64,000 bases of DNA, from the NCBI GenBank assembly GCA_944381085.1, contig CALWJX010000002.1:50571-114570 (forward strand). The letters run 5' to 3'. Under the pieces are notes generated by a model. It ran no database searches, was not told where the DNA came from, and saw only the letters and a program-made list of their open reading frames with translations. Each line of letters opens with the position of its first letter. Positions within the stretch are counted from its first letter, which is position 1. Position numbers and translations under genes: made by a program. Positions 1-64,000 of this stretch are shown here, in pieces. This DNA comes from an uncultured Clostridia bacterium. Its GTDB lineage: Bacteria; Bacillota; Clostridia; Oscillospirales; CAG-272.

Positions 1-228
1 GGACTTCTTACCGCAAAGGTGATGAACTGGCTTTCGGGAGGAAAGATCAATCCGCTTATCGGCTCGGCGGGAGTTTCCGCGGTGCCTATGGCTGCCCGTG
101 TTTCGCAGATAGTCGGACAGAAAGAGGACCCGTCAAACTTTTTGCTTATGCACGCCATGGGACCGAATGTCGCGGGCGTTATCGGCTCCGCGGTCGCGGC
201 GGGAGTATTCCTGTCATGGCTTGCCTAA
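1..228 (+). CDS. Na+-translocating decarboxylase beta subunit (OadB/GcdB/MmdB family), C-terminal fragment; 5' end lies outside the window
   Basis: Frame 1 is open from nt 1. The tail [34 protein letters not shown]...[21 protein letters not shown] matches the conserved C-terminus of this membrane subunit family. Confidence 0.8.
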
Positions 229-254
229 TCTTTAATGATTGGAGAATTAAATAA

Positions 255-1655
255 ATGTCAAAAGTAAAAATTACAGAAACAGTGCTCAGAGACTCGCACC
301 AGTCTCTTATAGCGACAAGAATGACAACAGAGGAAATGCTTCCCATTCTTGAGCAGATGGATAAGGTCGGATATTATTCGCTTGAGGCATGGGGCGGAGC
401 GACATTTGACTCCTGCATGAGATTTCTGAATGAAGACCCGTGGGAAAGACTGCGCAAGATCAGAGCTCTTGTAAAAAATACAAAGCTGCAGATGCTTTTC
501 AGAGGACAGAATATTCTCGGATACCGCCATTATTCCGACGATGTCGTTGAATATTTTGTGCAGAAGTCAATAGCGAACGGGATCGATATACTGCGTATAT
601 TTGACGCTTTGAACGACGCGCGCAATCTCAAGACAGCAATAAACGCTACAATAAAAGAGGGAGGTCACGTTCAGGCGGCAATCAGCTATACCACAGGACC
701 TGTCTATACCATTGAATATTATACTGAATACGCCAAGCAGCTTGAAGAGATGGGCGCGCATTCGATCTGTGTAAAGGATATGGCGGGGCTGCTTAAGCCG
801 TTTGACGCTTACGACCTTGTCAAAGCGCTGAAAGAAACGGTAAAAATACCGATTCAGCTGCATACTCATTATACGTCCGGATTGGCTTCCATGACGCTTC
901 TTAAGGCAATCGAAGCCGGGGTGGATGTGGTCGATACCGCTATATCTCCTATGGCGATGGGAACCTCGCAGCCTCCAACAGAGTCTATTGTGGCTACGCT
1001 TGAGGGAACGCAGTATGACACCGGTATAAAGCTTTCCGACCTTGACCCGATTACAAAATACTTTACTCCTCTCCGTGAAAAATATCTCGCCAGCGGTCTG
1101 ATGAATACTAAGGCGCTTAAAGTGGACGTTAACGCGCTAATATATCAGGTTCCCGGAGGAATGCTTTCAAACCTTATGTCTCAGCTTAAACAGGCAGGGA
1201 AGGAAGATAAGCTTTCGGAAGTGCTCCAAGAGGTCCCGAAGGTACGCGCGGATGTCGGATATCCTCCCTTGGTCACTCCGTCTTCACAGATAGTCGGTAC
1301 TCAGGCGGTGCTTAACGTGCTCAGTGGCGAGAGATATAAAATGGTAACCAAAGAATTCAAGGGAATTGTAAAGGGCGAGTACGGAAAGACCCCGGTAGCC
1401 ATTGACCCGGAATTCGTCAAGAAGATAATAGGCGACGAAAAGGTAATAACCTACCGTCCCGCCGATGACCTCAAGCCCGAACTTGAGGAACTCAGAAAGA
1501 AAATTCCCGCGGGATATGTTGAACAGGACGAGGATATACTTTCATATGCTTTGTTTGAGCAGGTCGCTCTGAAATTCTTCGAGTACAGAAAAAATCAGAA
1601 ATACGGGGTTGACGGTGAAAACTCCGACAAGGAGACCGGAGTACATACGGTTTAA
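255..1655 (+). CDS. Oxaloacetate decarboxylase alpha / pyruvate carboxylase subunit B-type carboxyltransferase, without a biotinyl domain
   Basis: 466 aa. KITETVLRDSHQSL...EAWGGATFD...HTHYTSG is the 5S/PycB carboxyltransferase TIM-barrel signature. SD-like GGAG lies upstream. No AMKM biotin-attachment motif at the C-terminus. Confidence 0.85.
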   Translation: MSKVKITETVLRDSHQSLIATRMTTEEMLPILEQMDKVGYYSLEAWGGATFDSCMRFLNEDPWERLRKIRALVKNTKLQMLFRGQNILGYRHYSDDVVEYFVQKSIANGIDILRIFDALNDARNLKTAINATIKEGGHVQAAISYTTGPVYTIEYYTEYAKQLEEMGAHSICVKDMAGLLKPFDAYDLVKALKETVKIPIQLHTHYTSGLASMTLLKAIEAGVDVVDTAISPMAMGTSQPPTESIVATLEGTQYDTGIKLSDLDPITKYFTPLREKYLASGLMNTKALKVDVNALIYQVPGGMLSNLMSQLKQAGKEDKLSEVLQEVPKVRADVGYPPLVTPSSQIVGTQAVLNVLSGERYKMVTKEFKGIVKGEYGKTPVAIDPEFVKKIIGDEKVITYRPADDLKPELEELRKKIPAGYVEQDEDILSYALFEQVALKFFEYRKNQKYGVDGENSDKETGVHTV

Positions 1656-1676
1656 GATCCCTGTCGATAATACAGT

Positions 1677-1716
1677 GGGGCATGACGCTTTTCGCGTCAT
1701 GCCCCCAAAGTTTTTT
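1677..1716. terminator. Bidirectional rho-independent terminator between convergent genes
   Basis: Perfect 12-bp stem GGGGCATGACGC / GCGTCATGCCCC (1677-1688 / 1693-1704) with a 4-nt loop, followed by a T-run. Confidence 0.8.
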
Positions 1717-1830
1717 AGTGCAGGGAACGGCTTTTAATTTGGAGTGAACTAAAATAAAAATTTTTTTGTTTGTATTGTCCGATGTCAATTATATAAGATG
1801 CTGGGATTGTATTATATCCGACGGACCGGA

Positions 1831-3435
1831 TTATTGAAGTATCAGATACATTCCGAGCCTTGATTTTGACGGATCTGCCGGAAGCTTTAAGGATCCGTTT
1901 TCCACAAGGTCGTGTACGGACATCATGCGCATGTATGTCATTTCCATATGCGTATTGAAGGGTATATGTCCGCGCAATACCTTATGATTATATTTTTCGA
2001 GTATTTTTTTGATCCCGTCTTTGGCATCCTGAAAGTTCTCTAAGATCAAGTCATAATTTCTGTGCTTTTTAAGCATTTCCCATATTTTATGACGGCTTTC
2101 GTTATCAAACACAAGAATGTCGGGAATGATTTTTCCGTCGTCATCAGAATGGGCATATTTCCCATCAATATTTTTCCAGATTTCTTTTTCTCTGTCCGAA
2201 AACGAAGATGTTTTCCGACCGTTTATGATGCATTCACCGAGAAACAATGACTCGTAGTAATTCGGTTCACCGCACTGGTCCCAGAGATTGTAGTCTTTAA
2301 TTTTATATGTCCAGAGCATAATTTTTTCGTTTCCGCGTCCGTTATGACCTATTATTGTGGATTCGGGAAGACTGACGTCCTCATACCCGACAAATCCCCA
2401 TGTTTCTCCGTTGGCGCGTTTGGGAGGAGCGTAATTTTCACCGCCGAATGCTTCATGAGTGAAATAATCCACCGTGCTGAGCGTCAGATACCATTTAACG
2501 GTATTGTCGTCTATATGTTCTCCGGCAATGTTAAGAGAGCGAATATTATGCAGTTCATCCCCGATGAACTCATTTATCATACGGCTTCTTTCCTTTGAAC
2601 CGGCGCGCAGAAGATTATAGATGTCAAGCTGGCACTCTTTGTCCAATATGAAGAAGTTGGTTATATATCTGTTGCCGTCCTTTTCAAGCAGGGTAGCGTT
2701 GTACAACAGTTCCACTTCTTCCTCCATATACGGAAGCGCTATTCCAAGTTCCATCGAAAGCTCTTCTGCCGTTGAAGGGTTGTTGCTTGCCTGAAGCAAA
2801 ATGTTTTTCGGTATTTTCCTCTCTACCGCCGAAAACGGAAGTCCGCTTGGCTGCGGTCCGGTGGAAATAAAACTGATGTTTTCGGGATTATAACTCTTTT
2901 TTCCGAATTCTCTTGCCATATTCATACCTTCTTTCATTTTTTTTCTCGCACGGTGAAGTCTTTGCTTTACCGTGTCTTCGGGAATTGAAAGAGACCGGGC
3001 AATGTCACGCACGCTTCTGTTTTCTATATAGTAAGCAACCATGATACTGCGGAAGTCGCTCTTGATGAACGCGAGTTCACGACGGAGCAGTGACAGTTTT
3101 TCGCCGTTTATCATATCGTCAAGAACATTTTCACTTTCGTCCGCGATTTCATAGTCACCGACGTCGTAACCGGTTACATACTCGTTGTGCCTGTGTTTGT
3201 ATGCTGCCCATACGGAATATCTGTTGCGCGCTATTTTCCAGACCCATGCCGAAAAGCTTGAGGGGATTATGCCTTTGTTCAGGGCGGCTATGATATTCAG
3301 TGAGATATTTTGGGTAAGGTCTTCCGCCTCGTGGCTGTTTCCCGTCTTTTTCAGACAGAAATAGAAAATTTTTTCCATGTAGTTTTCGGCAAAATCTTCC
3401 GCGAGCTTTTCAGACATGTTTTTTGAAACTGACAT
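1831..3435 (-). CDS. Sigma-70 family (ECF-like) RNA polymerase sigma factor with a ~350-aa C-terminal extension
   Basis: Region-2-like HEAEDLTQNISLNII...FSAWVWKIARNRY and region-4 HTH SVRDIARSLSIPEDTVKQRLHRARKKM sit in the first ~190 aa. Start moved to ATG 3435 (MSVSKN), which has GAGAGGGAAAG 7 nt upstream. Confidence 0.8.
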   Translation of the reverse strand: MSVSKNMSEKLAEDFAENYMEKIFYFCLKKTGNSHEAEDLTQNISLNIIAALNKGIIPSSFSAWVWKIARNRYSVWAAYKHRHNEYVTGYDVGDYEIADESENVLDDMINGEKLSLLRRELAFIKSDFRSIMVAYYIENRSVRDIARSLSIPEDTVKQRLHRARKKMKEGMNMAREFGKKSYNPENISFISTGPQPSGLPFSAVERKIPKNILLQASNNPSTAEELSMELGIALPYMEEEVELLYNATLLEKDGNRYITNFFILDKECQLDIYNLLRAGSKERSRMINEFIGDELHNIRSLNIAGEHIDDNTVKWYLTLSTVDYFTHEAFGGENYAPPKRANGETWGFVGYEDVSLPESTIIGHNGRGNEKIMLWTYKIKDYNLWDQCGEPNYYESLFLGECIINGRKTSSFSDREKEIWKNIDGKYAHSDDDGKIIPDILVFDNESRHKIWEMLKKHRNYDLILENFQDAKDGIKKILEKYNHKVLRGHIPFNTHMEMTYMRMMSVHDLVENGSLKLPADPSKSRLGMYLILQ

Positions 3436-3515
3436 TTTCTTTCCCTCTCTTTCGCCCATATAGTGCGGCGTTTTGAATTTAGGTGACAGAAAATTTTTGC
3501 TTTCCCGACAATTTA

Positions 3516-3544
3516 ATTATACCTCAAAGTTGTAAATTATTCAA
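3516..3544 (-). promoter_or_regulatory. Candidate sigma-A promoter for the sigma-factor gene
   Basis: On the minus strand: TTGAAT, 17-nt spacer, TATAAT, about 80 nt upstream of ATG 3435. Confidence 0.4.
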
Positions 3545-3764
3545 TTAAAAAATTCAAATCATATAAAAGAATAAATCTGTTATTGATTATTTTTAATATT
3601 AATTCAAGTAAACCGACATTATATTTTGTTAACGTAAAAAATTTTGTGCAACAATTATATTTTCAAAAAACAGGCATTTAGAGCAAATGTCATTAACATG
3701 CCCCGAAAATAATAATAAATTGTAAATAATGCGATTTTAACCGTGTTTTTTTACAAAAAAGCAG

Positions 3765-3793
3765 TTGACAAATTGGTTATATTGTATTATAAT
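3765..3793 (+). promoter_or_regulatory. Consensus sigma-A promoter upstream of rsmE
   Basis: TTGACA (3765-3770), exactly 17-nt spacer, TATAAT (3788-3793). Confidence 0.6.
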
Positions 3794-3867
3794 AATTGCA
3801 TAATCAAAAATAAAACATCCGTTATAATTAACAAACAAGTTGATTTGCCGCATTGGGAGGAAATTTT

Positions 3868-4617
3868 ATGCCGCGTTTTTTTGTGGAATCTGCTCAGATA
3901 AACGACGGATTTGTTTATATCCGCGGAGACGACGCCAGACATATTTCCCGTTCCTTGCGCATGGCAAAAGGAGATTATGTAATCGTATGTGATATGCAAA
4001 GCGTAGAGTACGGTTGTATTTTAAAGGATTTTTTTGACGACTGTGTGACGGCGCAGATAGTTTCTTCCCGAAAATCGGACAAAGAGCCTCCTTTTTATGT
4101 TCATTTGTATCAGGCGATGATTAAAGGTGAAAAACTCGATTTTGTCATCCAGAAGGCTGTGGAGTGCGGCGTATTTTCCGTAACTCCGTTCAACAGTGAA
4201 AGATGCGTGGCAAGAGAAGCGGTTACCGATGAAACAAAGCTCAAAAGACGCAACAGAATATCGTTGGAAGCGGCAAAACAATCGGGAAGAGGGATTGTTC
4301 CTGCGGTAAATCGAACCGTTTCTTTCGATAAAATGACGGGATTGGCAGTCAATTCTGATATTGCGCTCTTTTGTTATGAGGGAGAAGGCACCGAGCCTCT
4401 CAAAAAGGTTCTCCGGGAAATTGTTAAAAATAAAATTGTGAATAAAATTCCTGTGATCTCGGTAATTACCGGGTGCGAGGGAGGATTTACACAGTCGGAA
4501 GTAAAAAAAGCCGAAGATTCCGGAATGATTTTAACCGGACTCGGAAAAAGAATTCTCAGAGCTGAGACCGCTTCATGCTTTGTACTTGGATGTCTGGTTT
4601 ACGAATTTGAATTGTGA
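3868..4617 (+). CDS. rsmE: 16S rRNA (uracil1498-N3)-methyltransferase
   Basis: MPRFFV... N-terminus, and C-terminal GCEGGFTQSEV...GKRILRAETA typical of RsmE. ATG 3868 is preferred over TTG 3853 because GGGAGG sits 8 nt upstream. Confidence 0.85.
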   Translation: MPRFFVESAQINDGFVYIRGDDARHISRSLRMAKGDYVIVCDMQSVEYGCILKDFFDDCVTAQIVSSRKSDKEPPFYVHLYQAMIKGEKLDFVIQKAVECGVFSVTPFNSERCVAREAVTDETKLKRRNRISLEAAKQSGRGIVPAVNRTVSFDKMTGLAVNSDIALFCYEGEGTEPLKKVLREIVKNKIVNKIPVISVITGCEGGFTQSEVKKAEDSGMILTGLGKRILRAETASCFVLGCLVYEFEL

Positions 4618-4698
4618 CGTTGGGCATGTAAATGTCCGGAATATTGAAAGTGAAAGTTATAATATCTAAAACTATTAATAAAAAAGGGGTTTAAATTT

Positions 4699-5784
4699 AT
4701 GTCAAACAGATTATTCCAAAATGTGATTCATCAGATGAAAGCCGCTGTTGACAGAGTGATAGGCGTTATTGATGAAAACGGGGTTATCATCGCGTGCTCC
4801 GAACTTGTAAAGATCGGAGAGATCAAACAGGGTGTGCGTGACGAGCTCACATATTCGACGGATATGGTTGTATCGGGAGGATATACATATCGTCCGATAT
4901 CGTCCGGCGCAAAGAATGAATATATAGTGTTCATGGAAGGCGAAGATAAAATGGCGGAGAAGATGTCAAAGCTTTTGGCTGTGTCGCTTCTCAACATCAA
5001 GAACCTCTACGATGAGAAGTATGATAAAGGCTCTTTTATAAAAAATATTATTTTGGATAATATACTGCCCAGCGACATATATATTAAATCGAAGGAGCTT
5101 CACTTCAATACCGAGGAGCTCAGAATAGTTTTCCTTATTAAATTTTTCGGCAAGACGGATATGATGCCGTTTGAAATGCTCCAGAACATGTTCCCCGATA
5201 AATCAAAAGATTATGTTATCAGCGTGGGCGAACATGATATCGTGCTTGTCAAGGATGTAAAACCCGGTACCGAGATGAAGGATATCGAAAAAATAGCGAC
5301 GAATATCTCGGATACTCTTTCTTCGGAATTCTATACCAAAGTAAATATAGGTATTTCCACAATTGTCGAGAATCTCAAAGACCTCGCAAGAGCATACAAG
5401 GAATCGCAGATAGCCCTTGAGGTCGGAAAAGTATTTGAGACCGAAAAGAATATAATAAGCTATGAAAATCTCGGTATCGGCAGGCTTATATATCAGCTTC
5501 CCACAACTCTTTGCGAAATGTTTTTGCAGGAGGTGTTCAAAAGAGGTAGCCTTGAGTCGCTTGACCGTGAAACTTTGATGACTATTCAGTGCTTCTTTGA
5601 AAACAACCTCAATGTCTCCGAGACGTCGAGAAAGCTTTTTGTGCACAGAAACACTCTGGTTTACAGACTTGAGAAGATACGCAAGATAACCGGACTTGAT
5701 CTGCGTGAGTTTGAGCACGCCATTACCTTTAAGGTTGCGCTGATGGTCAAAAAATATCTCAGTTCAAAACCGTCTAAATTTTAA
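4699..5784 (+). CDS. PucR/CdaR-family transcriptional regulator
   Basis: C-terminal PucR-type HTH: NVSETSRKLFVHRNTLVYRLEKIRKITGLDL. SD AAGGGG lies 9 nt upstream. Confidence 0.75.
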   Translation: MSNRLFQNVIHQMKAAVDRVIGVIDENGVIIACSELVKIGEIKQGVRDELTYSTDMVVSGGYTYRPISSGAKNEYIVFMEGEDKMAEKMSKLLAVSLLNIKNLYDEKYDKGSFIKNIILDNILPSDIYIKSKELHFNTEELRIVFLIKFFGKTDMMPFEMLQNMFPDKSKDYVISVGEHDIVLVKDVKPGTEMKDIEKIATNISDTLSSEFYTKVNIGISTIVENLKDLARAYKESQIALEVGKVFETEKNIISYENLGIGRLIYQLPTTLCEMFLQEVFKRGSLESLDRETLMTIQCFFENNLNVSETSRKLFVHRNTLVYRLEKIRKITGLDLREFEHAITFKVALMVKKYLSSKPSKF

Positions 5785-6051
5785 TATGTCTGTCTACAAT
5801 GTATATAAGTTTAAGCGGAACGCCGCTCTGCGGCGTTTCGCTTACGCTTATTATAAAATCGAAAGCCCGACGAAGTATTTTTAATTTGTCTTGTCTGATT
5901 GAGCGTGCCGAACGGCTTTTGAGTTTTCTTTTGGGATAAAAACCGACTTCGCGCTGTATCTGGAAAATTTCGGATTAAAGTTACTGACACAAATTAAGTT
6001 GTGCTCGTGTGAAGCACAGAACCGATAATCAGGAAAGGCTTGGTTTAATTA

Positions 6052-7638
6052 ATGAAAACTTATATTTATACGGTCAGGGGAATGGTCGGAAAAGCGGACG
6101 AGGATAAAGTCGCGGAAATTGTAAAAAGCTTGCTTGATGTAGCCGAATGTGCGGTTTCCGCCACGTCTTCTACGGTTATGTTGACTGTGGACGATAAAAT
6201 ATATTCACAGGATAAGATTGAAGAACTTTTGGCACCGGAGCTTGAAAAGAACGGCTATGAGCTGATATCTCCGCCAAATATAAACAATTACGCTTATGTA
6301 GGCGACAAAAAGCGAAAGCCGGCAAAAAAGGTATCGCTTTCTTCAATGATTGCCGCGATAGCGGTTACAGCCGTGTTTTGCATACTGTTTACCTATGTAG
6401 TCGCTTTTAACGCGCTGTCTCCGGGTTATTCGGGTGTCTCTGACGGCGAATACCCCGAATACCTTGACGAGTTAAATATTCTTGATGATGTATTTAAAAA
6501 TTTCTACTATTATGATATTGACGACGAAGAAATAGGAGAACAGCTGCTTAAGGCATATGTTTACGCCACAAAAGACAAATATGCCGAATATTACAATGCC
6601 GAGGAATATGCGCAGCTTATGCAGGAAGACGCCGGCAATATGGTGGGCATAGGAGTGAGCATTGTAAATTCTACAATTGAAATAAACGGTTATAGCTACA
6701 AAGTATTGCAGATAATTTCCGTATATGAAGGTACGCCCGCTTATGAAAACGGCGTGATGGTAGGCGACTGCATCATGTTTACCGGAAGCGGGGACGACAA
6801 AGAGTCGGTCGATTCTCTCGGTTATACAATGGCTCTTGACAAACTCAGCGGAGAGGTTGGGAGCTATGCCGAGTTTACGGTATACCGTCCGGACAGCAGT
6901 CAGGCGTCCGGATATAAAGAAGTTGATTTTTCAATTCAGCGTGCCGAGTTTGTCACACAGTCGGTATCGTATGAAGTATGCACTACCGACAATAAGGTCG
7001 GAATCGTGAAAATATCTCAGTTTGATCTTACCACTCCGGTACAGTTTTCCGAGGCGGTGGATTCATTGATTGAAAATGGTTGCGAATATTTCATATTCGA
7101 TGTCAGGAACAATCCCGGAGGAGATCTCAAATCCATCGAAGCGGTGCTTTCGTATTTTCTTGAAGAGGGGGACCTTATTGTTTCAACCGAGGACAAGGGC
7201 GGTGTTACTGCGAAAGATTATGTAAAAGCCGTCAGATATACAGGCAACTATGAAGGGTGCAGTGTCGCGGAAAGTGATATCGGAAAATATCGGGGGCTGA
7301 AGCTTGCTGTTCTGACGAACGGAAATACCGCGAGTGCGGCGGAACTGTTTACCGCTACCATACGCGACTATAATCTTGGTCCTATTGTCGGTACGAAAAC
7401 CTACGGTAAGGGATGTATGCAGTATATTATTCCGCTTGAGCGTTACGGTCTTGAAGGAGCTTTGCGCGTCACCACTGCGATGTATTTTTCGGCAAGTCAT
7501 ACGGTATATCACGATATAGGGATAACCCCGGACTATACCGAGGAACTCAGCGATGAAGCAAAGGACTATAATCTTTACTTGCTTCCGCATGACAAAGACA
7601 ATCAGCTGCAGCGCGCGATCGGTGAAATAAAAAAATAA
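6052..7638 (+). CDS. S41 family C-terminal processing peptidase, membrane-anchored, with an N-terminal HMA-like domain
   Basis: NNPGGDL, NGNTASAAELF (Ser) and GTKTYGKG (Lys) are the S41 dyad motifs. A PDZ-like segment is present. One TM (LSSMIAAIAVTAVFCILFTYVV). The first ~75 aa look like a ferredoxin-like HMA fold. Confidence 0.8.
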   Translation: MKTYIYTVRGMVGKADEDKVAEIVKSLLDVAECAVSATSSTVMLTVDDKIYSQDKIEELLAPELEKNGYELISPPNINNYAYVGDKKRKPAKKVSLSSMIAAIAVTAVFCILFTYVVAFNALSPGYSGVSDGEYPEYLDELNILDDVFKNFYYYDIDDEEIGEQLLKAYVYATKDKYAEYYNAEEYAQLMQEDAGNMVGIGVSIVNSTIEINGYSYKVLQIISVYEGTPAYENGVMVGDCIMFTGSGDDKESVDSLGYTMALDKLSGEVGSYAEFTVYRPDSSQASGYKEVDFSIQRAEFVTQSVSYEVCTTDNKVGIVKISQFDLTTPVQFSEAVDSLIENGCEYFIFDVRNNPGGDLKSIEAVLSYFLEEGDLIVSTEDKGGVTAKDYVKAVRYTGNYEGCSVAESDIGKYRGLKLAVLTNGNTASAAELFTATIRDYNLGPIVGTKTYGKGCMQYIIPLERYGLEGALRVTTAMYFSASHTVYHDIGITPDYTEELSDEAKDYNLYLLPHDKDNQLQRAIGEIKK

Positions 7639-7663
7639 CAATGATATAAAAGGAGAATTTGTG

Positions 7664-8167
7664 ATGTCAGTTAAAAAGCAAATGCTGTATACCCCCGAAG
7701 GTTTCAAGGAACTTACGGACGAACTTACTTATCTGAAAACGGTAAAGCGTGAGGAGATAAAGGAGCAGATTGCGGTAGCAAGATCGTTCGGAGACCTGTC
7801 CGAGAACGCGGAGTATGACGAGGCAAGAACGGAGCAGGCAAAGACCGAGGCCAGAATCAAAGAACTTGAAGAACTTGTGGAAAACGCTCTTATTGTGGAT
7901 GAGACAAAAATCGACACAAGCGTGGTTTCACTCGGATCTGTCGTTACGGTTTACGACGTCGAATACGACGAAGAGGTAAAATACAGTATAGTAGGTTCAA
8001 ACGAGGTCAACCCTCAGGAGAATAAGATATCGGATCAGTCGCCAATCGGAAAAGCGCTTATGGGTACCAAGGAAGGGGATACCGTTGTGGTTGAGATTCC
8101 CTCCGGGAGCGTTCATATGAAGGTCGTCGGAGTAGCGAGGTCTTCTAAAGGAGCAGAACAGGAATAA
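7664..8167 (+). CDS. greA: Transcription elongation factor GreA
   Basis: SFGDLSENAEYDEAR coiled-coil motif plus the C-terminal FKBP-like domain. AGGAG lies 8 nt upstream of ATG 7664. Confidence 0.9.
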   Translation: MSVKKQMLYTPEGFKELTDELTYLKTVKREEIKEQIAVARSFGDLSENAEYDEARTEQAKTEARIKELEELVENALIVDETKIDTSVVSLGSVVTVYDVEYDEEVKYSIVGSNEVNPQENKISDQSPIGKALMGTKEGDTVVVEIPSGSVHMKVVGVARSSKGAEQE

Positions 8168-8198
8168 AAACGCAGAATAAAAAAAGAGGGGTTTGCGT

Positions 8199-8960
8199 AT
8201 GGATAATCAGCATAATCAACCTGAAGACAAAATCGAAGCGGGCGATATCAATATTGCCGAAAAGAGCAAATTTTTCAAGTGGCTGGATAATTTTTGGTAC
8301 CACTATAAGTGGACGTTGTTGATAGCGGTGTTTTTTATCGTTGTTCTGGTGGTAGGACTGGTTCAGCTTTTCAGCAAAACGGAGAGCGACGCCACCGTAA
8401 TGTATGCGGGACCTTATCAGCTGTCCAATGACGAAATAAACGCAATCAGAAATGATCTGACCTCTCTTTTGCCGTATGATTTTAACGGTGATGAAAAAAA
8501 ATATATTACATTTATTGAATACGCGGTTTTTTCCGAAGACGAGATTGAATCGTCAAATGAAATATATACAGACGAAAACGGCGAATATGTCGATATGGTG
8601 AGTCCGATGTATAATTCTTCTAAATACAGGGAATATCTGAGTTACACATCAACCGGCGAGTGTTCGATATATTTTGTAAGTGAGTACCTGTATGAAAATC
8701 TGAAAAATGAGGAAAGACTTGTGCCCATATCCGAGGTTCTTGGAGATACAGGAGAATATACGGTTGCCGACGGAGGCTATGGTATACGGCTGGGTGACAC
8801 CGATCTTTACAAATATTTTACGTCGCTTCAGATTTTGCCCGCCGACACGGTTGTATGCCTGATGAGACCGTATGTGTGGGGAGAAAGTTCAAACGAGGAA
8901 AAATATGAGTTTGCAAGCAGCTTTTTCAAAGAGCTTGCGGAATTTAAAATCAATGAGTAA
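8199..8960 (+). CDS. Hypothetical single-pass membrane protein
   Basis: ORF with SD AAGAGGGG 7 nt upstream of ATG 8199. One TM (WTLLIAVFFIVVLVVGLVQLF). No family recognised. Confidence 0.55.
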   Translation: MDNQHNQPEDKIEAGDINIAEKSKFFKWLDNFWYHYKWTLLIAVFFIVVLVVGLVQLFSKTESDATVMYAGPYQLSNDEINAIRNDLTSLLPYDFNGDEKKYITFIEYAVFSEDEIESSNEIYTDENGEYVDMVSPMYNSSKYREYLSYTSTGECSIYFVSEYLYENLKNEERLVPISEVLGDTGEYTVADGGYGIRLGDTDLYKYFTSLQILPADTVVCLMRPYVWGESSNEEKYEFASSFFKELAEFKINE

Positions 8961-9000
8961 GCATTGGCTTTAAGCCGCGATTAAATACGCCGTTATATGA

Positions 9001-9040
9001 ACGGGGATAACCTGATTTTATGGTTATCCCCGTTTTGAAC
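9001..9040 (+). terminator. Rho-independent terminator
   Basis: 12-bp stem ACGGGGATAACC / GGTTATCCCCGT, 9-nt loop, then TTTTGAAC. Confidence 0.75.
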
Positions 9041-9218
9041 GGTTTTTATAATAAACGCCGCGGAGAGAGAACAGTATTCGGCAATATTTTTGGAGGAGTA
9101 AAAACCGTTTAAATTCAAAAAAACATAAAAAAAATAATAAATTTAATATGCAGTTAATTATTTAATGTTATCATTATATATATCATGTAGATTTTGTATT
9201 CGAGTTCGGGAGGAGCCG

Positions 9219-12212
9219 ATGGATTTTATAGATAATCTTAATATAGATTTTGACGGGCAGACTGTAATTGGAATTGACATCGGGTCTACTACCGCGAAAA
9301 TTGTCGCCGTAAAAGACAACAGAGTTGTTTACTCCTGTTATGAGAGACATTTTTCACAGGTAAGACCCAAAACGCTTGAACTTATCAAAAGAGTCAAAGA
9401 CATTGTAAAAGATGACGGAATAAAAGTCGCGATATCCGGTTCGGCGGGGCTTGGAATGGCAAGGACTGCCGGAATCTCTTTTGTTCAGGAGGTTTTCGCT
9501 ACGGGTGAGACCGTAAAAAAATTTGAGCCTGACACGAGTGTCGTTATAGAGCTGGGCGGCGAGGACGCCAAAGTTATCTTTATAAAAGGCGGCATGGATG
9601 AAAGAATGAACGGTACCTGTGCCGGAGGCACAGGTGCATTTATTGACCAGATGGCAACGCTGCTTGCGGTTTCCGTAAGCGAGATGGATGAGTTGAGTCT
9701 GAAAGCTACGCGCGTTTATCCGATTGCCTCACGCTGCGGCGTTTTTGCCAAGACGGATATACAGCCCTTGCTCAATCAGGGAGCCGCGAAGGAAAATATC
9801 GCCGCGAGCATATATGCCGCCGTGGCTAATCAAACCATAGCGGGACTTGCTCAGGGAAGACGTATTGAAGGGAAGGTAATGTTTCTGGGAGGACCGTTGT
9901 ATTACTGCAAGGGACTGAGAAACGCCTTTAAAAAAGCTCTGAAGCTTGATGATGAAAACGCGGTATTTCCGGAATACGGTCTGTTTTCTGTTGCCCTTGG
10001 CGCCGCCATTTACGCCTCCGGACAAAAGGAAGTTTTTACATATGACGAGATAGAGTCAAAAATTGAGAAAAGTACACATGAGAGAACGGTCGCGCTTCAC
10101 GGAGAGCCTCTGTTTAAAAATCAGGAAGAATATGAGGAATTTAAGGCGCGTCACGCGAAAGCCTCGGTTGAATCTGTTTATCCTCCGGATTACAGAGACG
10201 GGGAAGCGTATCTGGGAATAGACTGCGGTTCTACAACGACCAAACTTGTGCTGATAGGTAAAAACGGTGAGATTCTTTACTCGTATTATGATTCCAATAA
10301 GGGCAATCCGGTTGAGATAGTCAGGGCGCAGCTTGAAGAGATCTATAAAATTTGCAAAGACAATATACAGATAAAGGCTTCCGCTGTTACCGGATACGGA
10401 GAGGATCTTATTAAAAACGCGTTTCATGTTGATTTCGGAATTGTGGAAACGATGGCGCACTTTACCGCCGCTCATCATTTCAACCCAAAGGTTGACTTCA
10501 TTCTGGACATAGGCGGTCAGGATATTAAATGCTTCAAGGTTAAAAATAACGCGATTGACAGTATAATGCTCAACGAGGCATGTTCTTCGGGATGCGGCTC
10601 GTTTATCGAGACATTTGCCCGTTCTATGGGCTACGGAATCGAGGAATTTTCAAAGCTCGGTCTTTTTTCCACGGGACCGGTGGATTTGGGCTCGAGATGT
10701 ACGGTTTTTATGAACTCGTCGGTAAAACAGGCTCAGAAAGACGGAGCCGACGTGGGGGATATCTCCGCCGGTCTTTCAAAGAGCGTTGTTAAAAACGCGA
10801 TCTATAAGGTTATCCGGGCTACAAGCGTGGAAGAGCTTGGCACTCAGATCGTGGTTCAGGGAGGTACTTTTTATAATGACGCCGTATTGCGCGCGTTTGA
10901 AAAGGAAATAGGCAGGGACGTAATCAGACCTTCTATAGCGGGGCTTATGGGCGCGTACGGCGCGGCGCTGTTCGCAAAGATGCAGAAGACAGAAAAGTCT
11001 TCCCTTATAGACAGAGAAAAGCTTGAAAAATTCACTCATACCTCGAAAGCCGCAAGCTGCCACGGATGTACCAACAACTGTCAGATAACCATCAATATTT
11101 TCAACGGCAACGAAAGATATGTTTCGGGCAACAAATGCGAAAAGGGAGCCGGACTCAAGGAAAGCTCTAAAGAAATTGAGCTTATACCCAATCTTCACAG
11201 ATATAAAAGAGATAAATTCCAAAAGCTTATGGACGACCCCGGAGACGGGACAAGAGGAACCGTAGGGCTTCCGCTGGCTTTGGGGATGTATGAGCTCGGT
11301 CCGCTGTGGTATACGTTTTTTAAAACGCTTGGGTATAAGGTGATTTTTTCGGGATTTTCAAACCGTTCGGTATACACAAAAGGACAGTATTCAATTCCGT
11401 CAGATACCGCGTGCTATCCGGCTAAGATTATGCACGGACATATAGAAACTCTCGTTGACAAAAACGCCGATATGATTTTCTATCCCTGTCTGACTTACAA
11501 TATCGATGAAAATATCAGCGATAACTGCTATAACTGCCCGGTAGTCGCCTATTATTCCGAATTGTTGTCCGGGAATATGGAGTCTTTGCGCAGTACCGAG
11601 TTTATATACCCTTATCTGAACATCAACAATAAAAAAGAGCTTGCTCAGGAGCTTTATTCCGTGTTTAAGGACAGGTCCGGAGGCTTTTCAAAGAAAGAAA
11701 TCAGAAACGCCGTGGATAAGGCGTTTGACGCTTACCGTGAATGGATGAAAGATATACGTGACGAAGGCGTTCGCGCGATAAAGTGGGCGGAGGAAAACGG
11801 CAAGCGGGTAATGATACTTGCCGGGCGTCCTTATCATATAGACCCGGAAATCGGTCACGGAATAGACAACCTTGCGGTGAGTCTCGGATTTTGCGTGGTA
11901 AGCGAGGACAGTATATCAGACCTCACGTCTCCTCCGAATGTCAATGTGCTCAATCAGTGGACATATCACGCGAGACTTTACGCAGCCGCGAAATACGCGA
12001 CCGAACACAGTAATACAGAGCTTGTTCAGTTGGTTTCTTTCGGATGCGGAATAGACGCTATAACCACGGACGAGGTTCGGGCTATACTTGAGGGCAAAAA
12101 CAAGCTGTATACGCAGATTAAAATAGATGAAATAACAAATTTGGGCGCTGTCAGGATACGCCTGAGAAGTCTTTTGGGCGCGCTTGACTTCGCCCGATAT
12201 TCCGATATTTGA
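9219..12212 (+). CDS. Fusion protein: two BcrAD/BadFG/HgdC-type activase ATPase modules plus a C-terminal dehydratase-like (DUF2229-type) domain
   Basis: Module 1: IGIDIGSTTAKIV...GGEDAKV...NGTCAGGTGAFID...SRCGVFAKTD. Module 2: LGIDCGSTTTKLV...GGQDIKC...NEACSSGCGSFIE...SRCTVFMNSS. Cys knot CHGCTNNC...C. Start at ATG 9219, with GGGAGGAG upstream. Confidence 0.85.
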   Translation: MDFIDNLNIDFDGQTVIGIDIGSTTAKIVAVKDNRVVYSCYERHFSQVRPKTLELIKRVKDIVKDDGIKVAISGSAGLGMARTAGISFVQEVFATGETVKKFEPDTSVVIELGGEDAKVIFIKGGMDERMNGTCAGGTGAFIDQMATLLAVSVSEMDELSLKATRVYPIASRCGVFAKTDIQPLLNQGAAKENIAASIYAAVANQTIAGLAQGRRIEGKVMFLGGPLYYCKGLRNAFKKALKLDDENAVFPEYGLFSVALGAAIYASGQKEVFTYDEIESKIEKSTHERTVALHGEPLFKNQEEYEEFKARHAKASVESVYPPDYRDGEAYLGIDCGSTTTKLVLIGKNGEILYSYYDSNKGNPVEIVRAQLEEIYKICKDNIQIKASAVTGYGEDLIKNAFHVDFGIVETMAHFTAAHHFNPKVDFILDIGGQDIKCFKVKNNAIDSIMLNEACSSGCGSFIETFARSMGYGIEEFSKLGLFSTGPVDLGSRCTVFMNSSVKQAQKDGADVGDISAGLSKSVVKNAIYKVIRATSVEELGTQIVVQGGTFYNDAVLRAFEKEIGRDVIRPSIAGLMGAYGAALFAKMQKTEKSSLIDREKLEKFTHTSKAASCHGCTNNCQITINIFNGNERYVSGNKCEKGAGLKESSKEIELIPNLHRYKRDKFQKLMDDPGDGTRGTVGLPLALGMYELGPLWYTFFKTLGYKVIFSGFSNRSVYTKGQYSIPSDTACYPAKIMHGHIETLVDKNADMIFYPCLTYNIDENISDNCYNCPVVAYYSELLSGNMESLRSTEFIYPYLNINNKKELAQELYSVFKDRSGGFSKKEIRNAVDKAFDAYREWMKDIRDEGVRAIKWAEENGKRVMILAGRPYHIDPEIGHGIDNLAVSLGFCVVSEDSISDLTSPPNVNVLNQWTYHARLYAAAKYATEHSNTELVQLVSFGCGIDAITTDEVRAILEGKNKLYTQIKIDEITNLGAVRIRLRSLLGALDFARYSDI

Positions 12213-12234
12213 ACTGTAAAGGATTTAGTATAAG

Positions 12235-13539
12235 ATGAACGATAACAAAAACACCTGCGCTTTTGCCGATGCTGAACAGGACGGACGGGTCGTATTCACT
12301 GAGGAGATGAAAAAAGATTACACCATTCTGCTGCCGAATATGCTTCCGAGACATTTCAGGATCCTTTCAAAGGTTTTTCAGTTTTACGGTTATCATACTG
12401 TTCTGCTTGAGGAAAACAGCGAGGAGGAGGCGAGAAAGGTAATAGACGCCGGACTGAGAAGTGTACATAACGACGCCTGTTATCCGGCATTGCTTGTCAT
12501 AGGTCAGTTTATCAGCGCGCTTGAAAGCGGGAAATATGACCCTCATAAAACCGCGCTGATGATGACACAGACCGGCGGAGGATGCCGCGCGTCCAACTAT
12601 ATATCCCTGATAAGAAAGGCGCTTAAAAAAGCGGGTTTCGGTTATGTCCCGGTAATATCTCTTAATTTTTCGGGGCTTGAGGACAATCCCGGATTTAAGA
12701 TAACAATACCGATGATTCACAGAGCGCTTTACGCGGTGCTTTACGGAGATCTACTGATGTCTCTGATTAATCAGACCCGCCCATATGAGACGGTAAAGGG
12801 AAGCGCGGAGGCGCTTGCGGACAAATGGGTAGACCGCCTGGTTGATGAGATGACCCACCATACCATTCGTTACTCCGCGGTAAAAAAGAATTATGACCGA
12901 ATAGTCTCCGATTTCGCCAAAATCGAGAAAACCAAAGAAAAAAAGGTCAAGGTGGGAATTGTCGGGGAAATATTTGTTAAATTTTCTCCGCTTGGCAATA
13001 ATAATCTTGAGGATTTTCTGGTTTCCGAAAACGCGGAACCGGTTATGGCGGGTCTTGTCGATTTTCTTTTGTACTGCATGTATAACCCTGTTGTGGACGC
13101 AAGACTGTACGGAAAAGGGAAAAAGACCGTATTTATATATAAAGCGGTATGCGCTTTTATTCAAAAAAAGCAAAATGATCTGATTAAGGCTATAAAAAAA
13201 GAGGGCAGCTTTACTCCGCCTTCCCGCTTTAAAAACACCCTGACGGCAAATGAAGGATATATCAGCAGCGGTGTAAAGATGGGAGAGGGATGGCTGCTTA
13301 CCGCCGAAATGCTTGAGCTTATACATGATGGCGTAAACAATATTGTCTGCGCCCAGCCTTTCGGATGTTTGCCCAATCACATCGTGGGTAAAGGAATGAT
13401 GAAGCCCATCAAAGAAAAACATCCCGATGTGAATATTGTCGCAATTGATTATGACCCGGGAGCAACCAGGATAAACCAGGAAAACAGGATTAAACTTATG
13501 CTCGCCAACGCAAACGAAGCTATGACCGTAAATGCCTGA
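12235..13539 (+). CDS. 2-hydroxyacyl-CoA dehydratase / benzoyl-CoA reductase subunit-like protein (HgdB/D-component family)
   Basis: NDACYPALLV, GGGCRASNY and CAQPFGCLPNH motifs are paralogous to the C-terminal domain of the preceding gene. The gap between the two genes is 22 nt. Confidence 0.75.
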   Translation: MNDNKNTCAFADAEQDGRVVFTEEMKKDYTILLPNMLPRHFRILSKVFQFYGYHTVLLEENSEEEARKVIDAGLRSVHNDACYPALLVIGQFISALESGKYDPHKTALMMTQTGGGCRASNYISLIRKALKKAGFGYVPVISLNFSGLEDNPGFKITIPMIHRALYAVLYGDLLMSLINQTRPYETVKGSAEALADKWVDRLVDEMTHHTIRYSAVKKNYDRIVSDFAKIEKTKEKKVKVGIVGEIFVKFSPLGNNNLEDFLVSENAEPVMAGLVDFLLYCMYNPVVDARLYGKGKKTVFIYKAVCAFIQKKQNDLIKAIKKEGSFTPPSRFKNTLTANEGYISSGVKMGEGWLLTAEMLELIHDGVNNIVCAQPFGCLPNHIVGKGMMKPIKEKHPDVNIVAIDYDPGATRINQENRIKLMLANANEAMTVNA

Positions 13540-13837
13540 ATTATGAATAATATCATAGCTCGTTCATGCTGACTGTCCGCGTGCCCTTCGGCATATTTTC
13601 AATCGAAGTCTATATACGGAAAGCATGAGTCCCCTTCATGCTTGTTGTGTGAAAAATATTCTCAAAATCCGTACATTACGGATAGTGTGAACACGCTTAA
13701 GCATAATATTAAATGAGGGGCAGAGCCCCATAATTCAATGTTTTCATTGGGAGATCGTATCTCCCCGCTTAAAATATCAAGCGGCGTCTGACTCTTAAAG
13801 GGAACATATTAATTTAGATATATGAGAGGATTTTAAC

Positions 13838-14311
13838 ATGGGAAAATTCAAGGAAAAAATGTACCGGTTTATGTATGGCAGATACGGTATCGACGACTTG
13901 TATAAGTTTTGCTTTTGGGTCATTATTGTGCTTCTTGCGGTCAATTTAATACTGTCTTTTGTTATTACAAATCAGACTGCCGAAATAGTAGTTACAACAT
14001 CGCTTTTCGTGTTGATACTGTTTCTGATGATATGGAATATAGCCAGAAGCTATTCCAGAAAAATCGAATCCCGCAGAAAGGAGAACGCGGCTTTTATGAA
14101 ACTGAAAAAAAAGATAAAAATGTTTTTCACCGGCAATACCTCGTCAAAAAGCAAAAGCGGAAATATTGATTCGGCGGAATATATTTTCCGTGATTGTCCG
14201 AATTGCTCGTCCGTATTGAGACTTCCGAGAAAAGACGGGAAAAATAAGGTAAAATGCCCCCGTTGCTCTCACAGCTTTTATGTAAAGTCAAAGCCTTACA
14301 AATCCAAATGA
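13838..14311 (+). CDS. Membrane protein with a C-terminal zinc ribbon
   Basis: Two TM helices, then CPNC...(17)...CPRC. SD GAGAGGA lies 7 nt upstream. Confidence 0.65.
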   Translation: MGKFKEKMYRFMYGRYGIDDLYKFCFWVIIVLLAVNLILSFVITNQTAEIVVTTSLFVLILFLMIWNIARSYSRKIESRRKENAAFMKLKKKIKMFFTGNTSSKSKSGNIDSAEYIFRDCPNCSSVLRLPRKDGKNKVKCPRCSHSFYVKSKPYKSK

Positions 14312-14387
14312 CTTGTAAATACCCGGATAATCGCCTGTCTGTAATTTATATTTAACATTTATTGCTTAAGATTTAATATTGCCTGTA

Positions 14388-14416
14388 TTGACATATTTGT
14401 ACATATATGTTAAAAT
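14388..14416 (+). promoter_or_regulatory. Candidate sigma-A promoter for pyk
   Basis: TTGACA, 17-nt spacer, TAAAAT. Confidence 0.5.
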
Positions 14417-14459
14417 TATAATGTGAATAATTTGTGTCAGATAAAGAGGAAGTAATGTA

Positions 14460-15890
14460 ATGATTACATTAAGAAAAACAAAAATAATATGTACAATGGG
14501 ACCGAAAAGCCTTGACGAAAAAGTGATAGAGGATATGCTTAAGTCGGGCATGAATATCGCGAGATTTAACTTTTCTCACGGGGATCATGAATATCATAAA
14601 AAGGGAATTGAAATGTTCCGTAAGGTAAGAGACAAGCTCAAACTTCCCGCGGCAGTGTTATTGGATACAAAGGGACCCGAAATACGAATCGGAAAATTTG
14701 AGAGCGAATCCGGTATATTTCTTGAAAAGGGACAATTATTTACCCTTACGGTAAATGATACGGCGGGCAACGATGAGAGGGTATCCGTGTCATATAAAAA
14801 TCTTCCGAAAAATCTATCGGTAGGCGACCGGGTGCTTATAGATGACGGGCGGATAGATATGACGGTCGAAAAGCTGACGGATACCGATATAATATGCCGT
14901 GTTATGTCAGGAGGAGCACTTACGGAAAAAAAAGGTGTGAATATACCTCATGTTCATATAGATATGCCGTATATAAGCGAAAAGGACGAGGCTGATCTTC
15001 GATTCGGCGTGGAGATGAATGTGGATTTTATAGCGGCGTCATTTGTAAGAAGCCGCGATGATGTGATAGCTTTGCGTAAATTTATTGATTACTACGGCGG
15101 TCATGATATTAAAATAATAGCAAAAATAGAAAATTACGACGGAGTTAAAAATTTTGATGAAATTCTCGCCAACTGCGACGGCATTATGGTCGCGCGCGGT
15201 GATATGGGTGTGGAGATTGAATTTGAAAAACTTCCGGGAATACAGAAGAAATTTATAAGAAAATGTTATCAGGCGGGTAAAATGGTAATTACCGCCACCC
15301 AGATGCTTGAAACCATGATTCATTCCATGACGCCTACAAGAGCTGAGATTACAGATGTGGCAAACGCGGTTTTTGACGGCACCTCGGCGGTTATGCTTTC
15401 GGGAGAGACCGCGATGGGCGACCATCCGGCGCATGTTGTAAGAGTAATGTCCAAAATCGCTCTGCAGGCGGAAAAAGACGCCATGGATATGCATATATAT
15501 GAGGGCGTGCACTATGACTTCGATTATTCGGATACTACAAACGCGATATGCGACGCGGCGTGTACAACGGCGCGGGATATAAACGCGAAGGCAATCATAG
15601 CGGTCACAAAATCCGGCACCACGGCGCGAAGAGTATCGAAATTCAGACCGCACGAGCCTATTGTGGCGGCAACGCCCGATGAAAAGACATTTCACCAATT
15701 GTCTCTGTCGTGGGGTGTATTTCCGGTACTCGCGATAAATCAGGACAATACCGACAGTCTGTTTAAGCACGCGATAGACTGCGCGAGACGTCTTGATATC
15801 GTTAGCGCGGGAGATAAAGTCGTAATAACAGCCGGAGTCCCGTTAAAGCTTTCGGGAACCACAAATTTACTCAAGGTACAGATTGTCTGA
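14460..15890 (+). CDS. pyk: Pyruvate kinase
   Basis: KIICTMGP, NFSHG, MVARGDMGVE and SGETA motifs. 476 aa. Confidence 0.95.
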   Translation: MITLRKTKIICTMGPKSLDEKVIEDMLKSGMNIARFNFSHGDHEYHKKGIEMFRKVRDKLKLPAAVLLDTKGPEIRIGKFESESGIFLEKGQLFTLTVNDTAGNDERVSVSYKNLPKNLSVGDRVLIDDGRIDMTVEKLTDTDIICRVMSGGALTEKKGVNIPHVHIDMPYISEKDEADLRFGVEMNVDFIAASFVRSRDDVIALRKFIDYYGGHDIKIIAKIENYDGVKNFDEILANCDGIMVARGDMGVEIEFEKLPGIQKKFIRKCYQAGKMVITATQMLETMIHSMTPTRAEITDVANAVFDGTSAVMLSGETAMGDHPAHVVRVMSKIALQAEKDAMDMHIYEGVHYDFDYSDTTNAICDAACTTARDINAKAIIAVTKSGTTARRVSKFRPHEPIVAATPDEKTFHQLSLSWGVFPVLAINQDNTDSLFKHAIDCARRLDIVSAGDKVVITAGVPLKLSGTTNLLKVQIV

Positions 15891-15906
15891 CAGAAAGAAG
15901 AGCATA

Positions 15907-15962
15907 GCGTGAAAATATATTGCATCTCATAAAGGCAGGATGATTTCACGCATAAATTTTTT
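15907..15962 (+). terminator. Probable pyk terminator
   Basis: GCGTGAAA / TTTCACGC stem (15907-15914 / 15944-15951) followed by ATAAATTTTTTC. The loop is long, so confidence is moderate. Confidence 0.45.
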
Positions 15963-15973
15963 CTGAAAAACTA

Positions 15974-16019
15974 ATTGTTTTGTAAGGTAAATTGTTTTGC
16001 ATAGGCAAATTATTTTGCA
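15974..16019 (+). repeat. Three tandem direct repeats AATTGTTTTGYA upstream of the MBL-fold gene
   Basis: AATTGTTTTGTA (15974), AATTGTTTTGCA (15990), AATTATTTTGCA (16008). Spacing is 16 and 18 nt. Confidence 0.7.
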
Positions 16020-16063
16020 GTGAAAAAGAAATGAGCCGCATTTGACGGCATGGGGGGATTAAT

Positions 16064-16987
16064 ATGGCGACAAAGAAAAGACGCAGAAAAATAACGCCGG
16101 TAGTTATTATATTTGTTCTTATAGCGGCTGTCGCGGCGGTAATATACGGCGCGGTGACCGGAAAGTTTTCCGGAGATGAAAACCAGACTTTGGCTACGCC
16201 GCCTGTAGTTCCTGACGAGGGAACTATAAATGTGCATTTTATTGACGTCGGGCAGGCGGACTGTATACTGTTTATGACTGAGGACGGCAATATGATAATA
16301 GACGCCGGTACAAACAGTTCCGAGGATGAGCTGAAGCTTTATCTTGATAATCTGGGCATTACCTCGTTTAAATACGCGGTGTTTACTCACTTTCATGAGG
16401 ACCATATAGGCGGGGCAGACCTTATCATGAATAATTATGATGTGGAAAACGTAATTTTGCCCGACGCCGTTGCCACTACCGTTACATACGAAAAACTTAT
16501 GGACGCGATTGAAAAGAGCGACGCTAAGGTAACGGTTGCGGTTCCGGGTGAAACTTTCTATATCGGGGCATTGCAGAACACTATACTCGCGCCCAACAGC
16601 GCACATGAGGACAACGCAAACAATACAAGCGTCGTGCTTAAGACCGAGTACGGCAATACCTCATTTATGCTTACCGGCGACGCGGAGGTTGAGTCGGAAG
16701 AAGAAATACTTGAAAAATTCGGGGCGGACGCTCTCAAATGCGATCTTTTGAAAATGGGTCATCACGGCTCCAGTACATCTACTTCAGACGAGTTTTTGAA
16801 GGCGGTTTCCCCGTCGATAGCGGTGATCTCATGCGGAGTTGACAATTCCTACGGGCATCCCCACGCGGAAACGCTTGAAAAGCTCAACAATGCCGGAATT
16901 AAATATTACAGGACGGATTTGCTTGGGTCTGTTGTATTCAAAAGTGACGGCGAGAGCATTACATTTGTGGAAAACAATAAAAAATAG
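16064..16987 (+). CDS. Membrane-anchored MBL-fold metallo-hydrolase (ComEC/Rec2 C-terminal-domain-like)
   Basis: N-terminal TM, then HFIDVGQADC, FTHFHEDHIGG and MGHHGS motifs. Confidence 0.8.
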   Translation: MATKKRRRKITPVVIIFVLIAAVAAVIYGAVTGKFSGDENQTLATPPVVPDEGTINVHFIDVGQADCILFMTEDGNMIIDAGTNSSEDELKLYLDNLGITSFKYAVFTHFHEDHIGGADLIMNNYDVENVILPDAVATTVTYEKLMDAIEKSDAKVTVAVPGETFYIGALQNTILAPNSAHEDNANNTSVVLKTEYGNTSFMLTGDAEVESEEEILEKFGADALKCDLLKMGHHGSSTSTSDEFLKAVSPSIAVISCGVDNSYGHPHAETLEKLNNAGIKYYRTDLLGSVVFKSDGESITFVENNKK

Positions 16988-17006
16988 AGATTTATTTGAG
17001 TTTAGG

Positions 17007-17031
17007 AAAAGGGCTTTTTCAGCCCTTTTTT
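17007..17031 (+). terminator. Rho-independent terminator
   Basis: AAAAGGGCT / AGCCCTTTT stem, 5-nt loop, T-run. Confidence 0.8.
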
Positions 17032-17069
17032 AAATTTTGGTCAACTGTCCGGAAAATTTATTAAATGTA

Positions 17070-17098
17070 TTGAACTTTCGGGGATGCTATGATATAAT
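17070..17098 (+). promoter_or_regulatory. Candidate sigma-A promoter for the XRE regulator operon
   Basis: TTGAAC, 17-nt spacer, TATAAT. Confidence 0.5.
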
Positions 17099-17167
17099 TT
17101 ATGTGACGCGGAAATGATATGAAGAACAGATTGCCGTGCGCTAAGGTTTATCGGAACAGAGGAAGAT

Positions 17168-18079
17168 ATGGAAATAGGGAAAAAAATCAGAGAGCTGAGA
17201 AACGCTAAATTAATGACACAATCCGAACTTGCGGGTGATGAAATAACACGGAACATGCTTTCAAAAATCGAAAACGACGCGGCGTTGCCATCGCTCGGAA
17301 CGGTTATATATCTTGCCGATAAGCTCGGCGTGCCCGCAGGGTATTTGATTGCGGATAGTGATGACGAGTTTACTTATCGTAAAATGAACGAAATGAAAAA
17401 TATCAGAAGAGCGTATACCGACAAAAACTTTGAGCTGTGCAGAGATATATGTATTAGTTCGTTGGGAGGCAGTGACGATGAAACCGAACTGATACTTGCG
17501 GAATGCTGTCTGAATATGGGAGAGGAATATATCAACTCAGGACAATTGCATAAGGCATGTGCAATCCTTGACGAAGCCGCCGTTCATGCCGGGAAAACGA
17601 TATACAACACTGATGTGATTGTCTGTGCGGTTGCTTCAATGTTTTACTTTATGAGAAAAATATCGCCGTCGTTTGTTTCCGAGGAGATAGATAATGACAA
17701 AAATAACGACTTTTCACTTGTCTTGTCATGTACAAACAAACTGTGCAGGTATATTTACGCTCTTGAACTGCTTGAGTGTAACAATTTTTCAATTGCGGAA
17801 AAATATGTTGAATATGAAACGGATATTAAGGATATTTACTCTCAGCTATATCTTTTACACATTAAAGCCCGTCTGAAAATGAAAGACCGGGACTACGGCA
17901 GGGCGCTCGACTGTCTTTATGAGATAATAAAATCGGACGAAGTTCCTCCGAAAATATTGGTTTATCTGGCATGTTGCGATATTGAGATATGCTGCAGAGA
18001 AACCGGGGATTATAAGGGCGCGTACGAGTATTCAGCCACACGTATGTCTATAGCCGAGTCGATGCTTTCGGATGTATGA
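17168..18079 (+). CDS. XRE-family HTH regulator with a helical-repeat (TPR-like) C-terminal domain
   Basis: IRELRNAKLMTQSELAG...MLSKIENDAALPSLGTVIYLADKLGV is a Cro/C1 HTH. The remaining ~230 aa are helical repeats by inspection. Confidence 0.75.
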   Translation: MEIGKKIRELRNAKLMTQSELAGDEITRNMLSKIENDAALPSLGTVIYLADKLGVPAGYLIADSDDEFTYRKMNEMKNIRRAYTDKNFELCRDICISSLGGSDDETELILAECCLNMGEEYINSGQLHKACAILDEAAVHAGKTIYNTDVIVCAVASMFYFMRKISPSFVSEEIDNDKNNDFSLVLSCTNKLCRYIYALELLECNNFSIAEKYVEYETDIKDIYSQLYLLHIKARLKMKDRDYGRALDCLYEIIKSDEVPPKILVYLACCDIEICCRETGDYKGAYEYSATRMSIAESMLSDV

Positions 18080-18098
18080 CTTTTAAGGAGGTTATAAG

Positions 18099-18554
18099 AT
18101 GAGGCGAACAGGGTCATGGATAACAATTATGTCAATTTTATTGTCGATTGTTTTATCGGCGATATCCTGCTCAAGCTATTCTGATTTTTCGCATGAATAT
18201 TATGGCGGAGATACAATGAACGGAGAAATGCTGTCGGAAATTCTGGAGTCGCTTTTTGCGGACACAAAGGAGGATGAGACGGGTATTTCGGAAAGCGGAT
18301 TGATTGCCGGAGAAACAAGAGAAGAATTTACCGAAGAAAATAAAACCGAAAATACATCAGCCGAATCAAACTCGCAGACAGAGAGCGGGCATTCGGAGCA
18401 GGATTTATTTTATTGGACAGAGAACGGGGAAGTGTGGCATAAATCAAAGGACTGTAGATATTTAAGCAACTCAAAGGAAATCATCTGCGGCACTTATTCG
18501 GATGCAATAAATGCCGGTAAGGTCAGACCGTGCTCGGCTTGCTGCAAAAATTAA
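18099..18554 (+). CDS. Secreted or lipid-anchored acidic protein with a C-terminal Cys motif
   Basis: Signal-like N-terminus ending ...LSAISC. Acidic middle region. C-terminal WHKSKDCRYL...(27)...CSACC. AAGGAGG lies 7 nt upstream, and the gene starts 19 nt after the regulator. Confidence 0.6.
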   Translation: MRRTGSWITIMSILLSIVLSAISCSSYSDFSHEYYGGDTMNGEMLSEILESLFADTKEDETGISESGLIAGETREEFTEENKTENTSAESNSQTESGHSEQDLFYWTENGEVWHKSKDCRYLSNSKEIICGTYSDAINAGKVRPCSACCKN

Positions 18555-18577
18555 ATATATTGAATGTATGAAAAAAT

Positions 18578-18611
18578 CCGTGCGTATCAGAATTTTGTCT
18601 GATACACACGG
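18578..18611. terminator. Bidirectional terminator between convergent genes
   Basis: 14-bp stem CCGTGCGTATCAGA / TCTGATACACACGG with one mismatch and a 6-nt loop. A-run upstream and T-rich sequence downstream. Confidence 0.65.
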
Positions 18612-18692
18612 AAATATTATATCGCTGTTCCCGTAAATGATATTATCCGAAAATGTTTATCCGGTGAACACCTTTAAAAAACGCCGCTTTCG

Positions 18693-19940
18693 TTATCTGT
18701 AAAGAGGGAAAGCCTCACATATTTTTGCGACTTCACTTCTTATATAGTCGGCGCTGTTCTCAAAATCGGAAGCGGTAAGCTTAAATAATTTTGCGATCTT
18801 TTTCATTTCTTCAACACCCATTCCTCTTGTGGTGACCGCCGCGGTGCCGACTCTGACGCCTGAGGTTACAAAGGGCTTTTCGGGATCGTTGGGGATCGCG
18901 TTTTTGTTTACCGTAATATGAACCTCGTCGAGTCTGTGCTCAAAGTCCTTTCCGGTAATATGCATAGGTCTGAGGTCTACAAGCATGAGGTGATTGTCCG
19001 TGCCTCCCGTGACAAGGTTGAAGCCTTCATTCAGAAGCGCTTCCGACAACGCCTTCGCGTTTTCCACAATGTGATGCTGATAAACCTTGAATTCGGGCTT
19101 CAGCGCTTCTCCGAAACATACCGCCTTCGCGGCGATTATATGCATCAGCGGACCTCCCTGTATGCCGGGGAATATCGCCTTGTTTATTTTTTTTGCAAGC
19201 TCTTCGTCGTTGCACATTATCATACCGCCTCTGGGACCGCGGAGAGTTTTATGCGTGGTAGTTGTGACCACATCGGCAAAGGGTACAGGCGACGGATGCT
19301 CGCCGGCGGCGACAAGTCCGGCAATGTGAGCCATATCCACCATAAGCAAAGCGCCGTTCTCGTGAGCGATTTTTGCCATTTTTTCAAAGTCAATTACACG
19401 GGGGTACGCCGAGGCGCCGGCAACAATCATTTTCGGTTTTACTTCTTTTACCTGCTCCTCAAGCTTGTCATAGTTTATAACATGTGTCGTCTCGTCAATG
19501 CCGTAGGGTACAAAGTTGTAGTAAAGACCTGAAAAATTGACGGGGCTGCCGTGTGTAAGGTGACCTCCGTGTGCAAGACTCATTCCCATGACCGTGTCGC
19601 CGGGCTTGAGACATGCTACGTAAACCGCGGTATTTGCCTGAGAACCGCTGTGAGGCTGGACATTTACGTACTCCGCTCCGAAAAGCTTCTTTGCGCGATC
19701 GATGGCGATATTTTCGGCGACGTCCACAAACTGACATCCGCCGTAATAGCGCTTTCCGGGATATCCTTCCGCGTATTTGTTCGTCATTATGCTGCCGGCG
19801 GCGAGCATTACGGCTTCGGATACAAAGTTTTCGGAAGCTATCAGTTCAATACCCTCGGTTTGTCTTTTATATTCGGCTTTTATTGCCTCATATATTTCCG
19901 GGTCGTATTCCCCGAGCTTTTTCATCATTTCCGTTATCAT
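18693..19940 (-). CDS. glyA: Serine hydroxymethyltransferase
   Basis: [16 protein letters not shown] and [14 protein letters not shown] (PLP Lys) motifs. The start is ambiguous. I chose ATG 19940 (415 aa) because the longer ORF start at 20006 lies inside a leader hairpin. Confidence 0.9.
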
Positions 19941-20151
19941 CGCTTGTTTTACCGTTCCTTTCGCGGTCAGGAATACTCCGGCCGAAATAATAGTTCTTTG
20001 TTTCATCCGGCAGTTCCGAATTCCGACCCTTTTTTGTTTTATTTTCTGATTTCAAGTATTAACCGTATTTATATTATACAACAAAAACAATAAAATTGAA
20101 ATACGTGAATTAAACAAAAATAAAAAACCAAACAAAAATATTGTAGATATA

Positions 20152-20180
20152 TTGACAAAAGAATGTATTTGTGTTATAAT
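20152..20180 (+). promoter_or_regulatory. Consensus sigma-A promoter upstream of the MGS-like gene
   Basis: TTGACA, 17-nt spacer, TATAAT. Confidence 0.55.
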
Positions 20181-20352
20181 CTAAACAATAATGATGTAAT
20201 GTGAAGTGAGGAAATAATTGCCATATTTTTTAAAAACTGATATATAATTGAATGACCGGGAATCGAATAAGGTAATAATGTACATAAGCGTTATTTTTAA
20301 CGCAGGCATATTAAAATCAATTTTTACATAAAATAAGTATGGAGGTATTCAA

Positions 20353-20805
20353 ATGGAAATTGCTATAATAGCTCATGATATGAAAAAAGAGTTGATCACA
20401 CAGTTTTGTATTGCTTATTGCGGCATACTTAGCAAGCATAATATTTGCGCTACGAGTATTACCGCGAAATATATATCGGAAGCTACGGGACTGAAGATCG
20501 AAAAGCTCTTAAGCGGCGGACAGGGCGGTGAAGAGCAGATAGCGTCAAGAATTGCCTATAATGAAATTGATATACTTATTTATTTTCGTGATACGCGCCC
20601 GGTTTCAAGCTATTCGGAAAACAGCGGTCACGACAAGATAGAAAGAGAGTTGCTTTTGATGTGCGACCGTTATAACATTCCGGTCGCTACCAATATAGCT
20701 ACCGCCGAGGTCATTATTATGGCTCTCGAAAGAGGAGATCTTGACTGGAGAGAGGTAGTTAAGGAACGCTCAAATTCGAGTATGAGGCATTACAGAAAGA
20801 TTTAA
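20353..20805 (+). CDS. Methylglyoxal synthase-like (MGS domain) protein, divergent
   Basis: IAIIAHDMKKE...ATSITAKYISEATGL...LLSGGQGGEEQI...IPVATNIATAE parallels MgsA. However, GGDQQ reads GGEEQ and the PHDPD loop is replaced by a longer SSYSENSGHDKIE segment. Confidence 0.65.
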   Translation: MEIAIIAHDMKKELITQFCIAYCGILSKHNICATSITAKYISEATGLKIEKLLSGGQGGEEQIASRIAYNEIDILIYFRDTRPVSSYSENSGHDKIERELLLMCDRYNIPVATNIATAEVIIMALERGDLDWREVVKERSNSSMRHYRKI

Positions 20806-20992
20806 GAACAAGTTCGGGTAAACCTGAATAATACGCAAGTGTGAGAGACATGCTTATATGCAAAAGGCGTAATACAGAGAAAAAACATTCGGTGAGAGTT
20901 TTTTATGTCGGCATATAAGTACCACTTTCATGTTCAAATAAATATAAGAATCAAGAGTAAAAAAATCGGGTGGAACCGTGCATATAACTGCA

Positions 20993-21022
20993 CCCCGGAT
21001 ACGTTGAGTATCCGGGGTTTTT
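20993..21022 (+). terminator. Rho-independent terminator
   Basis: Perfect 10-bp stem CCCCGGATAC / GTATCCGGGG, 5-nt loop, then TTTTT. Confidence 0.85.
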
Positions 21023-21048
21023 GCCTGTACTTACATATGGAGGTGCGT

Positions 21049-22764
21049 ATGATATTAAACAGTGATTACAGGATAGTAATTTCCGAAAAATGCGCAGAGT
21101 CCGATAAATACGCGGCGAATATGCTGTCGGAATATCTGCGTAAAATGACTTCCGGCGCGTCGGATATCAAAATTATTTCCGACGCCGAAACGGAAAGAGA
21201 CTTTGAAATTATAATTGGCAAAACAAATCGCAAATCGGATGATCTCCCGCTCGTATCTCAAAAGGACGACAGCATACTGGTTGTCGCGCGCAAAGAAAAG
21301 CTTTATCTCGACGGTCAGAGCAAAAGGGCGGTGATTTACGCGGTAGTGGAACTGCTTGAGTATCTCGGATGCAGATTTTTTGCGGAGGATACGGAAAAAA
21401 TTCCGTGCCTTGAAAAAGCGGAAATACCCGACGACCTTTATATCGCCAAAACACCTGCATTTTCATACAGAGACGTATATTGGACCTGCGCGTATCCCCC
21501 CGAGCTCAGCGTAAAGCTGCGTCTCAACGGAGCGCTGCGCAACGAGGCGGGATTCGGAAGAACGCTTCCCGAATATCTGGGAGGCGGAATACAGTATGCC
21601 GGACCTCATTTTGTGCATACGTTTTGTATGATGGTGCCTCCCGATGAATATTTTGAAGCTCATCCCGAGTATTTTGCCATGATAAACGGAGAGAGGAGCT
21701 GTAAGCATCTGTACACTCAGATATGCCTTTCAAACCCGGATGTGCTTTCCATAGTCATAGAGAAAACCAAACAGTGGTGCAGAGAAAATCCGGACGCTAA
21801 AATTGTTTCGGTCTCACAGAACGACAGCTTTGTGACAGAATCCTATTGCACGTGTGAAAAATGCGCCGCTATAGACGCCGAGGAGGGCGCGCCGTCAGGG
21901 TCTCTTATACGCTTTGTAAACAAAGTGGCGCAGGAAGTTGAGAAAGAGTTTCCGGATGTGTTTGTGGATACTCTCGCGTATCAGTATTCGGTACAGCCTC
22001 CGAAAATCACAAAGCCGAGAAAAAATGTACTGATAAGGCTCTGCACCGGAGGCTGCTATACCCACTCTATCGAAGAATGCAAAAAGAACGCGGGTACCAG
22101 AGAAGCGTTTGAAAAATGGAGCAAAATATGCGATAATCTGTATGTATGGGATTATACCACAAACTTTCTTCAGTATCTTACACCCTTTGCAAATATGGCG
22201 GCTATGAGAAAAAACATTAAATTTTTCGCGGAACATAACGTGCGCGGCGTATTTATGCAGGGCAATTATCAGCCCGGTAAAAACGGAGAGTTCGGAGAAC
22301 TCAGGTCATACCTTATGGCAAAGGCGCTGTGGGACGCCGACTGCGATATGGATAAAGACGCGGAGGAATTTATCGATACCTATTACGGCGCGGGCGCAAA
22401 GTATATTAAGGAGTATCTGAAATATATTTACGAAAAGGGAAGGCTTGTGCATTTCACATGGGCAATGCCCTCAAAGGACATGTGGGCGGCGGTTATTCCC
22501 GACAGTGACCTTGAATATCTTGACAACCTTTGGAAAGACGCGAAGAGCGCGGCAAAGACAGGCAACAGTCCTGAGCGTTCTTTTGAGCATGTGGAAAGAA
22601 GCGAGCTTTCGCACAGGTGGTTTAAGCTTGAAGCCGGTAAAGGCGAATTTTCCGATTCGGATAAGGTTGAAAAACTTACGGAAGAGTTTTACGCGGATTG
22701 CCGAAGACTCGGGATTGAACGCTTAAGCGAGGGAGCGAACATCCCGGGAATACAGGCGGGATGA
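21049..22764 (+). CDS. DUF4838-type (GH20-like fold) protein, cytoplasmic
   Basis: PAFSYRD...HTF...HPEYFAMINGER...QICLSNPDV...VSVSQND...CTCEKC pattern as I recall it for DUF4838. Start at ATG 21049 (GGAGG 5 nt upstream), because the upstream ORF extension contains the terminator. Confidence 0.65.
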   Translation: MILNSDYRIVISEKCAESDKYAANMLSEYLRKMTSGASDIKIISDAETERDFEIIIGKTNRKSDDLPLVSQKDDSILVVARKEKLYLDGQSKRAVIYAVVELLEYLGCRFFAEDTEKIPCLEKAEIPDDLYIAKTPAFSYRDVYWTCAYPPELSVKLRLNGALRNEAGFGRTLPEYLGGGIQYAGPHFVHTFCMMVPPDEYFEAHPEYFAMINGERSCKHLYTQICLSNPDVLSIVIEKTKQWCRENPDAKIVSVSQNDSFVTESYCTCEKCAAIDAEEGAPSGSLIRFVNKVAQEVEKEFPDVFVDTLAYQYSVQPPKITKPRKNVLIRLCTGGCYTHSIEECKKNAGTREAFEKWSKICDNLYVWDYTTNFLQYLTPFANMAAMRKNIKFFAEHNVRGVFMQGNYQPGKNGEFGELRSYLMAKALWDADCDMDKDAEEFIDTYYGAGAKYIKEYLKYIYEKGRLVHFTWAMPSKDMWAAVIPDSDLEYLDNLWKDAKSAAKTGNSPERSFEHVERSELSHRWFKLEAGKGEFSDSDKVEKLTEEFYADCRRLGIERLSEGANIPGIQAG

Positions 22765-22823
22765 GAACATCCTGACCGAATCCTGATGACGGATATAAAT
22801 AATCACAGAAAGGAAATATAAAG

Positions 22824-24761
22824 ATGAAAATTAATTTTGGTTCAAAAGTTTATGAGTCTCAGTCCCCCGTTACGGTATATGACGCCGCCAAGGAGGCGGG
22901 ACTTGCGGACAGAAGCGTTATCGCCGCGACGGTAGGCGGCAAGGTCGTCGCTTTGACTTATACAATTGAAAGTGATACGGACGTAAAATTGCTGACTTTT
23001 TCGGACAAGGAAGGCGCTCACGTATTCAGACATACCGCCTCGCATATACTTGCCCAGGCGGTGAAGAGACTTTACCCCGAGGTTAAGCTTACAATAGGAC
23101 CCGCGCTTGATGACGGTTTTTACTACGACTTTGACAGTGATATCACCTTTACTCCCGAGGTTCTCAAAAAGTTAGAGGATGAGATGAAAAAGATAGTAAA
23201 GGAAAATCTTAAAATAGAAAGGTTTGAGCTTGACAGAAGCGAAGCGCTGAAGCTGATGCGGGAAAAAGACGAGCCTTATAAGGTACAGCTTATAAATGAA
23301 CTGCCCGAAGAGGCGACAATCAGCTTTTATCGTCAGGGCGAGTTTACGGACCTTTGCGCGGGACCCCATCTTTTCTCGACAGGCATAGTCAAGGCAGTCA
23401 AGCTTACACAATGTACGGGAGCGTATTGGAAGGGAGACCAGAAAAACAAACAGCTCCAAAGAATTTACGGTACGGCGTTTCCTTCAAAAGATGAGCTTAA
23501 CGCTTATCTTACCATGCTTGAAGAGGCGAGGAAGCGCGACCACAATAAAATAGGACGGGAGCTTGAGTATTTTACCACGGTGGATGTAATAGGACAGGGG
23601 CTTCCGATAATTATGCCGAAAGGCGCGCGCGTTATACAGACTTTACAGCGCTTCGTGGAGGATGAGGAGCAACGCAGAGGATATCTGCTTACCAAAACCC
23701 CGTTTATGGCAAAACGTGAGCTTTACAAAATTTCAGGACACTGGGACCACTACCTTGACGGTATGTTTGTTCTCGGAGACCCTAATGACTATACGAAAGA
23801 ATGCTTTGCGCTCAGACCCATGACCTGCCCGTTTCAATATCAGGTATTTCTGAACAAAAAGCGTTCCTACAGGGATCTGCCGATGAGACTCGGAGAGACC
23901 TCCACACTGTTCAGAAATGAGGACTCGGGTGAAATGCACGGGCTTATCAGAGTCCGTCAGTTTACAATATCCGAGGGGCATCTTATAATCCGCCCGGACC
24001 AGTTGGCTGAGGAATTCAAGGGATGTCTTGATCTTGCGCTGTATATGCTCGATACCGTAGGTCTTAAGGAAGACTGCTCTTTCCGATTCTCGCAGTGGGA
24101 CCCTGACCGTAAGGACAAATATGAAGGCACACCCGAGCAGTGGGATGAGGCTCAGAGAGTTATGGGAGAGCTGCTTGACGAGTATCTCGGAAGAGAGAAT
24201 TATACAATCGGAATAGACGAGGCGGCTTTTTACGGTCCCAAGCTTGACATCCAGTGCAAGAATGTTTTCGGCAAGGAGGATACTATAGTTACATTGCAGA
24301 TAGACATGCTGCTCGCGAAAAAATTCGGCATGGAATATGTGGATTCCGACAATACGATGAAAACGCCTTATATTATTCACCGTACCTCGCTGGGATGCTA
24401 TGAAAGAACGCTTGCCCTGCTGCTTGAGAAATACGCGGGAGCGCTTCCGACCTGGCTTGCTCCGGTACAGGTAAAGCTTTTGCCCATAGGAGACGAGCAG
24501 GTTGAATACTGCGAAGAGATATCAAATAGACTTATGTCGTTGGGCATACGCAACGAGGTAGACAGAAGAAACGAGACAATAGGCTACAAAATCAGAAACG
24601 CTCAGCAGGAAAAAGTTCCTTATATGCTTATAGTAGGCGCTAAAGAAGTTGAGGGAAGCTGTGTTTCGGTGCGTTCAAGAAAAGACGGTGAAAAGGGCAA
24701 TATGACCGTGGAAGAGTTTATTAAACTCATTCTTGACGAGATTGAGAAAAAAACAAAATAA
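22824..24761 (+). CDS. thrS: Threonine--tRNA ligase
   Basis: TGS, second additional domain (HTASHILAQA), class II core (FRNEDSGEMHGLIRVRQF) and anticodon-binding domain. 645 aa. Confidence 0.95.
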   Translation: MKINFGSKVYESQSPVTVYDAAKEAGLADRSVIAATVGGKVVALTYTIESDTDVKLLTFSDKEGAHVFRHTASHILAQAVKRLYPEVKLTIGPALDDGFYYDFDSDITFTPEVLKKLEDEMKKIVKENLKIERFELDRSEALKLMREKDEPYKVQLINELPEEATISFYRQGEFTDLCAGPHLFSTGIVKAVKLTQCTGAYWKGDQKNKQLQRIYGTAFPSKDELNAYLTMLEEARKRDHNKIGRELEYFTTVDVIGQGLPIIMPKGARVIQTLQRFVEDEEQRRGYLLTKTPFMAKRELYKISGHWDHYLDGMFVLGDPNDYTKECFALRPMTCPFQYQVFLNKKRSYRDLPMRLGETSTLFRNEDSGEMHGLIRVRQFTISEGHLIIRPDQLAEEFKGCLDLALYMLDTVGLKEDCSFRFSQWDPDRKDKYEGTPEQWDEAQRVMGELLDEYLGRENYTIGIDEAAFYGPKLDIQCKNVFGKEDTIVTLQIDMLLAKKFGMEYVDSDNTMKTPYIIHRTSLGCYERTLALLLEKYAGALPTWLAPVQVKLLPIGDEQVEYCEEISNRLMSLGIRNEVDRRNETIGYKIRNAQQEKVPYMLIVGAKEVEGSCVSVRSRKDGEKGNMTVEEFIKLILDEIEKKTK

Positions 24762-24787
24762 AAGTTAAAATATTCGTTTGAGTTTTT

Positions 24788-24846
24788 CGGCGCTGTTTTC
24801 AATTTGCGATTTTTACCCCGTAAGGACAAAAACAGCGCCGTTGTTT
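24788..24846 (+). terminator. thrS terminator
   Basis: 12-bp stem CGGCGCTGTTTT / AAAACAGCGCCG (24788-24799 / 24829-24840), then TTGTTT. Confidence 0.6.
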
Positions 24847-24898
24847 AAGACTGAATAACAAAAAATCTATCTATTGAGAAAATATTTACAAAATACTG

Positions 24899-24927
24899 TT
24901 TACAAAAAGCCTCCTTTGTAGTAAAAT
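24899..24927 (+). promoter_or_regulatory. Candidate sigma-A promoter for pyrH-frr
   Basis: TTTACA, 17-nt spacer, TAAAAT. Confidence 0.45.
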
Positions 24928-24991
24928 ATATGACGGAAAACATTATTGCCGAATCAGCATCGGTCGTGTTGCGCGGCGTGAAAGGATGACA

Positions 24992-25705
24992 ATGAATAAA
25001 CCTGTTTATAAAAGAATTCTTCTGAAAATATCCGGAGAGGCTTTGGCCCATGACGACAATACTGAAATATTGGATTTTGATTTCATGGATGAGGTTGCGA
25101 AGGTCTTGAAAAAATGCCTTGACGCGGGGGTTGAGATCGCTGTTATCGTAGGAGCGGGAAACATCTGGCGAGGCAGACAGGGCAGGGATATGGACCGCTG
25201 CCGCGCCGACCATATGGGAATGCTTGCGACCGTAATAAATTCGCTCGCGTTGCAGGACACATTCATAAAACACGGAATAGACGCGAAGGTGCTTACATCG
25301 GTTGAGATGAACGCGTTCGCGGAGACATATACGCAAAGAGCGGCGGTCGATTATCTTTCGTCAGGCAAGGTCGTGATATTCGGAGGCGGTCTCGGTGTTC
25401 CTTATTTTTCGACCGATACGCCGGCGGTGGTACGAGCCGCGGAAATAAACGCCGACGCGGTTCTGATGGCGAAGAATGTGGACGGAGTGTACAGCGCGGA
25501 TCCCAAAAAGGACCCCGACGCCGTAAGATACGACGATATAAAGTATTCCGATATTATAGAGAAGGGGCTTCATGCCTTCGATATGACGGCGGTGAGCTTT
25601 TGCAATGAAAATAATATCGAATCCTACGCGTTTGCGCTTTCCGACCCGGAAAATATATATAATGTGGTGATGGGAAACGCGACAGGCACAAGAATGCACA
25701 GATAA
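24992..25705 (+). CDS. pyrH: UMP kinase
   Basis: YKRILLKISGEAL, GAGNIWRG and TDTPAVVRA motifs. ATG 24992 is preferred because the first ATG (24986) overlaps the SD GAAAGG. Confidence 0.93.
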   Translation: MNKPVYKRILLKISGEALAHDDNTEILDFDFMDEVAKVLKKCLDAGVEIAVIVGAGNIWRGRQGRDMDRCRADHMGMLATVINSLALQDTFIKHGIDAKVLTSVEMNAFAETYTQRAAVDYLSSGKVVIFGGGLGVPYFSTDTPAVVRAAEINADAVLMAKNVDGVYSADPKKDPDAVRYDDIKYSDIIEKGLHAFDMTAVSFCNENNIESYAFALSDPENIYNVVMGNATGTRMHR

Positions 25706-25770
25706 AAGTTTTATCATACCGGGCGTTTGCAAGGCACGTCTGTAAAATATACATAAGAAAGGAAATTGTT

Positions 25771-26325
25771 ATGAAGTATAACACCAAAGAACTTGAAGAA
25801 AAAATGAAAAAATCCATCGTGTCATATGAAGAGAATCTGGCGTCGATACGTGCCGGTCAGGCAAATCCCGCAGTCCTTTCCCGTATAACATTTGATTATT
25901 GGGGCGCCGCCACCGAGCTTACCTCAATGTCGGATATTCGTGTCGCTGATTCGAGAACGCTTGTAATAACTCCGTATGACGCAAGCACTCTGAAAGCCAT
26001 CGAAAAGGCGCTTCTTGCGTCTGATCTGGGAATTACTCCCGCCAATGACGGCAAGGTAATCAGACTTGTCTTTCCTCAGCTTACGGAGGAAAGGCGTAAA
26101 GAACTTGCCAAGCAAGTCAAGAAAATGGGAGAGAACGCCAAAGTGGCGATAAGAAATCTGAGACGTGCGGCAAATGAAGATGCCAAAAAGCAAAAAAATG
26201 ACGGAAATATGACTGAAGATGAATTAAAGGACTCTGAAAAATTAATTCAGGATCTTACGGACAAGTATGTTAAAAATGTCGATACTCTCGGCGCGGCAAA
26301 GGAAAAAGAGATAATGACCGTTTGA
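25771..26325 (+). CDS. frr: Ribosome recycling factor
   Basis: LASIRAGQANPAVL...ITPYD...LGITPANDG...FPQLTEERRKEL. 184 aa. Confidence 0.95.
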   Translation: MKYNTKELEEKMKKSIVSYEENLASIRAGQANPAVLSRITFDYWGAATELTSMSDIRVADSRTLVITPYDASTLKAIEKALLASDLGITPANDGKVIRLVFPQLTEERRKELAKQVKKMGENAKVAIRNLRRAANEDAKKQKNDGNMTEDELKDSEKLIQDLTDKYVKNVDTLGAAKEKEIMTV

Positions 26326-26594
26326 GGAGAGTCATTGCCGTTGTTTTGATAACTTTACAGCGGGAGAATTATTAATCTCCCGCTGCGATTATACTGCGGT
26401 TTATATGTTCGGGCTATATTTATTTAACTGATTATACATATAGTCTTTTTTAAGGGAATATGGTATAATGACGGCATACAACGTAAAGAACTCAAAAGCA
26501 TAACATTTACCGGTTGTATGCAATGCAAAACTGTCCGGGATTATTTGTGGTATACGTTTTTGCTTGATTGAGCGGACGTGAGGGGCGTATAGAG

Positions 26595-27332
26595 ATGGAA
26601 TTTGAAAAAAACGACATTACATTAAAAAACGGTATACAGATAGATGAGCGCTTAAAACACATTGCTTTCATAATGGACGGAAACGGACGCTGGGCGAAAA
26701 GAAAAGGCTTGCCGAGAGAATTGGGGCATAGACAGGGAGCTGCTGCTTTCAGCAATATCGCGAAATACTGTGAAAAAATCGGGATAAAATATGTTACCGT
26801 ATATGCTTTTTCAACCGAAAACTGGAAAAGACCGAAAAAGGAAATAGACGCGATATTGAAATTGCTTGACAATTATCTTGACCAGCGGTACAACGACCGT
26901 GTGAGCGTGCGTTTTATAGGAGATGTCAGTGTGTTTGACGACAGACTGAAAAATAAGATATCGGCAGTCGAAAAAGAGACCTCGGGACGTGAGCTTGTGC
27001 TGAATATCGCGCTCAATTACGGTTCGAGAGCAGAGCTTGTCAATGTATGCAACAGGCTTTTAAAGGAGGGTAAAAACGAGATTTGCGAATCCGATATATC
27101 CTCGCGCCTGTATACCGGAGATTGCCCGGACCCCGATCTGATCGTAAGGACGGGAGGGGATATACGTCTGTCCAATTTTATGCTTTGGCAGGCGGCTTAT
27201 TCCGAGCTGTATTTTACCGACACGCTGTGGCCGGATATGACAAGTGAGGAAGTTGATAAGGCGATAGCCGACTTTTATTCGAGAAAAAGACGCTTCGGAG
27301 GACTTGATAAACAAGTCTCCGAAAATCCATGA
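26595..27332 (+). CDS. uppS: Isoprenyl transferase (undecaprenyl diphosphate synthase)
   Basis: HIAFIMDGNGRWA, FSTENW and RTGGDIRLSNFMLWQAAYSE motifs. Start at ATG 26595, with GAGGGG upstream. Confidence 0.92.
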   Translation: MEFEKNDITLKNGIQIDERLKHIAFIMDGNGRWAKRKGLPRELGHRQGAAAFSNIAKYCEKIGIKYVTVYAFSTENWKRPKKEIDAILKLLDNYLDQRYNDRVSVRFIGDVSVFDDRLKNKISAVEKETSGRELVLNIALNYGSRAELVNVCNRLLKEGKNEICESDISSRLYTGDCPDPDLIVRTGGDIRLSNFMLWQAAYSELYFTDTLWPDMTSEEVDKAIADFYSRKRRFGGLDKQVSENP

Positions 27333-27369
27333 AAGACAAACCGCTTTGTAAGCTGAACGGAGCTGAGAT

Positions 27370-28224
27370 ATGTTAAAGAGAATTATTACGGCTATTATCG
27401 CACTGTGTATATTTGTACCCGTACTGGTATTCAGCGATACATTGGCGCTTCCGATAGTCATGTCGGCGTGCGCGATAATCGGATGCTATGAAATGCTTTG
27501 CTGTACCGGACAGAAAAAAAATATTTTCATTTCGGTTCCGATTTATATTTCCGCGGCGGCATTTCCTGTGTTTATGAGATTTTCATATCTCAACTTTACT
27601 GTCGGTGATTTCAATAAAATCGCGCTTGGAGTGATTTTTGTTTTAATCGTATACACGCTCGGAGTGGCGGTTTTTTATCATAAAAGGCTGTCGGTTACCG
27701 ACGCGGCAATGATTTTTACCGCGTGTATTTACATTATAGCGGCGTTTACTTCGGTAGTATATATACATGATTTTATCAGACACGGAAAATATATATATCT
27801 GCTTGTTTTTCTGTGCGCTTGGATGACGGACAGCTTCGCGTATTTTACAGGCCGATTTCTCGGAAAACATAAGCTTATTCCCGATGTGAGCCCCAAAAAG
27901 ACCGTGGAGGGCGCGGTCGGAGGAGTGGTTTTCTGCGTTATAACTACGGTTGTGTTTGGATTTGTCATTGAAAAATTTTTCAATGCCGACGGACAGATCA
28001 CCGCGAATTATATGGTGCTCGCGTTGAGCGGAGTGCTTATTTCGGTGGTCACGCAGGTCGGAGACCTGATAATGTCGGTTATTAAGAGACACTACGGTAT
28101 AAAAGATTACGGAAAGATTTTCCCGGGGCACGGCGGCATTCTTGACAGATTTGATTCGGTATTGGCGGCGTCGGTTATTCTCGCGTTCATTTGTACTTAT
28201 TTTGATCTTTTGGCTTCCGTGTAA
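27370..28224 (+). CDS. cdsA: Phosphatidate cytidylyltransferase
   Basis: Polytopic membrane protein with SPKKTVEGAVGG...GDLIMSVIKR...IFPGHGGILDRFDS. Confidence 0.9.
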   Translation: MLKRIITAIIALCIFVPVLVFSDTLALPIVMSACAIIGCYEMLCCTGQKKNIFISVPIYISAAAFPVFMRFSYLNFTVGDFNKIALGVIFVLIVYTLGVAVFYHKRLSVTDAAMIFTACIYIIAAFTSVVYIHDFIRHGKYIYLLVFLCAWMTDSFAYFTGRFLGKHKLIPDVSPKKTVEGAVGGVVFCVITTVVFGFVIEKFFNADGQITANYMVLALSGVLISVVTQVGDLIMSVIKRHYGIKDYGKIFPGHGGILDRFDSVLAASVILAFICTYFDLLASV

Positions 28225-28325
28225 TTTTTGAAAATCATTTTATCTGAGCAATATTCCGTTTTTGACAGAATACTGTTGTTTGGGTAAATTCAATTGTGTC
28301 AAAAGTTTTTGAAAGGAAAGTGTTG

Positions 28326-29516
28326 ATGGGTAAAACACATTATCCGGAAATTATTATACTTGGTTCTACGGGTTCTGTCGGGACACAGGCGACTGAGGTG
28401 GCTGCCGCAAACAATATCAGAGTAAGGGCGATTTCCGCCGGCAAAAATGTATCAAAAGCAGAAGAACAGGCAAGAAGATTTAAAGCGGAAGCCTGTGCGA
28501 TGAGCGATGAGGCGGCAGCCCGGGAACTTTGTGTTAGGCTCAGGGACACGTCTGTTAAGATATATTCGGGCAATGACGGCATTTGTGATATGATACATGA
28601 GGTTGAGTGTGAGAGCGAAAACGGTCAGACGGTAATCAATTCAATCGTGGGGGAGGCAGGGCTGAAACCCACGCTGTCAGTCATCGAAAGCGGCAAAAAG
28701 CTTGCGCTTGCGAACAAAGAGTCCCTTGTGGTCGGAGGAGAAGCGGTCATGAAGGCCGCGAAATCGGCACGTACAGAAATAATTCCGGTAGACAGCGAAC
28801 ATTCGGCAATTTTTCAGTGTCTTCGGGCGGGGAAAAAAAGCGAGGTCAAAAGGCTTCTGCTCACGGCGTCCGGGGGACCTTTTTTCGGATATACAAAAAG
28901 TCAGCTTGAAAATGTGACGCTTGACGACGCGCTGTCACATCCTACATGGAAAATGGGGTCAAAAATAACTGTTGACAGCGCGACTCTTATGAATAAGGGA
29001 TTTGAGGTTATTGAGGCGGTTCATCTGTTCGGGATTTTACCCGATAAAATAGACGTGCTTATTCACCGGGAAAGTATAATTCATTCTGCCGTTGAATATA
29101 TTGACAACAGTGTCATAGCGCAGATGTCGCTACCCGATATGAGACACTGTATCCAGTATGCGCTTACCCATCCGGACAGATGTGAGGCGTGTACTGAGGA
29201 ACTCGACCTGTTTAAAGTGGGCAGACTTACCTTCAACAAACCCGATTACGAGGCGTTTCCGTTGCTTGAGACCGCGGTCAAAGCAATAGGCGAGGGAGGA
29301 GCTTTGCCCGGAGTGCTGAACGCGGCAAATGAGGAGGCTGTTTCGGCGTTTTTAAACCGGAAGATAAGGTTTTGTGATATATCCGATATAGTTTGCCGTA
29401 CTATGGAACATTATTCTCACGTGAGCAACGTCAATGAGTTGAGTGATATTTTTGAGGTGTGCGACGAGGCGCGCGAATATGCAGATAATTTGACCGCGGA
29501 AAGGAATTTATATTGA
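28326..29516 (+). CDS. dxr: 1-deoxy-D-xylulose-5-phosphate reductoisomerase
   Basis: ILGSTGSVGTQ, LANKESLV, DSEHSAIFQC and NKGFEVIEA motifs. ATG 28326, with GAAAGGAAAG upstream. Confidence 0.93.
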   Translation: MGKTHYPEIIILGSTGSVGTQATEVAAANNIRVRAISAGKNVSKAEEQARRFKAEACAMSDEAAARELCVRLRDTSVKIYSGNDGICDMIHEVECESENGQTVINSIVGEAGLKPTLSVIESGKKLALANKESLVVGGEAVMKAAKSARTEIIPVDSEHSAIFQCLRAGKKSEVKRLLLTASGGPFFGYTKSQLENVTLDDALSHPTWKMGSKITVDSATLMNKGFEVIEAVHLFGILPDKIDVLIHRESIIHSAVEYIDNSVIAQMSLPDMRHCIQYALTHPDRCEACTEELDLFKVGRLTFNKPDYEAFPLLETAVKAIGEGGALPGVLNAANEEAVSAFLNRKIRFCDISDIVCRTMEHYSHVSNVNELSDIFEVCDEAREYADNLTAERNLY

Positions 29517-29612
29517 TTTGAAGAAAATACAACAGTTATATACATCCGGGATATGACATAAAATAGATATGGTTTTGCTATACATATACCTAAAACGGAT
29601 GGGGGATTATTA

Positions 29613-30818
29613 ATGATTATATTATATGTCCTTTTGACATTGATACTGTTGAGCATTATGGTGGTTATTCATGAGCTCGGACATTTCATATTTGCCAAGC
29701 TGTTCAAAGTAACGGTTCTGGAATTTTCCATAGGAATGGGTCCGGCAATTTTTACAACCAAAAAAAGAATAAAGAAAAACAAAGTTGACAGCGGATTTGA
29801 ACTGTCCTCGGAGTATAGATCCGATGAAGTCAATCCGGATAATAATGCCGAGGTGAAATCAGATCGGGAAACTTCTTCTTCGTCGGACGACGCTCCGCAG
29901 ATTCCGGAAAAAACGGTTTTCAGCATAAGGGCGTTTCCGATAGGCGGGTATGTGAGTATGGCGGGTGAAGACGGTTCTTCCGACGATGTAAACGCTTTTT
30001 CAAATAAAAAGGCGTGGCAGAAGCTTGTTATAACTCTTGCCGGTCCCGTAATGAATATTTTACTTGGGATTATTTGCATGTTCACGCTTGTCGGAATCGA
30101 GGCTGTTAAAGACGGACGTCTGGCGTCCACGGTAGTCGCCGAGTTCAAGACCGAAAACGCGGACGGAAGTCCGTATGAGTCGATATCGGACAAGGGAGCG
30201 GAACCTTTAATGCCGAATGACAAAATAATCAAGGTCAATAACGTATACGTGTTTACGGGACAGGAGCTCGTATATGAGATCACAAATCAGGGCTATGAAC
30301 CGGTTGACCTTGTGGTTGAAAGAAACGGCGAGAGAATCACATTGCATGACGTGTCTTTTCCGACCATAGAGACTCAGGGAGTGACTTTGGGGGAAGAGGA
30401 TTTTAAGATATACGCCGAAAGACCAAGCTTTAAGAATATTATGAAACATGCTTTTTTCCGATCTTTTTCAACGGTGAAGATGTTTTTCGACAGTATTGTT
30501 GATATGATAGGCGGAAGATACGGTCTGGACGCCGTTTCCGGACCTGTGGGCGTTGCCGGTGTAGTAGGTCAGGCAACTCAGGCGGGATTTTCCACCCTTT
30601 TGTATCTTTTTACCATAATTACAATGAATCTTGCGGTATTTAACCTTTTGCCGTTTCCGGCGCTTGACGGCGGAAATATTATATTTCACCTGTATCAGTT
30701 AATAACCGGAAAATGCGTGAAAAAGGAAGTTGAACAGGCGATAAATACTGTGGGTATCATGCTTCTTATGGCTTTGGCTTTGTTTATTACCGTGAGAGAT
30801 ATATTGAACCTGTTTTAA
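29613..30818 (+). CDS. rseP: RIP site-2 metalloprotease RseP/RasP (M50)
   Basis: HELGHF, GGYVSMAGED, a PDZ-like segment and NLLPFPALDGG. Contains a ~50-aa low-complexity insert after TM1. Confidence 0.88.
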   Translation: MIILYVLLTLILLSIMVVIHELGHFIFAKLFKVTVLEFSIGMGPAIFTTKKRIKKNKVDSGFELSSEYRSDEVNPDNNAEVKSDRETSSSSDDAPQIPEKTVFSIRAFPIGGYVSMAGEDGSSDDVNAFSNKKAWQKLVITLAGPVMNILLGIICMFTLVGIEAVKDGRLASTVVAEFKTENADGSPYESISDKGAEPLMPNDKIIKVNNVYVFTGQELVYEITNQGYEPVDLVVERNGERITLHDVSFPTIETQGVTLGEEDFKIYAERPSFKNIMKHAFFRSFSTVKMFFDSIVDMIGGRYGLDAVSGPVGVAGVVGQATQAGFSTLLYLFTIITMNLAVFNLLPFPALDGGNIIFHLYQLITGKCVKKEVEQAINTVGIMLLMALALFITVRDILNLF

Positions 30819-30972
30819 AAACAGGTTGAAAAAATTGATGCTGAAAATGATTTTTCCGAGTTCTTTTTCGGTATACCTATGTCTTGTCTGTAAAATTTTC
30901 GTAAGTGCAAATTTTTTCATGGCATACATTACAGACATAAGTACGGTAAAATGAAAGGAATTATATTTCTAA

Positions 30973-32076
30973 ATGAATTATAACAGTATAAGAAGAAAAT
31001 GCAGGGAAGTAAAGATAGGCAGAGTCGGTATAGGAGGAGAAAACAAAATCGCCGTTCAGTCCATGACGAATACCGACACAAGGGATATGCGGTCAACGCT
31101 TATGCAGGTAAAGGAGCTCGCGAGCGCGGGATGCGACATAGTAAGAATTACGGTACCCGACGAGGAGTCCGCCAAAACCATTGAATTCATCAAGGAAAAC
31201 GGAATAAAAACGCCTATTGTCGCGGACATTCATTTTGATTATAAGGCGGCAATAAGGGCGGCCGAGTGCGGCGCGGACAAAATACGCATCAATCCCGGAA
31301 ACATCGGAGACGACAACAGAGTGCGTATGGTCGCCGAAACCTGTAAAAAGTACAATATACCGATAAGAATAGGCGTAAACAGCGGCTCGCTTGAAAAACA
31401 TATACTTGAAAAATTCGGCGGACCTACCCCGCGGGCTTTGTGCGAAAGCGCGCTGTATCACGCCTCACTGCTTGAAAAATATGAATTTTACGACATTGTA
31501 ATATCCATCAAGTCTTCCGACGTGGCGCAGATGACAGAAGCGAACAGGATGATTGCGCAACAATGTGATTATCCCATACACCTCGGAGTTACCGAGGCGG
31601 GAAGTGAACATATGGGGATAATAAAGAGTTCCGCCGGTATCGGAGCTTTGCTGTGTCAGGGAATCGGAGACACATTTCGTGTATCGCTCACGGCAGACCC
31701 TATAAAAGAAGTAGCGGCCGCCAAGGATATTCTGAACGCGCTGTCGGTAGAGGGTCAGTGCGGAATGGACATAGTAAGCTGTCCTACGTGCGGCAGAACC
31801 AAAATAGACCTTATAAGACTTTCCGCCGAATTTGAGAACGCCGCAAAAGCGCAAGGACTTCTGTCGTTTCCGGTAAAGGTGGCGCTTATGGGCTGCGCGG
31901 TGAACGGACCGGGAGAGGCGCGAGAAGCCGACATAGGCATAGCGGGCGGCAGCGGGGAGGCGCTTTTGTTCTCTCACGGCAAAGTATTGGGAAAAATAAG
32001 CGAAGACAATATTATAAACGTGTTGATTGAGGAAATAAAAAAGTTGAAAGCGGAAAGAAACGATAAAAATGGCTAA
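30973..32076 (+). CDS. ispG: 4-hydroxy-3-methylbut-2-en-1-yl diphosphate synthase
   Basis: VQSMTNTDT, IRINPGNIG, CPTCGRT and GCAVNGPGEA motifs. Confidence 0.93.
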   Translation: MNYNSIRRKCREVKIGRVGIGGENKIAVQSMTNTDTRDMRSTLMQVKELASAGCDIVRITVPDEESAKTIEFIKENGIKTPIVADIHFDYKAAIRAAECGADKIRINPGNIGDDNRVRMVAETCKKYNIPIRIGVNSGSLEKHILEKFGGPTPRALCESALYHASLLEKYEFYDIVISIKSSDVAQMTEANRMIAQQCDYPIHLGVTEAGSEHMGIIKSSAGIGALLCQGIGDTFRVSLTADPIKEVAAAKDILNALSVEGQCGMDIVSCPTCGRTKIDLIRLSAEFENAAKAQGLLSFPVKVALMGCAVNGPGEAREADIGIAGGSGEALLFSHGKVLGKISEDNIINVLIEEIKKLKAERNDKNG

Positions 32077-35000
32077 AACATTTTTGCAGATATTCGGCAA
32101 ATACGCTCCGAACGAAAGAGACGCGGAAATACTGCTGTCAGCCGATAATATCAAGCTTCAGGCGGATAAGGGAAACCGCATAATACAGATTTACGCGAGT
32201 TTTCCGAACATTATTGAAAAAGACACTCTTTACCGGATAGAAAATGAAATCTCAAAAACGTACGGTCTTTCGTGGGTTAAAATATTGCCGCGTTATCCGA
32301 GTGAGCTTTTCCGTGAGAACTATGTGCCCGAAATACTGAAAGAAACCGAAAACGTCGGTATTGTTGCGAAAGGCTTTTTCAATAAATACAGATATAATCT
32401 TGAGAATAATACTCTTACGGTTGAAATTCCTTTTGCCGAGGGAGGGGTTAAGCTTTTGTATGACGCGCGCACTCCCGAGGTTATGCAGGGGATAATTTTT
32501 TCCGAGTTCGGCATTAAGCTCAATGTAAATATAGTACATACCGAAGATGAAATATTTCTTTCGAGCAATAATTCGCTTCAGAAAGCAATTGAAGAATACG
32601 ACAGGAGATTGGCGGCTGAGGCCGCAAACTATAACGCGAGAATCAATACGGCGCAGCCGACAGAGGAAAAAGTTGAGCTTCCGAGAGTTCAGACACTGTT
32701 TGACGAGGACAGCACTCCTGTGATTATTGACGGAGTATGTCGGATAGGGCACACCTTTTTTGATATTTCCGCCTGTGAATATGTATACGGCGATACGTTT
32801 GAAATAAAGCCTGTGGCAATCGCTTCAATTACGAGTCCTGTCAGAAATATTGTCATTCTGGGAAGTGTTTTCGGATTCAACAAGGAACTCAATCGCGCGG
32901 GTGATAAATATAACATAACTTTTTGTCTGAGCGACGGAAATTCCTCTATTGAAGTAAAGTGCTTTTCTCTTTCACCCGAGGACGCGGATGAAATTTCTGG
33001 AGCGGCAAAGGACGGGAACGTATTGGCGCTCAAAGGATACGCGAAGAAAGAGGTGAGAAGGGACAAAACGGAAGGACCCGATTTTCAGTTTCATCTTAAC
33101 GGCATCGCTAAAATCAAAAAGCTTCCGCGCACCGACAACGCTCCGGTGAAAAGAGTGGAGCTGCATCTGCACACAAATATGTCCAACATGGACGCGCTGA
33201 TACCGCCGGATGTCGCGGTTAAACAGGCAAAAGCGTGGGGACATCCGGCTATAGCGATTACCGACCACGGAAATGTTCAGGGTTATCAGGAAGCTATGCT
33301 GGCAAGCGAAAAAACCGGACAAAAAGTAATATACGGAATAGAGGCTTATTTTGTAAACGACACCGCGGGAGCCATTTACGGAAGCTATAACGGCGGATTG
33401 TATGATGAAGCGATTGTTTTTGATATTGAAACCACGGGCCTGTCGGTTCAGAACTGCAAGATAACCGAAATAGGAGCTGTCAGAATAAAGGACGGACGGG
33501 TTGTTGAGGAATTCAATACCTTTGTGAATCCGGAAGTCCCGATTCCCGAGGAAATTACCAAGCTAACTTCAATTACCGACGACATGGTAGCCGACGCGCC
33601 CAAGACGCCCGAAGCGCTTGACATGTTTTTCGGATTTATCGGAGACGGTGACGGTCAGAATAAAAAACTGCTGATTGCTCATAACGCGGCGTTCGATACG
33701 GGGTTTATCAGATATGCCGCCAAAATGTACGGCAAAGAATTTGACAATCCGTACCTTGACACCGTGGCGCTGTCAAGATATATAAATCCGGGACTCAAAA
33801 ATCATAAGCTCGATACCTTGGCGGAGCATTATAAACTCGGAGATTTCAATCACCACAGGGCCTCGGATGACGCGAAAATGCTCGCGCACATCTACTTCAA
33901 GCTGCTTGCGGATATGAAGGACAGGGATATTTCAAGCTTTAACGTGCTGAGGCGCGATATGAGTACAAATTCAAATCCGCTTAAGCTTAAGACATATCAT
34001 CAGATAATTCTTGTGAAAAACAAAATCGGTCTGAAAAATTTGTATAAGCTTATATCATACAGTTATCTTAAATATTTCAGGAAGAATCCGCGTATTCCCA
34101 AGACTGAGCTTGAAAAACACAGGGAAGGTCTGATTATCGGTTCGGCGTGCGAGGCGGGAGAGCTTTTTTCGGCTATACTTGAAAACAAGCCCGAGTCTGA
34201 AATAGAGGAAATAGTCAATTTTTACGATTATCTGGAGATTCAGCCGATTTCAAATAACCGGTTTCTTATCGCCGAGGAAAAGGCAAAGGACGACGAAGAC
34301 CTGAGAAATTTCAACCGCCGTATCGTAGAGCTGGGCGAGAAGTACAACAAGCCGGTTGTAGCGACCTGTGACGCGCATTTTCTGAATAAGGAAGACGAAA
34401 TTTACAGAAAAATACTGCTCGCGGGGCAGAAATACTCGGATTATGACAGGGATATCAATCTTTATTACAGAACTACTGAGGAGATGCTTGAAGAATTTTC
34501 ATATCTCGGAGAAGAAAAAGCTTACGAGGTGGTCGTCACAAACACAAACCTAATAAATGATATGATAGATTCGGATATCAGACCGTTTCCGAAGGGTACG
34601 TTTACTCCGAGCATGGAGGGCGCGGAAGAAGACCTGAATCGGATATGCTACGAAAGAGCAAGATCGATGTATGGCGATCCGCTTCCGGAGATAGTGGAAC
34701 AGCGTTTGAATAAGGAGCTTACCTCAATAATAAACAACGGTTTTGCGGTGCTCTACATGATAGCTCAGAAGCTGGTCTGGTACAGTGAGAGTCAAGGGTA
34801 TCTTGTAGGCTCAAGAGGTTCAGTGGGCTCGTCCTTTGTAGCTTCAATGGCGGGTATTTCGGAAGTAAACCCGCTGCCGCCGCATTATTGGTGCCCGCAG
34901 TGCCGTTACAGCGATTTTTCAAACCCGGACAAGGTGGGTTCGGGATTTGATCTGCCGGACAGGCTGTGTCCCAAGTGCGGTCATAAGCTCAACGCGGACG

Positions 35001-36472
35001 GGCACAATATACCTTTTGAGACGTTTCTCGGATTTTACGGGGACAAGTCCCCTGATATAGACCTTAATTTTTCCGGAGAAGTCCAGGGAAAGGTACATAA
35101 ATATACCGAAGAACTGTTCGGCGCGGAAAACGTGTTCCGTGCGGGGACTATAGGTACGCTTGCCGATAAAACGGCTTTCGGATATATACAGAAATACCTT
35201 GAGGAAAAGGGAGTAAGTCTGCCCCGCGCGGAGGTAAACCGCATAATTTCCTGCTGTGTCGGAGTAAAGCGGTCTACGGGTCAGCACCCCGGCGGAATAG
35301 TCGTTGTTCCGAAAGAGTATGAGATATACGATTTCTGCCCGGTTCAGCATCCGGCGGATGACCCGAATTCGGATATAGTTACCACCCATTTTACTTTTGA
35401 ATATCTTCATGATACCCTGCTTAAGCTTGACGAACTCGGACACGATATTCCGACCAAGTACAAATATCTTGAGAGATATTCAAATACCAGCGTAATGGAC
35501 GTGGCGATGAATGACAAATCTGTCTATGAGCTGTTTTTGTCCACAAAGCCTCTCGGTGTGACGCCGGAGGATATCGACTGTAATATCGGTACATTCGGAC
35601 TTCCGGAATTCGGCACCCGGTTTGTAATCAAAATGGTGGAGGAGGCAAAGCCCAAATCCTTTGCCGACCTTTTGCAGATTTCGGGACTGTCTCACGGAAC
35701 CGACGTGTGGACCGGAAACGCCCAGGACCTTATAAATGAGGGTATATGCGACATTTCACATGTTATAGGATGCCGTGACAACATAATGAACGACCTTATC
35801 GGATACGGGGTTGAAAAATCGCACTCATTCAAAATCATGGAGGCGGTCAGAAAGGGAAAAGGTCTTACTCCGGAATTTGAAAGTGAGATGAGAGCGGCAA
35901 ATGTACCCGATTGGTACATAAGCTCATGCAAAAAGATAAAGTATATGTTTCCGAAAGCGCACGCCGCCGCTTATGTCATGTCCGCCATACGTCTCGGGTG
36001 GTATAAGGTACATATTCCGATTGCGTTTTACTGCACGATGTTCACGGTTTCTCCCGGCGGGTTTGACGCTGAAATCGTCATGGGCGGAAAGAGAAAGGTC
36101 GTTGAAACGATAAGGAATATCGAAAAAAGAGGCAAGGAAGCTTCTCCGAAAGAGCAGGCGAGCATTCCGACTCTGCAGCTTGTGAATGAAGCTTTTGCGC
36201 GCGGATTCAAATTTCTTCCGGTAAATATAATCAAATCCGACGCTTCGGCGTTCGTGCCGGAGGACGGCAAGATAAGAATGCCTTTTTCGGCTTTGGGCGG
36301 ACTCGGCGAAAACGCCGCCGCCAATATTGTTGCCGCGAGGGCTGAGGAGCCTTTCTTTTCGGTCGAGGATTTGCAGATACGCGCGAAGCTTTCAAAATCC
36401 GTGATAGATATACTGCGAAAATGCGGAGCGCTTGAGGGGCTTGACGAGACAGACCAGCTTACATTTTTCTGA
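32069..36472 (+). CDS. polC: DNA polymerase III, PolC-type
   Basis: 1467 aa. PHP domain (HLHTNMS), DEDD exonuclease (VFDIETTGL...HNAAFD...HRASDDA), a zinc-finger module and the Pol III alpha core. Overlaps ispG by 8 nt. Confidence 0.97.
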   Translation: MAKTFLQIFGKYAPNERDAEILLSADNIKLQADKGNRIIQIYASFPNIIEKDTLYRIENEISKTYGLSWVKILPRYPSELFRENYVPEILKETENVGIVAKGFFNKYRYNLENNTLTVEIPFAEGGVKLLYDARTPEVMQGIIFSEFGIKLNVNIVHTEDEIFLSSNNSLQKAIEEYDRRLAAEAANYNARINTAQPTEEKVELPRVQTLFDEDSTPVIIDGVCRIGHTFFDISACEYVYGDTFEIKPVAIASITSPVRNIVILGSVFGFNKELNRAGDKYNITFCLSDGNSSIEVKCFSLSPEDADEISGAAKDGNVLALKGYAKKEVRRDKTEGPDFQFHLNGIAKIKKLPRTDNAPVKRVELHLHTNMSNMDALIPPDVAVKQAKAWGHPAIAITDHGNVQGYQEAMLASEKTGQKVIYGIEAYFVNDTAGAIYGSYNGGLYDEAIVFDIETTGLSVQNCKITEIGAVRIKDGRVVEEFNTFVNPEVPIPEEITKLTSITDDMVADAPKTPEALDMFFGFIGDGDGQNKKLLIAHNAAFDTGFIRYAAKMYGKEFDNPYLDTVALSRYINPGLKNHKLDTLAEHYKLGDFNHHRASDDAKMLAHIYFKLLADMKDRDISSFNVLRRDMSTNSNPLKLKTYHQIILVKNKIGLKNLYKLISYSYLKYFRKNPRIPKTELEKHREGLIIGSACEAGELFSAILENKPESEIEEIVNFYDYLEIQPISNNRFLIAEEKAKDDEDLRNFNRRIVELGEKYNKPVVATCDAHFLNKEDEIYRKILLAGQKYSDYDRDINLYYRTTEEMLEEFSYLGEEKAYEVVVTNTNLINDMIDSDIRPFPKGTFTPSMEGAEEDLNRICYERARSMYGDPLPEIVEQRLNKELTSIINNGFAVLYMIAQKLVWYSESQGYLVGSRGSVGSSFVASMAGISEVNPLPPHYWCPQCRYSDFSNPDKVGSGFDLPDRLCPKCGHKLNADGHNIPFETFLGFYGDKSPDIDLNFSGEVQGKVHKYTEELFGAENVFRAGTIGTLADKTAFGYIQKYLEEKGVSLPRAEVNRIISCCVGVKRSTGQHPGGIVVVPKEYEIYDFCPVQHPADDPNSDIVTTHFTFEYLHDTLLKLDELGHDIPTKYKYLERYSNTSVMDVAMNDKSVYELFLSTKPLGVTPEDIDCNIGTFGLPEFGTRFVIKMVEEAKPKSFADLLQISGLSHGTDVWTGNAQDLINEGICDISHVIGCRDNIMNDLIGYGVEKSHSFKIMEAVRKGKGLTPEFESEMRAANVPDWYISSCKKIKYMFPKAHAAAYVMSAIRLGWYKVHIPIAFYCTMFTVSPGGFDAEIVMGGKRKVVETIRNIEKRGKEASPKEQASIPTLQLVNEAFARGFKFLPVNIIKSDASAFVPEDGKIRMPFSALGGLGENAAANIVAARAEEPFFSVEDLQIRAKLSKSVIDILRKCGALEGLDETDQLTFF

Positions 36473-36496
36473 AACAGAGGGGAAGTCCGGTATAAT

Positions 36497-37048
36497 ATGA
36501 TGATTGACAGAACTGTTTACACTACCGCTCCGACCGATTTGAGGGAGGAAAGGGAGATGCGCTGCTACAGATTGCTTGACAGCCTAAATATAAAATATGA
36601 AAGAACAGATCACGAAGAAACAAAAACGGTTGATTCATGCAATGAAACAGAACAATTGCTGAATATAAAAATATGTAAAAACCTGTTTCTTTGCAATTCG
36701 CAGAAAAGCAAATTTTATTTGCTTGTAATGCGCGGTGACAAGCCGTTTAAAACGAAGGATATTTCAAAACAGATAAATTCTTCGAGACTCTCATTCGCTC
36801 CCGAGGAATACATGGTGAAATATCTCGATACTTATCCGGGTTCGGTCAGTATTCTGGGACTGATGAACGATACCGGTAATAACGTAACCCTTCTCGTTGA
36901 CCGCGATGTCTCCTCGGAGGAGTATTTCGGTTGTCATCCGTGTAAAAACACATCAAGTATGAAGATCAGATGGAAGGATATTGAGGAAATATTCCTGCCA
37001 TATGTATCACATAAAATAACATTTGTCGATATTGAACGACCTATGTAA
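36497..37048 (+). CDS. YbaK/ProX-type aminoacyl-tRNA editing domain protein
   Basis: KNLFLCN...FYLLVMRGDKPF..K.....SRLSFA...PGSVSILGL pattern of free-standing prolyl-tRNA-synthetase-associated editing domains. Confidence 0.7.
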   Translation: MMIDRTVYTTAPTDLREEREMRCYRLLDSLNIKYERTDHEETKTVDSCNETEQLLNIKICKNLFLCNSQKSKFYLLVMRGDKPFKTKDISKQINSSRLSFAPEEYMVKYLDTYPGSVSILGLMNDTGNNVTLLVDRDVSSEEYFGCHPCKNTSSMKIRWKDIEEIFLPYVSHKITFVDIERPM

Positions 37049-37070
37049 AAACTCAGGAGGTTAGATTATT

Positions 37071-39578
37071 ATGTCAGCCAAAGAAATTTCACTGAAAAAC
37101 GCATACTGGTTGGTATGCCAGAAGCCGGACGGTTTATTTCCCGATACCGTAAATTCATGGGAAACCGCTCTTACCCCGGAACATCAATTCGCTCCTATCA
37201 AGGATACGCACGGCACCCCAATGTTCAGAAAAAGCTTTGACGCCAAGTCCGGCGAAAAGGCGCTGATTACGTCTACCGCGCTCGGCATTTACGAGCTTTG
37301 GTGCAACGGCAAAAGAATCGGCGTAAAGGAATATGACGGAAATGTTGTGTATGACGAGCTTAAACCGGGTTGGACAGAATACAGAAAACGGGTTATGTCA
37401 TTCACATATGATATCAGCGATTATCTGAAAGACGGAAACAATGTGGTTTTGGCGGTCGCGGCTCCCGGATGGTGGAACGGCAGAATATCCTTTAATCAGT
37501 ATGAAAACAATGACATCGCGTTTTGTGCCGCTATACAGGTGGGCGATAGAGTGATATACACCGACGAAACCTGGGATACCATGTGGGGAGGCAGAGTACG
37601 TGCCGCAGATATATGGGACGGCGAGATCTGTGACGGAAATATTCCTTCCTACGAGGAAATATCGTGCGTCAGCTACAATACTGACGGATGGAAAAAGCCG
37701 ACTGTCGCCGATCACGGTAATATTGAGATAACGCCGAATATAGGACCCGCAATCCGTATCCGCAAGGGACTTGATAAGGAGCCGGTATCGGTTACAATAT
37801 ATGACGGTGTAAAAGATAACGGCAGTGATTACGGGGAAATAAACGTAGTTTCACGGTATGACAACGAGGATGCGTTTGTGTTAAAGAAAGGACAAAAGGC
37901 TGTCGTTGATTTCGGACAGGAAATGGTGGGTTGGCCGCAAATAAGGGTACATACCGAGAAGAACGCCACAATTTGTCTGAGAGCATCCGAAATGCTCAAT
38001 GACAGCGGATTAAAATCAAGAGGAAACGACGGCGCAAAGGGTTCCGTTTATACAATAAACTATCGCTCGGCAAAGGCAAAGGCATATTATAAGGCAAACG
38101 GAAATGACGCCGGAGAAAAATATTGTCCGATGTTTACTTTCTTCGGTTTCAGGTATTTTGAGATAAGCTCCGACAAAGATATTGAGGTCATGTCGCTTAA
38201 AGCGCTGACAGTCGGTTCGGACATTGAGGAAACGGGTCATATTGAAACTTCGCACAAAGATGTAAACAAGCTTATATCAAATATTATCTGGGGACAAAGA
38301 AGTAACTATCTCACCGTGCCTACCGATTGTCCTCAGAGAGACGAAAGGCTCGGATGGACGGGAGACACTCAGATATTCTGCAATACCGCCGCGTATAACG
38401 GAGATGTTGACAGCTTTTTCAGACAGTGGCTTACCGACGCCCGCGACTCGCAGAACAGCGACGGCATTTTCCCCGACGTTATCCCCGCTGTGCGTGTGGT
38501 AGGATACGGCGGAGCCGCATGGGCTGACGCTCCCATTATAGTCTGCCACGTTATGTGGAAAATGTACGGCGATACAGATATAATCAGAGAAAACTACGAT
38601 TCGCTTGAAAAATACATGTCGTGGCTTGCGAGCAGAGGCATGGAGGGACCGGGCGAATGGTATGCGGACTGGCTGGCATATGAGCCTACGAGCGGAAAAT
38701 ATATCGCCAAGGCTTATTATGCTTACGACGCTATGCTGATGTCCGAGCTTTCAGGCGTTATAGGGCTTAGCGATAAGCAAAAGCTTTACGGTGAACTTTA
38801 TAACGCTATAAAGGATGACTTCAATTCAAACTACTGTGACGGTACGGGAATGCTCAAGGAAGAATACAGGACGCAGACCGGGTATCTGCTTGCGCTTAAG
38901 ACCGGTATGCTTGACGGTGAAAATGTTGACATTGCGGTAAGAAATCTTGCCGAAAAGATAAAGAACAACGGATATAAGCTTTCAACCGGATTTGTGGGCA
39001 CCGGAACTCTCAACCAGACGCTTTCCGAGTTCGGACTTCACAATCTTGCGTATTCCTTATTGCTCCAGACCGACAATCCTTCATGGCTTTACAGTGTGCA
39101 TCAGGGCGCTACGACTATCTGGGAAAGATGGAACTCGTATACTTTGGCGGACGGCTTCGGCGATGTGGGAATGAATTCGTTCAACCACTATGCGTACGGT
39201 GTAGTTGAGGAATGGATGTACAGATACATGGCGGGTATTGAAGCGGATAAGGCTCATCCCGGATTTGAACATGTAATACTTCAGCCTAATCCCGATACCA
39301 GAGGGGCGGATGAGCTTCCTGCGGGACAGGAAAACATAACTTGGGTAAAAGCTTCTTTCAATTCAAGAAGAGGCAGAATCGTATCTGAATGGAGTCTTGA
39401 CGGTAAATTTACATACAATACAGAGATTCCTATGGGTGCGACACTGTATTTGCCTGTTATCGGGGAGAAGCATACATTTACAATGAACGGAGAAGAGAAG
39501 TCAATATCCGATTGTAAGGTCGAAAACGGCAAACTTGTAATAGAGCTTGCACCCGGAAAATATTCTTTTGAAATGTAA
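37071..39578 (+). CDS. Alpha-L-rhamnosidase (GH78)
   Basis: VPTDCPQRDERLGWTGD hallmark, a six-hairpin domain (WERW...NSFNHY) and N-terminal beta-sandwich domains. No signal peptide. Confidence 0.88.
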   Translation: MSAKEISLKNAYWLVCQKPDGLFPDTVNSWETALTPEHQFAPIKDTHGTPMFRKSFDAKSGEKALITSTALGIYELWCNGKRIGVKEYDGNVVYDELKPGWTEYRKRVMSFTYDISDYLKDGNNVVLAVAAPGWWNGRISFNQYENNDIAFCAAIQVGDRVIYTDETWDTMWGGRVRAADIWDGEICDGNIPSYEEISCVSYNTDGWKKPTVADHGNIEITPNIGPAIRIRKGLDKEPVSVTIYDGVKDNGSDYGEINVVSRYDNEDAFVLKKGQKAVVDFGQEMVGWPQIRVHTEKNATICLRASEMLNDSGLKSRGNDGAKGSVYTINYRSAKAKAYYKANGNDAGEKYCPMFTFFGFRYFEISSDKDIEVMSLKALTVGSDIEETGHIETSHKDVNKLISNIIWGQRSNYLTVPTDCPQRDERLGWTGDTQIFCNTAAYNGDVDSFFRQWLTDARDSQNSDGIFPDVIPAVRVVGYGGAAWADAPIIVCHVMWKMYGDTDIIRENYDSLEKYMSWLASRGMEGPGEWYADWLAYEPTSGKYIAKAYYAYDAMLMSELSGVIGLSDKQKLYGELYNAIKDDFNSNYCDGTGMLKEEYRTQTGYLLALKTGMLDGENVDIAVRNLAEKIKNNGYKLSTGFVGTGTLNQTLSEFGLHNLAYSLLLQTDNPSWLYSVHQGATTIWERWNSYTLADGFGDVGMNSFNHYAYGVVEEWMYRYMAGIEADKAHPGFEHVILQPNPDTRGADELPAGQENITWVKASFNSRRGRIVSEWSLDGKFTYNTEIPMGATLYLPVIGEKHTFTMNGEEKSISDCKVENGKLVIELAPGKYSFEM

Positions 39579-39601
39579 TCATAAATAAAATTAAATAGAA
39601 A

Positions 39602-39638
39602 GGATACGCCATGGCTCATTTTGAGCCATGGCGTATCC
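39602..39638. terminator. Bidirectional terminator (perfect 16-bp palindrome) at the strand-polarity switch
   Basis: GGATACGCCATGGCTC / GAGCCATGGCGTATCC, 5-nt loop, A-rich upstream and T-rich downstream. Confidence 0.8.
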
Positions 39639-39806
39639 GGATTTTGGGGTTTGCGAAAAAAAGGAGATTTTATTTATTCCATAAGTGTGAATGTAATAAT
39701 ACAGTATGTTGAATTAACCGGACTTACCAATCATCGGCGCGTCAGAGTCGGCGGTAAATTATTTTCCGAAGTAAATTTATACCGAGACATAACGATGTAC
39801 AGATTA

Positions 39807-40481
39807 TTAAGAGGCAATATACCTTTTTCTTAAATCTCCGCATTCATGAAAGGCGGATTCATTTATGACCGCTGAAGCGGGGATATCCGGCAGCACCAGA
39901 GAAGTGCAGTAAGCAAAAGCGTATTCGTCAATATAATCAACATATTCGGGCAATATTACGTCACGAAGCGATACACAGGCATAAAACATCCCGTTCGCAA
40001 GTATTTTCAAACCTTTGGGAAGTCTGGCAGATTCAAGCTTTCTGCATCCTTCAAATACCATTTCGCCGAGATGGATTATATTGTCCGGCAGATTGACCGA
40101 CACAAGAGAAGAACAGTATGAGAACGCCTTTTCCTCTATTCTTTTCAGTGAGGAGGGAAGAGTTATATTTTTGAGCTTTCCGCATCCCATAAACGCCCTT
40201 GAAGCGATAATTTTCGCGCCTGATATTTTTACACTTTCAAGTTTTGCGCACCATGAAAACGCGTATTCGCCGATATTTTTCACGGTTGACGGCAGAATAA
40301 TGTCACAAATATTTTCGTTTCGGTAAAAAGCTCTGTCCGATATTTCAACTACGGGAATATTGTTTCCGATGTATTGGGGAACGGTCAATTCTTTGCCGGT
40401 AAAATTCGATGCGGAAGAGAGAGAGGCGGTATTGTTGTCGTTTATTGTATATTCAATTTCGTTTTCCGTAAATTTTAACAT
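39807..40481 (-). CDS. BspA-type leucine-rich repeat protein (LRR_5-like), no signal peptide
   Basis: Repeating ~23-aa units: I.....F..C..L..V.LP..L..I. Start at ATG 40481, with GGAGG 9 nt upstream. Confidence 0.7.
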   Translation of the reverse strand: MLKFTENEIEYTINDNNTASLSSASNFTGKELTVPQYIGNNIPVVEISDRAFYRNENICDIILPSTVKNIGEYAFSWCAKLESVKISGAKIIASRAFMGCGKLKNITLPSSLKRIEEKAFSYCSSLVSVNLPDNIIHLGEMVFEGCRKLESARLPKGLKILANGMFYACVSLRDVILPEYVDYIDEYAFAYCTSLVLPDIPASAVINESAFHECGDLRKRYIAS

Positions 40482-40710
40482 AATACATTTCCTCCGTTTT
40501 CTTCTTTCTGACAAGTATATTTTACAACAAATAAGCCGTTTTGTCAACAGAATCTGTGATAATTAATATTTTATAGGAGTTTTTTAAATATTCAAACTTT
40601 GATTCTTAATGAAATATTAATCTTTAATGACATAAAACATACTTATAAGATTATACTCATCGAATGCTTTGGTTATTCATCTGATAAAAACTTTTTATTT
40701 TGAAATGAGA

Positions 40711-41592
40711 TTAACCTCTGTAATCCTCTCTGATAAACGGATATTCTGTTTTGGAATCGCAGAGAAGCCTGTATTTTTCGGGACGGCGATATGCGTTGCC
40801 GTGTACCTCGCTTTCTCGGTATTGGCGAAGCTTATCCAAATCAAGCTCGGCTGTAAAAATTCCTTCTTTTTCATCCGCCTGTAAAATACACGTATCCCGC
40901 GAATCCTGTTCGTCGGGCAGATACGCCATGCCGTCAAATACGCTTGAGAAGCCGTTGCAGTCCGGGACGTCCTTGGGATAATTGCAGGTAGCTATTGCCA
41001 GCATATTCTCATATGCTCTTCCGCGAAGCTGAGAGAGCCTGTTTATTTCCATGGGACAAGCGTTCGGTACAAGAATCAGCTCCGCTCCCTTGAGCATCAG
41101 AATCCTTGCGCTTTCCGGAAACTCACGGTCATAGCATATCATAGCTCCGACATTGACTTCACCGCAGGCGGTATTTATTGTCGCCACATAAAAATCCTCG
41201 CCCGGAGTAAGATTGCGCTCCACATCAAAATCACAAGTGTGTACCTTGGAATATGTAAATTGCTTTTTACCGAATCTGTCAAACAGCACCATTGAATTGC
41301 GCGGATTGTCCTCATGCTTTTCAAGCAGTGTAATTCCAATTGCCATTGATAAATCCCTTGCCGCGTTTCCGAATTCTCTGACAAATTCGCTGTCCTGTGA
41401 AACAGCTTCGGACTTCCAGACTTCAACGGGACGGTTATATATCCGATATCCGTTGCTCCACATTTCGGGAAACAGAGCAATGTCACATCCCAATTTCTTT
41501 GCCTTTTTGCAAAAGTCAAGTCCCTTTTTCAGATTTCCGTCAAGACTGTCACAGGGAGATATCTGCAACAGACCTATTTTCAGTTTTTTCAA
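40711..41592 (-). CDS. Carbon-nitrogen hydrolase (nitrilase superfamily) protein
   Basis: E-K-C triad context: ALFPEMW, YSKVH, MICYDREFPE. TTG start with AGGAGG 9 nt upstream. Confidence 0.8.
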   Translation of the reverse strand: MKKLKIGLLQISPCDSLDGNLKKGLDFCKKAKKLGCDIALFPEMWSNGYRIYNRPVEVWKSEAVSQDSEFVREFGNAARDLSMAIGITLLEKHEDNPRNSMVLFDRFGKKQFTYSKVHTCDFDVERNLTPGEDFYVATINTACGEVNVGAMICYDREFPESARILMLKGAELILVPNACPMEINRLSQLRGRAYENMLAIATCNYPKDVPDCNGFSSVFDGMAYLPDEQDSRDTCILQADEKEGIFTAELDLDKLRQYRESEVHGNAYRRPEKYRLLCDSKTEYPFIREDYRG

Positions 41593-41832
41593 TTTTTAAG
41601 ACCTCCTGTTATTTATATCGGTTCGGTTTGCTCATCCGTATCTTTATAAGTCTTTGGTTATCCCGCAAGGTTTTTCAAATTGTCTGTTCCGACGAAAGGT
41701 AAAGCGTCAAATGTCGGAAACAGGACATGCACAACATAATTTTTAAATTTTTGTAGAAATAAATTCGGATTTCCCGATGATTAACACATCGGAAAATCCG
41801 TTTTTTATCCGGTGATGTACAATTATTTTGTA

Positions 41833-43794
41833 TTAAACCGTAAGTTCGGTATCCTTTTGCAAAGGATATTCTTTGCCCTTCCACCGGAGAGTACCGCCGT
41901 CGGAGTCTGTCTTTACCGTCAGTTTTCCGTTTTTGAGCTTTACCGAAACTTCGCCGCAGGGAAGAGGTACTACTCCGCTGAATTCTTTGTATTTACCGGG
42001 CTTGGGCTCTACAGTAAAGGTTTTATAGCCTATACTTGTAGGATATACTCCCAGACAGTAACGTCCGAGCAGGTATATAGGTCCGCTGCCCCATGCGTGG
42101 CAGAGTGAACAACCGTATTTCATTCCGTACATTTCATAGTGTTCCGCGCCTTGTCTCTGCGGAATATACTGTTCCCAGATAGAGGTGCCGCCAAGGTCTA
42201 CAATGCCTCCCCAGTATGACTCGATTTTATCCTGTATGTGTGTAAGGTCGCCGGTTTTTCCGTAAGCCATCAGTTCGAAAAATTCAAAGTACGGGGTGGT
42301 TATATGAGTTATGCTTTCATTGTCAAGCACGTTTTTAACAATGCCTTTAGCGTTTTTCTTTGATACAAAATCGTAAATTATCGCGAAGATATTCGCGTGT
42401 CTTGTCACTTTTTCAAGTCCGGAGGAATAACAGTCTATGAAAGCTCCCTTGTCTTTTCTCCAATAGTCCTTCATTATTCTGCGTTTAAGAGACGCTGCGC
42501 TTGTTTCATAAGGTTTGCCGTCTTCTCCGAGCGCGTAAGCCAACTGTGACATAGAAAGCTTTGTTTTCCAGTACAGAATCTGCTCGGCGCACAAGTTTCC
42601 CGATTTATCCATGTCCGACCAGTCTATGAATATCCAATCGCCCTCACGCTGACATATGTAGTCGTTCTCGTCGGCTCTCGATGAAATGAAGTCGTAAAGC
42701 GCGCGTATTCTTTTCCAGACAAATCTTATAAAATCAATATCTCCGGTGCTTGCGTAGTATTCATACGTTCCTATTATAAGGTACATTGAGTAATCGTTTA
42801 TCGTGTTGATGTGCTGCTCATACGGCGGTTTTCCCAATAGCGCAATTATAGTACGCTTCGTTATCTCAGGGTCAAAGTACAGATAATTGTTTGCCATATA
42901 GGATTGATAGGCGTCCCCCGACCAGACCCATCTGTCCCTTTTTATTCCGTCAAGGAAAAATTCTCTTGAATTCAGATGAAACGTATAAGCGCAGATTTGC
43001 CAGATGTTGTGTATTTTTTCATTGTCGCAAAAGAAAGACGCGCGGTCGGTAAGGGGAAGATATTCATAATCCGCGCTCACCTTGAGCGAATCTGTATTTT
43101 CGCCCTTGATGTATACATACCTGAACGCTCTGCCTCTCATACGGTATTTGGAATTTCCGCTTATCTTTTTGCGAACCAAAGTGTACTGAGTGTCGGTGGC
43201 TTCCTCTTCGGATTCTCCGAAAAACACTTCGTATTCGCGGGTTTTGTCGGCTCCGCTTATACATAACAGGGCAAATGTTTCTTTGCCGAAATCAAATACC
43301 CTGCCGCCGCTTATTTCACGGTCGCTTACGGGCATTATTTTCTTGTATGAGAACTTGAATTCCCTCGGGTCGTCATCCTCATTCGGATATTCGGGATATG
43401 CGCCTACAGGGAACTGTTCGGTGGTGTTGTGATTGCATATCCAGGTTTCGTCCGTACACAGAAATTCACTGTTTATGTAGATGCAGGGAAAGGAATACGC
43501 GTCGCATATAACCCGTATATTGGCGGTATGTGTACCGGCGCCGAACTCCACTTTGTCGTTTATGCTGAGTCTTTTTCCGTCAATTTCAATGTATCCGGTT
43601 CCATATGACTTTATATTGAAAAATCCTTCTTTGTCAGAGCTGAAAGTTTTTGAAAAGGTGACGACAGGGTAGGGAACCGACAAAGACCAGAAACACGGGT
43701 ATTCGGCGCCGAATTCCTCCCGGCGGGAATGAAGCTTTATAGAATGATACAACTCGTAGTCGCCCATAAGCCATATCCATTTTGCCTTATTCAT
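41833..43794 (-). CDS. Six-hairpin glycosidase, alpha-L-rhamnosidase (GH78)-like
   Basis: DGIKRDRWVWSGDAY parallels the GH78 DCPQRDERLGWTGD segment. The C-terminal SLCHAWGSGPIYLL is also typical of GH78. Confidence 0.6.
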   Translation of the reverse strand: MNKAKWIWLMGDYELYHSIKLHSRREEFGAEYPCFWSLSVPYPVVTFSKTFSSDKEGFFNIKSYGTGYIEIDGKRLSINDKVEFGAGTHTANIRVICDAYSFPCIYINSEFLCTDETWICNHNTTEQFPVGAYPEYPNEDDDPREFKFSYKKIMPVSDREISGGRVFDFGKETFALLCISGADKTREYEVFFGESEEEATDTQYTLVRKKISGNSKYRMRGRAFRYVYIKGENTDSLKVSADYEYLPLTDRASFFCDNEKIHNIWQICAYTFHLNSREFFLDGIKRDRWVWSGDAYQSYMANNYLYFDPEITKRTIIALLGKPPYEQHINTINDYSMYLIIGTYEYYASTGDIDFIRFVWKRIRALYDFISSRADENDYICQREGDWIFIDWSDMDKSGNLCAEQILYWKTKLSMSQLAYALGEDGKPYETSAASLKRRIMKDYWRKDKGAFIDCYSSGLEKVTRHANIFAIIYDFVSKKNAKGIVKNVLDNESITHITTPYFEFFELMAYGKTGDLTHIQDKIESYWGGIVDLGGTSIWEQYIPQRQGAEHYEMYGMKYGCSLCHAWGSGPIYLLGRYCLGVYPTSIGYKTFTVEPKPGKYKEFSGVVPLPCGEVSVKLKNGKLTVKTDSDGGTLRWKGKEYPLQKDTELTV

Positions 43795-43829
43795 TTGAGT
43801 TTACCGTCCTTTACAGTTTTATACGAAAT

Positions 43830-44900
43830 TTACCAATCAAGCGTAATTTCTTTACCGGCGTCCGAGGAGTCATATATCGCCTGCATCATGCGCGCCGTAA
43901 GGATGACTTTGTCAATATGAGACTGAATTTTCTCACCGGTCTGAACGCACCTTATAAAGCTGTTGATCTCCTCTTGAAACATATTGACGCTTTCAAATTG
44001 AGGAGTTTCATCCCAAAGCTTTCCGTCTTTGGTTCCGTAGATGGTAAAATTGCCTCCGTATGTAAGCCTTATACCCGCCTTGTCGCCGAGAAAATCTATA
44101 TAAGTTTCTGACGGTCCTATATTCTGTGCCCAAGCGCCGTTAAGCGAAATAGTGGGACCGTTGTCTGTACGGATAAAAGCGGTAACACTGTCATCAACGT
44201 CGTATGTGCCGTTGAGATTTTTGGTTTCCTCACTCCACATACTCTCGTACACATAATTTTTCATATCTTTGCCGAGCTTTGAAAATGCTTTTCCCGATAC
44301 GGTAATCGGCTTCGGGTCGCCTGTGCAGTACATGACTATGTCGAGATAATGCACGCCCCAGTCGATAAGCGCTCCGCCTCCGGCAATCGCTTTTGTGGTA
44401 AAGGCTCCTCCCAGACCGGGTATGGAGCGGCGCGCCCTGAATGAAACATAAACGTGATATATTTCGCCGAGTTCACCGGACCTTATAATGTCCCTTATTT
44501 TATTGACCGCGGTATTGAAGCGGTTTACAACGCCGATATTCAGTGTTTTTCCGGTTTCATGCTGTATATTCTGCATCTTTTTGGCTTCGTCGTAAACGCG
44601 CGCCGCGGGTTTTTCACATAGCACATGTTTTCCTGCCAAAAGAAAGTCAATGGATATTTCGGAATGCATTTTGTTCGGAGTGCAAACAGAAACGGCGTCG
44701 ATTTCCGGGTCGTTCAGAATCTGACGGTAATCGTAAACCGCTTCGCCGCAGCCGTACTTTTTTACGGCGGCATCGGCTTTTTCGGGAATAATATCGCAGA
44801 AATATTTAATTTGGGCATCCGGGTTGCTTAAATAAGACGGGATATGAGCCGCGTTGGCTATGCATCCGCATCCGATGACAGCTACATTTACTTTTTTCAT
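43830..44900 (-). CDS. Gfo/Idh/MocA family NAD(P)-dependent oxidoreductase
   Basis: VAVIGCGCIAN Rossmann N-terminus and the EKP motif (VLCEKPAA). Confidence 0.85.
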   Translation of the reverse strand: MKKVNVAVIGCGCIANAAHIPSYLSNPDAQIKYFCDIIPEKADAAVKKYGCGEAVYDYRQILNDPEIDAVSVCTPNKMHSEISIDFLLAGKHVLCEKPAARVYDEAKKMQNIQHETGKTLNIGVVNRFNTAVNKIRDIIRSGELGEIYHVYVSFRARRSIPGLGGAFTTKAIAGGGALIDWGVHYLDIVMYCTGDPKPITVSGKAFSKLGKDMKNYVYESMWSEETKNLNGTYDVDDSVTAFIRTDNGPTISLNGAWAQNIGPSETYIDFLGDKAGIRLTYGGNFTIYGTKDGKLWDETPQFESVNMFQEEINSFIRCVQTGEKIQSHIDKVILTARMMQAIYDSSDAGKEITLDW

Positions 44901-45025
44901 AAATCCTCCGTACCGAAAAAGGTTTTAGTGTTTTGACGGAAACATGTCCCGTCTATACAAAATTATAACAAAATATATCTGTCAAGTCAATATGATTATT
45001 TATTTTTATGTAACAATTTTCTGTA

Positions 45026-45052
45026 ACATAAGTGTTTTTTCGACATAGAATA
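45026..45052 (+). promoter_or_regulatory. SigK-like promoter candidate (AC, 16 nt, CATAGAATA)
   Basis: AC at 45026-45027, 16-nt spacer, CATAGAATA at 45044-45052. This fits the Bacillus SigK consensus AC-N16/17-CATANNNTA and lies 80 nt upstream of ATG 45132. Confidence 0.4.
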
Positions 45053-45131
45053 GTAGTGTAAAGAAATTGAATTAACCTTCGGGCAATTTCTTTTAATGTT
45101 TAACATACTATTTAGGGGGATATATAATATT

Positions 45132-45974
45132 ATGACCGAAAACAGATTTTCATGCGGACCCGGTTCGGGCAGGGAAAGCGTTTCAATAGAAACAAACAGA
45201 ATTCTTGACTCATGCAAGGATAGAGACTGTTTCGAGAATGTCCGTGTATTTCTCACGGATTTTGGAAATGAAATAGTTGAAAGAACCAGTACAATCAGAG
45301 TAAAAAGCTCTTGCATCACATGGACATACATCAATATAGACCCGGTTCAGTTTAACAAAGGTTTTTACACTGTAACAATCAGATTTTATATAAAACTTGT
45401 ATTTGAAGCCTGCGTGGGAGGAGGACATTCTCAGGAGTTCGACGGTATTGCGGTCCTTGAGAAAAATGTAATTCTTTACGGTGGAGAGAGCAATGTCAGC
45501 ATTTTCCGCAGTTCTTCCGATTCAATGAGCTTCTGCGCTCAACCGGAACCCTGCTACTGTGAAAAGAATGTTCCTACCGCTGTTGTGGAAGTAGTTGATC
45601 CTATTGTTCTCGGACTTAAAGTGGTTGAGAATGTAAACGAGTGTTGCTGCTGTTGCTGCTGCGCATGTGATATACCTGAAAGTATAACACATACACTTTC
45701 GGCAAATCTCAGCGGCGACAACGGAAACGAACCGGGCAGATACCTTGCGGTTTCTCTCGGAGTGTTCTCGATTATCCGCATAGTACGCCCGGCGCAGTAT
45801 ATCGTAAACGCTACCGAATACAGCATACCCGACAAAGAATGTGTTTCCGCTACTCAGGACGATCCTTGCAGCGTATTCCGCGCAATGGCGTTTCCCACCT
45901 CTGAATTCAGCATGGGATGTACTCCGACATTCCTCGGCGACAGATCCGGCAATCCCGGAAAATGCGGCTGCTGA
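45132..45974 (+). CDS. Cysteine-rich hypothetical protein (21 Cys in 280 aa; ECCCCCCCAC run); candidate spore coat/exosporium component
   Basis: ORF with AGGGGGA upstream of ATG 45132, which gives MTENRFSCGPG. It ends ...GKCGC. No TM or signal peptide. No family recognised. Confidence 0.6.
   Translation: MTENRFSCGPGSGRESVSIETNRILDSCKDRDCFENVRVFLTDFGNEIVERTSTIRVKSSCITWTYINIDPVQFNKGFYTVTIRFYIKLVFEACVGGGHSQEFDGIAVLEKNVILYGGESNVSIFRSSSDSMSFCAQPEPCYCEKNVPTAVVEVVDPIVLGLKVVENVNECCCCCCCACDIPESITHTLSANLSGDNGNEPGRYLAVSLGVFSIIRIVRPAQYIVNATEYSIPDKECVSATQDDPCSVFRAMAFPTSEFSMGCTPTFLGDRSGNPGKCGC
45642..45668 (+). repeat. (TGY)7-GCA-TGT codon tract encoding C7AC
   Basis: tgt tgc tgc tgt tgc tgc tgc gca tgt, read directly from the sequence. 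Confidence 0.9.
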
Positions 45975-46014
45975 AAGGCTTTGAGGAATTAATTGAATAA
46001 ATTATAGTATTCTG

Positions 46015-46068
46015 AAAATCCCCTCGGTGCATAAGCCGTTAAACGGTAACGCCGAGGGGGGATTTTTT
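46015..46068. terminator. Bidirectional terminator between convergent genes
   Basis: AAAATCCCCTCGG ... CCGAGGGGGGATTTTTT, with an inner CCGTT/AACGG hairpin. Confidence 0.7.
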
Positions 46069-46095
46069 GCGTCGCTTTAATTCTGTATTAATTTC

Positions 46096-46956
46096 TCAGT
46101 CAGCAGCTCGAAGTCTTTCGACAATGCTTTGCTTTTCGAGATTTCTGAAGCAGATATACGGAATCAGTACGGCAAAGAAAATCAGAATCGGCGCGCATAC
46201 CGTAAGCGGCATAAGTGTGAAACGAAATGTAGAAGTCCAGTCATTCGCCACAATTATACGGACGCCTATGCCTACCGCCAAAGCAGACAATACATATGAG
46301 GAAATCAGGGTAAACGCGGCATAATATAGTCCCTCGTCTATAAGCATTCTTCTGAGCTGACGCTTTGTCATTCCGATGCTCTGTATCATCGCGAATTCCT
46401 TCTGTCTTGAAACGATAGCGGTTACCATGGAGTTGATAAAGTTCAGAATGCCGACCAAAGCGATAATTATACTTATTGCCAGACCCATTACGGTATTGGC
46501 GCGCGTCTGATCTTTATAGTGCTCTGTTAATGTGGTTTTAGAGGTGAAATTCAGGCTCTTATCCTCATCTTTGCGATAATCATTCAGCATCTGCTCGGCG
46601 TCGGCGCGATATTCTTCGGATACGTCGAAAAACAGCTTACGAAGCGTGTTATCCGGATACATCTGTCGGAATGTTTCGGCAGGGAGATAAAATGAAAGAA
46701 AATCCGGGGTATCGCCGTTCAGTCCCTCAGTGACAGCGGATATGTCTGTAACAATAGCCATGACTTCATATTGTGTTCCGTTCAGTTCAACCGAATCTCC
46801 TATCGAATAGGTGGGCTGGGTTTCGTATTCATTTTCCTCTGCGCCCGACGCCGCTTCGACAATCACATATCCGCCGGCGAGAAACTTATCTGCGTCAAAT
46901 TCGCCTTGAAGCATTACGCCGTCTTTTGAGAAGGTATCTATGATGTGATTTTGATT
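46096..46956 (-). pseudogene. FtsX/MacB-type ABC permease, C-terminal half only (truncated)
   Basis: Periplasmic-domain tail, then TM, RQKEFAMIQSIGMTKRQLRRML and two more TMs. The N-terminal TM1 and the preceding module are absent. The frame closes at an in-frame TGA (46957-46959), and there is no SD. Confidence 0.7.
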
Positions 46957-47048
46957 TCATTGCCGGATTCTTTTTCATACTGCCTTAATAAATTTTCCAG
47001 GTATTGTACAAATACTTTTTCATCGTCGCAAATTGCTACGTGAATCAT
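46938..47048 (-). pseudogene. 36-codon remnant of a LytTR/receiver-type response regulator
   Basis: GGAGG, 10 nt, then ATG. MIHVAICDDEKVFVQYLENLLRQYEKESGNEIKITS followed by a stop. The MIxxAICDDE N-terminus is typical of LytR/AlgR receivers. It is truncated before most of the receiver fold. Confidence 0.65.
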
Positions 47049-47135
47049 ATATATTTAACCTCCATGCCGCCAAAGGCGGCGAATTATTTATTTGATTCAT
47101 GCGATAGCTGACCCATCAAGGTATCGAAAGTTACC

Positions 47136-47178
47136 GAAAATCACACAAAAACGTCCCCGCTTTATAAATAGCCGGGAC
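47136..47178 (-). terminator. Terminator of the small membrane-protein gene
   Basis: On the minus strand: GTCCCGGC / GCGGGGAC stem (one mismatch), then GTTTTTGTGTGATTTT. Confidence 0.5.
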
Positions 47179-47208
47179 ATTTGTGATTTTTTGAATATGA
47201 TTTTAAAG

Positions 47209-47580
47209 TCAACCCGCATCGCCTTTTGAGGATTTGTCATCATTTTCGGAATTTGCTTTTTCATCTTTTTCCAAGGACTTGCCTTTTTCAGCTCCGCTGA
47301 TAAAGCTTTCGGCGTAAATTCCTTTTTCAATATTATCCGAGGAATGATGTTCCTCTTTCTTTTTTGTCATAAGAATAACAATTAAAAACAGCGCCGCTAT
47401 GGCAATTGAGGTAATAGGCGGCTTTTCAAGAACAGCGAACAGGACCCCGCATATGGTACAACTTACAATACCGATTATACCGGTTAATCTCTGCTTCGTA
47501 AATATTCCTACTATAAGCGGAATAATGCCGCATCCCAATCCAATTGCTGCCCCGACAACCAAAGAAATGAATTTGTCCAT
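47209..47580 (-). CDS. Small membrane protein with a charged C-terminal tail
   Basis: GAGGAGG lies 7 nt upstream. Three hydrophobic helices, then a Lys/Glu/Ser-rich tail. No family recognised. Confidence 0.6.
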   Translation of the reverse strand: MDKFISLVVGAAIGLGCGIIPLIVGIFTKQRLTGIIGIVSCTICGVLFAVLEKPPITSIAIAALFLIVILMTKKKEEHHSSDNIEKGIYAESFISGAEKGKSLEKDEKANSENDDKSSKGDAG

Positions 47581-47740
47581 TGTTGTACCTCCTCAATATT
47601 CTATTCTACAATTATTATATTACAAAAACTTAAAAATGTCAATAAGATATTGAATTTTTGTGATAAATTTACAACTTATTCCGCTTTTTTAACAAATTTA
47701 TTACAATTTATTGGAAATGATATTTTTAATTTTAAAGCCG

Positions 47741-47783
47741 GTATCCAAAAAATAAATCGGCTTTTTATAAAATAAAGCCGATT
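47741..47783 (-). terminator. Rho-independent terminator of the VTC-DUF4956 operon
   Basis: Perfect 10-bp stem AATCGGCTTT / AAAGCCGATT (47755-47764 / 47774-47783). The minus-strand T-run is TATTTTTTGG. Confidence 0.8.
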
Positions 47784-47851
47784 ATCCGAAAACATAGAAT
47801 TATTTAATATAATATAATAAATTTAGTCGAATTTTGGTAAAAATTTCGCTG

Positions 47852-48535
47852 TCAAAAATCTGTAGCTTTTTGAACAATGGACACGTTCAGATTTCCGTTC
47901 ATCGTCCGTATATCATCAATCAGTTCTTTTTGCTTCGAGATGTCTTTCAGTTTGATGCGGTAATCAAGTTCCGCAAGCGTTCCGTAGTCGGTTGTTCTTA
48001 CCTTGTCAAGGTGATAAAACCTGCAGTGCTTTTCAAGTACGGAATCGAAGACGCCGTAAAAATCAAGGTTTTCGGGTACGATTACGGTAAGTTTCATAAT
48101 ACGTCCTCCGAAGTTGTCAAATCCTACAAGATTGGCGATAATCAGTACTATAAGCACGATGCCGACGCAAACCACGGCCAACCCTATAAATCCGGTTCCG
48201 CACGCCATGCCGGAGGCAAGTGAAAGAAACAGGTATACAAGCGCTTTGGGGTCTTCAAGCGTACTTCTGAATCTGATCAACGCGAGTCCCCCGCCTATGG
48301 ATATTGCTCCGGCAATATTGTTCCCGATGCAAGCCACAATGATAGATACCGCGGGACCTATGAGAAGAATAGTAACTATTAAGGAAGACATATATCCGTT
48401 TTTGCGGTAAGTAAATATGTAAACAAAACATATAGCAAGCGATATTGCCAAAGCCGCTCCCATAAAAATAAGGACATTTTTCAGAGAAGAGTTAGGAGTT
48501 ATTTGAAAAAGTGTACGGTTAAAAAATTCGTTCAT
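47852..48535 (-). CDS. DUF4956 family membrane protein
   Basis: About four TM helices, with the GGGLALIRFRS motif as I recall it for DUF4956, followed by a ~90-aa soluble tail. The start ATG overlaps the upstream stop (ATGA). Confidence 0.7.
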   Translation of the reverse strand: MNEFFNRTLFQITPNSSLKNVLIFMGAALAISLAICFVYIFTYRKNGYMSSLIVTILLIGPAVSIIVACIGNNIAGAISIGGGLALIRFRSTLEDPKALVYLFLSLASGMACGTGFIGLAVVCVGIVLIVLIIANLVGFDNFGGRIMKLTVIVPENLDFYGVFDSVLEKHCRFYHLDKVRTTDYGTLAELDYRIKLKDISKQKELIDDIRTMNGNLNVSIVQKATDF

Positions 48536-49293
48536 TTTGATGACGCCTCCATGCGGGGAATATAATCGGGTCTGTTTTCAATCTGCTTTTTAGTATACTT
48601 CTGAAATTCGGAACCGTATTTGGAATATGTACCGAAAATAATGCCGTATTTGTCCATTATACGTGAAAACCACAAGGGAAGGGCGCCGGCAAATTTTATC
48701 TCAAGCAGGGTTTTTCCGTCCGGTAGGAGCAACTCACCGTACCTGCCGGATTCGAGCCTCAGGTCATGTCTTCTTGTAACAATATCTTTATCGACCGTTA
48801 CTCGGAAACTGCTGTCTTCTTTTCCGTAAAACGCGTTTCTCAAATAGCTTATGTATACCTTCGGATATACATGGTTAAGTTCTCTGAAATAGTCGATTTC
48901 CTTAAGCACCTGACTGTCGATGTAACTCAGATTTTCGGGATGTATTCCTTCATTTAAATATCTGTAAGCTTGCGCGAGAGTAATTCTTGCCCGTCTTTTG
49001 GTTCCGACGCCGTACAGCTTGCGTTTCAATTCGATAAAGACGGTTGATGTTTCATCGGGCACACCGTAGCTTCTCATTCTGAGTTTTTCTTTAAACGGCG
49101 GTTTCATTACCGAACGTCTGATGACGTCATTGTTGTCGTTGTCGAAATATATATTGCACACCATATAAGGTTCACCGTCTTTATTGAAAACGTCCGGTTC
49201 CATATAGTCCGAAATATCTCGAATGAAGTCGGGGACAAGATCGTTGTTTATAAGAACTTTTTTCTCAAGGCGTTCAAAAGTATTCTGAGCCAT
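48532..49293 (-). CDS. VTC-domain (polyphosphate polymerase-like, CYTH/triphosphate-tunnel superfamily) protein
   Basis: FERLEKKVLI...CNIYFDNDN...KEKLRMRSYG...VFIELKRKLYGVGTKRRA matches the bacterial VTC-domain pattern. GGGAGG lies 9 nt upstream. Confidence 0.75.
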   Translation of the reverse strand: MAQNTFERLEKKVLINNDLVPDFIRDISDYMEPDVFNKDGEPYMVCNIYFDNDNNDVIRRSVMKPPFKEKLRMRSYGVPDETSTVFIELKRKLYGVGTKRRARITLAQAYRYLNEGIHPENLSYIDSQVLKEIDYFRELNHVYPKVYISYLRNAFYGKEDSSFRVTVDKDIVTRRHDLRLESGRYGELLLPDGKTLLEIKFAGALPLWFSRIMDKYGIIFGTYSKYGSEFQKYTKKQIENRPDYIPRMEASSK

Positions 49294-49447
49294 GACAACG
49301 AACCTCCCGTGACTTTACACATATTTTTTTGCTCTGAAGTAAGAGTATTTTGTTCAGATACAATATAATATCACAAAACCGCGTTGGCGTTGTGGATATT
49401 TTGTGAACATATTAACTATTATAGGTTAACATTAAAATTTTGTTACA

Positions 49448-50821
49448 TTAAAGAGAAAGTTTTTTCTTTAAATTTTCGATTTGTTTTTTTACGGAATCCG
49501 GAGACGGTCCGCCGTAGCAGCTTCTTCCGTTTACGCAATTGGTAAGGTCAATTGCAGTATACACGTCAAAGTCAAAAATTTCGGAAAAGTTTTTGTATTC
49601 GTCAATGGTCATGGTTTCCAAGGTCTTTTTATTTGCAATGCAGTACGCTACTATTTGTCCTATGATTTTATATGCGCTTCTGAAAGGCATCCCTTTTTTA
49701 ACCAGATAATCCGCGCAGTCGGTTGCGTTTATAAATCCGGCGGACGCAGCCTCTCTCATTTTTTCTTTTCTGAAAGTAAGTGTGTCCAGCATGGAAGTGA
49801 AAAGCTCAAGGCAGATTTTAGTGTTGTCCACAGCGTCGAAAATTGCCTCCTTGTCCTCCTGCATATCTTTATTATATGCAAGCGGCAATCCTTTCATTAC
49901 TGTGAGCAGTGTAGTCAGATCTCCGTATATTCGTCCGGTTTTGCCCCTGACCAATTCCGCGATATCGGGATTTTTTTTCTGAGGCATAATGGAAGAGCCG
50001 GTGGAGTAAGCGTCGTCCAGCTCCGCAAAGGCAAATTCCGACGAGCACCAAAGTATTGTTTCTTCCGAGAATCTCGAAAGATGCATCATAATTATTGAAA
50101 GGCATCCCGCAAGTTCTACGACAAAATCGCGGTCGGAAACGCCGTCCATGCTGTTTTCGGTGACATAGTCGAATCCCAATTGCTCCGCGACATAAAAACG
50201 GTCGATCGGATAGGTCGTCGCAGCGAGAGCGCAAGAGCCGAGCGGCATTACATTCGTGCGCGCATATGTCTCGTCAAGCCTTTGTATATCGCGTTCAAAC
50301 ATCTGCGCGTAAGCCATCATATAGTGTCCCAATGTAACCGGCTGGGCACGCTGTAGATGCGTATATCCGGGCATGACGGTTTCCGTATTCTCCCCGGCAA
50401 TTTTACACAGAATATTTTCAAGCTTTAAAATACAGGTCTTTATTTCGGAAATTTCCTTTTTCAGGTACATTCTGATATCAAGCGCTACCTGGTCGTTTCT
50501 TGAACGGGATGTATGCAGTCTTTTGCCGGTTTCTCCGATTCTCTCGGTAAGCACGCTTTCAACAAACATATGTATATCTTCGGCTTCCGGGTCAATCTGA
50601 AGACTTCCGGATTCAATATCGCGGAGTATTTCTTTCAGTGTTTTGCAGATCAGATCCGCCTCATGCTTTTCAATAATGCCGCATTTTCCGAGCATTGCGG
50701 CATGGGCGACGGAACCGGTAATATCTTCTCTGTACATTCTGCAGTCGAAAGAAACAGAGGAATTGAAATCGTTGACTCTGCTGTCAAGCTTTTTTGAAAA
50801 ACGGCCTTCCCACATTTTCAT
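49448..50821 (-). CDS. argH: Argininosuccinate lyase
   Basis: MWEGRF N-terminus, TSRSRNDQV, PGYTHLQRAQP and GSSIMPQKKNPD signatures. Confidence 0.95.
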   Translation of the reverse strand: MKMWEGRFSKKLDSRVNDFNSSVSFDCRMYREDITGSVAHAAMLGKCGIIEKHEADLICKTLKEILRDIESGSLQIDPEAEDIHMFVESVLTERIGETGKRLHTSRSRNDQVALDIRMYLKKEISEIKTCILKLENILCKIAGENTETVMPGYTHLQRAQPVTLGHYMMAYAQMFERDIQRLDETYARTNVMPLGSCALAATTYPIDRFYVAEQLGFDYVTENSMDGVSDRDFVVELAGCLSIIMMHLSRFSEETILWCSSEFAFAELDDAYSTGSSIMPQKKNPDIAELVRGKTGRIYGDLTTLLTVMKGLPLAYNKDMQEDKEAIFDAVDNTKICLELFTSMLDTLTFRKEKMREAASAGFINATDCADYLVKKGMPFRSAYKIIGQIVAYCIANKKTLETMTIDEYKNFSEIFDFDVYTAIDLTNCVNGRSCYGGPSPDSVKKQIENLKKKLSL

Positions 50822-50855
50822 AAAGTATAAACTCCTTAGAAATAAATAATTTAAA

Positions 50856-50881
50856 GGTATGCGACGTTTTTATCGCATACC
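50856..50881 (-). other. Intercistronic hairpin between argG and argH
   Basis: 9-bp stem GGTATGCGA / TCGCATACC with an 8-nt loop. A/T-rich sequence follows on the minus strand. Confidence 0.5.
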
Positions 50882-50899
50882 CTGGGTATGGACATATAT

Positions 50900-52132
50900 T
50901 TATTTGTTCTCGCGCCTGGAATCAAGTATGGCCTTTACTTTTATAGGCAAACCGAATAGGTTGATAAATCCTTCCGCGTCCTTCTGGTTGTACGCGCCTC
51001 CGTCCTCGCCGAACGATGCGACGTTTTCATCGTACAGAGAGTAGGGAGAGGTGAGAGAAGCGAGAATAATATTTCCTTTGTACAGCTTGAGCTTTACATC
51101 GCCGGTAACGGTTTCCTGAGTTTTTGAGACAAAAGCGGACAGCGCCTCTCTTACCGGCGTGTACCATTTTCCGAAGTAAACAAGGTCTGCAAACTGTCCG
51201 GAGAGCATTTGTTTTAAGTGCATGGTATCTCTGTCGAGAGTGATGGTCTCAAGCGCGTCATGCGCCGCGTAAAGTATAGCTCCTCCGGGAGTTTCGTAAA
51301 CACCGCGGCTCTTCATTCCCACAAGCCTGTTTTCCACCATGTCCACAAGACCTATGCCGTTTTCTCCGCCAAGCTTATTTAGCTTTTCAAGTAAGGATAC
51401 CGAATCGGTTTTCTCGCCGTCAATCGCGACCGGAATACCTTTTTCAAAACTTACGGTTACATATGAGGGCTTGTCCGGAGCCATTTCGGGAGACACGCCG
51501 AGCTCAAGGAAACCGGGCTTGTTATACTGCGGCTCGTTGGCAGGGTCCTCAAGGTCAAGTCCTTCATGCGAGAGATGCCACAGGTTTTTGTCCTTGGAAT
51601 AGTTGGTCTCACGGGTAATTTTCAGCGGAATACCTTTCTTTTCGGCGTATTCTATTTCTTCCTCACGGGATTTTATATCCCATGTTCTCCAAGGCGCTAT
51701 AATTTCCATTTCCGGAGCGAAGGCTTTGATTGTAAGCTCAAAGCGTACCTGGTCATTGCCTTTTCCGGTGCAGCCGTGCGCAATGGCGTCTGCGCCCTCA
51801 GCTTTTGCTATCTCAACAATTCTTTTCGCGATGATAGGACGCGCGAAAGAGGTGCCCAAAAGATACTGGTTTTCGTATTTGGCGCCCGCCTGAAGGGTGG
51901 GATATATAAATTCTTCAATAAATTCCTTGCGAAGGTCTTCTATGTAAAGCTTGGACGCTCCGGTTTTTATGGCTTTTTCCTCAAGTCCGTCTGTTTCGGA
52001 GCCCTGACCCACGTCTCCGCATACCGCTATGACTTCACAGCCCGGATAGTTGTCTTTGAGCCACGGAATTATGATTGAAGTATCGAGTCCTCCGGAATAT
52101 GCAAGGACTATTTTTTTGATTTGTTTGGACAT
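50900..52132 (-). CDS. argG: Argininosuccinate synthase
   Basis: [26 protein letters not shown] and SHEGLDLE motifs. 410 aa. Confidence 0.95.
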
Positions 52133-52384
52133 ATGCTTCTCCTTTATATAATCCTAAATGATAAACTGAAAAATTTGGTTTTCCGTAATTTTGTCTTCCG
52201 CTTATATAATATAATGATATATTTAATTAATATTATAACGCATAATAATACAAAAATCAATAGCAATATTTAAAATTTTGAAAAAAAAACAGTTATTATT
52301 ATTTTATCAAAATTTTGTTTTAAATTATCTTCGGCAGTGTGTGAAACAATATAATTGAAAATATACGAAGGGGTATTGAATAAA

Positions 52385-53185
52385 ATGACAAAAAAGAATA
52401 TAAATTCAAAAATAAAAGTTTTTGTCTGTTTTTTGTGCGCTCTGTGCATATTCGCGCTTTCCTGTTTGACTGTCTTCGCCGAAGCGGGAGTGTTTAATTG
52501 GTATGTGATGAGAAACAAGGAGCACAAGCAGCCTGTAGCGGAGAAAAACCTTTCCTTTATTTCAGAATACGGTGGGTATTATATAGATACAAAGCATGGC
52601 GACAGTACGGAAGAAAAGGTCGTATATCTTACGTTTGACGCCGGATATGAAAACGGCAATGTCGAAAAAATACTTGACGTGCTGAAAAATCAGAATGTAA
52701 AAGGCGCGTTTTTTGTGCTCGGAAATCTGATTGAACGCGATACGGGTTTGGTATGCAGAATGTTTGACGAGGGGCATCTTGTATGCAATCATACCTATTC
52801 CCATAAAAGCATGGTGGGAAAAAGCAGGGAAGAGGTTCAGTCCGAACTCAGACGTCTTGAACAGACATGTAAGGACCTTACGGGCAGAGAACTGTCAAAA
52901 TACTATCGTCCTCCGGAAGGAAAATTTGACGCGAAATCACTTGAATACGTAAATGATATGGGATATAAAACGGTATTCTGGAGTTTTGCGTATGAAGACT
53001 GGGACAACAACAGGCAGATGAGTCCGGAAAAAGCCAAGGCGAAAATACTTGACAATATTCACAACGGCGAAGTACTTTTACTTCATCCCACATCGGCTAC
53101 AAATGCCGCGGTGCTTGAAGATGTGATAATTGAACTGAAAGATCAGGGATACAGATTCGGAACCTTGGACGAGCTCTGCGGCTGA
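52385..53185 (+). CDS. pdaA: Delta-lactam-biosynthetic de-N-acetylase (sporulation polysaccharide deacetylase PdaA)
   Basis: Collinear with B. subtilis PdaA from memory: NW..R...H.QP, YLTFDAGYENG, EGHLVCNHTYSH, YYRPPEG and TVFWSFAYEDW. N-terminal signal/TM. Confidence 0.8.
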   Translation: MTKKNINSKIKVFVCFLCALCIFALSCLTVFAEAGVFNWYVMRNKEHKQPVAEKNLSFISEYGGYYIDTKHGDSTEEKVVYLTFDAGYENGNVEKILDVLKNQNVKGAFFVLGNLIERDTGLVCRMFDEGHLVCNHTYSHKSMVGKSREEVQSELRRLEQTCKDLTGRELSKYYRPPEGKFDAKSLEYVNDMGYKTVFWSFAYEDWDNNRQMSPEKAKAKILDNIHNGEVLLLHPTSATNAAVLEDVIIELKDQGYRFGTLDELCG

Positions 53186-53222
53186 CGAACAAAAATATGA
53201 GAATCAAGGAAGTTTTTGCATA

Positions 53223-53930
53223 ATGACGCTACGTAAAACTTTGTTATGGCTGACGGCATTATCGGTTATTTTTTGCACTGTTTCAAATTACAGTAAGCCG
53301 GCGGACTGTGCCGTGGCAACAAAAACAGATATTTATAAGAATTACCAAAACAGCGGCAATAAAATTGCCCTGACGTTCGACGACGGTCCTCACCCACGGC
53401 AAACGCATGAAATCCTTGATATCCTTGACGAGTACGGAATAAAAGCTACATTTTTCGTAATCGGAGTAAATGTGAAAAATTATCCCGAGGCGTTTCAGGA
53501 AACAATAAGGCGCGGGCATGAAATAGGCAATCATACCTATTCACACCCGCACTTAAGCGGCGCCGATTATAATACTTTGAAGAACGAAATAGATAAATGC
53601 GAATCCGCGATTTCACTCGCGGCGGATTATAAACCCAAGCTTTTCCGACCGCCGGAAGGATGGATAGACAGCGATGTCAAAACCTTATCCGAACAGTACG
53701 ATTATAAGGTTATTCTTTGGAACATTGACACAAAGGACTGGGCGCACACACCATCCGACAAAATAGTAAAATATGTGACCGATAATGTCAAGCCGGGAGA
53801 TATAATACTGATGCACGATTATATCGGAAAGAACAGCCCTACCGCCGAAGCCTTGCGAGGTTTCATTCCCGTACTGCTCGAAAGAGGGTATCAGTTTGTG
53901 GTTGTAAGCGAGCTTATAGGTTCAAATTGA
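53223..53930 (+). CDS. NodB-homology polysaccharide deacetylase (peptidoglycan GlcNAc deacetylase-like)
   Basis: ALTFDDGP, HEIGNHTYSH, LFRPPEG and ILMHD motifs. Signal-like N-terminus. Confidence 0.85.
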   Translation: MTLRKTLLWLTALSVIFCTVSNYSKPADCAVATKTDIYKNYQNSGNKIALTFDDGPHPRQTHEILDILDEYGIKATFFVIGVNVKNYPEAFQETIRRGHEIGNHTYSHPHLSGADYNTLKNEIDKCESAISLAADYKPKLFRPPEGWIDSDVKTLSEQYDYKVILWNIDTKDWAHTPSDKIVKYVTDNVKPGDIILMHDYIGKNSPTAEALRGFIPVLLERGYQFVVVSELIGSN

Positions 53931-53932
53931 AT

Positions 53933-54931
53933 TCATTCGTTTTCGTGAGTTTCTTCATTGCTCACGGATATTGAAACCGCATTGCCCGAATCGGGAGTAT
54001 TTACTCCGTCTATCATATATTTCTTGATTACCGGGTATGCGGCGTAAGTATATATAAACCCGCAAACGCCGAGATAGTAGATAAGCGGCAGAACCAAAGT
54101 AACTCCGAGTCCCAAGGGCAGAAGCAGCATAACCATACCTATTGCGATTGCCGTAACAATCACAATGCCGATACAAGCCATTATATTTCTTTTGATTCCG
54201 AGCGCGCAGAAAATAAACGCGTTTTTGAAAGCTTTTCCGATTTTTATATTGAAAGTGACTATCATCAGATACAGATAAAATCTGGCGATGGAATACAAAA
54301 TAAATATCGCCATTATGGCGCTGTACATGAAATTGTTGAACATCGTAGACGGGGAGTTGAAAAAATACAGGAAATCGTAAGTAAGAACGGCGATGATTAC
54401 AGTATCTATTATACCCAGAAGCAGACCTTGTTTGAAGTTTTTCTTGATTGCGTAGAAATAGTCTGACAGAATGAATACGCTGTCTCCGCGCACAAGACCT
54501 CTCAAAACATATACCGACCCAACCTTTTGCAGTCCGTAGGTCAAAAGATGGAATACGACAATGGCGCCGATGACCCAATATATATAAGTATTGTAGGTTG
54601 GCAGTCCGAGCTGATATGAAAACCCGCTGAGATTTACTGCCGTGACCGCGTCGGTTGATATCTGCTGTATTCCGTATATCAGCGGAAATTCGGAATAATT
54701 GACAGATGGGGTTACCGGGCTTCCGAAGAAATAAAGGTAAATACAGACAATAATTGTAATTATCTGTATGTCCATAAGCATATTGAGGGAGATAATTTTT
54801 GAAAATTTACGGCCGAGCTGTTTAAAGAAAAATTTCAGATTGGGAGTGGTATCTTCTCCCGGTTCAACGCCTTTACCGTCCCGGTTCAAATCAAATAATT
54901 TGAATTTCTTTTTGTTTTCTTTGTTTCCCAA
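53933..54931 (-). CDS. Polytopic membrane protein, YesL/DUF624-like
   Basis: About six TM helices. The RGLVRGDSVFILSDYFYAIKKNFKQGLLLG segment resembles the DUF624 core. TTG start with AAAAGGAAC upstream. Confidence 0.5.
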   Translation of the reverse strand: MGNKENKKKFKLFDLNRDGKGVEPGEDTTPNLKFFFKQLGRKFSKIISLNMLMDIQIITIIVCIYLYFFGSPVTPSVNYSEFPLIYGIQQISTDAVTAVNLSGFSYQLGLPTYNTYIYWVIGAIVVFHLLTYGLQKVGSVYVLRGLVRGDSVFILSDYFYAIKKNFKQGLLLGIIDTVIIAVLTYDFLYFFNSPSTMFNNFMYSAIMAIFILYSIARFYLYLMIVTFNIKIGKAFKNAFIFCALGIKRNIMACIGIVIVTAIAIGMVMLLLPLGLGVTLVLPLIYYLGVCGFIYTYAAYPVIKKYMIDGVNTPDSGNAVSISVSNEETHENE

Positions 54932-54996
54932 AATTTTAAGTTCCTTTTCTTAAATTAAGAATGTCTGACAGTGAACAATATAAAACGGAGATATTA

Positions 54997-55662
54997 TTAT
55001 AAGTTTGTCAACAGCATACAGGAGATGAATTTAACCGCGGCATATATAAGAACCGCAAAAAGACTTTCGTTAAGATAGCGTTTCATGTCCTGTGAGATAA
55101 ATATACGGCTGTCTGATTTATTGTTTTCATCCTGCTTTCTGCGGATAAAGCTTTTGTTGAATTCAGCCGCGCGCGTCATTATATAAATAAACAGCGCGAG
55201 AACACAGACAGCCTCGGCTATATACACCGCGCAGAGCCTGTGAGGCTCTTTTGAAAATATCAACACACCGGCACAGATTCCGTAAATCAGACTGTTGGCG
55301 GATAACAGTATTGAACCGAGCGCGTTATAAAAGAAAGTAAGAGCGGATAAAATCAAAAGCGCTAAAGTAATAATGTCTCTGTACAGCACCGTATAAAATT
55401 TATAAAGCAAACCTGATTCTTCGTTGTCGGAAAAAAATGAAAAATAGTTTTCCGCAAACTGTTCAAAAACGTCGGTCTGATTTTTGACGGTGTATGATAT
55501 GAATAAGCCTAATAATAAAAATGCTATGCAGATAAGCAGCTTATGGAAAAATCTGAATAAGTCGGTCTTTTTTAATGCCGAGCCGACACTTTGGTTTTTA
55601 CACTCCCTTGAAGTAACCTCTGAGGTTTTGGGAGCGTTTATTTTTTTGTTTTCGCTATACAT
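54997..55662 (-). CDS. Integral membrane protein (possibly SpoIIM-like)
   Basis: Four to five TM helices with an organisation loosely like SpoIIM/DUF95. The assignment is weak. Confidence 0.4.
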   Translation of the reverse strand: MYSENKKINAPKTSEVTSRECKNQSVGSALKKTDLFRFFHKLLICIAFLLLGLFISYTVKNQTDVFEQFAENYFSFFSDNEESGLLYKFYTVLYRDIITLALLILSALTFFYNALGSILLSANSLIYGICAGVLIFSKEPHRLCAVYIAEAVCVLALFIYIMTRAAEFNKSFIRRKQDENNKSDSRIFISQDMKRYLNESLFAVLIYAAVKFISCMLLTNL

Positions 55663-55775
55663 TACGCCAAAACATTCCTTTTTACCTTTATTTATGTTGA
55701 AAAAGTAAGAAACCCGACGTATTTAACGTCAATGAAACCTGCTTTTGGTTATAATGTATGCACAAAAATCCTGTT

Positions 55776-56615
55776 TTATGATTCGGCAGACAGTTCGTCC
55801 GCGCGAGCCGTACATTTTTCCATCGCGGAAATCACGGCTTCGGTAAATTTATACCTTTCAAGCTCATTCAGAGCCTTCTCGGTGGTACCGCCTTTGGAGG
55901 CTACCGTGGTTATCTGTTCCATAGGAGTTTTGTTCTGAGACTTCATAAGTTCGGCGGAGCCGATTATCGTGTCGCATATGCTGTCAATAATCTGCTTTGG
56001 CTGAATACCGTCTGAAGTGTCCGACACCAACCCTTGAGCGACAGCGCCCTCGTACATTGCGTTTATGAGAGTGAAAACATAAGCAGGGGAAGAGGAGGTG
56101 ACGCTGATTATACGGTTCATTTCTTCTTCCTCAATCAGAAGAACCTTTCCCGACGAGCTGAAAATGTCACACGCGAACGCGAAATCTTCATCGCTTACAT
56201 TTTTATCGCGGCAAACAGCGCTGACTCCTTTGCCTATCAGCATGGGTGTATTCGGAAGCACTCTTACAACCGGAGCGCCGTTTACTGCGTCGGACACCGT
56301 TTTTATGCGTATGCCCGCGGCTATGGTTATAAATAGCTTATTTGAAATGTTGGGACAGTTTTTTACGAGCGGCAATATTTCCGGAAAATTCTGGGGTTTT
56401 ACCGCAAGTATGATACAGTCCGCGAGAGTCACGGCTTCCTCAGCGTTCTCAGTGACAAAAGCGCCGAGCGCCTTGTATCTGTCGCATTTTTCACTGTATT
56501 TGTCATACAGAATAATATTATCCCACCCAATCGGATTTTCCTTGCGGGAAGTAATGCCGGAAATTATGGCGCCCGCCATATTTCCGACTCCTATAAAAGC
56601 AATCTTTTTTACCAT
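55776..56615 (-). CDS. proC: Pyrroline-5-carboxylate reductase
   Basis: IAFIGVGNMAGAI Rossmann N-terminus, VKPQ, and C-terminal SKGGTTEKAL. The start is ambiguous: 56615 is preferred, and the longer ORF runs to 56642. Confidence 0.88.
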   Translation of the reverse strand: MVKKIAFIGVGNMAGAIISGITSRKENPIGWDNIILYDKYSEKCDRYKALGAFVTENAEEAVTLADCIILAVKPQNFPEILPLVKNCPNISNKLFITIAAGIRIKTVSDAVNGAPVVRVLPNTPMLIGKGVSAVCRDKNVSDEDFAFACDIFSSSGKVLLIEEEEMNRIISVTSSSPAYVFTLINAMYEGAVAQGLVSDTSDGIQPKQIIDSICDTIIGSAELMKSQNKTPMEQITTVASKGGTTEKALNELERYKFTEAVISAMEKCTARADELSAES

Positions 56616-56925
56616 TTTTATGACCATACCTTTCTGTTCCAAATCAGCTTTTATTCGGTTTGCCTCCGTTAAATCGTCGAAGTGCCTCCGGTTCCGAAAT
56701 TACTGAAGACGTGTCCGAAAATTTTTCAAACGCTATCGCCGACAATATTATATTTAATTGACACGGATTTTTCGTGATATTATTTTGACTTTAGAAATTG
56801 AGATCTGACTTAATGTTCTTTACAATATATACATTATATCACAATTTAAAGTTAATTTATATAATCTTATTTTCAACAAATGATGACTTTTTTACTAACA
56901 ATTCATTATGTACTGCAATTTAAAC

Positions 56926-57720
56926 TTAAAAGGAATTAAATCCTCTTTTTTGCGCTATTGCAAAAGCCATTACGGATACCGCGCAGCAACAGGGAAGAGA
57001 ACCGTTGAATTTTCTCGAGTAGTCAATTCGGACAACCGTATCCGCAAGGTCGAGGATTTTTCTTGAAATGCCTCTTTTTTCGCCCCCTATCACGAGCAGT
57101 ATCGCTCCGCCGAAATCGGCTTCGTTTAAAGAAACCGAGTCACGTATTCCGCCGCATATTATACGGTATCCTTTTTTCTTGAAATGAAGTACTGCCTCTG
57201 AGGGTTCATCCTCCATAATCTCAAGCAGTTCCGATGTTCCGGCGGAGGATTTTGCGACGGTTCCCGAAAATTCCATCCAGTTTCTCGGAGCCAGCACAAG
57301 TCCGTCCACACCCGCAGCATACAGCGAACGCACTGAATATCCGAAATTGTACGGGTCTTCGATTCCTTCAATTAACGCGTAAAAACCGTCGGGTTTTATA
57401 ATTGAGTCGCAAGGTTTTAAAAAACTGCGTTTGGTCGCGACGGCGGCAAAGCCTCCGTGAGTTTTACCCGAGGTAACAGAGTTCAAATAATCGGGGTCCA
57501 CTCCCGTAAGCCTGAAATTGATTTGTCTTGATTTGTTTTTTAAAAATGAGATTTCGCGTTGTTTTTTCTTTTCACAGTCTGTACTGTAAAATATTTCTGT
57601 AATTTTTCTGTCGCTTTTATTTGACGAAACCGAATTTATCAATGCGGAAATAGAAGTCATTCCCTCAAAAATATCATACGTTGCGTCGGTATTTGTATTT
57701 TTTATGCTGTCTGGCGTCAT
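56926..57720 (-). CDS. TrmH/SpoU-family RNA 2'-O-methyltransferase (RlmB-like)
   Basis: IEDPYNFGYSVRSLYAAG, ILLVIGGEKRGIS and IDYSRKFNGSLPCCCAVSV form the SPOUT knot motifs. Confidence 0.8.
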   Translation of the reverse strand: MTPDSIKNTNTDATYDIFEGMTSISALINSVSSNKSDRKITEIFYSTDCEKKKQREISFLKNKSRQINFRLTGVDPDYLNSVTSGKTHGGFAAVATKRSFLKPCDSIIKPDGFYALIEGIEDPYNFGYSVRSLYAAGVDGLVLAPRNWMEFSGTVAKSSAGTSELLEIMEDEPSEAVLHFKKKGYRIICGGIRDSVSLNEADFGGAILLVIGGEKRGISRKILDLADTVVRIDYSRKFNGSLPCCCAVSVMAFAIAQKRGFNSF

Positions 57721-57857
57721 ATTTCTCCTTGTTGTTTCCGGAAAGATTTTTACATTCCGAAATAAAAAACTAATAAATAATTAATATAAACGGTTTTTAT
57801 GTCATATATTTTTATTGTATTTCCCGAATTTATCAGAAATTTCTCAGAGGTAACGTT

Positions 57858-58145
57858 ATGATGTATTTATCATCGAGCAAGGAACGCTGTGTGGTCCTTG
57901 GAATGTACTTAGTTGAAAACAATGCGACTGTAAGAGCGGTTGCGGCACGATTCGGAATAAGTAAAAGTACGGTACATAAAGATGTAACTCAGAATCTTAA
58001 AAATGTGAACTATGCATTGTATACGGATGTTCAGCGAGTATTGAAAAAGAACAAAGAGGAGCGTCACATAAGAGGCGGGGAAGCCACAAAAATCAAGTAT
58101 AAACATGAGAGTATGCAGAAGTCCGGTAAAAATCCCGTCAAATAA
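57858..58145 (+). CDS. spoIIID: Sporulation transcriptional regulator SpoIIID
   Basis: KERCVVLGMYLVENNATVRAVAARFGISKSTVHKDV...HIRGGEATKIKY aligns along its length with B. subtilis SpoIIID from memory. Confidence 0.9.
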   Translation: MMYLSSSKERCVVLGMYLVENNATVRAVAARFGISKSTVHKDVTQNLKNVNYALYTDVQRVLKKNKEERHIRGGEATKIKYKHESMQKSGKNPVK

Positions 58146-58295
58146 AACTGCGGTTTTAAATCCGAAAATACCGAATAGGAATTTCGCGAAAATTACGTTA
58201 AGTCAAAACAGCGTTAAGGCGGTCTTTTGCCCGCGGCGGTATGAGGTATTAATATTATCAGGCGGTTCAATAAAGCTTAAAGTCAAGGAAATGCT

Positions 58296-59636
58296 TTATT
58301 TCAACCGTCTGATTTTTCCGTTGTATTTGTAAAATCTGTATTTAACCACAGACAACACGACCGCCAGTGAAACGGCAAAGAATATTACGCTTGCAATAAA
58401 CGCGCGGCTGTGTGTGTAGTCCGAAATCATTTGAATACCCGCGACTATGGAATTTTTCTCGTAGCTTTCCTTGAGCAGAAGCCTGCAGCTTCCGACGACC
58501 TTTCCGTCGTACAGCACTTTGAGCTCACCTACTTCAGTGCCGGCGGAAATAGGAGCGTCAAACGCTTCTTTGTCAAGGACTGTCTCATATACCAGATCGT
58601 TTTCGGCGTCAATATTCAACGGTATGTATACTGAAAGATCCCCGCTTGTAATATACGGAGCGTTGTCGGTTTTAAGCCCTGTAAAGCGTACGGTCGTCAT
58701 TCCGATTTCCGTACCCTCATCAATTACTTTAACCGTTCCGTAGCTTTCGGTGACCCAATCGATGAGGGTATTCGCGATATTATAAGCATAGATCTCGCTT
58801 CCGTCCTCATTTTCACTTCCGCCGAGCACCACGCAAATATAATCCGCGCCGTCGTCCTGCGCGACCGTAACAAGACTCCAGCCGCCCAAATCACCCGAAT
58901 ATCCGGCGTTCATCCCTTTGCATTTTGAATTGAAATATGCGGCGGTGGAATTGGATGAAATAAGGTAATTTCTGTTGTAAAAAGTGCGCTCATCGCTTAT
59001 GTTGTTTGCGGGTACAGTGTGCTTTAACGTCGATGATACGGTCATATAAAGCTCATTTTGGTACGCTTCCGCGGCAATTTTCAAAGTGTCGTTCGCGGTG
59101 GTCAGCATGGAGTCGGCGTCCGGGTATCCGAGCGGATTTGTGTAGTGGGTGTTCAAAGCGCCGAGTTCGCTCGCGCGTTTATTCATAAGCGCGACGAAAT
59201 CCTCGACATTTCCTCCCGCGACATATGACAATACATATGCCGCGTCATTGTAGCTTCCGCAAATCGCGCCGTAAAGCAGGTCATTGACGGAAATTTTTTC
59301 GCCCGCCGAAAGCCGCATATTGTTTCCGCTTACATCGGAAATCATCTCTTCCGTGATTGTGATGGTTTCGTTTAATCGCTGACACAGCATCTCGCACGCC
59401 AATAATCCCGTCATGATTTTGGCGGAGGTTGAGGTGTGAAGAGGTTCATCCGTGTTTTGAGATACAATCATACTGTCGGCCTGTATGTTATAAAGGCAAA
59501 CGGCTTTTGCCCCGCTTACTTCCGGCGGTGTTAATTCCGTCGCAAATACAGTAAGCGAACACGGTGCGAATACTAAAATAAAGACAAGTATGAATCCTAT
59601 TGTCTTTGATAGTTTTAAGGCTGTTTTTTTATACAT
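58296..59636 (-). CDS. PBP5/DacF-like (peptidase S11 fold) protein with non-canonical active-site motifs and a C-terminal membrane anchor
   Basis: Signal peptide present. ...HTSTSAKIMTG (where ASMTKIMT is expected), GSYNDAA (SxN retained) and GMNAGYSG (where GVKTGYTG is expected). Confidence 0.7.
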   Translation of the reverse strand: MYKKTALKLSKTIGFILVFILVFAPCSLTVFATELTPPEVSGAKAVCLYNIQADSMIVSQNTDEPLHTSTSAKIMTGLLACEMLCQRLNETITITEEMISDVSGNNMRLSAGEKISVNDLLYGAICGSYNDAAYVLSYVAGGNVEDFVALMNKRASELGALNTHYTNPLGYPDADSMLTTANDTLKIAAEAYQNELYMTVSSTLKHTVPANNISDERTFYNRNYLISSNSTAAYFNSKCKGMNAGYSGDLGGWSLVTVAQDDGADYICVVLGGSENEDGSEIYAYNIANTLIDWVTESYGTVKVIDEGTEIGMTTVRFTGLKTDNAPYITSGDLSVYIPLNIDAENDLVYETVLDKEAFDAPISAGTEVGELKVLYDGKVVGSCRLLLKESYEKNSIVAGIQMISDYTHSRAFIASVIFFAVSLAVVLSVVKYRFYKYNGKIRRLK

Positions 59637-59738
59637 TTTTTAAACCGTAATAAAATGAAGTTTGATTTCTAAAATGAACAAATTACTAAAATCAAATTTT
59701 CAAAAGTTTAATATCCGATAATTATACATTGTGAGACT

Positions 59739-60722
59739 TCAAAAAGATATCTGTTTCTTTATGAAATAATTTTTGGCGTTTTGCGCGTCGTTCTTAATTG
59801 CCTCTTTAAGCTTTTCAACATCCGCGAATTTCTTTTCGCTTCGCAGGAAAGAGTAAAATTCAGTCTTTATAATCTGACCGTAAATATCCTGATTGAAATT
59901 GTCAATGAATGTTTCACAGTTTACCGCGTGACTGTCGCTTCCGTCGGTTATTGTGGGACGGACGCCGATGTTTGAAACACCGATATGTTTTTCGCCGTTT
60001 TCAAGCGTGCAGACCGAGGAGTAAATTCCAAAGCGGGGAACAACACAGCCCTCTTTGAAGCATTGGTTTACAGTGGGAAACCCCAATTTTCTCCCGAGTT
60101 TTTTGCCGGTAAGCACTTTTGAGGTAAGAGAATACGGACGGGTGAGAAAAAGCGCGGCGTTTTCGGTGTCTCCGTTCATGATCATTTCTCTTATGGCGGT
60201 GGAACTTACCGTTGTGCCGTTTATTTTGATTTCTGGTACAATAACCGTATTATCTGCGCCGAAGCTGTTTTGCAGAGTGCAGGGCTTGCCGGTTCCGCCT
60301 CTGCCGAATGTGAAATTAAAACCGCATACTACCCCCGTGCAGCGCAGCTGATTTTTCAGATGTGATTTAATAAAATCATCGGCGCTCATATTTCCGAAAA
60401 CTTTGAAATCGCAGAGTACCACAAAGTCCATTCCGCACCTGAGCAGTTCGGCAGTCTTTTTTCTTGTGTCATAAATATAGGGAGGCGGAGACTCTGAGAG
60501 AAATTCCAGTGGATTTTGACAAAAACTCCAAGCGCCGGCTGTTTTGGCGTTTATTTTGTTTTTTAATGATAAAGCCTGTTTCAATAATTCACGGTGCGCC
60601 GCGTGAACTCCGTCAAAATTTCCGACAGCCAATACACAGCTGTCGGAAAAGTCAGGTCCGTCTTTGAGCGAGACAATACGGTATCCGGGATATTCCCGGC
60701 AAATAAGAATGTCATTTCTCAT
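59739..60722 (-). CDS. ribF: Bifunctional riboflavin kinase / FMN adenylyltransferase
   Basis: LAVGNFDGVHAAH, FTFGRGG, GFPTVN and the C-terminal kinase domain (R.E.KF). Confidence 0.92.
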   Translation of the reverse strand: MRNDILICREYPGYRIVSLKDGPDFSDSCVLAVGNFDGVHAAHRELLKQALSLKNKINAKTAGAWSFCQNPLEFLSESPPPYIYDTRKKTAELLRCGMDFVVLCDFKVFGNMSADDFIKSHLKNQLRCTGVVCGFNFTFGRGGTGKPCTLQNSFGADNTVIVPEIKINGTTVSSTAIREMIMNGDTENAALFLTRPYSLTSKVLTGKKLGRKLGFPTVNQCFKEGCVVPRFGIYSSVCTLENGEKHIGVSNIGVRPTITDGSDSHAVNCETFIDNFNQDIYGQIIKTEFYSFLRSEKKFADVEKLKEAIKNDAQNAKNYFIKKQISF

Positions 60723-61014
60723 CGGAGTCTCCCTCTAAATAAAATTTTACCATGTCCTCAAGCAGAGTGTCTCTGTCGATACCGTTTATCATATTTCTTG
60801 CGTTCCTGTAATTTGATATATGCGTCGGGTCTTCAGAAAGAATAAAGCCCAATAGCTGAGAAACCGGGTTATAGCCGCCTTCGCTTATAATTTTGCTGAT
60901 TTCAAGAATGACTTTCCGGTAATCGGATACTTTGATTTCCGTCTTTGCCGGCTCTACCTTCAAAACCTTTGACGAGATCACGGTAGAATCATTGTTTTTA
61001 TTATAATTCTTCAT
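60712..61014 (-). CDS. ireB: IreB / UPF0297 family regulatory phosphoprotein
   Basis: GGYNPVSQLLGFILSEDPTHISNYRNARNMINGIDRDTLLEDMVKFYL matches the YrzL/IreB core. ATG 61014, with GGAAAGAG upstream. Confidence 0.8.
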   Translation of the reverse strand: MKNYNKNNDSTVISSKVLKVEPAKTEIKVSDYRKVILEISKIISEGGYNPVSQLLGFILSEDPTHISNYRNARNMINGIDRDTLLEDMVKFYLEGDSDEK

Positions 61015-61031
61015 TTTGTGCTCTTTCCGTA

Positions 61032-61661
61032 TTATATACATGAACCGACGCCCAAAAACCTGTCAATAACCTCGGCTTCGGCGGCGGCAAGCCTTTTCAG
61101 ACAGTCATCGCTTTGCAAAAAAAGCGCGTCTTCGGGATTGGTATGAAACCCGTGCTCAATAAGGGCGGCGCGTCTGCACCCGGAGGCTACGCTTGCCCGT
61201 ATGACGCCGTAATAATCGACCCCGGGTTTATCGGGATATTCCCGTGTTTTTATACCTCTGTCCGGAGTGTTCATAACTTTGCTGACTTCCCGATTCAGCG
61301 CCATAAAAAACGGCACGTCCTCTTCGTCGGTGAGCGAATAATAAGTTACCGCACCCCTTACGGAATGATACGCGTCCTTGTCCGACGCAGGTCCGGGAGC
61401 GTTTGAATGGATTGACAAAAACAGAATCGCGTTGTTTTTTCCGGCGGTCTCGCCGCGCTCGGAAAGGGAAGGATCATCCCAGACATTTTTCCTTGTCAAT
61501 ATCACTTCAAAGTTTCTTTTTTCAAGTTCGGCTTTGAGATATGAGGCAAGAACAAAATTCTGAGTTCCCTCAAAAAAGTCTCCTTCATAGTTTTCACAGG
61601 GAAAATGTCGGTTTCCGTACTGACCGTGTCCGGGATCCAAAACTATAGTTCCTATTGACAT
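61032..61661 (-). CDS. N-acetylmuramoyl-L-alanine amidase (Amidase_3), no signal peptide
   Basis: VLDPGHG, LFLSIHSNA and ALIEHGFHTN are the metal-ligand contexts. Confidence 0.8.
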   Translation of the reverse strand: MSIGTIVLDPGHGQYGNRHFPCENYEGDFFEGTQNFVLASYLKAELEKRNFEVILTRKNVWDDPSLSERGETAGKNNAILFLSIHSNAPGPASDKDAYHSVRGAVTYYSLTDEEDVPFFMALNREVSKVMNTPDRGIKTREYPDKPGVDYYGVIRASVASGCRRAALIEHGFHTNPEDALFLQSDDCLKRLAAAEAEVIDRFLGVGSCI

Positions 61662-61737
61662 ACAGATATATTCTCCTTTCGTTCAGGCGTTCGGAAAAAA
61701 AGAAGCGGAAGTCTTGATTTATGACCTGTAAACAAAG

Positions 61738-62262
61738 TCATTCTTTACTGCCTGTAAGCTCTTCTCTGTCTATGAGCCTTTTCTGACATCCGAACCTTTT
61801 CGCAAGCGCGATATCGATACAGTAAACGATTCCCGATACAAAGAAAACAATAATGAAAATACCGTATCCCATGCCGTCGATTTGTTCTGAGGAGACGAGG
61901 GAAGACCCGTACTCTATTATGGCGGAGATAAAACGTACCCCGCCCGCGACAAAGCTCTGGAAACCGAAGAGCAGCGCAAATAAAAAGTGAATAATCACGG
62001 CGGTAAGAGATGATAAAATTGTCAGAAGCGGTGAAAATTTAACCTCACGGTATCCTTCTCTGAAAGCGAGAATAAATATAAGCCCCAATACGACTACCGT
62101 GTATATCGCGATTCTTATTATACACAGGTAGAAATAATCTATTTCGACCAATAAATTCAGCACTTTAACCGTAAACGCTTCTACAAGCATCGCGCAGAAA
62201 CACGAAGCGAACATATAAAGCGCGTATATAGCCGTGTTCAGCAGATAATCAAGTTTTTTCAT
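61738..62262 (-). CDS. Hypothetical polytopic membrane protein
   Basis: Four to five TM helices. Starts 6 nt after the DUF1836 stop. No family recognised. Confidence 0.55.
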   Translation of the reverse strand: MKKLDYLLNTAIYALYMFASCFCAMLVEAFTVKVLNLLVEIDYFYLCIIRIAIYTVVVLGLIFILAFREGYREVKFSPLLTILSSLTAVIIHFLFALLFGFQSFVAGGVRFISAIIEYGSSLVSSEQIDGMGYGIFIIVFFVSGIVYCIDIALAKRFGCQKRLIDREELTGSKE

Positions 62263-62268
62263 TTGATT

Positions 62269-62865
62269 TCAGGCTTCTGTCGCGCAATTTGAATATAAGT
62301 CTTCAAGCATATTGTCCGAGTAGCGTTTGATGAGCGCGGCATAATATGCTACCACAATTATTTCAAGCGCGTTTGTAAGCCTTTCTTTTGCTCCTTTGAC
62401 AGTTTCGTGATAATCGGAGGTGATTTTTGCGATTGCCTCCCGGATAGAACCGAGCGAGCATACTTCGTATGTCATAAGGGTATCGAGAATTTTGCATATA
62501 TAATCGTAAAGCACTGAGTCTTCTATGATGTCGTCGCTTCTGTCATCCACTTTTCCGTTGATATACTGTATGAGAAAAGCGATTTTGTCAAGCTGCATAC
62601 AAGAACGCAGCATGTTGATGATAAGAATATGGGCGACTTGGTTTATGTTATATTTTTTCAGCTTGGAATTTTCCACCCAACCGCGCTTTGTCCAATTCTG
62701 AAGCGTTGAACCGTCAATGCCGGATACGTCGCGTATCTGAGAAAGCATGACGCCGTTTGAAATAAAAAACATTTTCTTTAAAAATTCTATCCCGGTCGTG
62801 CCGCCCGCTTCTTCACGAAGCAGTTTTGTGCCCGGAATAAAGTCGTCTTTGATTTGAAGATTCAT
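62269..62865 (-). CDS. DUF1836 (MerR-like HTH) domain protein
   Basis: MLSQIRDVSGIDGSTLQNWTKRGWV...KKYNINQVAHILIINMLR fits the DUF1836 pattern. AGGAGGAA lies 8 nt upstream. Confidence 0.65.
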   Translation of the reverse strand: MNLQIKDDFIPGTKLLREEAGGTTGIEFLKKMFFISNGVMLSQIRDVSGIDGSTLQNWTKRGWVENSKLKKYNINQVAHILIINMLRSCMQLDKIAFLIQYINGKVDDRSDDIIEDSVLYDYICKILDTLMTYEVCSLGSIREAIAKITSDYHETVKGAKERLTNALEIIVVAYYAALIKRYSDNMLEDLYSNCATEA

Positions 62866-63164
62866 AATTTTTATTCCTCCTGCGTTCCATATGTTTATTA
62901 ATATAATCTATGATAATCACATAAAAAACATAAAACCGTCTGTAAACTTTACAAATTTTTATCTTAATATATACCTATTATATCGGACAGTCGTAAGATT
63001 GTCAATACCCTTGATACAAAAAACAAAATATTTTACACTTAATCTACATATTATATAATAAAAATCCCGTGTAAACCGCATAAAATGATATTTATTTAAT
63101 ATCAAATATAAAATAAGTAATTAGATTTATTTTGATTTATCATTCAGTATCGGAGGACGGATAA

Positions 63165-63851
63165 TTGAAAGTACATATGAGTTACGGCGCGATTTTAATT
63201 ATTATATGTGCATTTTTGTCTGAAAACAAATTAATTTTTTTAATATATCTTACTTCGGCGTTTTTTCATGAAGTCGGGCATATTATATGTGCGAAAGCAC
63301 TCGGAATCAAGCTGAAAAAAATATGTCTTGATTTTGCCGGGGCAAGAATTTATCCCGAAAACAATCTGAACTCATATAAGTCGGAGTGGCTGCTGTGTTT
63401 CGGAGGACCTTTGGCGAACCTGACGGTTGCATTTGTCTGTTACATATGTTTTTGCTTTTATACGAGCAATGGATTTTTCGGCATTTCCGCGGTACAGGAT
63501 ATTTTTATGTGTGCTTGGAATTTCGCGGAGTCACAAAGTATAAGTTTTCCGGGTACGGTGAGTATGCTTATACTGTTTTCGCTGTTTCAGGCTTTTATTA
63601 ATCTGATGCCGGTATCGACTCTTGACGGGGGGAGAATGTTCGGATGCGTCTGCTCATATCTGTTCGGCGAATCCTTTTCCCAAAAGGCTTTGACATTCAT
63701 GTCACTTATAGTTTCGGTGATCTTATGGATGATTTCGGTCTATCTGCTGCTCAGGGTAAACGCGGGGCTCGCGCTGTTTTCATTTTCGCTTTGCATGTTC
63801 TGTAAAATTATGGATAATCCCGAAGAGAGACGTTTAAACAGTACGATATAA
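63165..63851 (+). CDS. M50 family site-2 metalloprotease (SpoIVFB-like, no CBS domain)
   Basis: FFHEVGHIICA (HExxH) and NLMPVSTLDGGRMF. Polytopic. TTG start with GGAGGA 9 nt upstream. Confidence 0.75.
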   Translation: MKVHMSYGAILIIICAFLSENKLIFLIYLTSAFFHEVGHIICAKALGIKLKKICLDFAGARIYPENNLNSYKSEWLLCFGGPLANLTVAFVCYICFCFYTSNGFFGISAVQDIFMCAWNFAESQSISFPGTVSMLILFSLFQAFINLMPVSTLDGGRMFGCVCSYLFGESFSQKALTFMSLIVSVILWMISVYLLLRVNAGLALFSFSLCMFCKIMDNPEERRLNSTI

Positions 63852-63978
63852 AGATTAAACAAAAAAACAATTAAGTACTTGACATTTAATTGTGAGTGTA
63901 ATATAATTTACAAAAACGGAATTCTGTTTTTTCAAATAAAGATTTAAAAACGCAACTTAAATATTCGGAGGATTGGTC

Positions 63979-64000
63979 ATGAAAATCGGAATATGTACGA
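63979..64000 (+). CDS. 5' end of an unidentified CDS running out of the window
   Basis: GGAGG, 7 nt, then ATG. MKIGICT... Too short to assign. Confidence 0.4.

Follow-up and report, generated by a model that had tools for sequence, protein, structure and literature searches.

A two-gene plsA-plsR locus, very probably encoding an anaerobic plasmalogen synthase, in an uncultured Clostridia bacterium

The window, a 64,000-nucleotide stretch of DNA from an uncultured Clostridia bacterium, carries two closely spaced genes on its forward strand, here called plsA (gene 1) and plsR (gene 2) in anticipation of the assignment below (Table 1). The open reading frame of gene 1 extends from 9165 to 12212, and its start was assigned to the ATG at 9219 in preference to the upstream ATG at 9165, because a ribosome-binding site, GGGAGGAG, precedes the former and identical gene calls of 997 aa are found in databases. 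A preliminary description of the locus, made from the DNA alone, had chosen the same start and counted 998 aa, a length that the gene calls correct, and its figures for gene 2 (434 aa, 22 nt downstream) agree with the ORF call and the sequence read. The hairpin upstream of plsA would represent the terminator-like end of the preceding gene, and so delimit the plsAR unit on its 5' side.

Table 1. Positions of genes, domains and signals at the locus, counted from the first letter of the window.
Feature	Position	Strand	Remarks
Terminator-like hairpin, then T-runs	9003..9046	+	GGGGATAACC...GGTTATCCCC; sequence read; overlapping terminator-like site also listed
Ribosome-binding site for plsA	9208..9215	+	GGGAGGAG; sequence read
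plsA (gene 1)	9219..12212	+	997 aa, about 110 kDa; order Act1, Act2, 4-Cys knot, Red1
Act1, first HgdC-type ATPase module	9264..10022	+	residues about 16-268; phmmer to 1hux_A E 6e-28, full length
Act2, second HgdC-type ATPase module	10212..11000	+	residues about 332-594; phmmer to 4eht_A E 1.5e-32, to 1hux_A E 4e-29
4-Cys knot	11058..11138	+	C614-x2-C617-x3-C621-x18-C640; between Act2 and Red1
Red1, DUF2229 reduction/dehydration domain	11259..12209	+	residues 681-997; Pfam DUF2229 E 5e-71
Intergenic spacer plsA/plsR	12213..12234	+	22 nt, holds a weak AAGGA; sequence read
plsR (gene 2) = Red2, paralogous BCR/HAD-fold partner	12235..13539	+	434 aa, about 49 kDa

The product of gene 1 matches Pfam BcrAD_BadFG (PF01869) in two stretches (E 4.9e-66) and DUF2229 (PF09989) over residues 681-899, while the NCBIfam model for acyl-CoA dehydratase activase, TIGR00241, also matches in two stretches (E 7.7e-76). 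Alignments with HgdC (1hux_A) and HadI (4eht_A) cover each ATPase module from end to end, bearing out the earlier claim of two complete HgdC/BcrAD/BadFG-type modules in one chain. In these alignments C134 and C173 of Act1, and C455 and C494 of Act2, occupy the positions of Cys127 and Cys166 of HgdC, and all four are invariant in 31/31 homologues; the Cys contexts previously quoted around them (NGTCAGGTG, SRCGVFAKTD, NEACSSGCG and SRCTVFMNSS) are present exactly as given. C134 and C173 are predicted to coordinate a bridging [4Fe-4S] cluster. Each module thus has what is typical of an HgdC/HadI-type activator protomer, an actin-fold ATPase with two cluster-bridging Cys, with the two protomers fused in a single chain.

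The Cys knot containing CHGCTNNC, also noted earlier, does follow the second ATPase module. It is kept in 29 of 31 diverse homologues as well as in Clostridium perfringens PlsA, the entire module being deleted in the other two (P0323 and P0333), and is a putative extra metal site, either Fe-S or Zn.

The C-terminal domain of gene 1 (Red1) contributes a further three Cys, C732, C773 and C943, again invariant in 31/31 homologues, so that the tabulation of Cys proposed in the preliminary description yields seven invariant activase and Red1 positions in gene 1. In gene 2, C82 and C117 are invariant across 81 diverse homologues and C378 is present in 99%. Neither Pfam nor NCBIfam gives a match for gene 2; in Pfam, gene 2 and C. 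perfringens PlsR show at most a faint resemblance to DUF2229 and no HGD-D match. With the AF2 model of Red1 (pLDDT 76.5) as query, the top three Foldseek hits were MbdON (9g87_B), DCCP (7yyl_A) and BzdNO (8s02_B), at E 7e-7 to 6e-6; with that of gene 2 (pLDDT 85), the top 12 were solely HadBC, BzdNO, MbdON or DCCP, the closest fold being HadC (3o3m_B). Each catalytic domain is thus modelled with the BCR/HAD/DCCP fold.

The two domains are barely similar in pairwise comparison (BLASTP E 0.032). Profile-profile alignment with hhalign nevertheless joins them (92.8%, E 4e-7, 103 columns), pairing C732 of gene 1 with C82 of gene 2, and C773 with C117. Together with the shared structural matches of the two AF2 models, this upholds the proposal that gene 2 is a paralogue, albeit a distant one, of the gene 1 C-terminal domain. 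The motifs thought to be common to both held up in part: SFGCG and PFGCL are present, whereas D(T/A)ACYPA must be shortened to ACYPA, since gene 1 reads DTACYPA and gene 2 NDACYPA. The label "double-cubane-like" did not survive. The double-cubane [8Fe-9S] cluster of DCCP is reportedly ligated by six Cys within one subunit, whereas three Cys are conserved per catalytic domain here, the HAD-type three-Cys [4Fe-4S] pattern, and DCCP-style ligation is for this reason unsupported.

The general anatomy is therefore as first described: a built-in activator pseudo-dimer with two bridging Cys per half, fused to a domain of BCR/HAD/DCCP fold and accompanied by a paralogous partner. The activator fold, bridging-cluster Cys, catalytic-domain fold and logic of ATP-coupled low-potential electron injection are shared with HgdAB/HgdC, HadBC/HadI, class I benzoyl-CoA reductases (Bzd/Mbd) and DCCP/DCCP-R. 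Many databases label such proteins as a genuine 2-hydroxyacyl-CoA dehydratase, which would here carry a fused activator and serve amino-acid fermentation, and indeed the closest solved structures to the activator modules are HgdC and HadI, and gene 2 is nearest in fold to HadC. Identity of the catalytic domains to HadBC, as to the Bzd/Mbd and DCCP systems, is however just 9-13%, a relationship at the level of fold, and a sequence profile run against the PDB recovers no HAD or other catalytic subunit. Profile searches suggested in the preliminary description placed BcrAD_BadFG and DUF2229 in gene 1 and HGD-D in neither gene (PF06050: none in gene 2 even at E<=10, none in gene 1 at E<=0.01), and neither a CoA-transferase nor a 2-hydroxyacid dehydrogenase lies near any locus examined, in the window or among relatives. 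The dehydratase label can accordingly be given almost no credence. In the known systems the activator is neither fused nor duplicated in cis, and the substrate is a CoA thioester, aromatic ring or small molecule, as against the membrane lipid ester predicted here. In the PDB copy searched, PlsR had no sequence relative and PlsA matched only activator-type entries (HgdC, HadI, MbdQ/P and DCCP-R), meaning that no PlsA or PlsR structure was found.

A far closer counterpart is provided by the plasmalogen synthase of C. perfringens. PlsA and PlsR of this organism (CPE1194/CPE1195; UniProt Q8XL48/Q8XL47) convert diacyl glycerophospholipid to plasmalogen on heterologous expression (Jackson et al. 2021, ACS Chem Biol 16:6, as recounted in PMC12838417, PMC9702350, PMC10191378 and PMC8788747). 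The published forward primer for cloning plsA led to the corresponding locus (L011) in strain v20, a strain other than that used experimentally, with synonymous differences at the primer sites. Its two ORFs, of 975 aa and then 420 aa, together span 4199 bp from start to stop, the exact size of the CPE1194/1195 fragment that Jackson et al. 2021 reportedly cloned, and the encoded ends (MYYKIGI... and ...EYLLNN) agree with those encoded by the primers, one strain substitution apart. With the C. perfringens proteins, gene 1 shares 60% of residues (PlsA, 974 aa aligned, E=0) and gene 2 shares 56% (PlsR, 407 aa aligned, E 1e-169). These values exceed those that separate C. perfringens from other experimentally validated orthologues, the synthases of Enterococcus faecalis and Lactococcus cremoris being 48-55% (PlsA) and 41-42% (PlsR) identical (PMC12838417). 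Both organisms have a two-gene operon in identical order and of similar size (4199 bp, and 4321 bp in the window), both PlsA proteins carry two PF01869 stretches and one PF09989, and every activase, knot and catalytic Cys is conserved. They differ in that PlsA and PlsR of the window are longer by 22 and 14 aa, respectively, chiefly at the N-terminus, and also in host, the uncultured Clostridia bacterium of the window having Ruminococcaceae MAGs as its closest named relatives. Taken together, positions 9219-13539 are very probably a plsA-plsR operon encoding an anaerobic plasmalogen synthase, a system of a kind already known.

The association of the two genes is itself conserved. They are adjacent in 6/6 Clostridium and Fusobacterium loci and in metagenomic relatives, and among relatives generally plsA and plsR are adjacent, overlapping or fused. 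Colinear fusions of 1340-1480 aa are common, with fused representatives 39-49% identical to gene 1 and 31-47% to gene 2. In facultative anaerobes plsA is carried as a single ORF, and the products from E. faecalis (EF1327/Q835P9), L. cremoris and Bifidobacterium longum subsp. suis share the module order Act1-Act2-Red1-Red2, the alignment having been made on the fused representatives; they form one polypeptide of ~1400 aa, as opposed to two genes 22 nt apart.

The same core also occurs in glycerol ester reductase (Ger, or "modified PlsA"), in which reduction is carried further, turning the sn-1 ester into a saturated 1-O-alkyl ether instead of a vinyl ether. Ger of T. maritima (Tmari_0479) and D. 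alkenivorans (SHJ90043) is homologous: it has two BcrAD_BadFG stretches plus DUF2229 (the BBD core), and it acts on the sn-1 ester through ATP-driven Fe-S chemistry. The authors who described Ger leave unresolved which domains alkyl-ether synthesis requires, the published division between PlsA/R and Ger following loose differences in architecture. The described architecture nevertheless speaks against Ger here: Ger is a single polypeptide whose C-terminal part has HGD-D (PF06050) matches, in the arrangements BBDHDDH or BBDHDHDH, whereas gene 2, C. perfringens PlsR and nine fused representatives show no HGD-D match. The window pair also has the split layout of the plasmalogen-forming C. perfringens enzyme, to which it is 56-60% identical, and a Ger-like activity is considered quite unlikely.

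As a plasmalogen synthase, the pair would probably use ATP to reduce and dehydrate the acyl ester at sn-1 of membrane glycerophospholipids, yielding an alk-1'-enyl ether. A mechanism can be drawn from the BCR/HAD family by analogy, along the lines already suggested for C. perfringens PlsAR. Act1 and Act2 would form an intramolecular pseudo-dimer holding one [4Fe-4S] cluster between C134/C173 and C455/C494, whose electron may come from ferredoxin, flavodoxin or another low-potential donor of the cell. ATP hydrolysis would then push the electron uphill into the catalytic pair formed by Red1 and Red2, each with a predicted [4Fe-4S] cluster on three Cys, like those of HadB/HadC (C732, C773 and C943; C82, C117 and C378). 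Here, the sn-1 acyl ester carbonyl would undergo two one-electron reductions, protonation and dehydration, giving a 1-O-alk-1'-enyl (vinyl ether) lipid. It is improbable, though somewhat less so than a Ger-like activity, that the 4-Cys knot is an undescribed extra metal site, an Fe-S relay or a regulatory one, found only in plasmalogen synthases and that this clade has a product (a saturated ether) or lipid substrate unlike that of C. perfringens PlsAR. There is no sign of a new kind of system at the locus.

These findings alter the interpretation in the preliminary description, which is partly supported as a whole. It had seen an orphan ATP-driven low-potential reductase-like module whose substrate could not be predicted. 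Such a view comes naturally from sequence, because databases give these proteins generic labels ("2-hydroxyacyl-CoA dehydratase", "acyl-CoA dehydratase activase") and no Pfam or NCBIfam model covers PlsR; genomic context likewise gives no clue to a substrate. The neighbours are a membrane protein, a Zn-ribbon protein and pyk, as reported, with greA additionally upstream, and these flanks are housekeeping genes in which no CoA-transferase, ETF or aromatic-degradation gene was found; a comparison across relatives, as had been proposed, showed the pair kept as a unit while flanking genes vary. However, missing pathway context is to be expected where an enzyme acts on membrane lipids already made, with which the housekeeping setting is compatible, and both genes are full-length colinear orthologues of an enzyme whose substrate has been assigned by experiment, at identities above those of validated orthologue pairs. 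An orphan reductase of the BCR/HAD/DCCP superfamily with a small molecule as substrate is thus very improbable. Orthologues in a fermentation operon with an assigned substrate had been named as evidence that would count against it: the substrate is indeed assigned, though in a setting of lipid remodelling and not of fermentation. The main gain is a correction of annotation, as public databases still give the pair the generic names above.

If the pair is plsAR, this uncultured gut or rumen-type Clostridia bacterium is predicted to make plasmalogens, lipids of interest for host-microbe signalling and for protection against oxidative stress. The pls genes have been described as widespread among Clostridiales and other anaerobes.

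The gene pair under study, gene 1 and gene 2, is very probably a plsA-plsR plasmalogen synthase operon, its activity here being predicted; such operons have been known since 2021 and are widely distributed in anaerobes. As cited in later papers (PMC12838417, PMC9702350, PMC10191378 and PMC8788747), Jackson et al. 2021 described PlsA/PlsR as a member of the benzoyl-CoA reductase/2-hydroxyacyl-CoA dehydratase (BCR/HAD) family, with activation and reduction/dehydration domains, and found that plsA-plsR confers plasmalogen synthesis on E. coli. Papers citing that work place both parts in a single ORF in facultative anaerobes. Species-representative genomes were scanned with a query based on the forward cloning primer published in PMC12838417 (Table S6): its gene-specific portion, made degenerate at codon third positions and lengthened by the invariant GxDxG. 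Of the six loci returned, one is in Fusobacterium and five are in Clostridium, among them “Clostridium perfringens strain v20” (L011); pair order is identical in 6/6. The exact published primers had no match in strain v20; the codon-degenerate version matched. L011 consists of a 975-aa ORF from a TTG start, then a 420-aa ORF, spanning 4199 bp from start to stop, exactly the length of the cloned C. perfringens fragment of Jackson et al. 2021 as quoted in PMC12838417. Its N- and C-termini are the primer-encoded ends, bar one strain substitution, and the predicted mass of its PlsA, 109.9 kDa, is compatible with the published SUMO-tagged band of roughly 128 kDa.

Over 974 residues gene 1 shares 60% identity with L011 PlsA, and over 407 residues gene 2 shares 56% with L011 PlsR; every Cys motif is kept. 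The pair is thus closer to the C. perfringens proteins than are the enzymes validated from E. faecalis and L. cremoris, at 48–55% and 41–42% identity (PMC12838417). Gene 1 and C. perfringens PlsA have the same Pfam architecture; C. perfringens PlsR has only a faint DUF2229 match, and gene 2 has no Pfam match. The preliminary description had considered the module an orphan ATP-driven reductase of unpredictable substrate, a reading now very improbable given this full-length match in the same layout. The result corrects the annotation and predicts that the organism makes plasmalogens.

The serious rival is an enzyme resembling glycerol ester reductase (Ger), a “modified PlsA” from Thermotoga and Desulfatibacillum whose products are saturated alkyl ethers. 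In published descriptions each Ger enzyme is one chain whose C-terminal part contains HGD-D segments, unlike the present pair. In Pfam searches, an HGD-D match was absent from gene 2, C. perfringens PlsR and nine fused representatives, and the layout is much closer to that of C. perfringens PlsA/PlsR. As the Ger authors left open which domains discriminate product type, and Ger was compared by description, a Ger-like product keeps a small share of probability, above that of an orphan reductase.

Coordinates of the predicted plsAR genes and of other features in the window
Feature	Position	Strand	Description
plsA (gene 1)	9219–12212	+	997 aa; ATPase modules Act1 and Act2, 4-Cys knot, Red1 (DUF2229)
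4-Cys knot, C-x2-C-x3-C-x18-C	11058–11138	+	PlsA residues 614–640, between second ATPase module and DUF2229
plsR (gene 2)	12235–13539	+	434 aa; Red2, partner catalytic domain
Membrane and Zn-ribbon protein	13838–14311	+	157 aa; N-terminal transmembrane segment(s), C-terminal CxxC-x17-CxxC
DUF4838 protein	20905–22764	+	619 aa
uppS, cdsA, dxr, rseP (M50), ispG	26568–36472	+	Classical Firmicutes cluster, with the 1467-aa ORF that follows it

Gene 1 lies within an ORF listed at 9165..12212 and likely starts at ATG 9219, with GGGAGGAG just 5′ of it at 9208–9215. With this start, and with public gene calls of 997 aa for the identical protein, the length of 998 aa first proposed is one residue too many. 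The ORF listing and sequence reading confirm that both ORFs are real, gene 2 beginning 22 nt past the gene 1 stop as originally stated. No paralogue of either gene was found elsewhere in the window, and no Rfam element within it.

Pfam assigns gene 1 two BcrAD_BadFG domains plus DUF2229 at residues 681–899, and NCBIfam matches TIGR00241 (“acyl-CoA dehydratase activase”) twice; gene 2 has no NCBIfam match. Both ATPase modules align full-length with the activator structures of HgdC (1hux) and HadI (4eht), which upholds the proposal of two complete HgdC-type modules in one chain. C134/C173 of the first module and C455/C494 of the second occupy the positions of HgdC Cys127/Cys166, which ligate the subunit-bridging [4Fe-4S] cluster. 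All the motifs originally quoted are present, although D(T/A)ACYPA cannot be the shared form, as gene 2 has NDACYPA; the motif common to both proteins is ACYPA.

Recognising the gene 1 C-terminus and gene 2 as paralogues required profile-profile alignment and structure prediction. Pairwise BLASTP was marginal (E 0.032), and hhalign with diverse alignments gave 92.8% probability (E 4e-7, 103 columns), pairing C732 with C82 and C773 with C117. Searching the PDB with a profile of diverse PlsR sequences returned no relative. For the AlphaFold2 model of gene 2 (pLDDT 85), the top 12 PDB structure matches are exclusively catalytic subunits of the BCR/HAD/DCCP family (DCCP, double-cubane cluster protein), namely HadBC 3o3m, BzdNO 8s02, MbdON 9g87 and DCCP 7yyl/6eno (E 6e-6 to 1.5e-3, TM about 0.4–0.5, 9–13% identity). 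For the model of gene 1 residues 628–997 (pLDDT 76.5), the three best matches are MbdON, DCCP and BzdNO (E 7e-7 to 6e-6). Together these bear out the anatomy first suggested, of a fused activator pseudo-dimer with two paralogous catalytic domains.

C134, C173, C455, C494, C732, C773 and C943 are invariant in the 31 gene 1 homologues compared, of which 14 are fused and about 40% identical. For gene 2, all of 81 diverse homologues (31–54% identity) have C82 and C117, and 99% have C378. The double cubane of DCCP is ligated by six Cys, whereas each catalytic domain here has three conserved Cys, matching HadB/HadC, where three Cys hold a [4Fe-4S] cluster. On this count a double-cubane cluster was rejected, and the “double-cubane-like” label is not supported. 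The 4-Cys knot (C614/C617/C621/C640) is found in 29/31 gene 1 homologues and in C. perfringens PlsA, and may act as an additional relay or as a metal site of structural role. Two fused homologues, P0323 and P0333, lack it through a single deletion of about 60 aa, which suggests that it is not universally required.

By analogy with these families, Act1 and Act2 would form an intramolecular HgdC-like dimer with one common [4Fe-4S] cluster, reduced by a low-potential donor. ATP hydrolysis would then drive the electron into the Red1/Red2 heterodimer of PlsA C-terminus and PlsR, whose putative three-Cys clusters would pass two electrons, one after the other, to the carbonyl of the sn-1 ester in a diacyl glycerophospholipid. 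The alk-1′-enyl ether would then arise by protonation and dehydration, as proposed for C. perfringens in a paper citing Jackson et al. 2021. The steps, cluster types and donor are inferred for the window enzyme.

Among 1.84 billion representative proteins searched, gene 2 has 3639 relatives, many of them 1340–1480 aa and colinear with gene 1 then gene 2. The fused relative P0333 (1364 aa) has the reverse order, a PlsR-like domain (7–410) preceding a PlsA-like part (433–1358); both parts were therefore joined independently more than once. Organisms named in the clusters of the window proteins and 20 representatives were Entomospira, a Mycoplasmatota bacterium and Barthelona, an anaerobic eukaryote to which one fused relative belongs. 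This protein, P0362 (1415 aa; NCBI KAL0229736.1; PCE), is encoded on a 2.17-Mb contig; it may be a case of a protist acquiring anaerobic plasmalogen synthesis by lateral transfer, or else of contamination.

Metagenomic relatives keep the two genes side by side amid varying flanks (glyS, enolase, sigma factors, cysS, prophage); none of the flanks examined held CoA-transferase, ETF or aromatic-degradation genes. Missing pathway context is expected, as the remodelling of already completed membrane lipids does not call for pathway genes nearby. A 2-hydroxyacyl-CoA dehydratase is the least probable reading, with a very small share.

The Zn-ribbon protein downstream of plsR belongs to an uncharacterised, Clostridia-restricted family (307 clusters found), and occupies this position in four genomes: the window and loci L006, L007 and L015 (39–48% identity). 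It was considered as a third, obligate PlsAR subunit and rejected, since four further genomes (L017–L020) have the same synteny without plsAR. Their block in common with window 8193–14311 comprises rsmE, a PucR-like regulator, an S41 peptidase, greA, a 251-aa membrane protein, (LOR), the Zn-ribbon protein, pyk and lactamase_B. The linkage is thus conserved synteny, and the Zn-ribbon protein is probably not a PlsAR partner. plsAR is gained or lost between the membrane-protein and Zn-ribbon genes, and this variable presence fits the sporadic distribution of plasmalogen synthesis reported in the pls literature consulted.

The window is housekeeping DNA, carrying rsmE, greA, pyk, glyA, thrS, a pyrH-like gene, uppS, cdsA, dxr, rseP and ispG. 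The uppS–ispG cluster is followed by a 1467-aa ORF, presumably polC. Its cdsA is a phospholipid-synthesis gene 14 kb from plsAR, in an unrelated conserved cluster. Beside thrS, among the housekeeping genes, lies a protein that matches DUF4838 strongly (E 6.5e-104).

Follow-up and report, generated by a model that had tools for sequence, protein, structure and literature searches.

Spore surface proteins govern the resistance, the adhesion and the host-to-host transmission of anaerobic commensals. To our knowledge, the spore envelopes of taxa labelled Oscillospiraceae or Eubacteriales appear to be essentially uncharacterised. [quoted passage not shown] A structural model of CsxA shows three intertwined subunits of the SPOCS/DUF3794 fold, and the protein has been grouped with CsxC, CdeC and CsA/CsB as cysteine-rich lattice builders (bioRxiv 10.64898/2026.09.03.749163). 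CsxA has so far been reported from Clostridium sensu stricto and genera closely related to it, and we found no Oscillospirales homologue in the examined papers that treat CsxA together with spores. The CsxA of C. sporogenes/group I C. botulinum (UniProt G9F2G0; Pfam PF27077; NCBI name 'exosporium protein CsxA') served as comparator throughout, and its query sequence was taken from the supplement of PMC4942563.

The gene described here lies on the plus strand of a 64,000-nt stretch of DNA, hereafter the window, from an uncultured Clostridia bacterium (GCA_944381085.1, CALWJX010000002.1:50571-114570). A previous reading made from the DNA alone, referred to below as the sequence-only reading, had described an ORF of 280 amino acids with 21 cysteines (7.5%), and translation from the ATG at 45132 to the stop codon ending at 45974 (45132..45974, +, stop codon included) yields exactly this CsxA-like cysteine-rich product, including the segment ECCCCCCCAC with its run of seven cysteines, the pair C28-x4-C33, a CYC motif and a terminal CGC. 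Gene callers start the protein at the ATG at 45096 (292 amino acids, P0001; open frame 45096-45974, +). The methionine encoded at 45132 is the better start, since 18 of 18 aligned homologues begin there, and the 292-residue form is probably around 12 residues too long. By eye, neither a signal peptide nor a transmembrane segment can be made out in the 280-residue sequence. The start codon is preceded by the ribosome binding site AGGGGG (45114..45119, +), which in relatives reads GGAGG or GGGGG and is located 6-9 nt upstream of the ATG. Folding further predicts a stem-loop in the 5' leader (AAAGAAATTG ... CAATTTCTTT; 45060..45093, +), whose position is kept in most family loci while its sequence differs (mean z of -1.7 in the close branch), and which may serve to stabilise the mRNA. 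Downstream of the gene, the region 46008-46078 folds into a hairpin of -26 kcal/mol (z = -2.6) with an A-run on one side and a U-run on the other, in line with the strong bidirectional terminator that had been proposed. This intrinsic terminator hairpin (46014..46067) lies between the gene and a convergent FtsX-like ORF ending at 46096, which it also serves, and it is plausibly bidirectional because of this placement; a simple terminator scan missed it because of its large loop, and folding recovered it. The gene is monocistronic and isolated, as had been stated, and its neighbours, which encode a Gfo/Idh/MocA oxidoreductase, a rhamnosidase and an FtsX permease, are housekeeping genes unrelated to it.

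The protein belongs to a large family. A search of an index of 5.8 billion proteins returned 1546 matches, the top 120 of which are full-length and 61-79% identical to the window protein; these carry either no name or the name 'hypothetical protein', and no Pfam domain. An exhaustive phmmer search of 1.84 billion representatives clustered at 50% identity gave 835 matches with E <= 1e-3, 111 of them with E <= 1e-30. In a collection with a single genome for each GTDB species, at least 593 stretches encode a relative; the 80 best among these all stem from genomes of uncultured Clostridia, Eubacteriales or Oscillospiraceae, nearly all of which are MAGs, and their isolate names point mostly to the herbivore and human gut. 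Metagenomes of the human gut and of fermenters commonly contain members of a distant branch, which share approximately 28-36% identity with the window protein, and for ten divergent members the cluster names are all 'hypothetical' or empty. Close-branch proteins have a median cysteine content of 8.1%, compared with 6.4% for distant-branch proteins and 6.7% for proteins of the CsxA family. No recognised family model covers the window protein, as the sequence-only reading had noted: it and 27 relatives match no NCBIfam model and no model of a Pfam set that lacks PF27077 and in which CsxA itself scores nothing. Searches of PDB sequences with the single sequence and with the family profile likewise returned no match.

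The additional statement that the protein cannot be placed in any named family did not stand, as the family finds its place beside the CsxA family, of which it is a divergent sister (hhalign probability of 98.9%). The first lead was P0387, a member of the distant branch with a weak precomputed match to PF27077 'CsxA'; among the roughly 240 family members listed, it is the only one with this precomputed annotation, which the family as a whole does not carry. BLASTP aligns residues 197-256 of the window protein with CsxA at 32% identity over 60 amino acids (E = 6e-5). Comparison of the family alignment (A2) with CsxA by hhalign gave a probability of 97.8% and an E-value of 1.2e-12 over 213 columns, which span positions 14-261 of A2 and 23-257 of CsxA. 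For the CsxA family itself, an alignment of 19 sequences (A4) was derived from 87 homologues from Clostridium, Haloimpatiens, Hathewaya and Anaerovoracaceae; all 87 are annotated as PF27077, and none belongs to the family of the window protein. Against A4, the family alignment reached a probability of 98.9% (E = 2.8e-17), and an alignment of the distant branch (A3) reached the same probability (E = 1.6e-17), the similarity extending over about 215 columns. The profile similarity to CsxA is thus significant and full-length, and size (around 250-300 amino acids), cysteine load (around 6-9%), a cytoplasmic appearance and conserved motifs are all of the CsxA type, at an identity between the two families of only around 18-20%. 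Judged by these alignments, the window protein is a remote CsxA homologue, and its family forms a homologous sister group outside the Pfam model, because the PF27077 annotation is absent from all members listed save P0387.

Motifs shared with CsxA lie in two regions. The first one is the N-terminal motif CI-x-v-x-(K/R)-(I/V)-(F/L)-D-x-C-x-(K/R)-x-x-C, shared with CsxA, which includes a D-x-C-x4-C element at residues 25-33 (LDSCKDRDC, 45204..45230, +) that aligns with FDQCLRKEC of CsxA and is found in 120/120 close relatives, 116/117 members of the distant branch and 85/87 proteins of the CsxA family. This motif may also resemble CdeC/CdeM, which we take as a lead only. The second one is the best-conserved block, residues 203-260 (RYLAVSLGVFSIIRIVRPAQYIVNATEYSIPDKECVSATQDDPCSVFRAMAFPTSEFS; 45738..45911, +), detected by both BLASTP and hhalign, and its C-terminal motif common to CsxA reads TLG-x-F-x-I-(I/V)...VQ-x-(M/L)-(I/V)-P-A-Y-x-Y-C-x-P-x-x-E-C...DPC-x-x-F...P-x-x-(F/Y)-P. 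Between the two lies the poly-cysteine loop ECCCCCCCAC (residues 172-181; 45645..45674, +), which aligns with the cysteine cluster DCGGGCNCGCTC of CsxA; at this alignment position, the loop reads DCGGGCNCGCTCPDD in CsxA and ECCCCCCCACDIPES in the window protein. Of 120 close relatives, 119 have a run of at least four and up to eight cysteines; neither the distant branch nor CsxA proper contains such a run. The terminal CGC (codons at 45963..45971, +) is found in 111 of 120 close relatives and in 21 of 117 distant-branch members; it is absent from CsxA proper. The C6-C8 run and the terminal CGC are therefore conserved traits of one subclade, that of the window protein.

The gene had been suggested to be preceded by a SigK-like promoter. 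The window does contain the site AC-N16-CATAGAATA at 45026-45052, at a distance of 80 nt upstream of the ATG: the -35 region GTAACA (45023..45028, +) contains the sigma-K-type 'AC' (45026-45027) and is positioned 16 nt upstream of the -10 region CATAGAATA (45044..45052, +), which is of the mother-cell sigma-E/sigma-K type, and the nearest relatives look alike. A loose AC-N16 promoter pattern has seven matches in the window when both strands are counted; a single site alone is therefore uninformative and the lone match unremarkable, yet the site is conserved across orthologues. When around 160 nt of DNA ahead of the start codon was compared between 78 genome loci, a conserved element emerged 50-90 nt upstream of the ATG; 41 sites matched in spacing yield the consensus natTGTCAAA-N12-GCATAnnAT(g/a)TTA, followed by the stem-loop and GGAGG. 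The strict pattern TGTCA-N14-16-[GA]CATAnnAT has 47 matches on both strands of 860 kb, all 47 of which lie directly upstream of a family gene. Since this strict motif precedes no other gene in the window or in the family loci, it defines no co-regulated set. The GTAACA form of the -35 region is found in the window and in L003, L004, L007 and L009, which are its nearest relatives, with the N16 spacing kept; most other close loci carry TGTCA, whose C is found at the same N16 spacing, and the distant branch uses GCACA, GTAACA or GTCACA.

Promoter patterns were counted at 79 close-branch and 68 distant-branch loci (around 147 in total, the distant-branch regions being non-redundant) and compared with composition-matched shuffles. 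The -10 element CATAnn[AC]T is present in 77/79 close loci (8.3 expected) and 54/68 distant loci (8.1 expected), a C exactly 16 nt upstream of the -10 region in 58/79 (1.1 expected) and 52/68 (1.4 expected), and the canonical sigma-K pattern AC-N16/17-CATAnnnT in 11/79 (1.2 expected) and 52/68 (2.0 expected), although all of these counts overstate the number of independent events because many loci are closely related to one another. The persistence of three -35 variants in lineages with only around 30% protein identity argues for selection on the promoter. From the conserved -10 element and the -35 counts we conclude that the family promoter is, by its sequence, of the mother-cell type with a -35 region of the sigma-K kind; for the TGTCA variant, the putative sigma-K assignment is drawn from the invariant C and its spacing and not from a full AC dinucleotide. 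The csxA genes possess comparable elements: C. botulinum csxA and two tandem csxA paralogues of C. estertheticum carry ATCACA-N15-GCATA(CT/AT/TT)AT 57-63 nt before the ATG, and csxA of Hathewaya carries GTAACA-N15-GTATATTAT. The family gene thus shares the promoter architecture of csxA, and both are putative late mother-cell promoters.

The genome had been described as that of a spore former on the strength of genes in the window. The window encodes a SpoIIID-like protein (TIGR02844, 102 bits, slightly below the cut-off of 111.5), a PdaA-like deacetylase (277.6 bits with a cut-off of 298) and a CwlD-like amidase; an M50/RseP-like match is weak. The promoter of the window's own spoIIID has a sigma-E-like -35 region, GTCATAT, and no clear CATA -10 region, and for the latter reason it is unusable for calibrating sigma-E against sigma-K. 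Around the family gene, sigG is found directly upstream in 7 of 80 loci, and no other conserved partner gene emerged across the family neighbourhoods, so that guilt by association is uninformative. A collagen-repeat ORF is present in the csxA locus of C. botulinum (L167); none was found in the window or in 164 family loci, and neither glycosyltransferase genes nor divergent partner genes of 500-600 codons were detected beside the window gene or in these 164 loci. Co-location with collagen-like (BclA) or glycosyltransferase genes is frequent but not universal for csxA. Counterweights to a CsxA-like reading are the identity of around 18-20%, the near-absence of the PF27077 annotation, the missing csxA partner genes and the canonical AC in 11/79 close loci.

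The sequence-only reading had proposed a cross-linking cysteine-rich protein of the outer spore layers, and the remote homology to the exosporium lattice protein CsxA supports this proposal. We consider it likely that the gene product is a divergent CsxA homologue with a structural role in the outermost protein layer of the spore, whether this is an exosporium basal layer or a comparable lattice of the outer coat or crust. A narrower question is which layer it would build. The protein might be a CsxA homologue of another compartment, namely an outer coat or crust layer, or a CsxC-like three-dimensional parasporal or interspace crystal, instead of the basal layer of a sac-like exosporium. Cysteine-rich relatives of the SPOCS fold do differ by layer, as CsxA forms a two-dimensional exosporium lattice, CsxC forms three-dimensional interspace crystals and CdeC is part of a non-sac exosporium (bioRxiv 10.64898/2026.09.03.749163). 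The lack of genes for a collagen-like 'hairy nap' near any family gene and the presence of a poly-cysteine run and a terminal CGC that CsxA does not have point in the same direction. However, the homology is specifically to CsxA, no similarity to CsxC is detectable by hhalign (probability of 0.1%), and the promoter architecture equals that of csxA, which makes a different compartment possible but rather unlikely.

A late structural protein may also be distinguished from an early, sigma-E-dependent organiser of mother-cell morphogenesis comparable to CotE, SipL or SpoVID. Sigma-E and sigma-K have one -10 element in common, in C. difficile as in B. subtilis, and the A of the 'AC' is missing from most close-branch sites, both of which leave room for sigma-E; moreover, SPOCS-fold proteins include morphogenetic organisers (bioRxiv 10.64898/2026.09.03.749163). 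The -35 region separates the two sigma factors: an ATA at sigma-E spacing occurs in only 3/79 close and 1/68 distant loci, which is chance level in both branches, whereas the sigma-K pattern is present in 52/68 distant-branch loci. In neither branch do patterns of the sigma-G and sigma-A type occur above chance level, if they occur at all. In addition, organisers of the SPOCS fold are cysteine-poor (bioRxiv 10.64898/2026.09.03.749163), while the family members described here contain 6-8% cysteine. An organiser role is thus very improbable.

Structure prediction is compatible with a lattice subunit. Two AF2 models, built from alignments of 28 and 59 sequences, reached a mean pLDDT of 72.6 and 77.3, and the predicted core comprises 136 residues with a pLDDT of at least 90 and five strands of 17-28 residues. 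Long strands common to both models are predicted at residues 15-42, 55-71, 78-95, 99-116, 149-166 and 203-227; confidence is low for the cysteine loop, residues 121-144 and the termini. The model found no structural match in PDB and BFVD, which fits a predicted subunit that is meaningful only inside an intertwined oligomer. The window protein and 27 relatives have no sequence match to PF12673 (SPOCS/DUF3794), and membership of the family in the SPOCS fold would be transitive only, through CsxA. If the window protein acts like CsxA, sigma-K RNA polymerase would transcribe its gene in the mother cell late in sporulation, and the 5' stem-loop, the strong ribosome binding site and the strong terminator would provide for a stable, highly translated mRNA. 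The protein would be made in the mother-cell cytoplasm and would oligomerise via long interlocking beta-strands, similar to the predicted trimeric hubs of CsxA; the oligomers could then tile into a high-symmetry lattice around the forespore. Because such a lattice would bring cysteines of adjacent subunits together, disulfides could lock the layer, and the C6-C8 loop, which aligns with the CsxA cysteine cluster, and the C-terminal CGC are candidates for these bonds.

The cysteines might instead bind metal or buffer redox changes, as in a metallothionein-like or Fe-S/Zn protein of the mother cell, with the CxxxxC and C-x8-C pairs forming a metal site. C28, C33, C237 and C246 are nearly invariant across the whole family, CsxA included, conditions in the mother-cell cytoplasm of a strict anaerobe are reducing, and six to eight adjacent cysteines are geometrically poor for intramolecular disulfides, all of which speaks for such a role. 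No similarity to metal-binding families in Pfam, NCBIfam or PDB was found, however, and CsxA arrays come apart only under harsh reducing conditions (PMC7333573); furthermore, a structural Zn site would be compatible with a cross-linked outer layer and not opposed to it. A function in metal or redox chemistry alone has a slim chance at best. It is tempting to speculate that the poly-cysteine run and the terminal CGC of the window protein's subclade do more than cross-link and that, if a CsxA-like lattice forms and the poly-cysteine loop lines its pores, a dense ring of dozens of thiols per pore could act as a metal-thiolate or redox-active 'chemical sieve', a scenario which we regard as doubtful; it might scavenge oxygen and oxidants or sequester Cu/Zn for strictly anaerobic gut spores and would be an undescribed functional addition to the CsxA scaffold. 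Finally, a prophage or phage structural protein that is cysteine-rich by chance, suggested by weak top Foldseek matches to phage neck and tail proteins and secretins with similarly long beta-hairpins, is effectively refuted by the poor scores of all these matches (E >= 0.013, TM <= 0.19), a neighbourhood free of phage genes, the conserved sporulation promoter and the homology to CsxA.

As a putative spore surface family, the proteins described here constitute a large sister group of CsxA with members in hundreds of species of gut and fermenter Clostridia labelled Oscillospiraceae or Eubacteriales, which are uniformly called 'hypothetical'. This would extend the CsxA kind well outside Clostridium, which is not surprising in kind; the poly-cysteine run is unusual yet conserved. 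The family offers a concrete candidate for the main scaffold in the outer spore layer of these bacteria, its promoter may serve as a highly specific signature for their late mother-cell genes, and the similarity makes a case for broadening the Pfam model of CsxA.

Among known systems, small cysteine-rich proteins also form the exosporium basal layer and crust of Bacillus, where ExsY, CotY and CotZ build hexagonal, disulfide cross-linked arrays in the mother cell. They are unrelated to the window protein in sequence and fold, neither the latter nor 27 relatives match the CotZ family model PF10612, and the likeness is one of analogy only. CsxC of C. sporogenes, CdeC of C. difficile and CsA/CsB of C. 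sordellii are, by description, likewise cysteine-rich, self-assembling and disulfide-stabilised proteins of the outer spore envelope, and they are predicted to have the SPOCS/DUF3794 fold in common with CsxA (bioRxiv 10.64898/2026.09.03.749163). CdeC and CdeM had been offered as analogues; CsxA is the better comparator, because the family can be placed as its sister group. Several differences separate the two: the window protein has neither the N-terminal FIPRPG-x-VNKQG-x-LPDP segment nor the acidic C-terminal tail of CsxA, and its subclade possesses two traits that CsxA does not have, a C6-C8 stretch made up of cysteine alone and a (K/R)CGC at the C-terminus. At csxA loci there is a gene for a collagen-like protein, a glycosyltransferase, a divergent ORF of 500-600 amino acids or a DUF4489 gene; the loci of the window family carry none of these, and their contigs are labelled Clostridia, Eubacteriales or Oscillospiraceae (from the animal and human gut and from fermenters) and not Clostridiaceae. 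Taken together with the shared motifs, the window protein nevertheless resembles CsxA in length (280 and 299 amino acids), in the number of cysteines (21 and 25) and in having no signal peptide, and its gene, like csxA, is a single-gene unit behind a (T/A)CACA- or GTAACA-N15-GCATAnnAT promoter.

The start of the CsxA-like gene (window 45132-45974, plus strand) was placed 36 nt too early by automatic gene calling, which added window positions 45096-45131 and yielded a version of 292 amino acids (P0001). The P0001 start lacks a ribosome binding site, and the methionine encoded at 45132 is the first residue in all 18 aligned homologs.

The 5' leader of the gene contains a stem-loop (window 45060-45093), which is found at the same relative position in most of the family loci L001-L165. 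It begins a few nucleotides past the -10 box, at the mRNA 5' end or close to it, and the sequence of the stem varies between loci, for instance, GAAGAG..CTCTTC, GAGAAAG..CTTTCTC or TGAAGTTT..AAATTTCA. Within the close branch, the subclade of the window protein, the leader stem-loop has a mean z of -1.7, and z is below -1.5 in 46% of the loci; folding of the window's own leader over 79 nt is not significant (z = -0.37). The stem-loop may act as a 5' mRNA stabilizer of a highly expressed late gene.

In 7 of the 80 close loci, sigG is located directly upstream of the CsxA-like gene in the same orientation (L023, L046, L048, L052, L058 and L059, about 5100-5915; L030, about 3395-4216). In L030, the SigG protein reaches 415 bits with the SigG model NF006071, whose cut-off is 372, and the CsxA-like genes of all seven loci keep their own promoter.

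The ENA contig L085 is 98.9% identical to window 44871-46944, where the similarity ends. The convergent FtsX/MacB-type permease comprises 854 amino acids in L085 (1268-3832), whereas the window contains an ORF of only 272 amino acids (compared stretch 46096-46944). The difference stems either from a true truncation or rearrangement or from a join introduced by assembly into one of the records.

Elsewhere in the window, the region upstream of spoIIID (57858-58145) carries a perfect sigma-E-type -35 heptamer, TCATATA; however, no CATA -10 element is recognizable at the expected spacing within 57790-57857. Two adjoining polysaccharide deacetylase genes (52355-53930) encode a PdaA-like and a PdaB-like protein, both of which score below the respective equivalog cut-offs (277.6 versus 298 and 192.3 versus 237.4).

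In the genuine csxA loci of Clostridium estertheticum and Hathewaya (L168, 3001-5471; L169, 3001-4740), a DUF4489 gene comes after csxA. C. estertheticum carries two csxA paralogs in tandem ahead of this gene, and both paralogs have a sigma-K-like promoter of their own. A divergent ORF of 500 to 600 amino acids, for which no Pfam family was found, is present in all three csxA loci, including that of C. botulinum (L167).

Follow-up and report, generated by a model that had tools for sequence, protein, structure and literature searches.

The two genes analysed here, which encode a soluble VTC-domain protein and a DUF4956 membrane protein in a 64-kb stretch of a gut Clostridia genome (the whole of it referred to as the window), are best explained as a coupled two-subunit polyphosphate (polyP) synthase and exporter at the membrane. 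We assign this reading as a whole a probability of roughly 0.38. It builds on the fold and the conserved active-site residues of the soluble protein, and on a pairing of the two genes that is close to obligate across genomes. In the proposed mechanism, the bicistronic, translationally coupled unit would give rise to a two-subunit membrane enzyme, whose soluble subunit would act as a Vtc4-type triphosphate-tunnel metalloenzyme that holds a nucleoside triphosphate and Mn2+ or Mg2+ in its basic tunnel and moves the gamma-phosphate onto a growing polyP chain. DUF4956, for which about five helices in an MgtC-like bundle and an ACT-like domain on the cytoplasmic side are predicted, would contact this enzyme, dock it on the inner membrane face and, probably as an oligomer, hand the polymer on to the cell envelope. 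In fuller modules, a surface Cthe_2159-type lipoprotein, or a secreted CotH kinase together with exopolysaccharides, might then use the polymer in the envelope.

In reviews of polyphosphate, VTC is the polymerase of eukaryotes and PPK that of prokaryotes, and the pair may represent an overlooked bacterial route to polyP synthesis and perhaps to its export. The product would be identical to that of PPK1 and PPK2 (polyP from nucleoside triphosphates), but the folds are unrelated and PPK enzymes are not known to work with a membrane protein of their own. Should the enzyme be active, an account of bacterial polyP drawn from ppk genes alone would miss part of it, above all in Clostridia of gut and rumen, in spirochaetes, and in streptococci. 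The association of VTC and DUF4956 is itself already published: cotH, 'polyphosphate polymerase', and DUF4956 (/DUF4832) were described as accessory genes beside Gram-positive pel operons (bioRxiv 10.1101/768473), pairs of a VTC and a membrane protein were reported from the Clostridium perfringens NELoc-2 locus (PMC2879425), and mutants of the corresponding gene pair, SIR_1592/SIR_1593, have been described in Streptococcus intermedius (Raya et al., PMC12345266). The window shares VTC and DUF4956 with these systems, but differs from the Pel accessory set in lacking CotH, Pel genes, and DUF4832. A sequence-only reading of the window had considered the pair biochemically undescribed, and no biochemistry of the bacterial pair was found in the searchable literature.

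Layout of the two-gene unit

Both open reading frames, the VTC motifs, and the stop/start overlap named in the sequence-only reading were confirmed in the window sequence (Table 1). The Shine-Dalgarno site it had assigned to the pair is present before the VTC gene, and a second one serves the DUF4956 gene. Less clear-cut is the clean terminator that it had proposed behind the DUF4956 gene: RNA folding gives a 10-bp hairpin with a 9-nt loop (47755-47783) followed by UUAUUUUUU, which makes a terminator plausible, but the hairpin is statistically not strong (z = -1.6) and was missed by the consensus scanner, perhaps because its loop exceeds the scanner limit of 3-8 nt. Beyond the hairpin, the consensus scan found a perfect promoter (TTGACA-17-TATAAT, 47642-47614, minus strand) for the next gene.

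Table 1. Features of the VTC-DUF4956 unit, with positions in the window
Feature	Position	Strand	Basis
Promoter-like site GTAACA-17-TATAAT, 5' of the VTC gene	49418..49446	-	Consensus scan, 10/12 matches; consensus match alone
Shine-Dalgarno GGGAGG, 9 nt 5' of the VTC ATG	49303..49308	-	Read in sequence
Soluble protein of 253 aa with a Vtc4-like triphosphate-tunnel (VTC) domain	48532..49293	-	PF09359, AF2 model, fold match
Shine-Dalgarno GGAGG, 10 nt 5' of the DUF4956 ATG, within the VTC gene 3' end	48546..48550	-	Read in sequence
ATGA overlap of VTC stop and DUF4956 start (translational coupling)	48532..48535	-	Sequence
DUF4956 membrane protein, 227 aa	47852..48535	-	PF16316, AF2 model
Intrinsic-terminator-like hairpin and U tract closing the two-gene unit	47746..47783	-	RNA fold

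The window contains the bare pair, with argG and argH upstream and a small transmembrane ORF and an FtsX fragment as further neighbours. A 123-aa transmembrane ORF downstream was considered as a third subunit and rejected, as it has its own perfect promoter past the terminator and only one detectable homologue. Horizontal transfer of the pair was likewise discarded for lack of a compositional signal (GC 0.42 for the pair vs. 0.43 for the window). No gene for an extracytoplasmic partner adjoins the pair, which counts against the reading as a synthase and exporter. CotH homologues are absent from the ORFs of the whole window, as had been noted from the sequence, and the window ORFs scanned include no ppk gene (PPK1 or PPK2), a result that covers the window only and not the rest of the genome.

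The VTC-domain protein and its active site

The 253-aa protein matches the Pfam family VTC (PF09359) with an E-value of 5.7e-42 and 144.3 bits (cut-off 23), and residues 8-229 align to profile positions 2-230 of 235 and thus span the whole domain, which is the only one found in the protein by Pfam; an SPX domain was not detected. It contains the motifs FERLEKK, IYFDNDN, KLRMRSYG, and FIELKRK...KRRA. The AF2 model (pLDDT 92.8) is an eight-stranded triphosphate-tunnel beta-barrel without a transmembrane segment, in agreement with the earlier statement that bacterial VTC-domain proteins have no membrane region. The top PDB match of this model in Foldseek is the Vtc4 catalytic domain (E 2e-14, TM-score 0.70-0.72), and the best 13 matches are all Vtc4, Vtc3, or Vtc2 chains (TM-score 0.62-0.73; Vtc4 chains 0.62-0.72), compared to only 0.44-0.52 for other tunnel enzymes.

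Residues K12, R72, R74, K90, Y150, and R152 align to Vtc4 K200, R264, R266, K281, Y359, and R361, and all six are invariant in the VTC homologues (33/33). In yeast, mutation of any one of these Vtc4 residues lowers polyP, and K458 of the S457-K458 pair distinguishes active Vtc4 from the inactive Vtc2/3, which lack it (bioRxiv 10.1101/2023.01.27.525886). E198 (in E198-x-K200) and S224-K225 of the bacterial protein are also invariant among the homologues, lie at the expected places of the Mn ligand E426 and of S457-K458, and fall within the full-length Pfam and Foldseek alignments. A residue-level sequence alignment of this C-terminal part yielded no Vtc4 match with a single segment, a sub-profile, or a relaxed full profile, because Vtc4 carries a long insertion; this counts against the reading as a synthase and exporter. 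The expectation that the protein would align to Vtc4 was thus borne out for the six triphosphate-binding residues; from their positions we infer that E198 may be the equivalent of the metal ligand and S224-K225 that of the Ser-Lys pair.

With the catalytic (central, tunnel) domain of yeast Vtc4 the bacterial protein shares the Pfam family, the eight-stranded tunnel fold, and the basic residues for triphosphate binding; the metal ligand and the Ser-Lys pair also seem to correspond. Unlike Vtc4, it has no SPX domain, no fused three-helix DUF202 domain, and no Vtc1/2/3 partners, it is approximately 40 residues shorter and has no counterpart of the insertion that separates Vtc4 residues 387 and 420, and its first strand has a glutamate at the position of Vtc4 T198. 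Taken together, the data support a genuine Vtc4-type tunnel domain with conserved triphosphate-binding residues and a probably conserved metal ligand and Ser-Lys pair, and a role as polyP polymerase is plausible.

The membrane partner and the possible fate of the product

The 227-aa protein belongs to the family DUF4956 (PF16316; E 2e-9, 37.8 bits, cut-off 30.6), which is also matched by all of its 35 homologues. Its AF2 model (pLDDT 79) has five helices within residues 18-137, three of them strongly hydrophobic and two glycine-rich or amphipathic, so that the earlier count of about four transmembrane segments was roughly right. A C-terminal domain (residues 146-222) with the order beta-alpha-beta-beta-alpha-beta resembles ACT/PII-like domains and the C-terminal domain of MgtC (2lqj) at E-values of about 0.004-0.04 among the 50 Foldseek matches listed. 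DUF4956 proteins have an invariant motif of their own, G-x-N-x-A-R-A...LIRFR, and invariant R88 and R90 together with a conserved R/K pair are located at the predicted cytoplasmic face.

No kinship between DUF4956 and the transmembrane domain of the VTC complex emerged, as no VTC chain occurs among the 50 PDB matches listed and DUF202 is not matched in Pfam; three-helix channel domains of this type are found in neither protein of the pair. From the proposal of a split VTC analogue, the Vtc4-type tunnel domain and the near-constant DUF4956 partner stand, but the partner looks MgtC-like and is, compared to the eukaryotic VTC complex, a separate and non-homologous protein. The similarity to MgtC/SapB proteins (Escherichia coli YhiD, Salmonella MgtC, and the Mycobacterium tuberculosis MgtC C-terminal domain 2lqj) lies in the architecture, in which an ACT-like domain in the cytoplasm comes after a small bundle of helices, and in the profile-profile comparison, which aligns the final two helices and the C-terminal domain, including a common G-x-x-x-G-x-G stretch. 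In hhalign, the probability was 10.8% with an alignment of enterobacterial MgtC only and 60% (P 8.6e-5, score 36.9) once a Firmicute MgtC was included; this second match extends collinearly through TM4, TM5, and the C-terminal domain, and control scores were 14-21 (reversed 15.2, shuffled 14.2 +/- 2.5). Weak matches to the MgtC Pfam family were obtained for 18 of the 35 homologues (best E 0.0017). In contrast, neither the MgtC signature ERQ...AGLRTH nor the helices at the N-terminus have a match, the window protein scores below the threshold of PF02308 (13.9 vs. 31.4 bits), and no tunnel enzyme is known as a partner of MgtC. A distant relationship of DUF4956 to MgtC/SapB, with the ACT-like domain in the cytoplasm, is thus probable; if the proposed mechanism is correct, the tunnel protein would be the first defined enzymatic partner of MgtC-like proteins.

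This relationship supports an alternative in which the VTC protein would be a polyP polymerase and DUF4956 only its membrane anchor or allosteric regulator, i.e. an MgtC-like adaptor with a ligand-sensing ACT-like domain. The polymer would then stay in the cytoplasm, for example in a membrane-proximal granule, or the partner would tie synthesis to the homeostasis of ATP and phosphate. Raya et al. (PMC12345266) independently described the streptococcal homologue as 'MgtC TM + ACT' and pointed out that MgtC acts on ATP synthase and PhoR. In the same study, deletion of the DUF4956-type gene of S. intermedius altered aggregation and the Pel level and no phenotype was reported for the VTC-type deletion, a difference that counts against a strict two-subunit machine and suits a regulator better than an obligate subunit. 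However, the nearly constant adjacency of the two genes and their translational coupling point to subunits in stoichiometric amounts, the MgtC likeness remains below the Pfam threshold, and the recurrent extracytoplasmic partners are hard to explain with a purely cytoplasmic product. We consider an anchor or regulator somewhat unlikely, and less probable than the two-subunit synthase and exporter.

A role of DUF4956 as polyP conduit is hypothetical. The resemblance of the protein to MgtC rather than to the VTC channel counts against export, since the MgtC family is known for regulatory protein-protein contacts and not for channels or transport.

The extracytoplasmic neighbours (Cthe_2159 lipoproteins, secreted CotH, and Pel loci) and the invariant arginines of DUF4956 argue for an envelope destination of the product. 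In fuller modules the pair is joined by an OmpR-type two-component system together with either a Cthe_2159 lipoprotein or CotH as extracytoplasmic component. The commonest additional neighbour in the 80 closest loci is a Cthe_2159 protein (35/80), with a lipoprotein signal on most copies, and Cthe_2159 lipoproteins and two-component systems also accompany the closest relatives of the window pair. CotH, which had been proposed as the frequent companion, was rejected as a standard partner, as it was found in only one of these 80 loci; secreted CotH proteins adjoin the pair in more distant relatives. The usual third component in this clade is instead the Cthe_2159 beta-helix lipoprotein with the two-component system.

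A wider claim would be that many anaerobic bacteria have a PPK-independent polyP synthase coupled to export, in which a Vtc4-like enzyme feeds the chain through an MgtC-like oligomer and the exported polyP serves as surface polyanion or as phosphoryl donor for CotH. We regard this generalization as rather unlikely. If true, bacteria would have evolved independently, and with unrelated helices, a solution to the task of the VTC complex in eukaryotes. Export would explain envelope or extracellular polyP and the occurrence of the pair with Pel, CotH, and surface lipoproteins. At the surface, the exported polymer could act as a polyanion in association with deacetylated, cationic polysaccharides and with Ca2+-binding beta-helix lipoproteins, or it could supply phosphoryl groups to secreted CotH kinases, for which no ATP is available outside the cell.

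Alternative chemistry and the constancy of the pair

The tunnel superfamily is chemically diverse, and the proteins that rank behind the VTC chains in the fold search carry annotations as putative cyclases and triphosphatases. The enzyme might accordingly not be a polymerase, but a tripolyphosphatase, polyphosphatase, NTPase, or a cyclase- or transferase-type enzyme, and the pair a phosphate-scavenging or signalling device. Like classical CYTH/TTM hydrolases and CyaB-type cyclases, the window protein has a tunnel fold, a basic lining, and a presumed dependence on divalent metal. Its first beta-strand reads R-x-E-x-K, with E10 invariant in the homologue alignment, and so keeps one glutamate of the hydrolase-type ExExK motif, the metal- or water-activating residue that is lost in Vtc4 (T198). 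Hydrolytic chemistry is possible on this basis, and the residue counts against the polymerase reading. The OmpR-type two-component systems of related loci scored best against PhoB/PhoR-like and similar NCBIfam models, all below cut-off, and no phosphate sensing is claimed for them. In contrast to the hydrolases and cyclases, the first glutamate of ExExK is replaced by arginine and VTC-specific residues are present. All residues known to be necessary for the Vtc4 polymerase appear to be kept, including the probable equivalent of K458, and the fold is far closer to Vtc4 (TM-score 0.7) than to any hydrolase (0.5 or lower), which makes a non-polymerase function quite unlikely.

That VTC and DUF4956 are mere neighbours with unrelated functions, as the isolated window pair amid housekeeping genes might suggest, is effectively refuted by the neighbourhood survey: the VTC gene is followed immediately by a DUF4956 gene in the same orientation in 78 of the 80 closest species-level loci (Clostridia and Treponema), start and stop codons overlap in the window, and the flanking genes change freely while the two genes remain together. 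Of the two exceptions, one is explained by a contig end and the other by decay to a remnant. Reciprocal look-ups with four distant DUF4956 proteins and the window's own pair, which was re-found on three other assemblies, placed DUF4956 directly downstream of a VTC gene in all five cases.

A natural fusion was sought among the best 150 of the 7,476 DUF4956 clusters (50% identity). The sole protein with both domains, P0497, was dismissed as a deletion or artefact, as both halves are truncated, and the lack of a believable fusion counts against the two-subunit reading. Among species-representative genomes, the pair occurs in at least 598 matching stretches. Whereas Raya et al. (PMC12345266) reported no three-gene set outside pel loci, the two-gene VTC-DUF4956 core clearly occurs there on its own.

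The VTC-DUF4956 gene pair and its conservation

The overlapping VTC-domain and DUF4956 genes seen in the sequence-only reading are both present as open reading frames (ORFs) that share the stop/start tetranucleotide ATGA. Each has its own Shine-Dalgarno sequence, GGGAGG 9 nt ahead of the VTC start and GGAGG at 10 nt for the DUF4956 gene, the latter within the 3' end of the VTC gene. With a promoter-like site at its 5' side, a hairpin and U tract at its 3' side, and a separate promoter for the next ORF, the pair forms its own two-gene unit. The hairpin, statistically unremarkable (z = -1.6), is plausibly the terminator. At 0.42, the GC content of the pair is level with the 0.43 of the window and gives no hint of recent acquisition. 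The same pair is present in many metagenome assemblies, and the matching contig in GCA_964319475.1 (uncultured Eubacteriales/Oscillospirales) also has spoIIID.

When species were scanned with one genome each, at least 598 matching stretches came up, of which the best 80 were examined. The DUF4956 gene lies directly downstream of the VTC gene on the same strand in 78 of these loci, which, together with the overlap, bears out the proposed coupling. One of the two exceptions is a contig end with the first DUF4956 residues still visible; the other, in a MAG (L080), has an intact VTC gene followed by a remnant of the DUF4956 C-terminus and is the sole broken pair among the 80 loci. Reciprocally, four distant DUF4956 proteins (33-38% identical) are each encoded directly downstream of a VTC gene, as is the window's own DUF4956 on three other assemblies. 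Carriers among the 80 loci include many Clostridia families and Treponema, and Streptococcus, Bifidobacterium, and C. perfringens are published carriers (bioRxiv 10.1101/768473; PMC2879425). An exhaustive HMMER search returned 7,476 DUF4956 clusters (50% identity), whose lengths almost always fall within 215-240 aa. The only apparent VTC-DUF4956 fusion in the best 150 of these, the cluster representative P0497 (337 aa, metagenomic), spans positions 35-175 of the VTC profile and those of DUF4956 from about 59 onwards; with both halves truncated, it is probably a deletion or assembly artefact.

Features of the window and of related loci (unprefixed positions refer to the window)
Feature	Position	Strand	Remarks
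VTC-domain ORF	48532-49293	-	253 aa, first gene
DUF4956 ORF	47852-48535	-	227 aa, second gene
Promoter-like site GTAACA-17-TATAAT	49446-49418	-	upstream of VTC gene
10-bp hairpin, then U tract	47783-47746	-	after DUF4956 gene
Perfect promoter TTGACA-17-TATAAT	47642-47614	-	for next small ORF
123-aa ORF	47209-47580	-	directly downstream of pair, behind the perfect promoter; three predicted TM helices, Lys/Glu/Asp-rich tail
272-aa ORF	46096-46914	-	C-terminal FtsX domain, second half only of MacB-type periplasmic domain
292-aa cysteine-rich ORF	45096-45974	+	contains CCCCCCCAC; called gene in three assemblies of same species
Alpha-L-rhamnosidase gene cluster	37071-43794		with BspA-type leucine-rich-repeat protein, GFO/IDH/MocA oxidoreductase
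434-aa ORF	12235-13539	+	no Pfam family
255-aa ORF	8193-8960	+	no Pfam family
Two tandem polysaccharide deacetylase genes	52355-53185, 53223-53930	+	divergent from argG-argH-VTC-DUF4956 block
DUF4956 remnant	L080 8779-8853		25 residues
CotH, very large, secreted	L084 8864-15919		1,740 aa, flanks pair
CotH, very large, secreted	L087 4435-7038		867 aa, leucine-rich repeats, flanks pair
True MgtC gene (PF02308)	L086 12258-12992	-	3.5 kb from pair, one metagenomic contig

The VTC-domain protein

The first protein of the pair matches the whole Pfam VTC domain (E 5.7e-42) and has no NCBIfam model. A profile of 33 homologues retrieved only chains of Vtc4, the yeast polyP polymerase subunit, and its inactive relatives Vtc2 and Vtc3 from the PDB at E <= 0.01 (best E 4e-14). 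The closest structure to the AlphaFold model (pLDDT 92.8) is the Vtc4 catalytic domain (E 2e-14, TM 0.70-0.72), compared to TM 0.44-0.52 for other tunnel enzymes. In the cryo-EM structure of the VTC complex, triphosphate is bound by K200, R264, R266, K281, R361, K458, S457, and Y359 and Mn by E426; in vivo polyP depends on all of these, and K458 is the single residue absent from Vtc2 and Vtc3 (bioRxiv 10.1101/2023.01.27.525886). Profile alignment equates K200, R264, R266, K281, Y359, and R361 with K12, R72, R74, K90, Y150, and R152 of the window protein, and all six are invariant in 33 of 33 homologues, upholding the proposed Vtc4-type assignment. No sequence alignment to Vtc4 was obtained for the C-terminal third because of a long Vtc4 insertion there. 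Two motifs in the bacterial protein, E198-x-K200 and S224-K225, are invariant among homologues, and E198 and S224-K225 would occupy the places expected for Vtc4 E426 and S457-K458.

Sequence and model together tip the balance towards polymerase chemistry, since the residues known to be important in Vtc4 all appear to be retained and Vtc4 clearly outranks every other structure in similarity. Glu10 makes a hydrolytic or other tunnel reaction a live alternative: with R8-x-E10-x-K12 in its first strand, the bacterial family preserves one of the glutamates of ExExK, the motif that characterises hydrolytic tunnel enzymes (CYTH family), whereas Vtc4 (R196-x-T198-x-K200) has T198 instead.

The membrane partner and the role of the pair

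The second protein matches Pfam DUF4956 above threshold, and a sequence search of the PDB gave no relative. Its model (pLDDT 79) contains five helices within residues 18-137, the third and fourth glycine-rich and of lower hydrophobicity, and a beta-alpha-beta-beta-alpha-beta domain (residues 146-222). Foldseek matches are confined to this C-terminal domain (ACT, PII-like folds, and the M. tuberculosis MgtC C-terminal domain), with no VTC chain among the 50 matches listed. Weak Pfam MgtC matches were obtained for 18 of 35 DUF4956 homologues, and Pfam DUF202 matches for none. Profile-profile comparison to an enterobacterial MgtC/YhiD alignment gave a weak match (10.8%). With a Firmicute MgtC added (the L086 sequence served to widen the MgtC alignment), the probability was 60% (P 8.6e-5) and the score 36.9 (reversed alignment, 15.2; 30 column shuffles, 14.2 +/- 2.5), with the match collinear across the final two helices plus the C-terminal domain. 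With no VTC chain among the fold matches listed and no DUF202 match, DUF4956 is not homologous to the VTC channel; it probably belongs, distantly, to the MgtC/SapB kind. The equivalent S. intermedius protein SIR_1592 was independently called 'MgtC transmembrane domain plus ACT domain' in a 2025 study (PMC12345266). The third helix has clusters of invariant residues at its ends, G71-x-N73-x-A75-R76-A77 and I87-R88-x-R90, and the positive-inside rule would place the R44-K45 loop, R88/R90, and the C-terminal domain on the cytoplasmic side.

On the best-supported reading, the two proteins would make up a Vtc4-type enzyme of two subunits docked at the membrane, a variation on VTC that differs from the eukaryotic complex in its non-homologous membrane partner. 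DUF4956 may act purely as an anchor or regulator, a live alternative; hypothetically, it might instead conduct the polymer outward, the channel role that the sequence-only reading, partly supported overall, had raised. That the third partners are strictly extracytoplasmic and that arginines are conserved speaks for export, whereas the resemblance to MgtC, known for regulatory contacts with ATP synthase and PhoR (summarised in PMC12345266), and unequal mutant phenotypes speak against it. In S. intermedius, deletion of the DUF4956-type gene and of CotH reduced aggregation in sputum medium by more than half and altered Pel levels, and no phenotype was reported for deletion of the VTC-type gene (Raya et al., PMC12345266).

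The window carries an intact and unexceptional copy of a module that is very widespread, has been noticed before and is biochemically uncharacterised. The accessory genes that Whitfield et al. listed beside Gram-positive pel operons are cotH, 'polyphosphate polymerase', DUF4956, and DUF4832 (bioRxiv 10.1101/768473), and for C. perfringens NELoc-2 Lepp et al. tabulated two VTC-membrane protein pairs together with CotH and a glycosyltransferase (PMC2879425). The sequence-only reading overlooked these reports and that of Raya et al.; its statement on biochemistry stands, as our literature search found no enzyme activity, polyP measurement, or interaction reported for any bacterial member. PolyP reviews place VTC as eukaryotic. 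No PPK was found among the ORFs scanned in the window, a 64-kb stretch of the genome. The annotation itself will not surprise a specialist, but PPK-independent polyP synthesis in bacteria, perhaps coupled to export, would matter if demonstrated.

Genomic neighbourhood and other features of the window

The pair is flanked mostly by variable housekeeping genes. A Cthe_2159-type beta-helix protein, in most cases with a lipoprotein signal peptide, is encoded in 35 of the 80 loci, often as the next gene. An OmpR-type response regulator occurs in 21 loci and a histidine kinase in 18, with no NCBIfam model above its cut-off to assign their specificity, and GGDEF-EAL proteins occur in a few; Desulfosporosinus youngiae has the full order regulator, kinase, VTC, DUF4956, Cthe_2159. 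Large secreted CotH proteins stand beside the pair in more distant relatives (L084, L087), so the CotH partnership named earlier holds there, but Cthe_2159 had been missed. In L084, DUF4956 and CotH are separated by a 599-aa protein that matches no Pfam family. The window has no Cthe_2159, associated two-component system, or CotH, the last as already noted from the sequence.

In the window, argG and argH separate the deacetylase genes from the pair. The closest relatives also have one or two deacetylase genes upstream of VTC, immediately so in L007 and L008 and with at least one gene between in L001, L002, L004, and L006, which may be conserved synteny or point to a functional connection with polymers of the cell surface.

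The 123-aa ORF belongs to no Pfam family, and in L002 a homologue with 30% identity occupies the same position. The 272-aa FtsX ORF has no adjacent ABC ATPase gene and looks like a 5'-truncated permease remnant, but three assemblies nonetheless annotate it as a gene. The 292-aa ORF has no Pfam match. The 434-aa ORF follows a 1,015-aa BadF/BcrA-type CoA-enzyme activase, and the rhamnosidase cluster suggests that the organism uses plant glycans.
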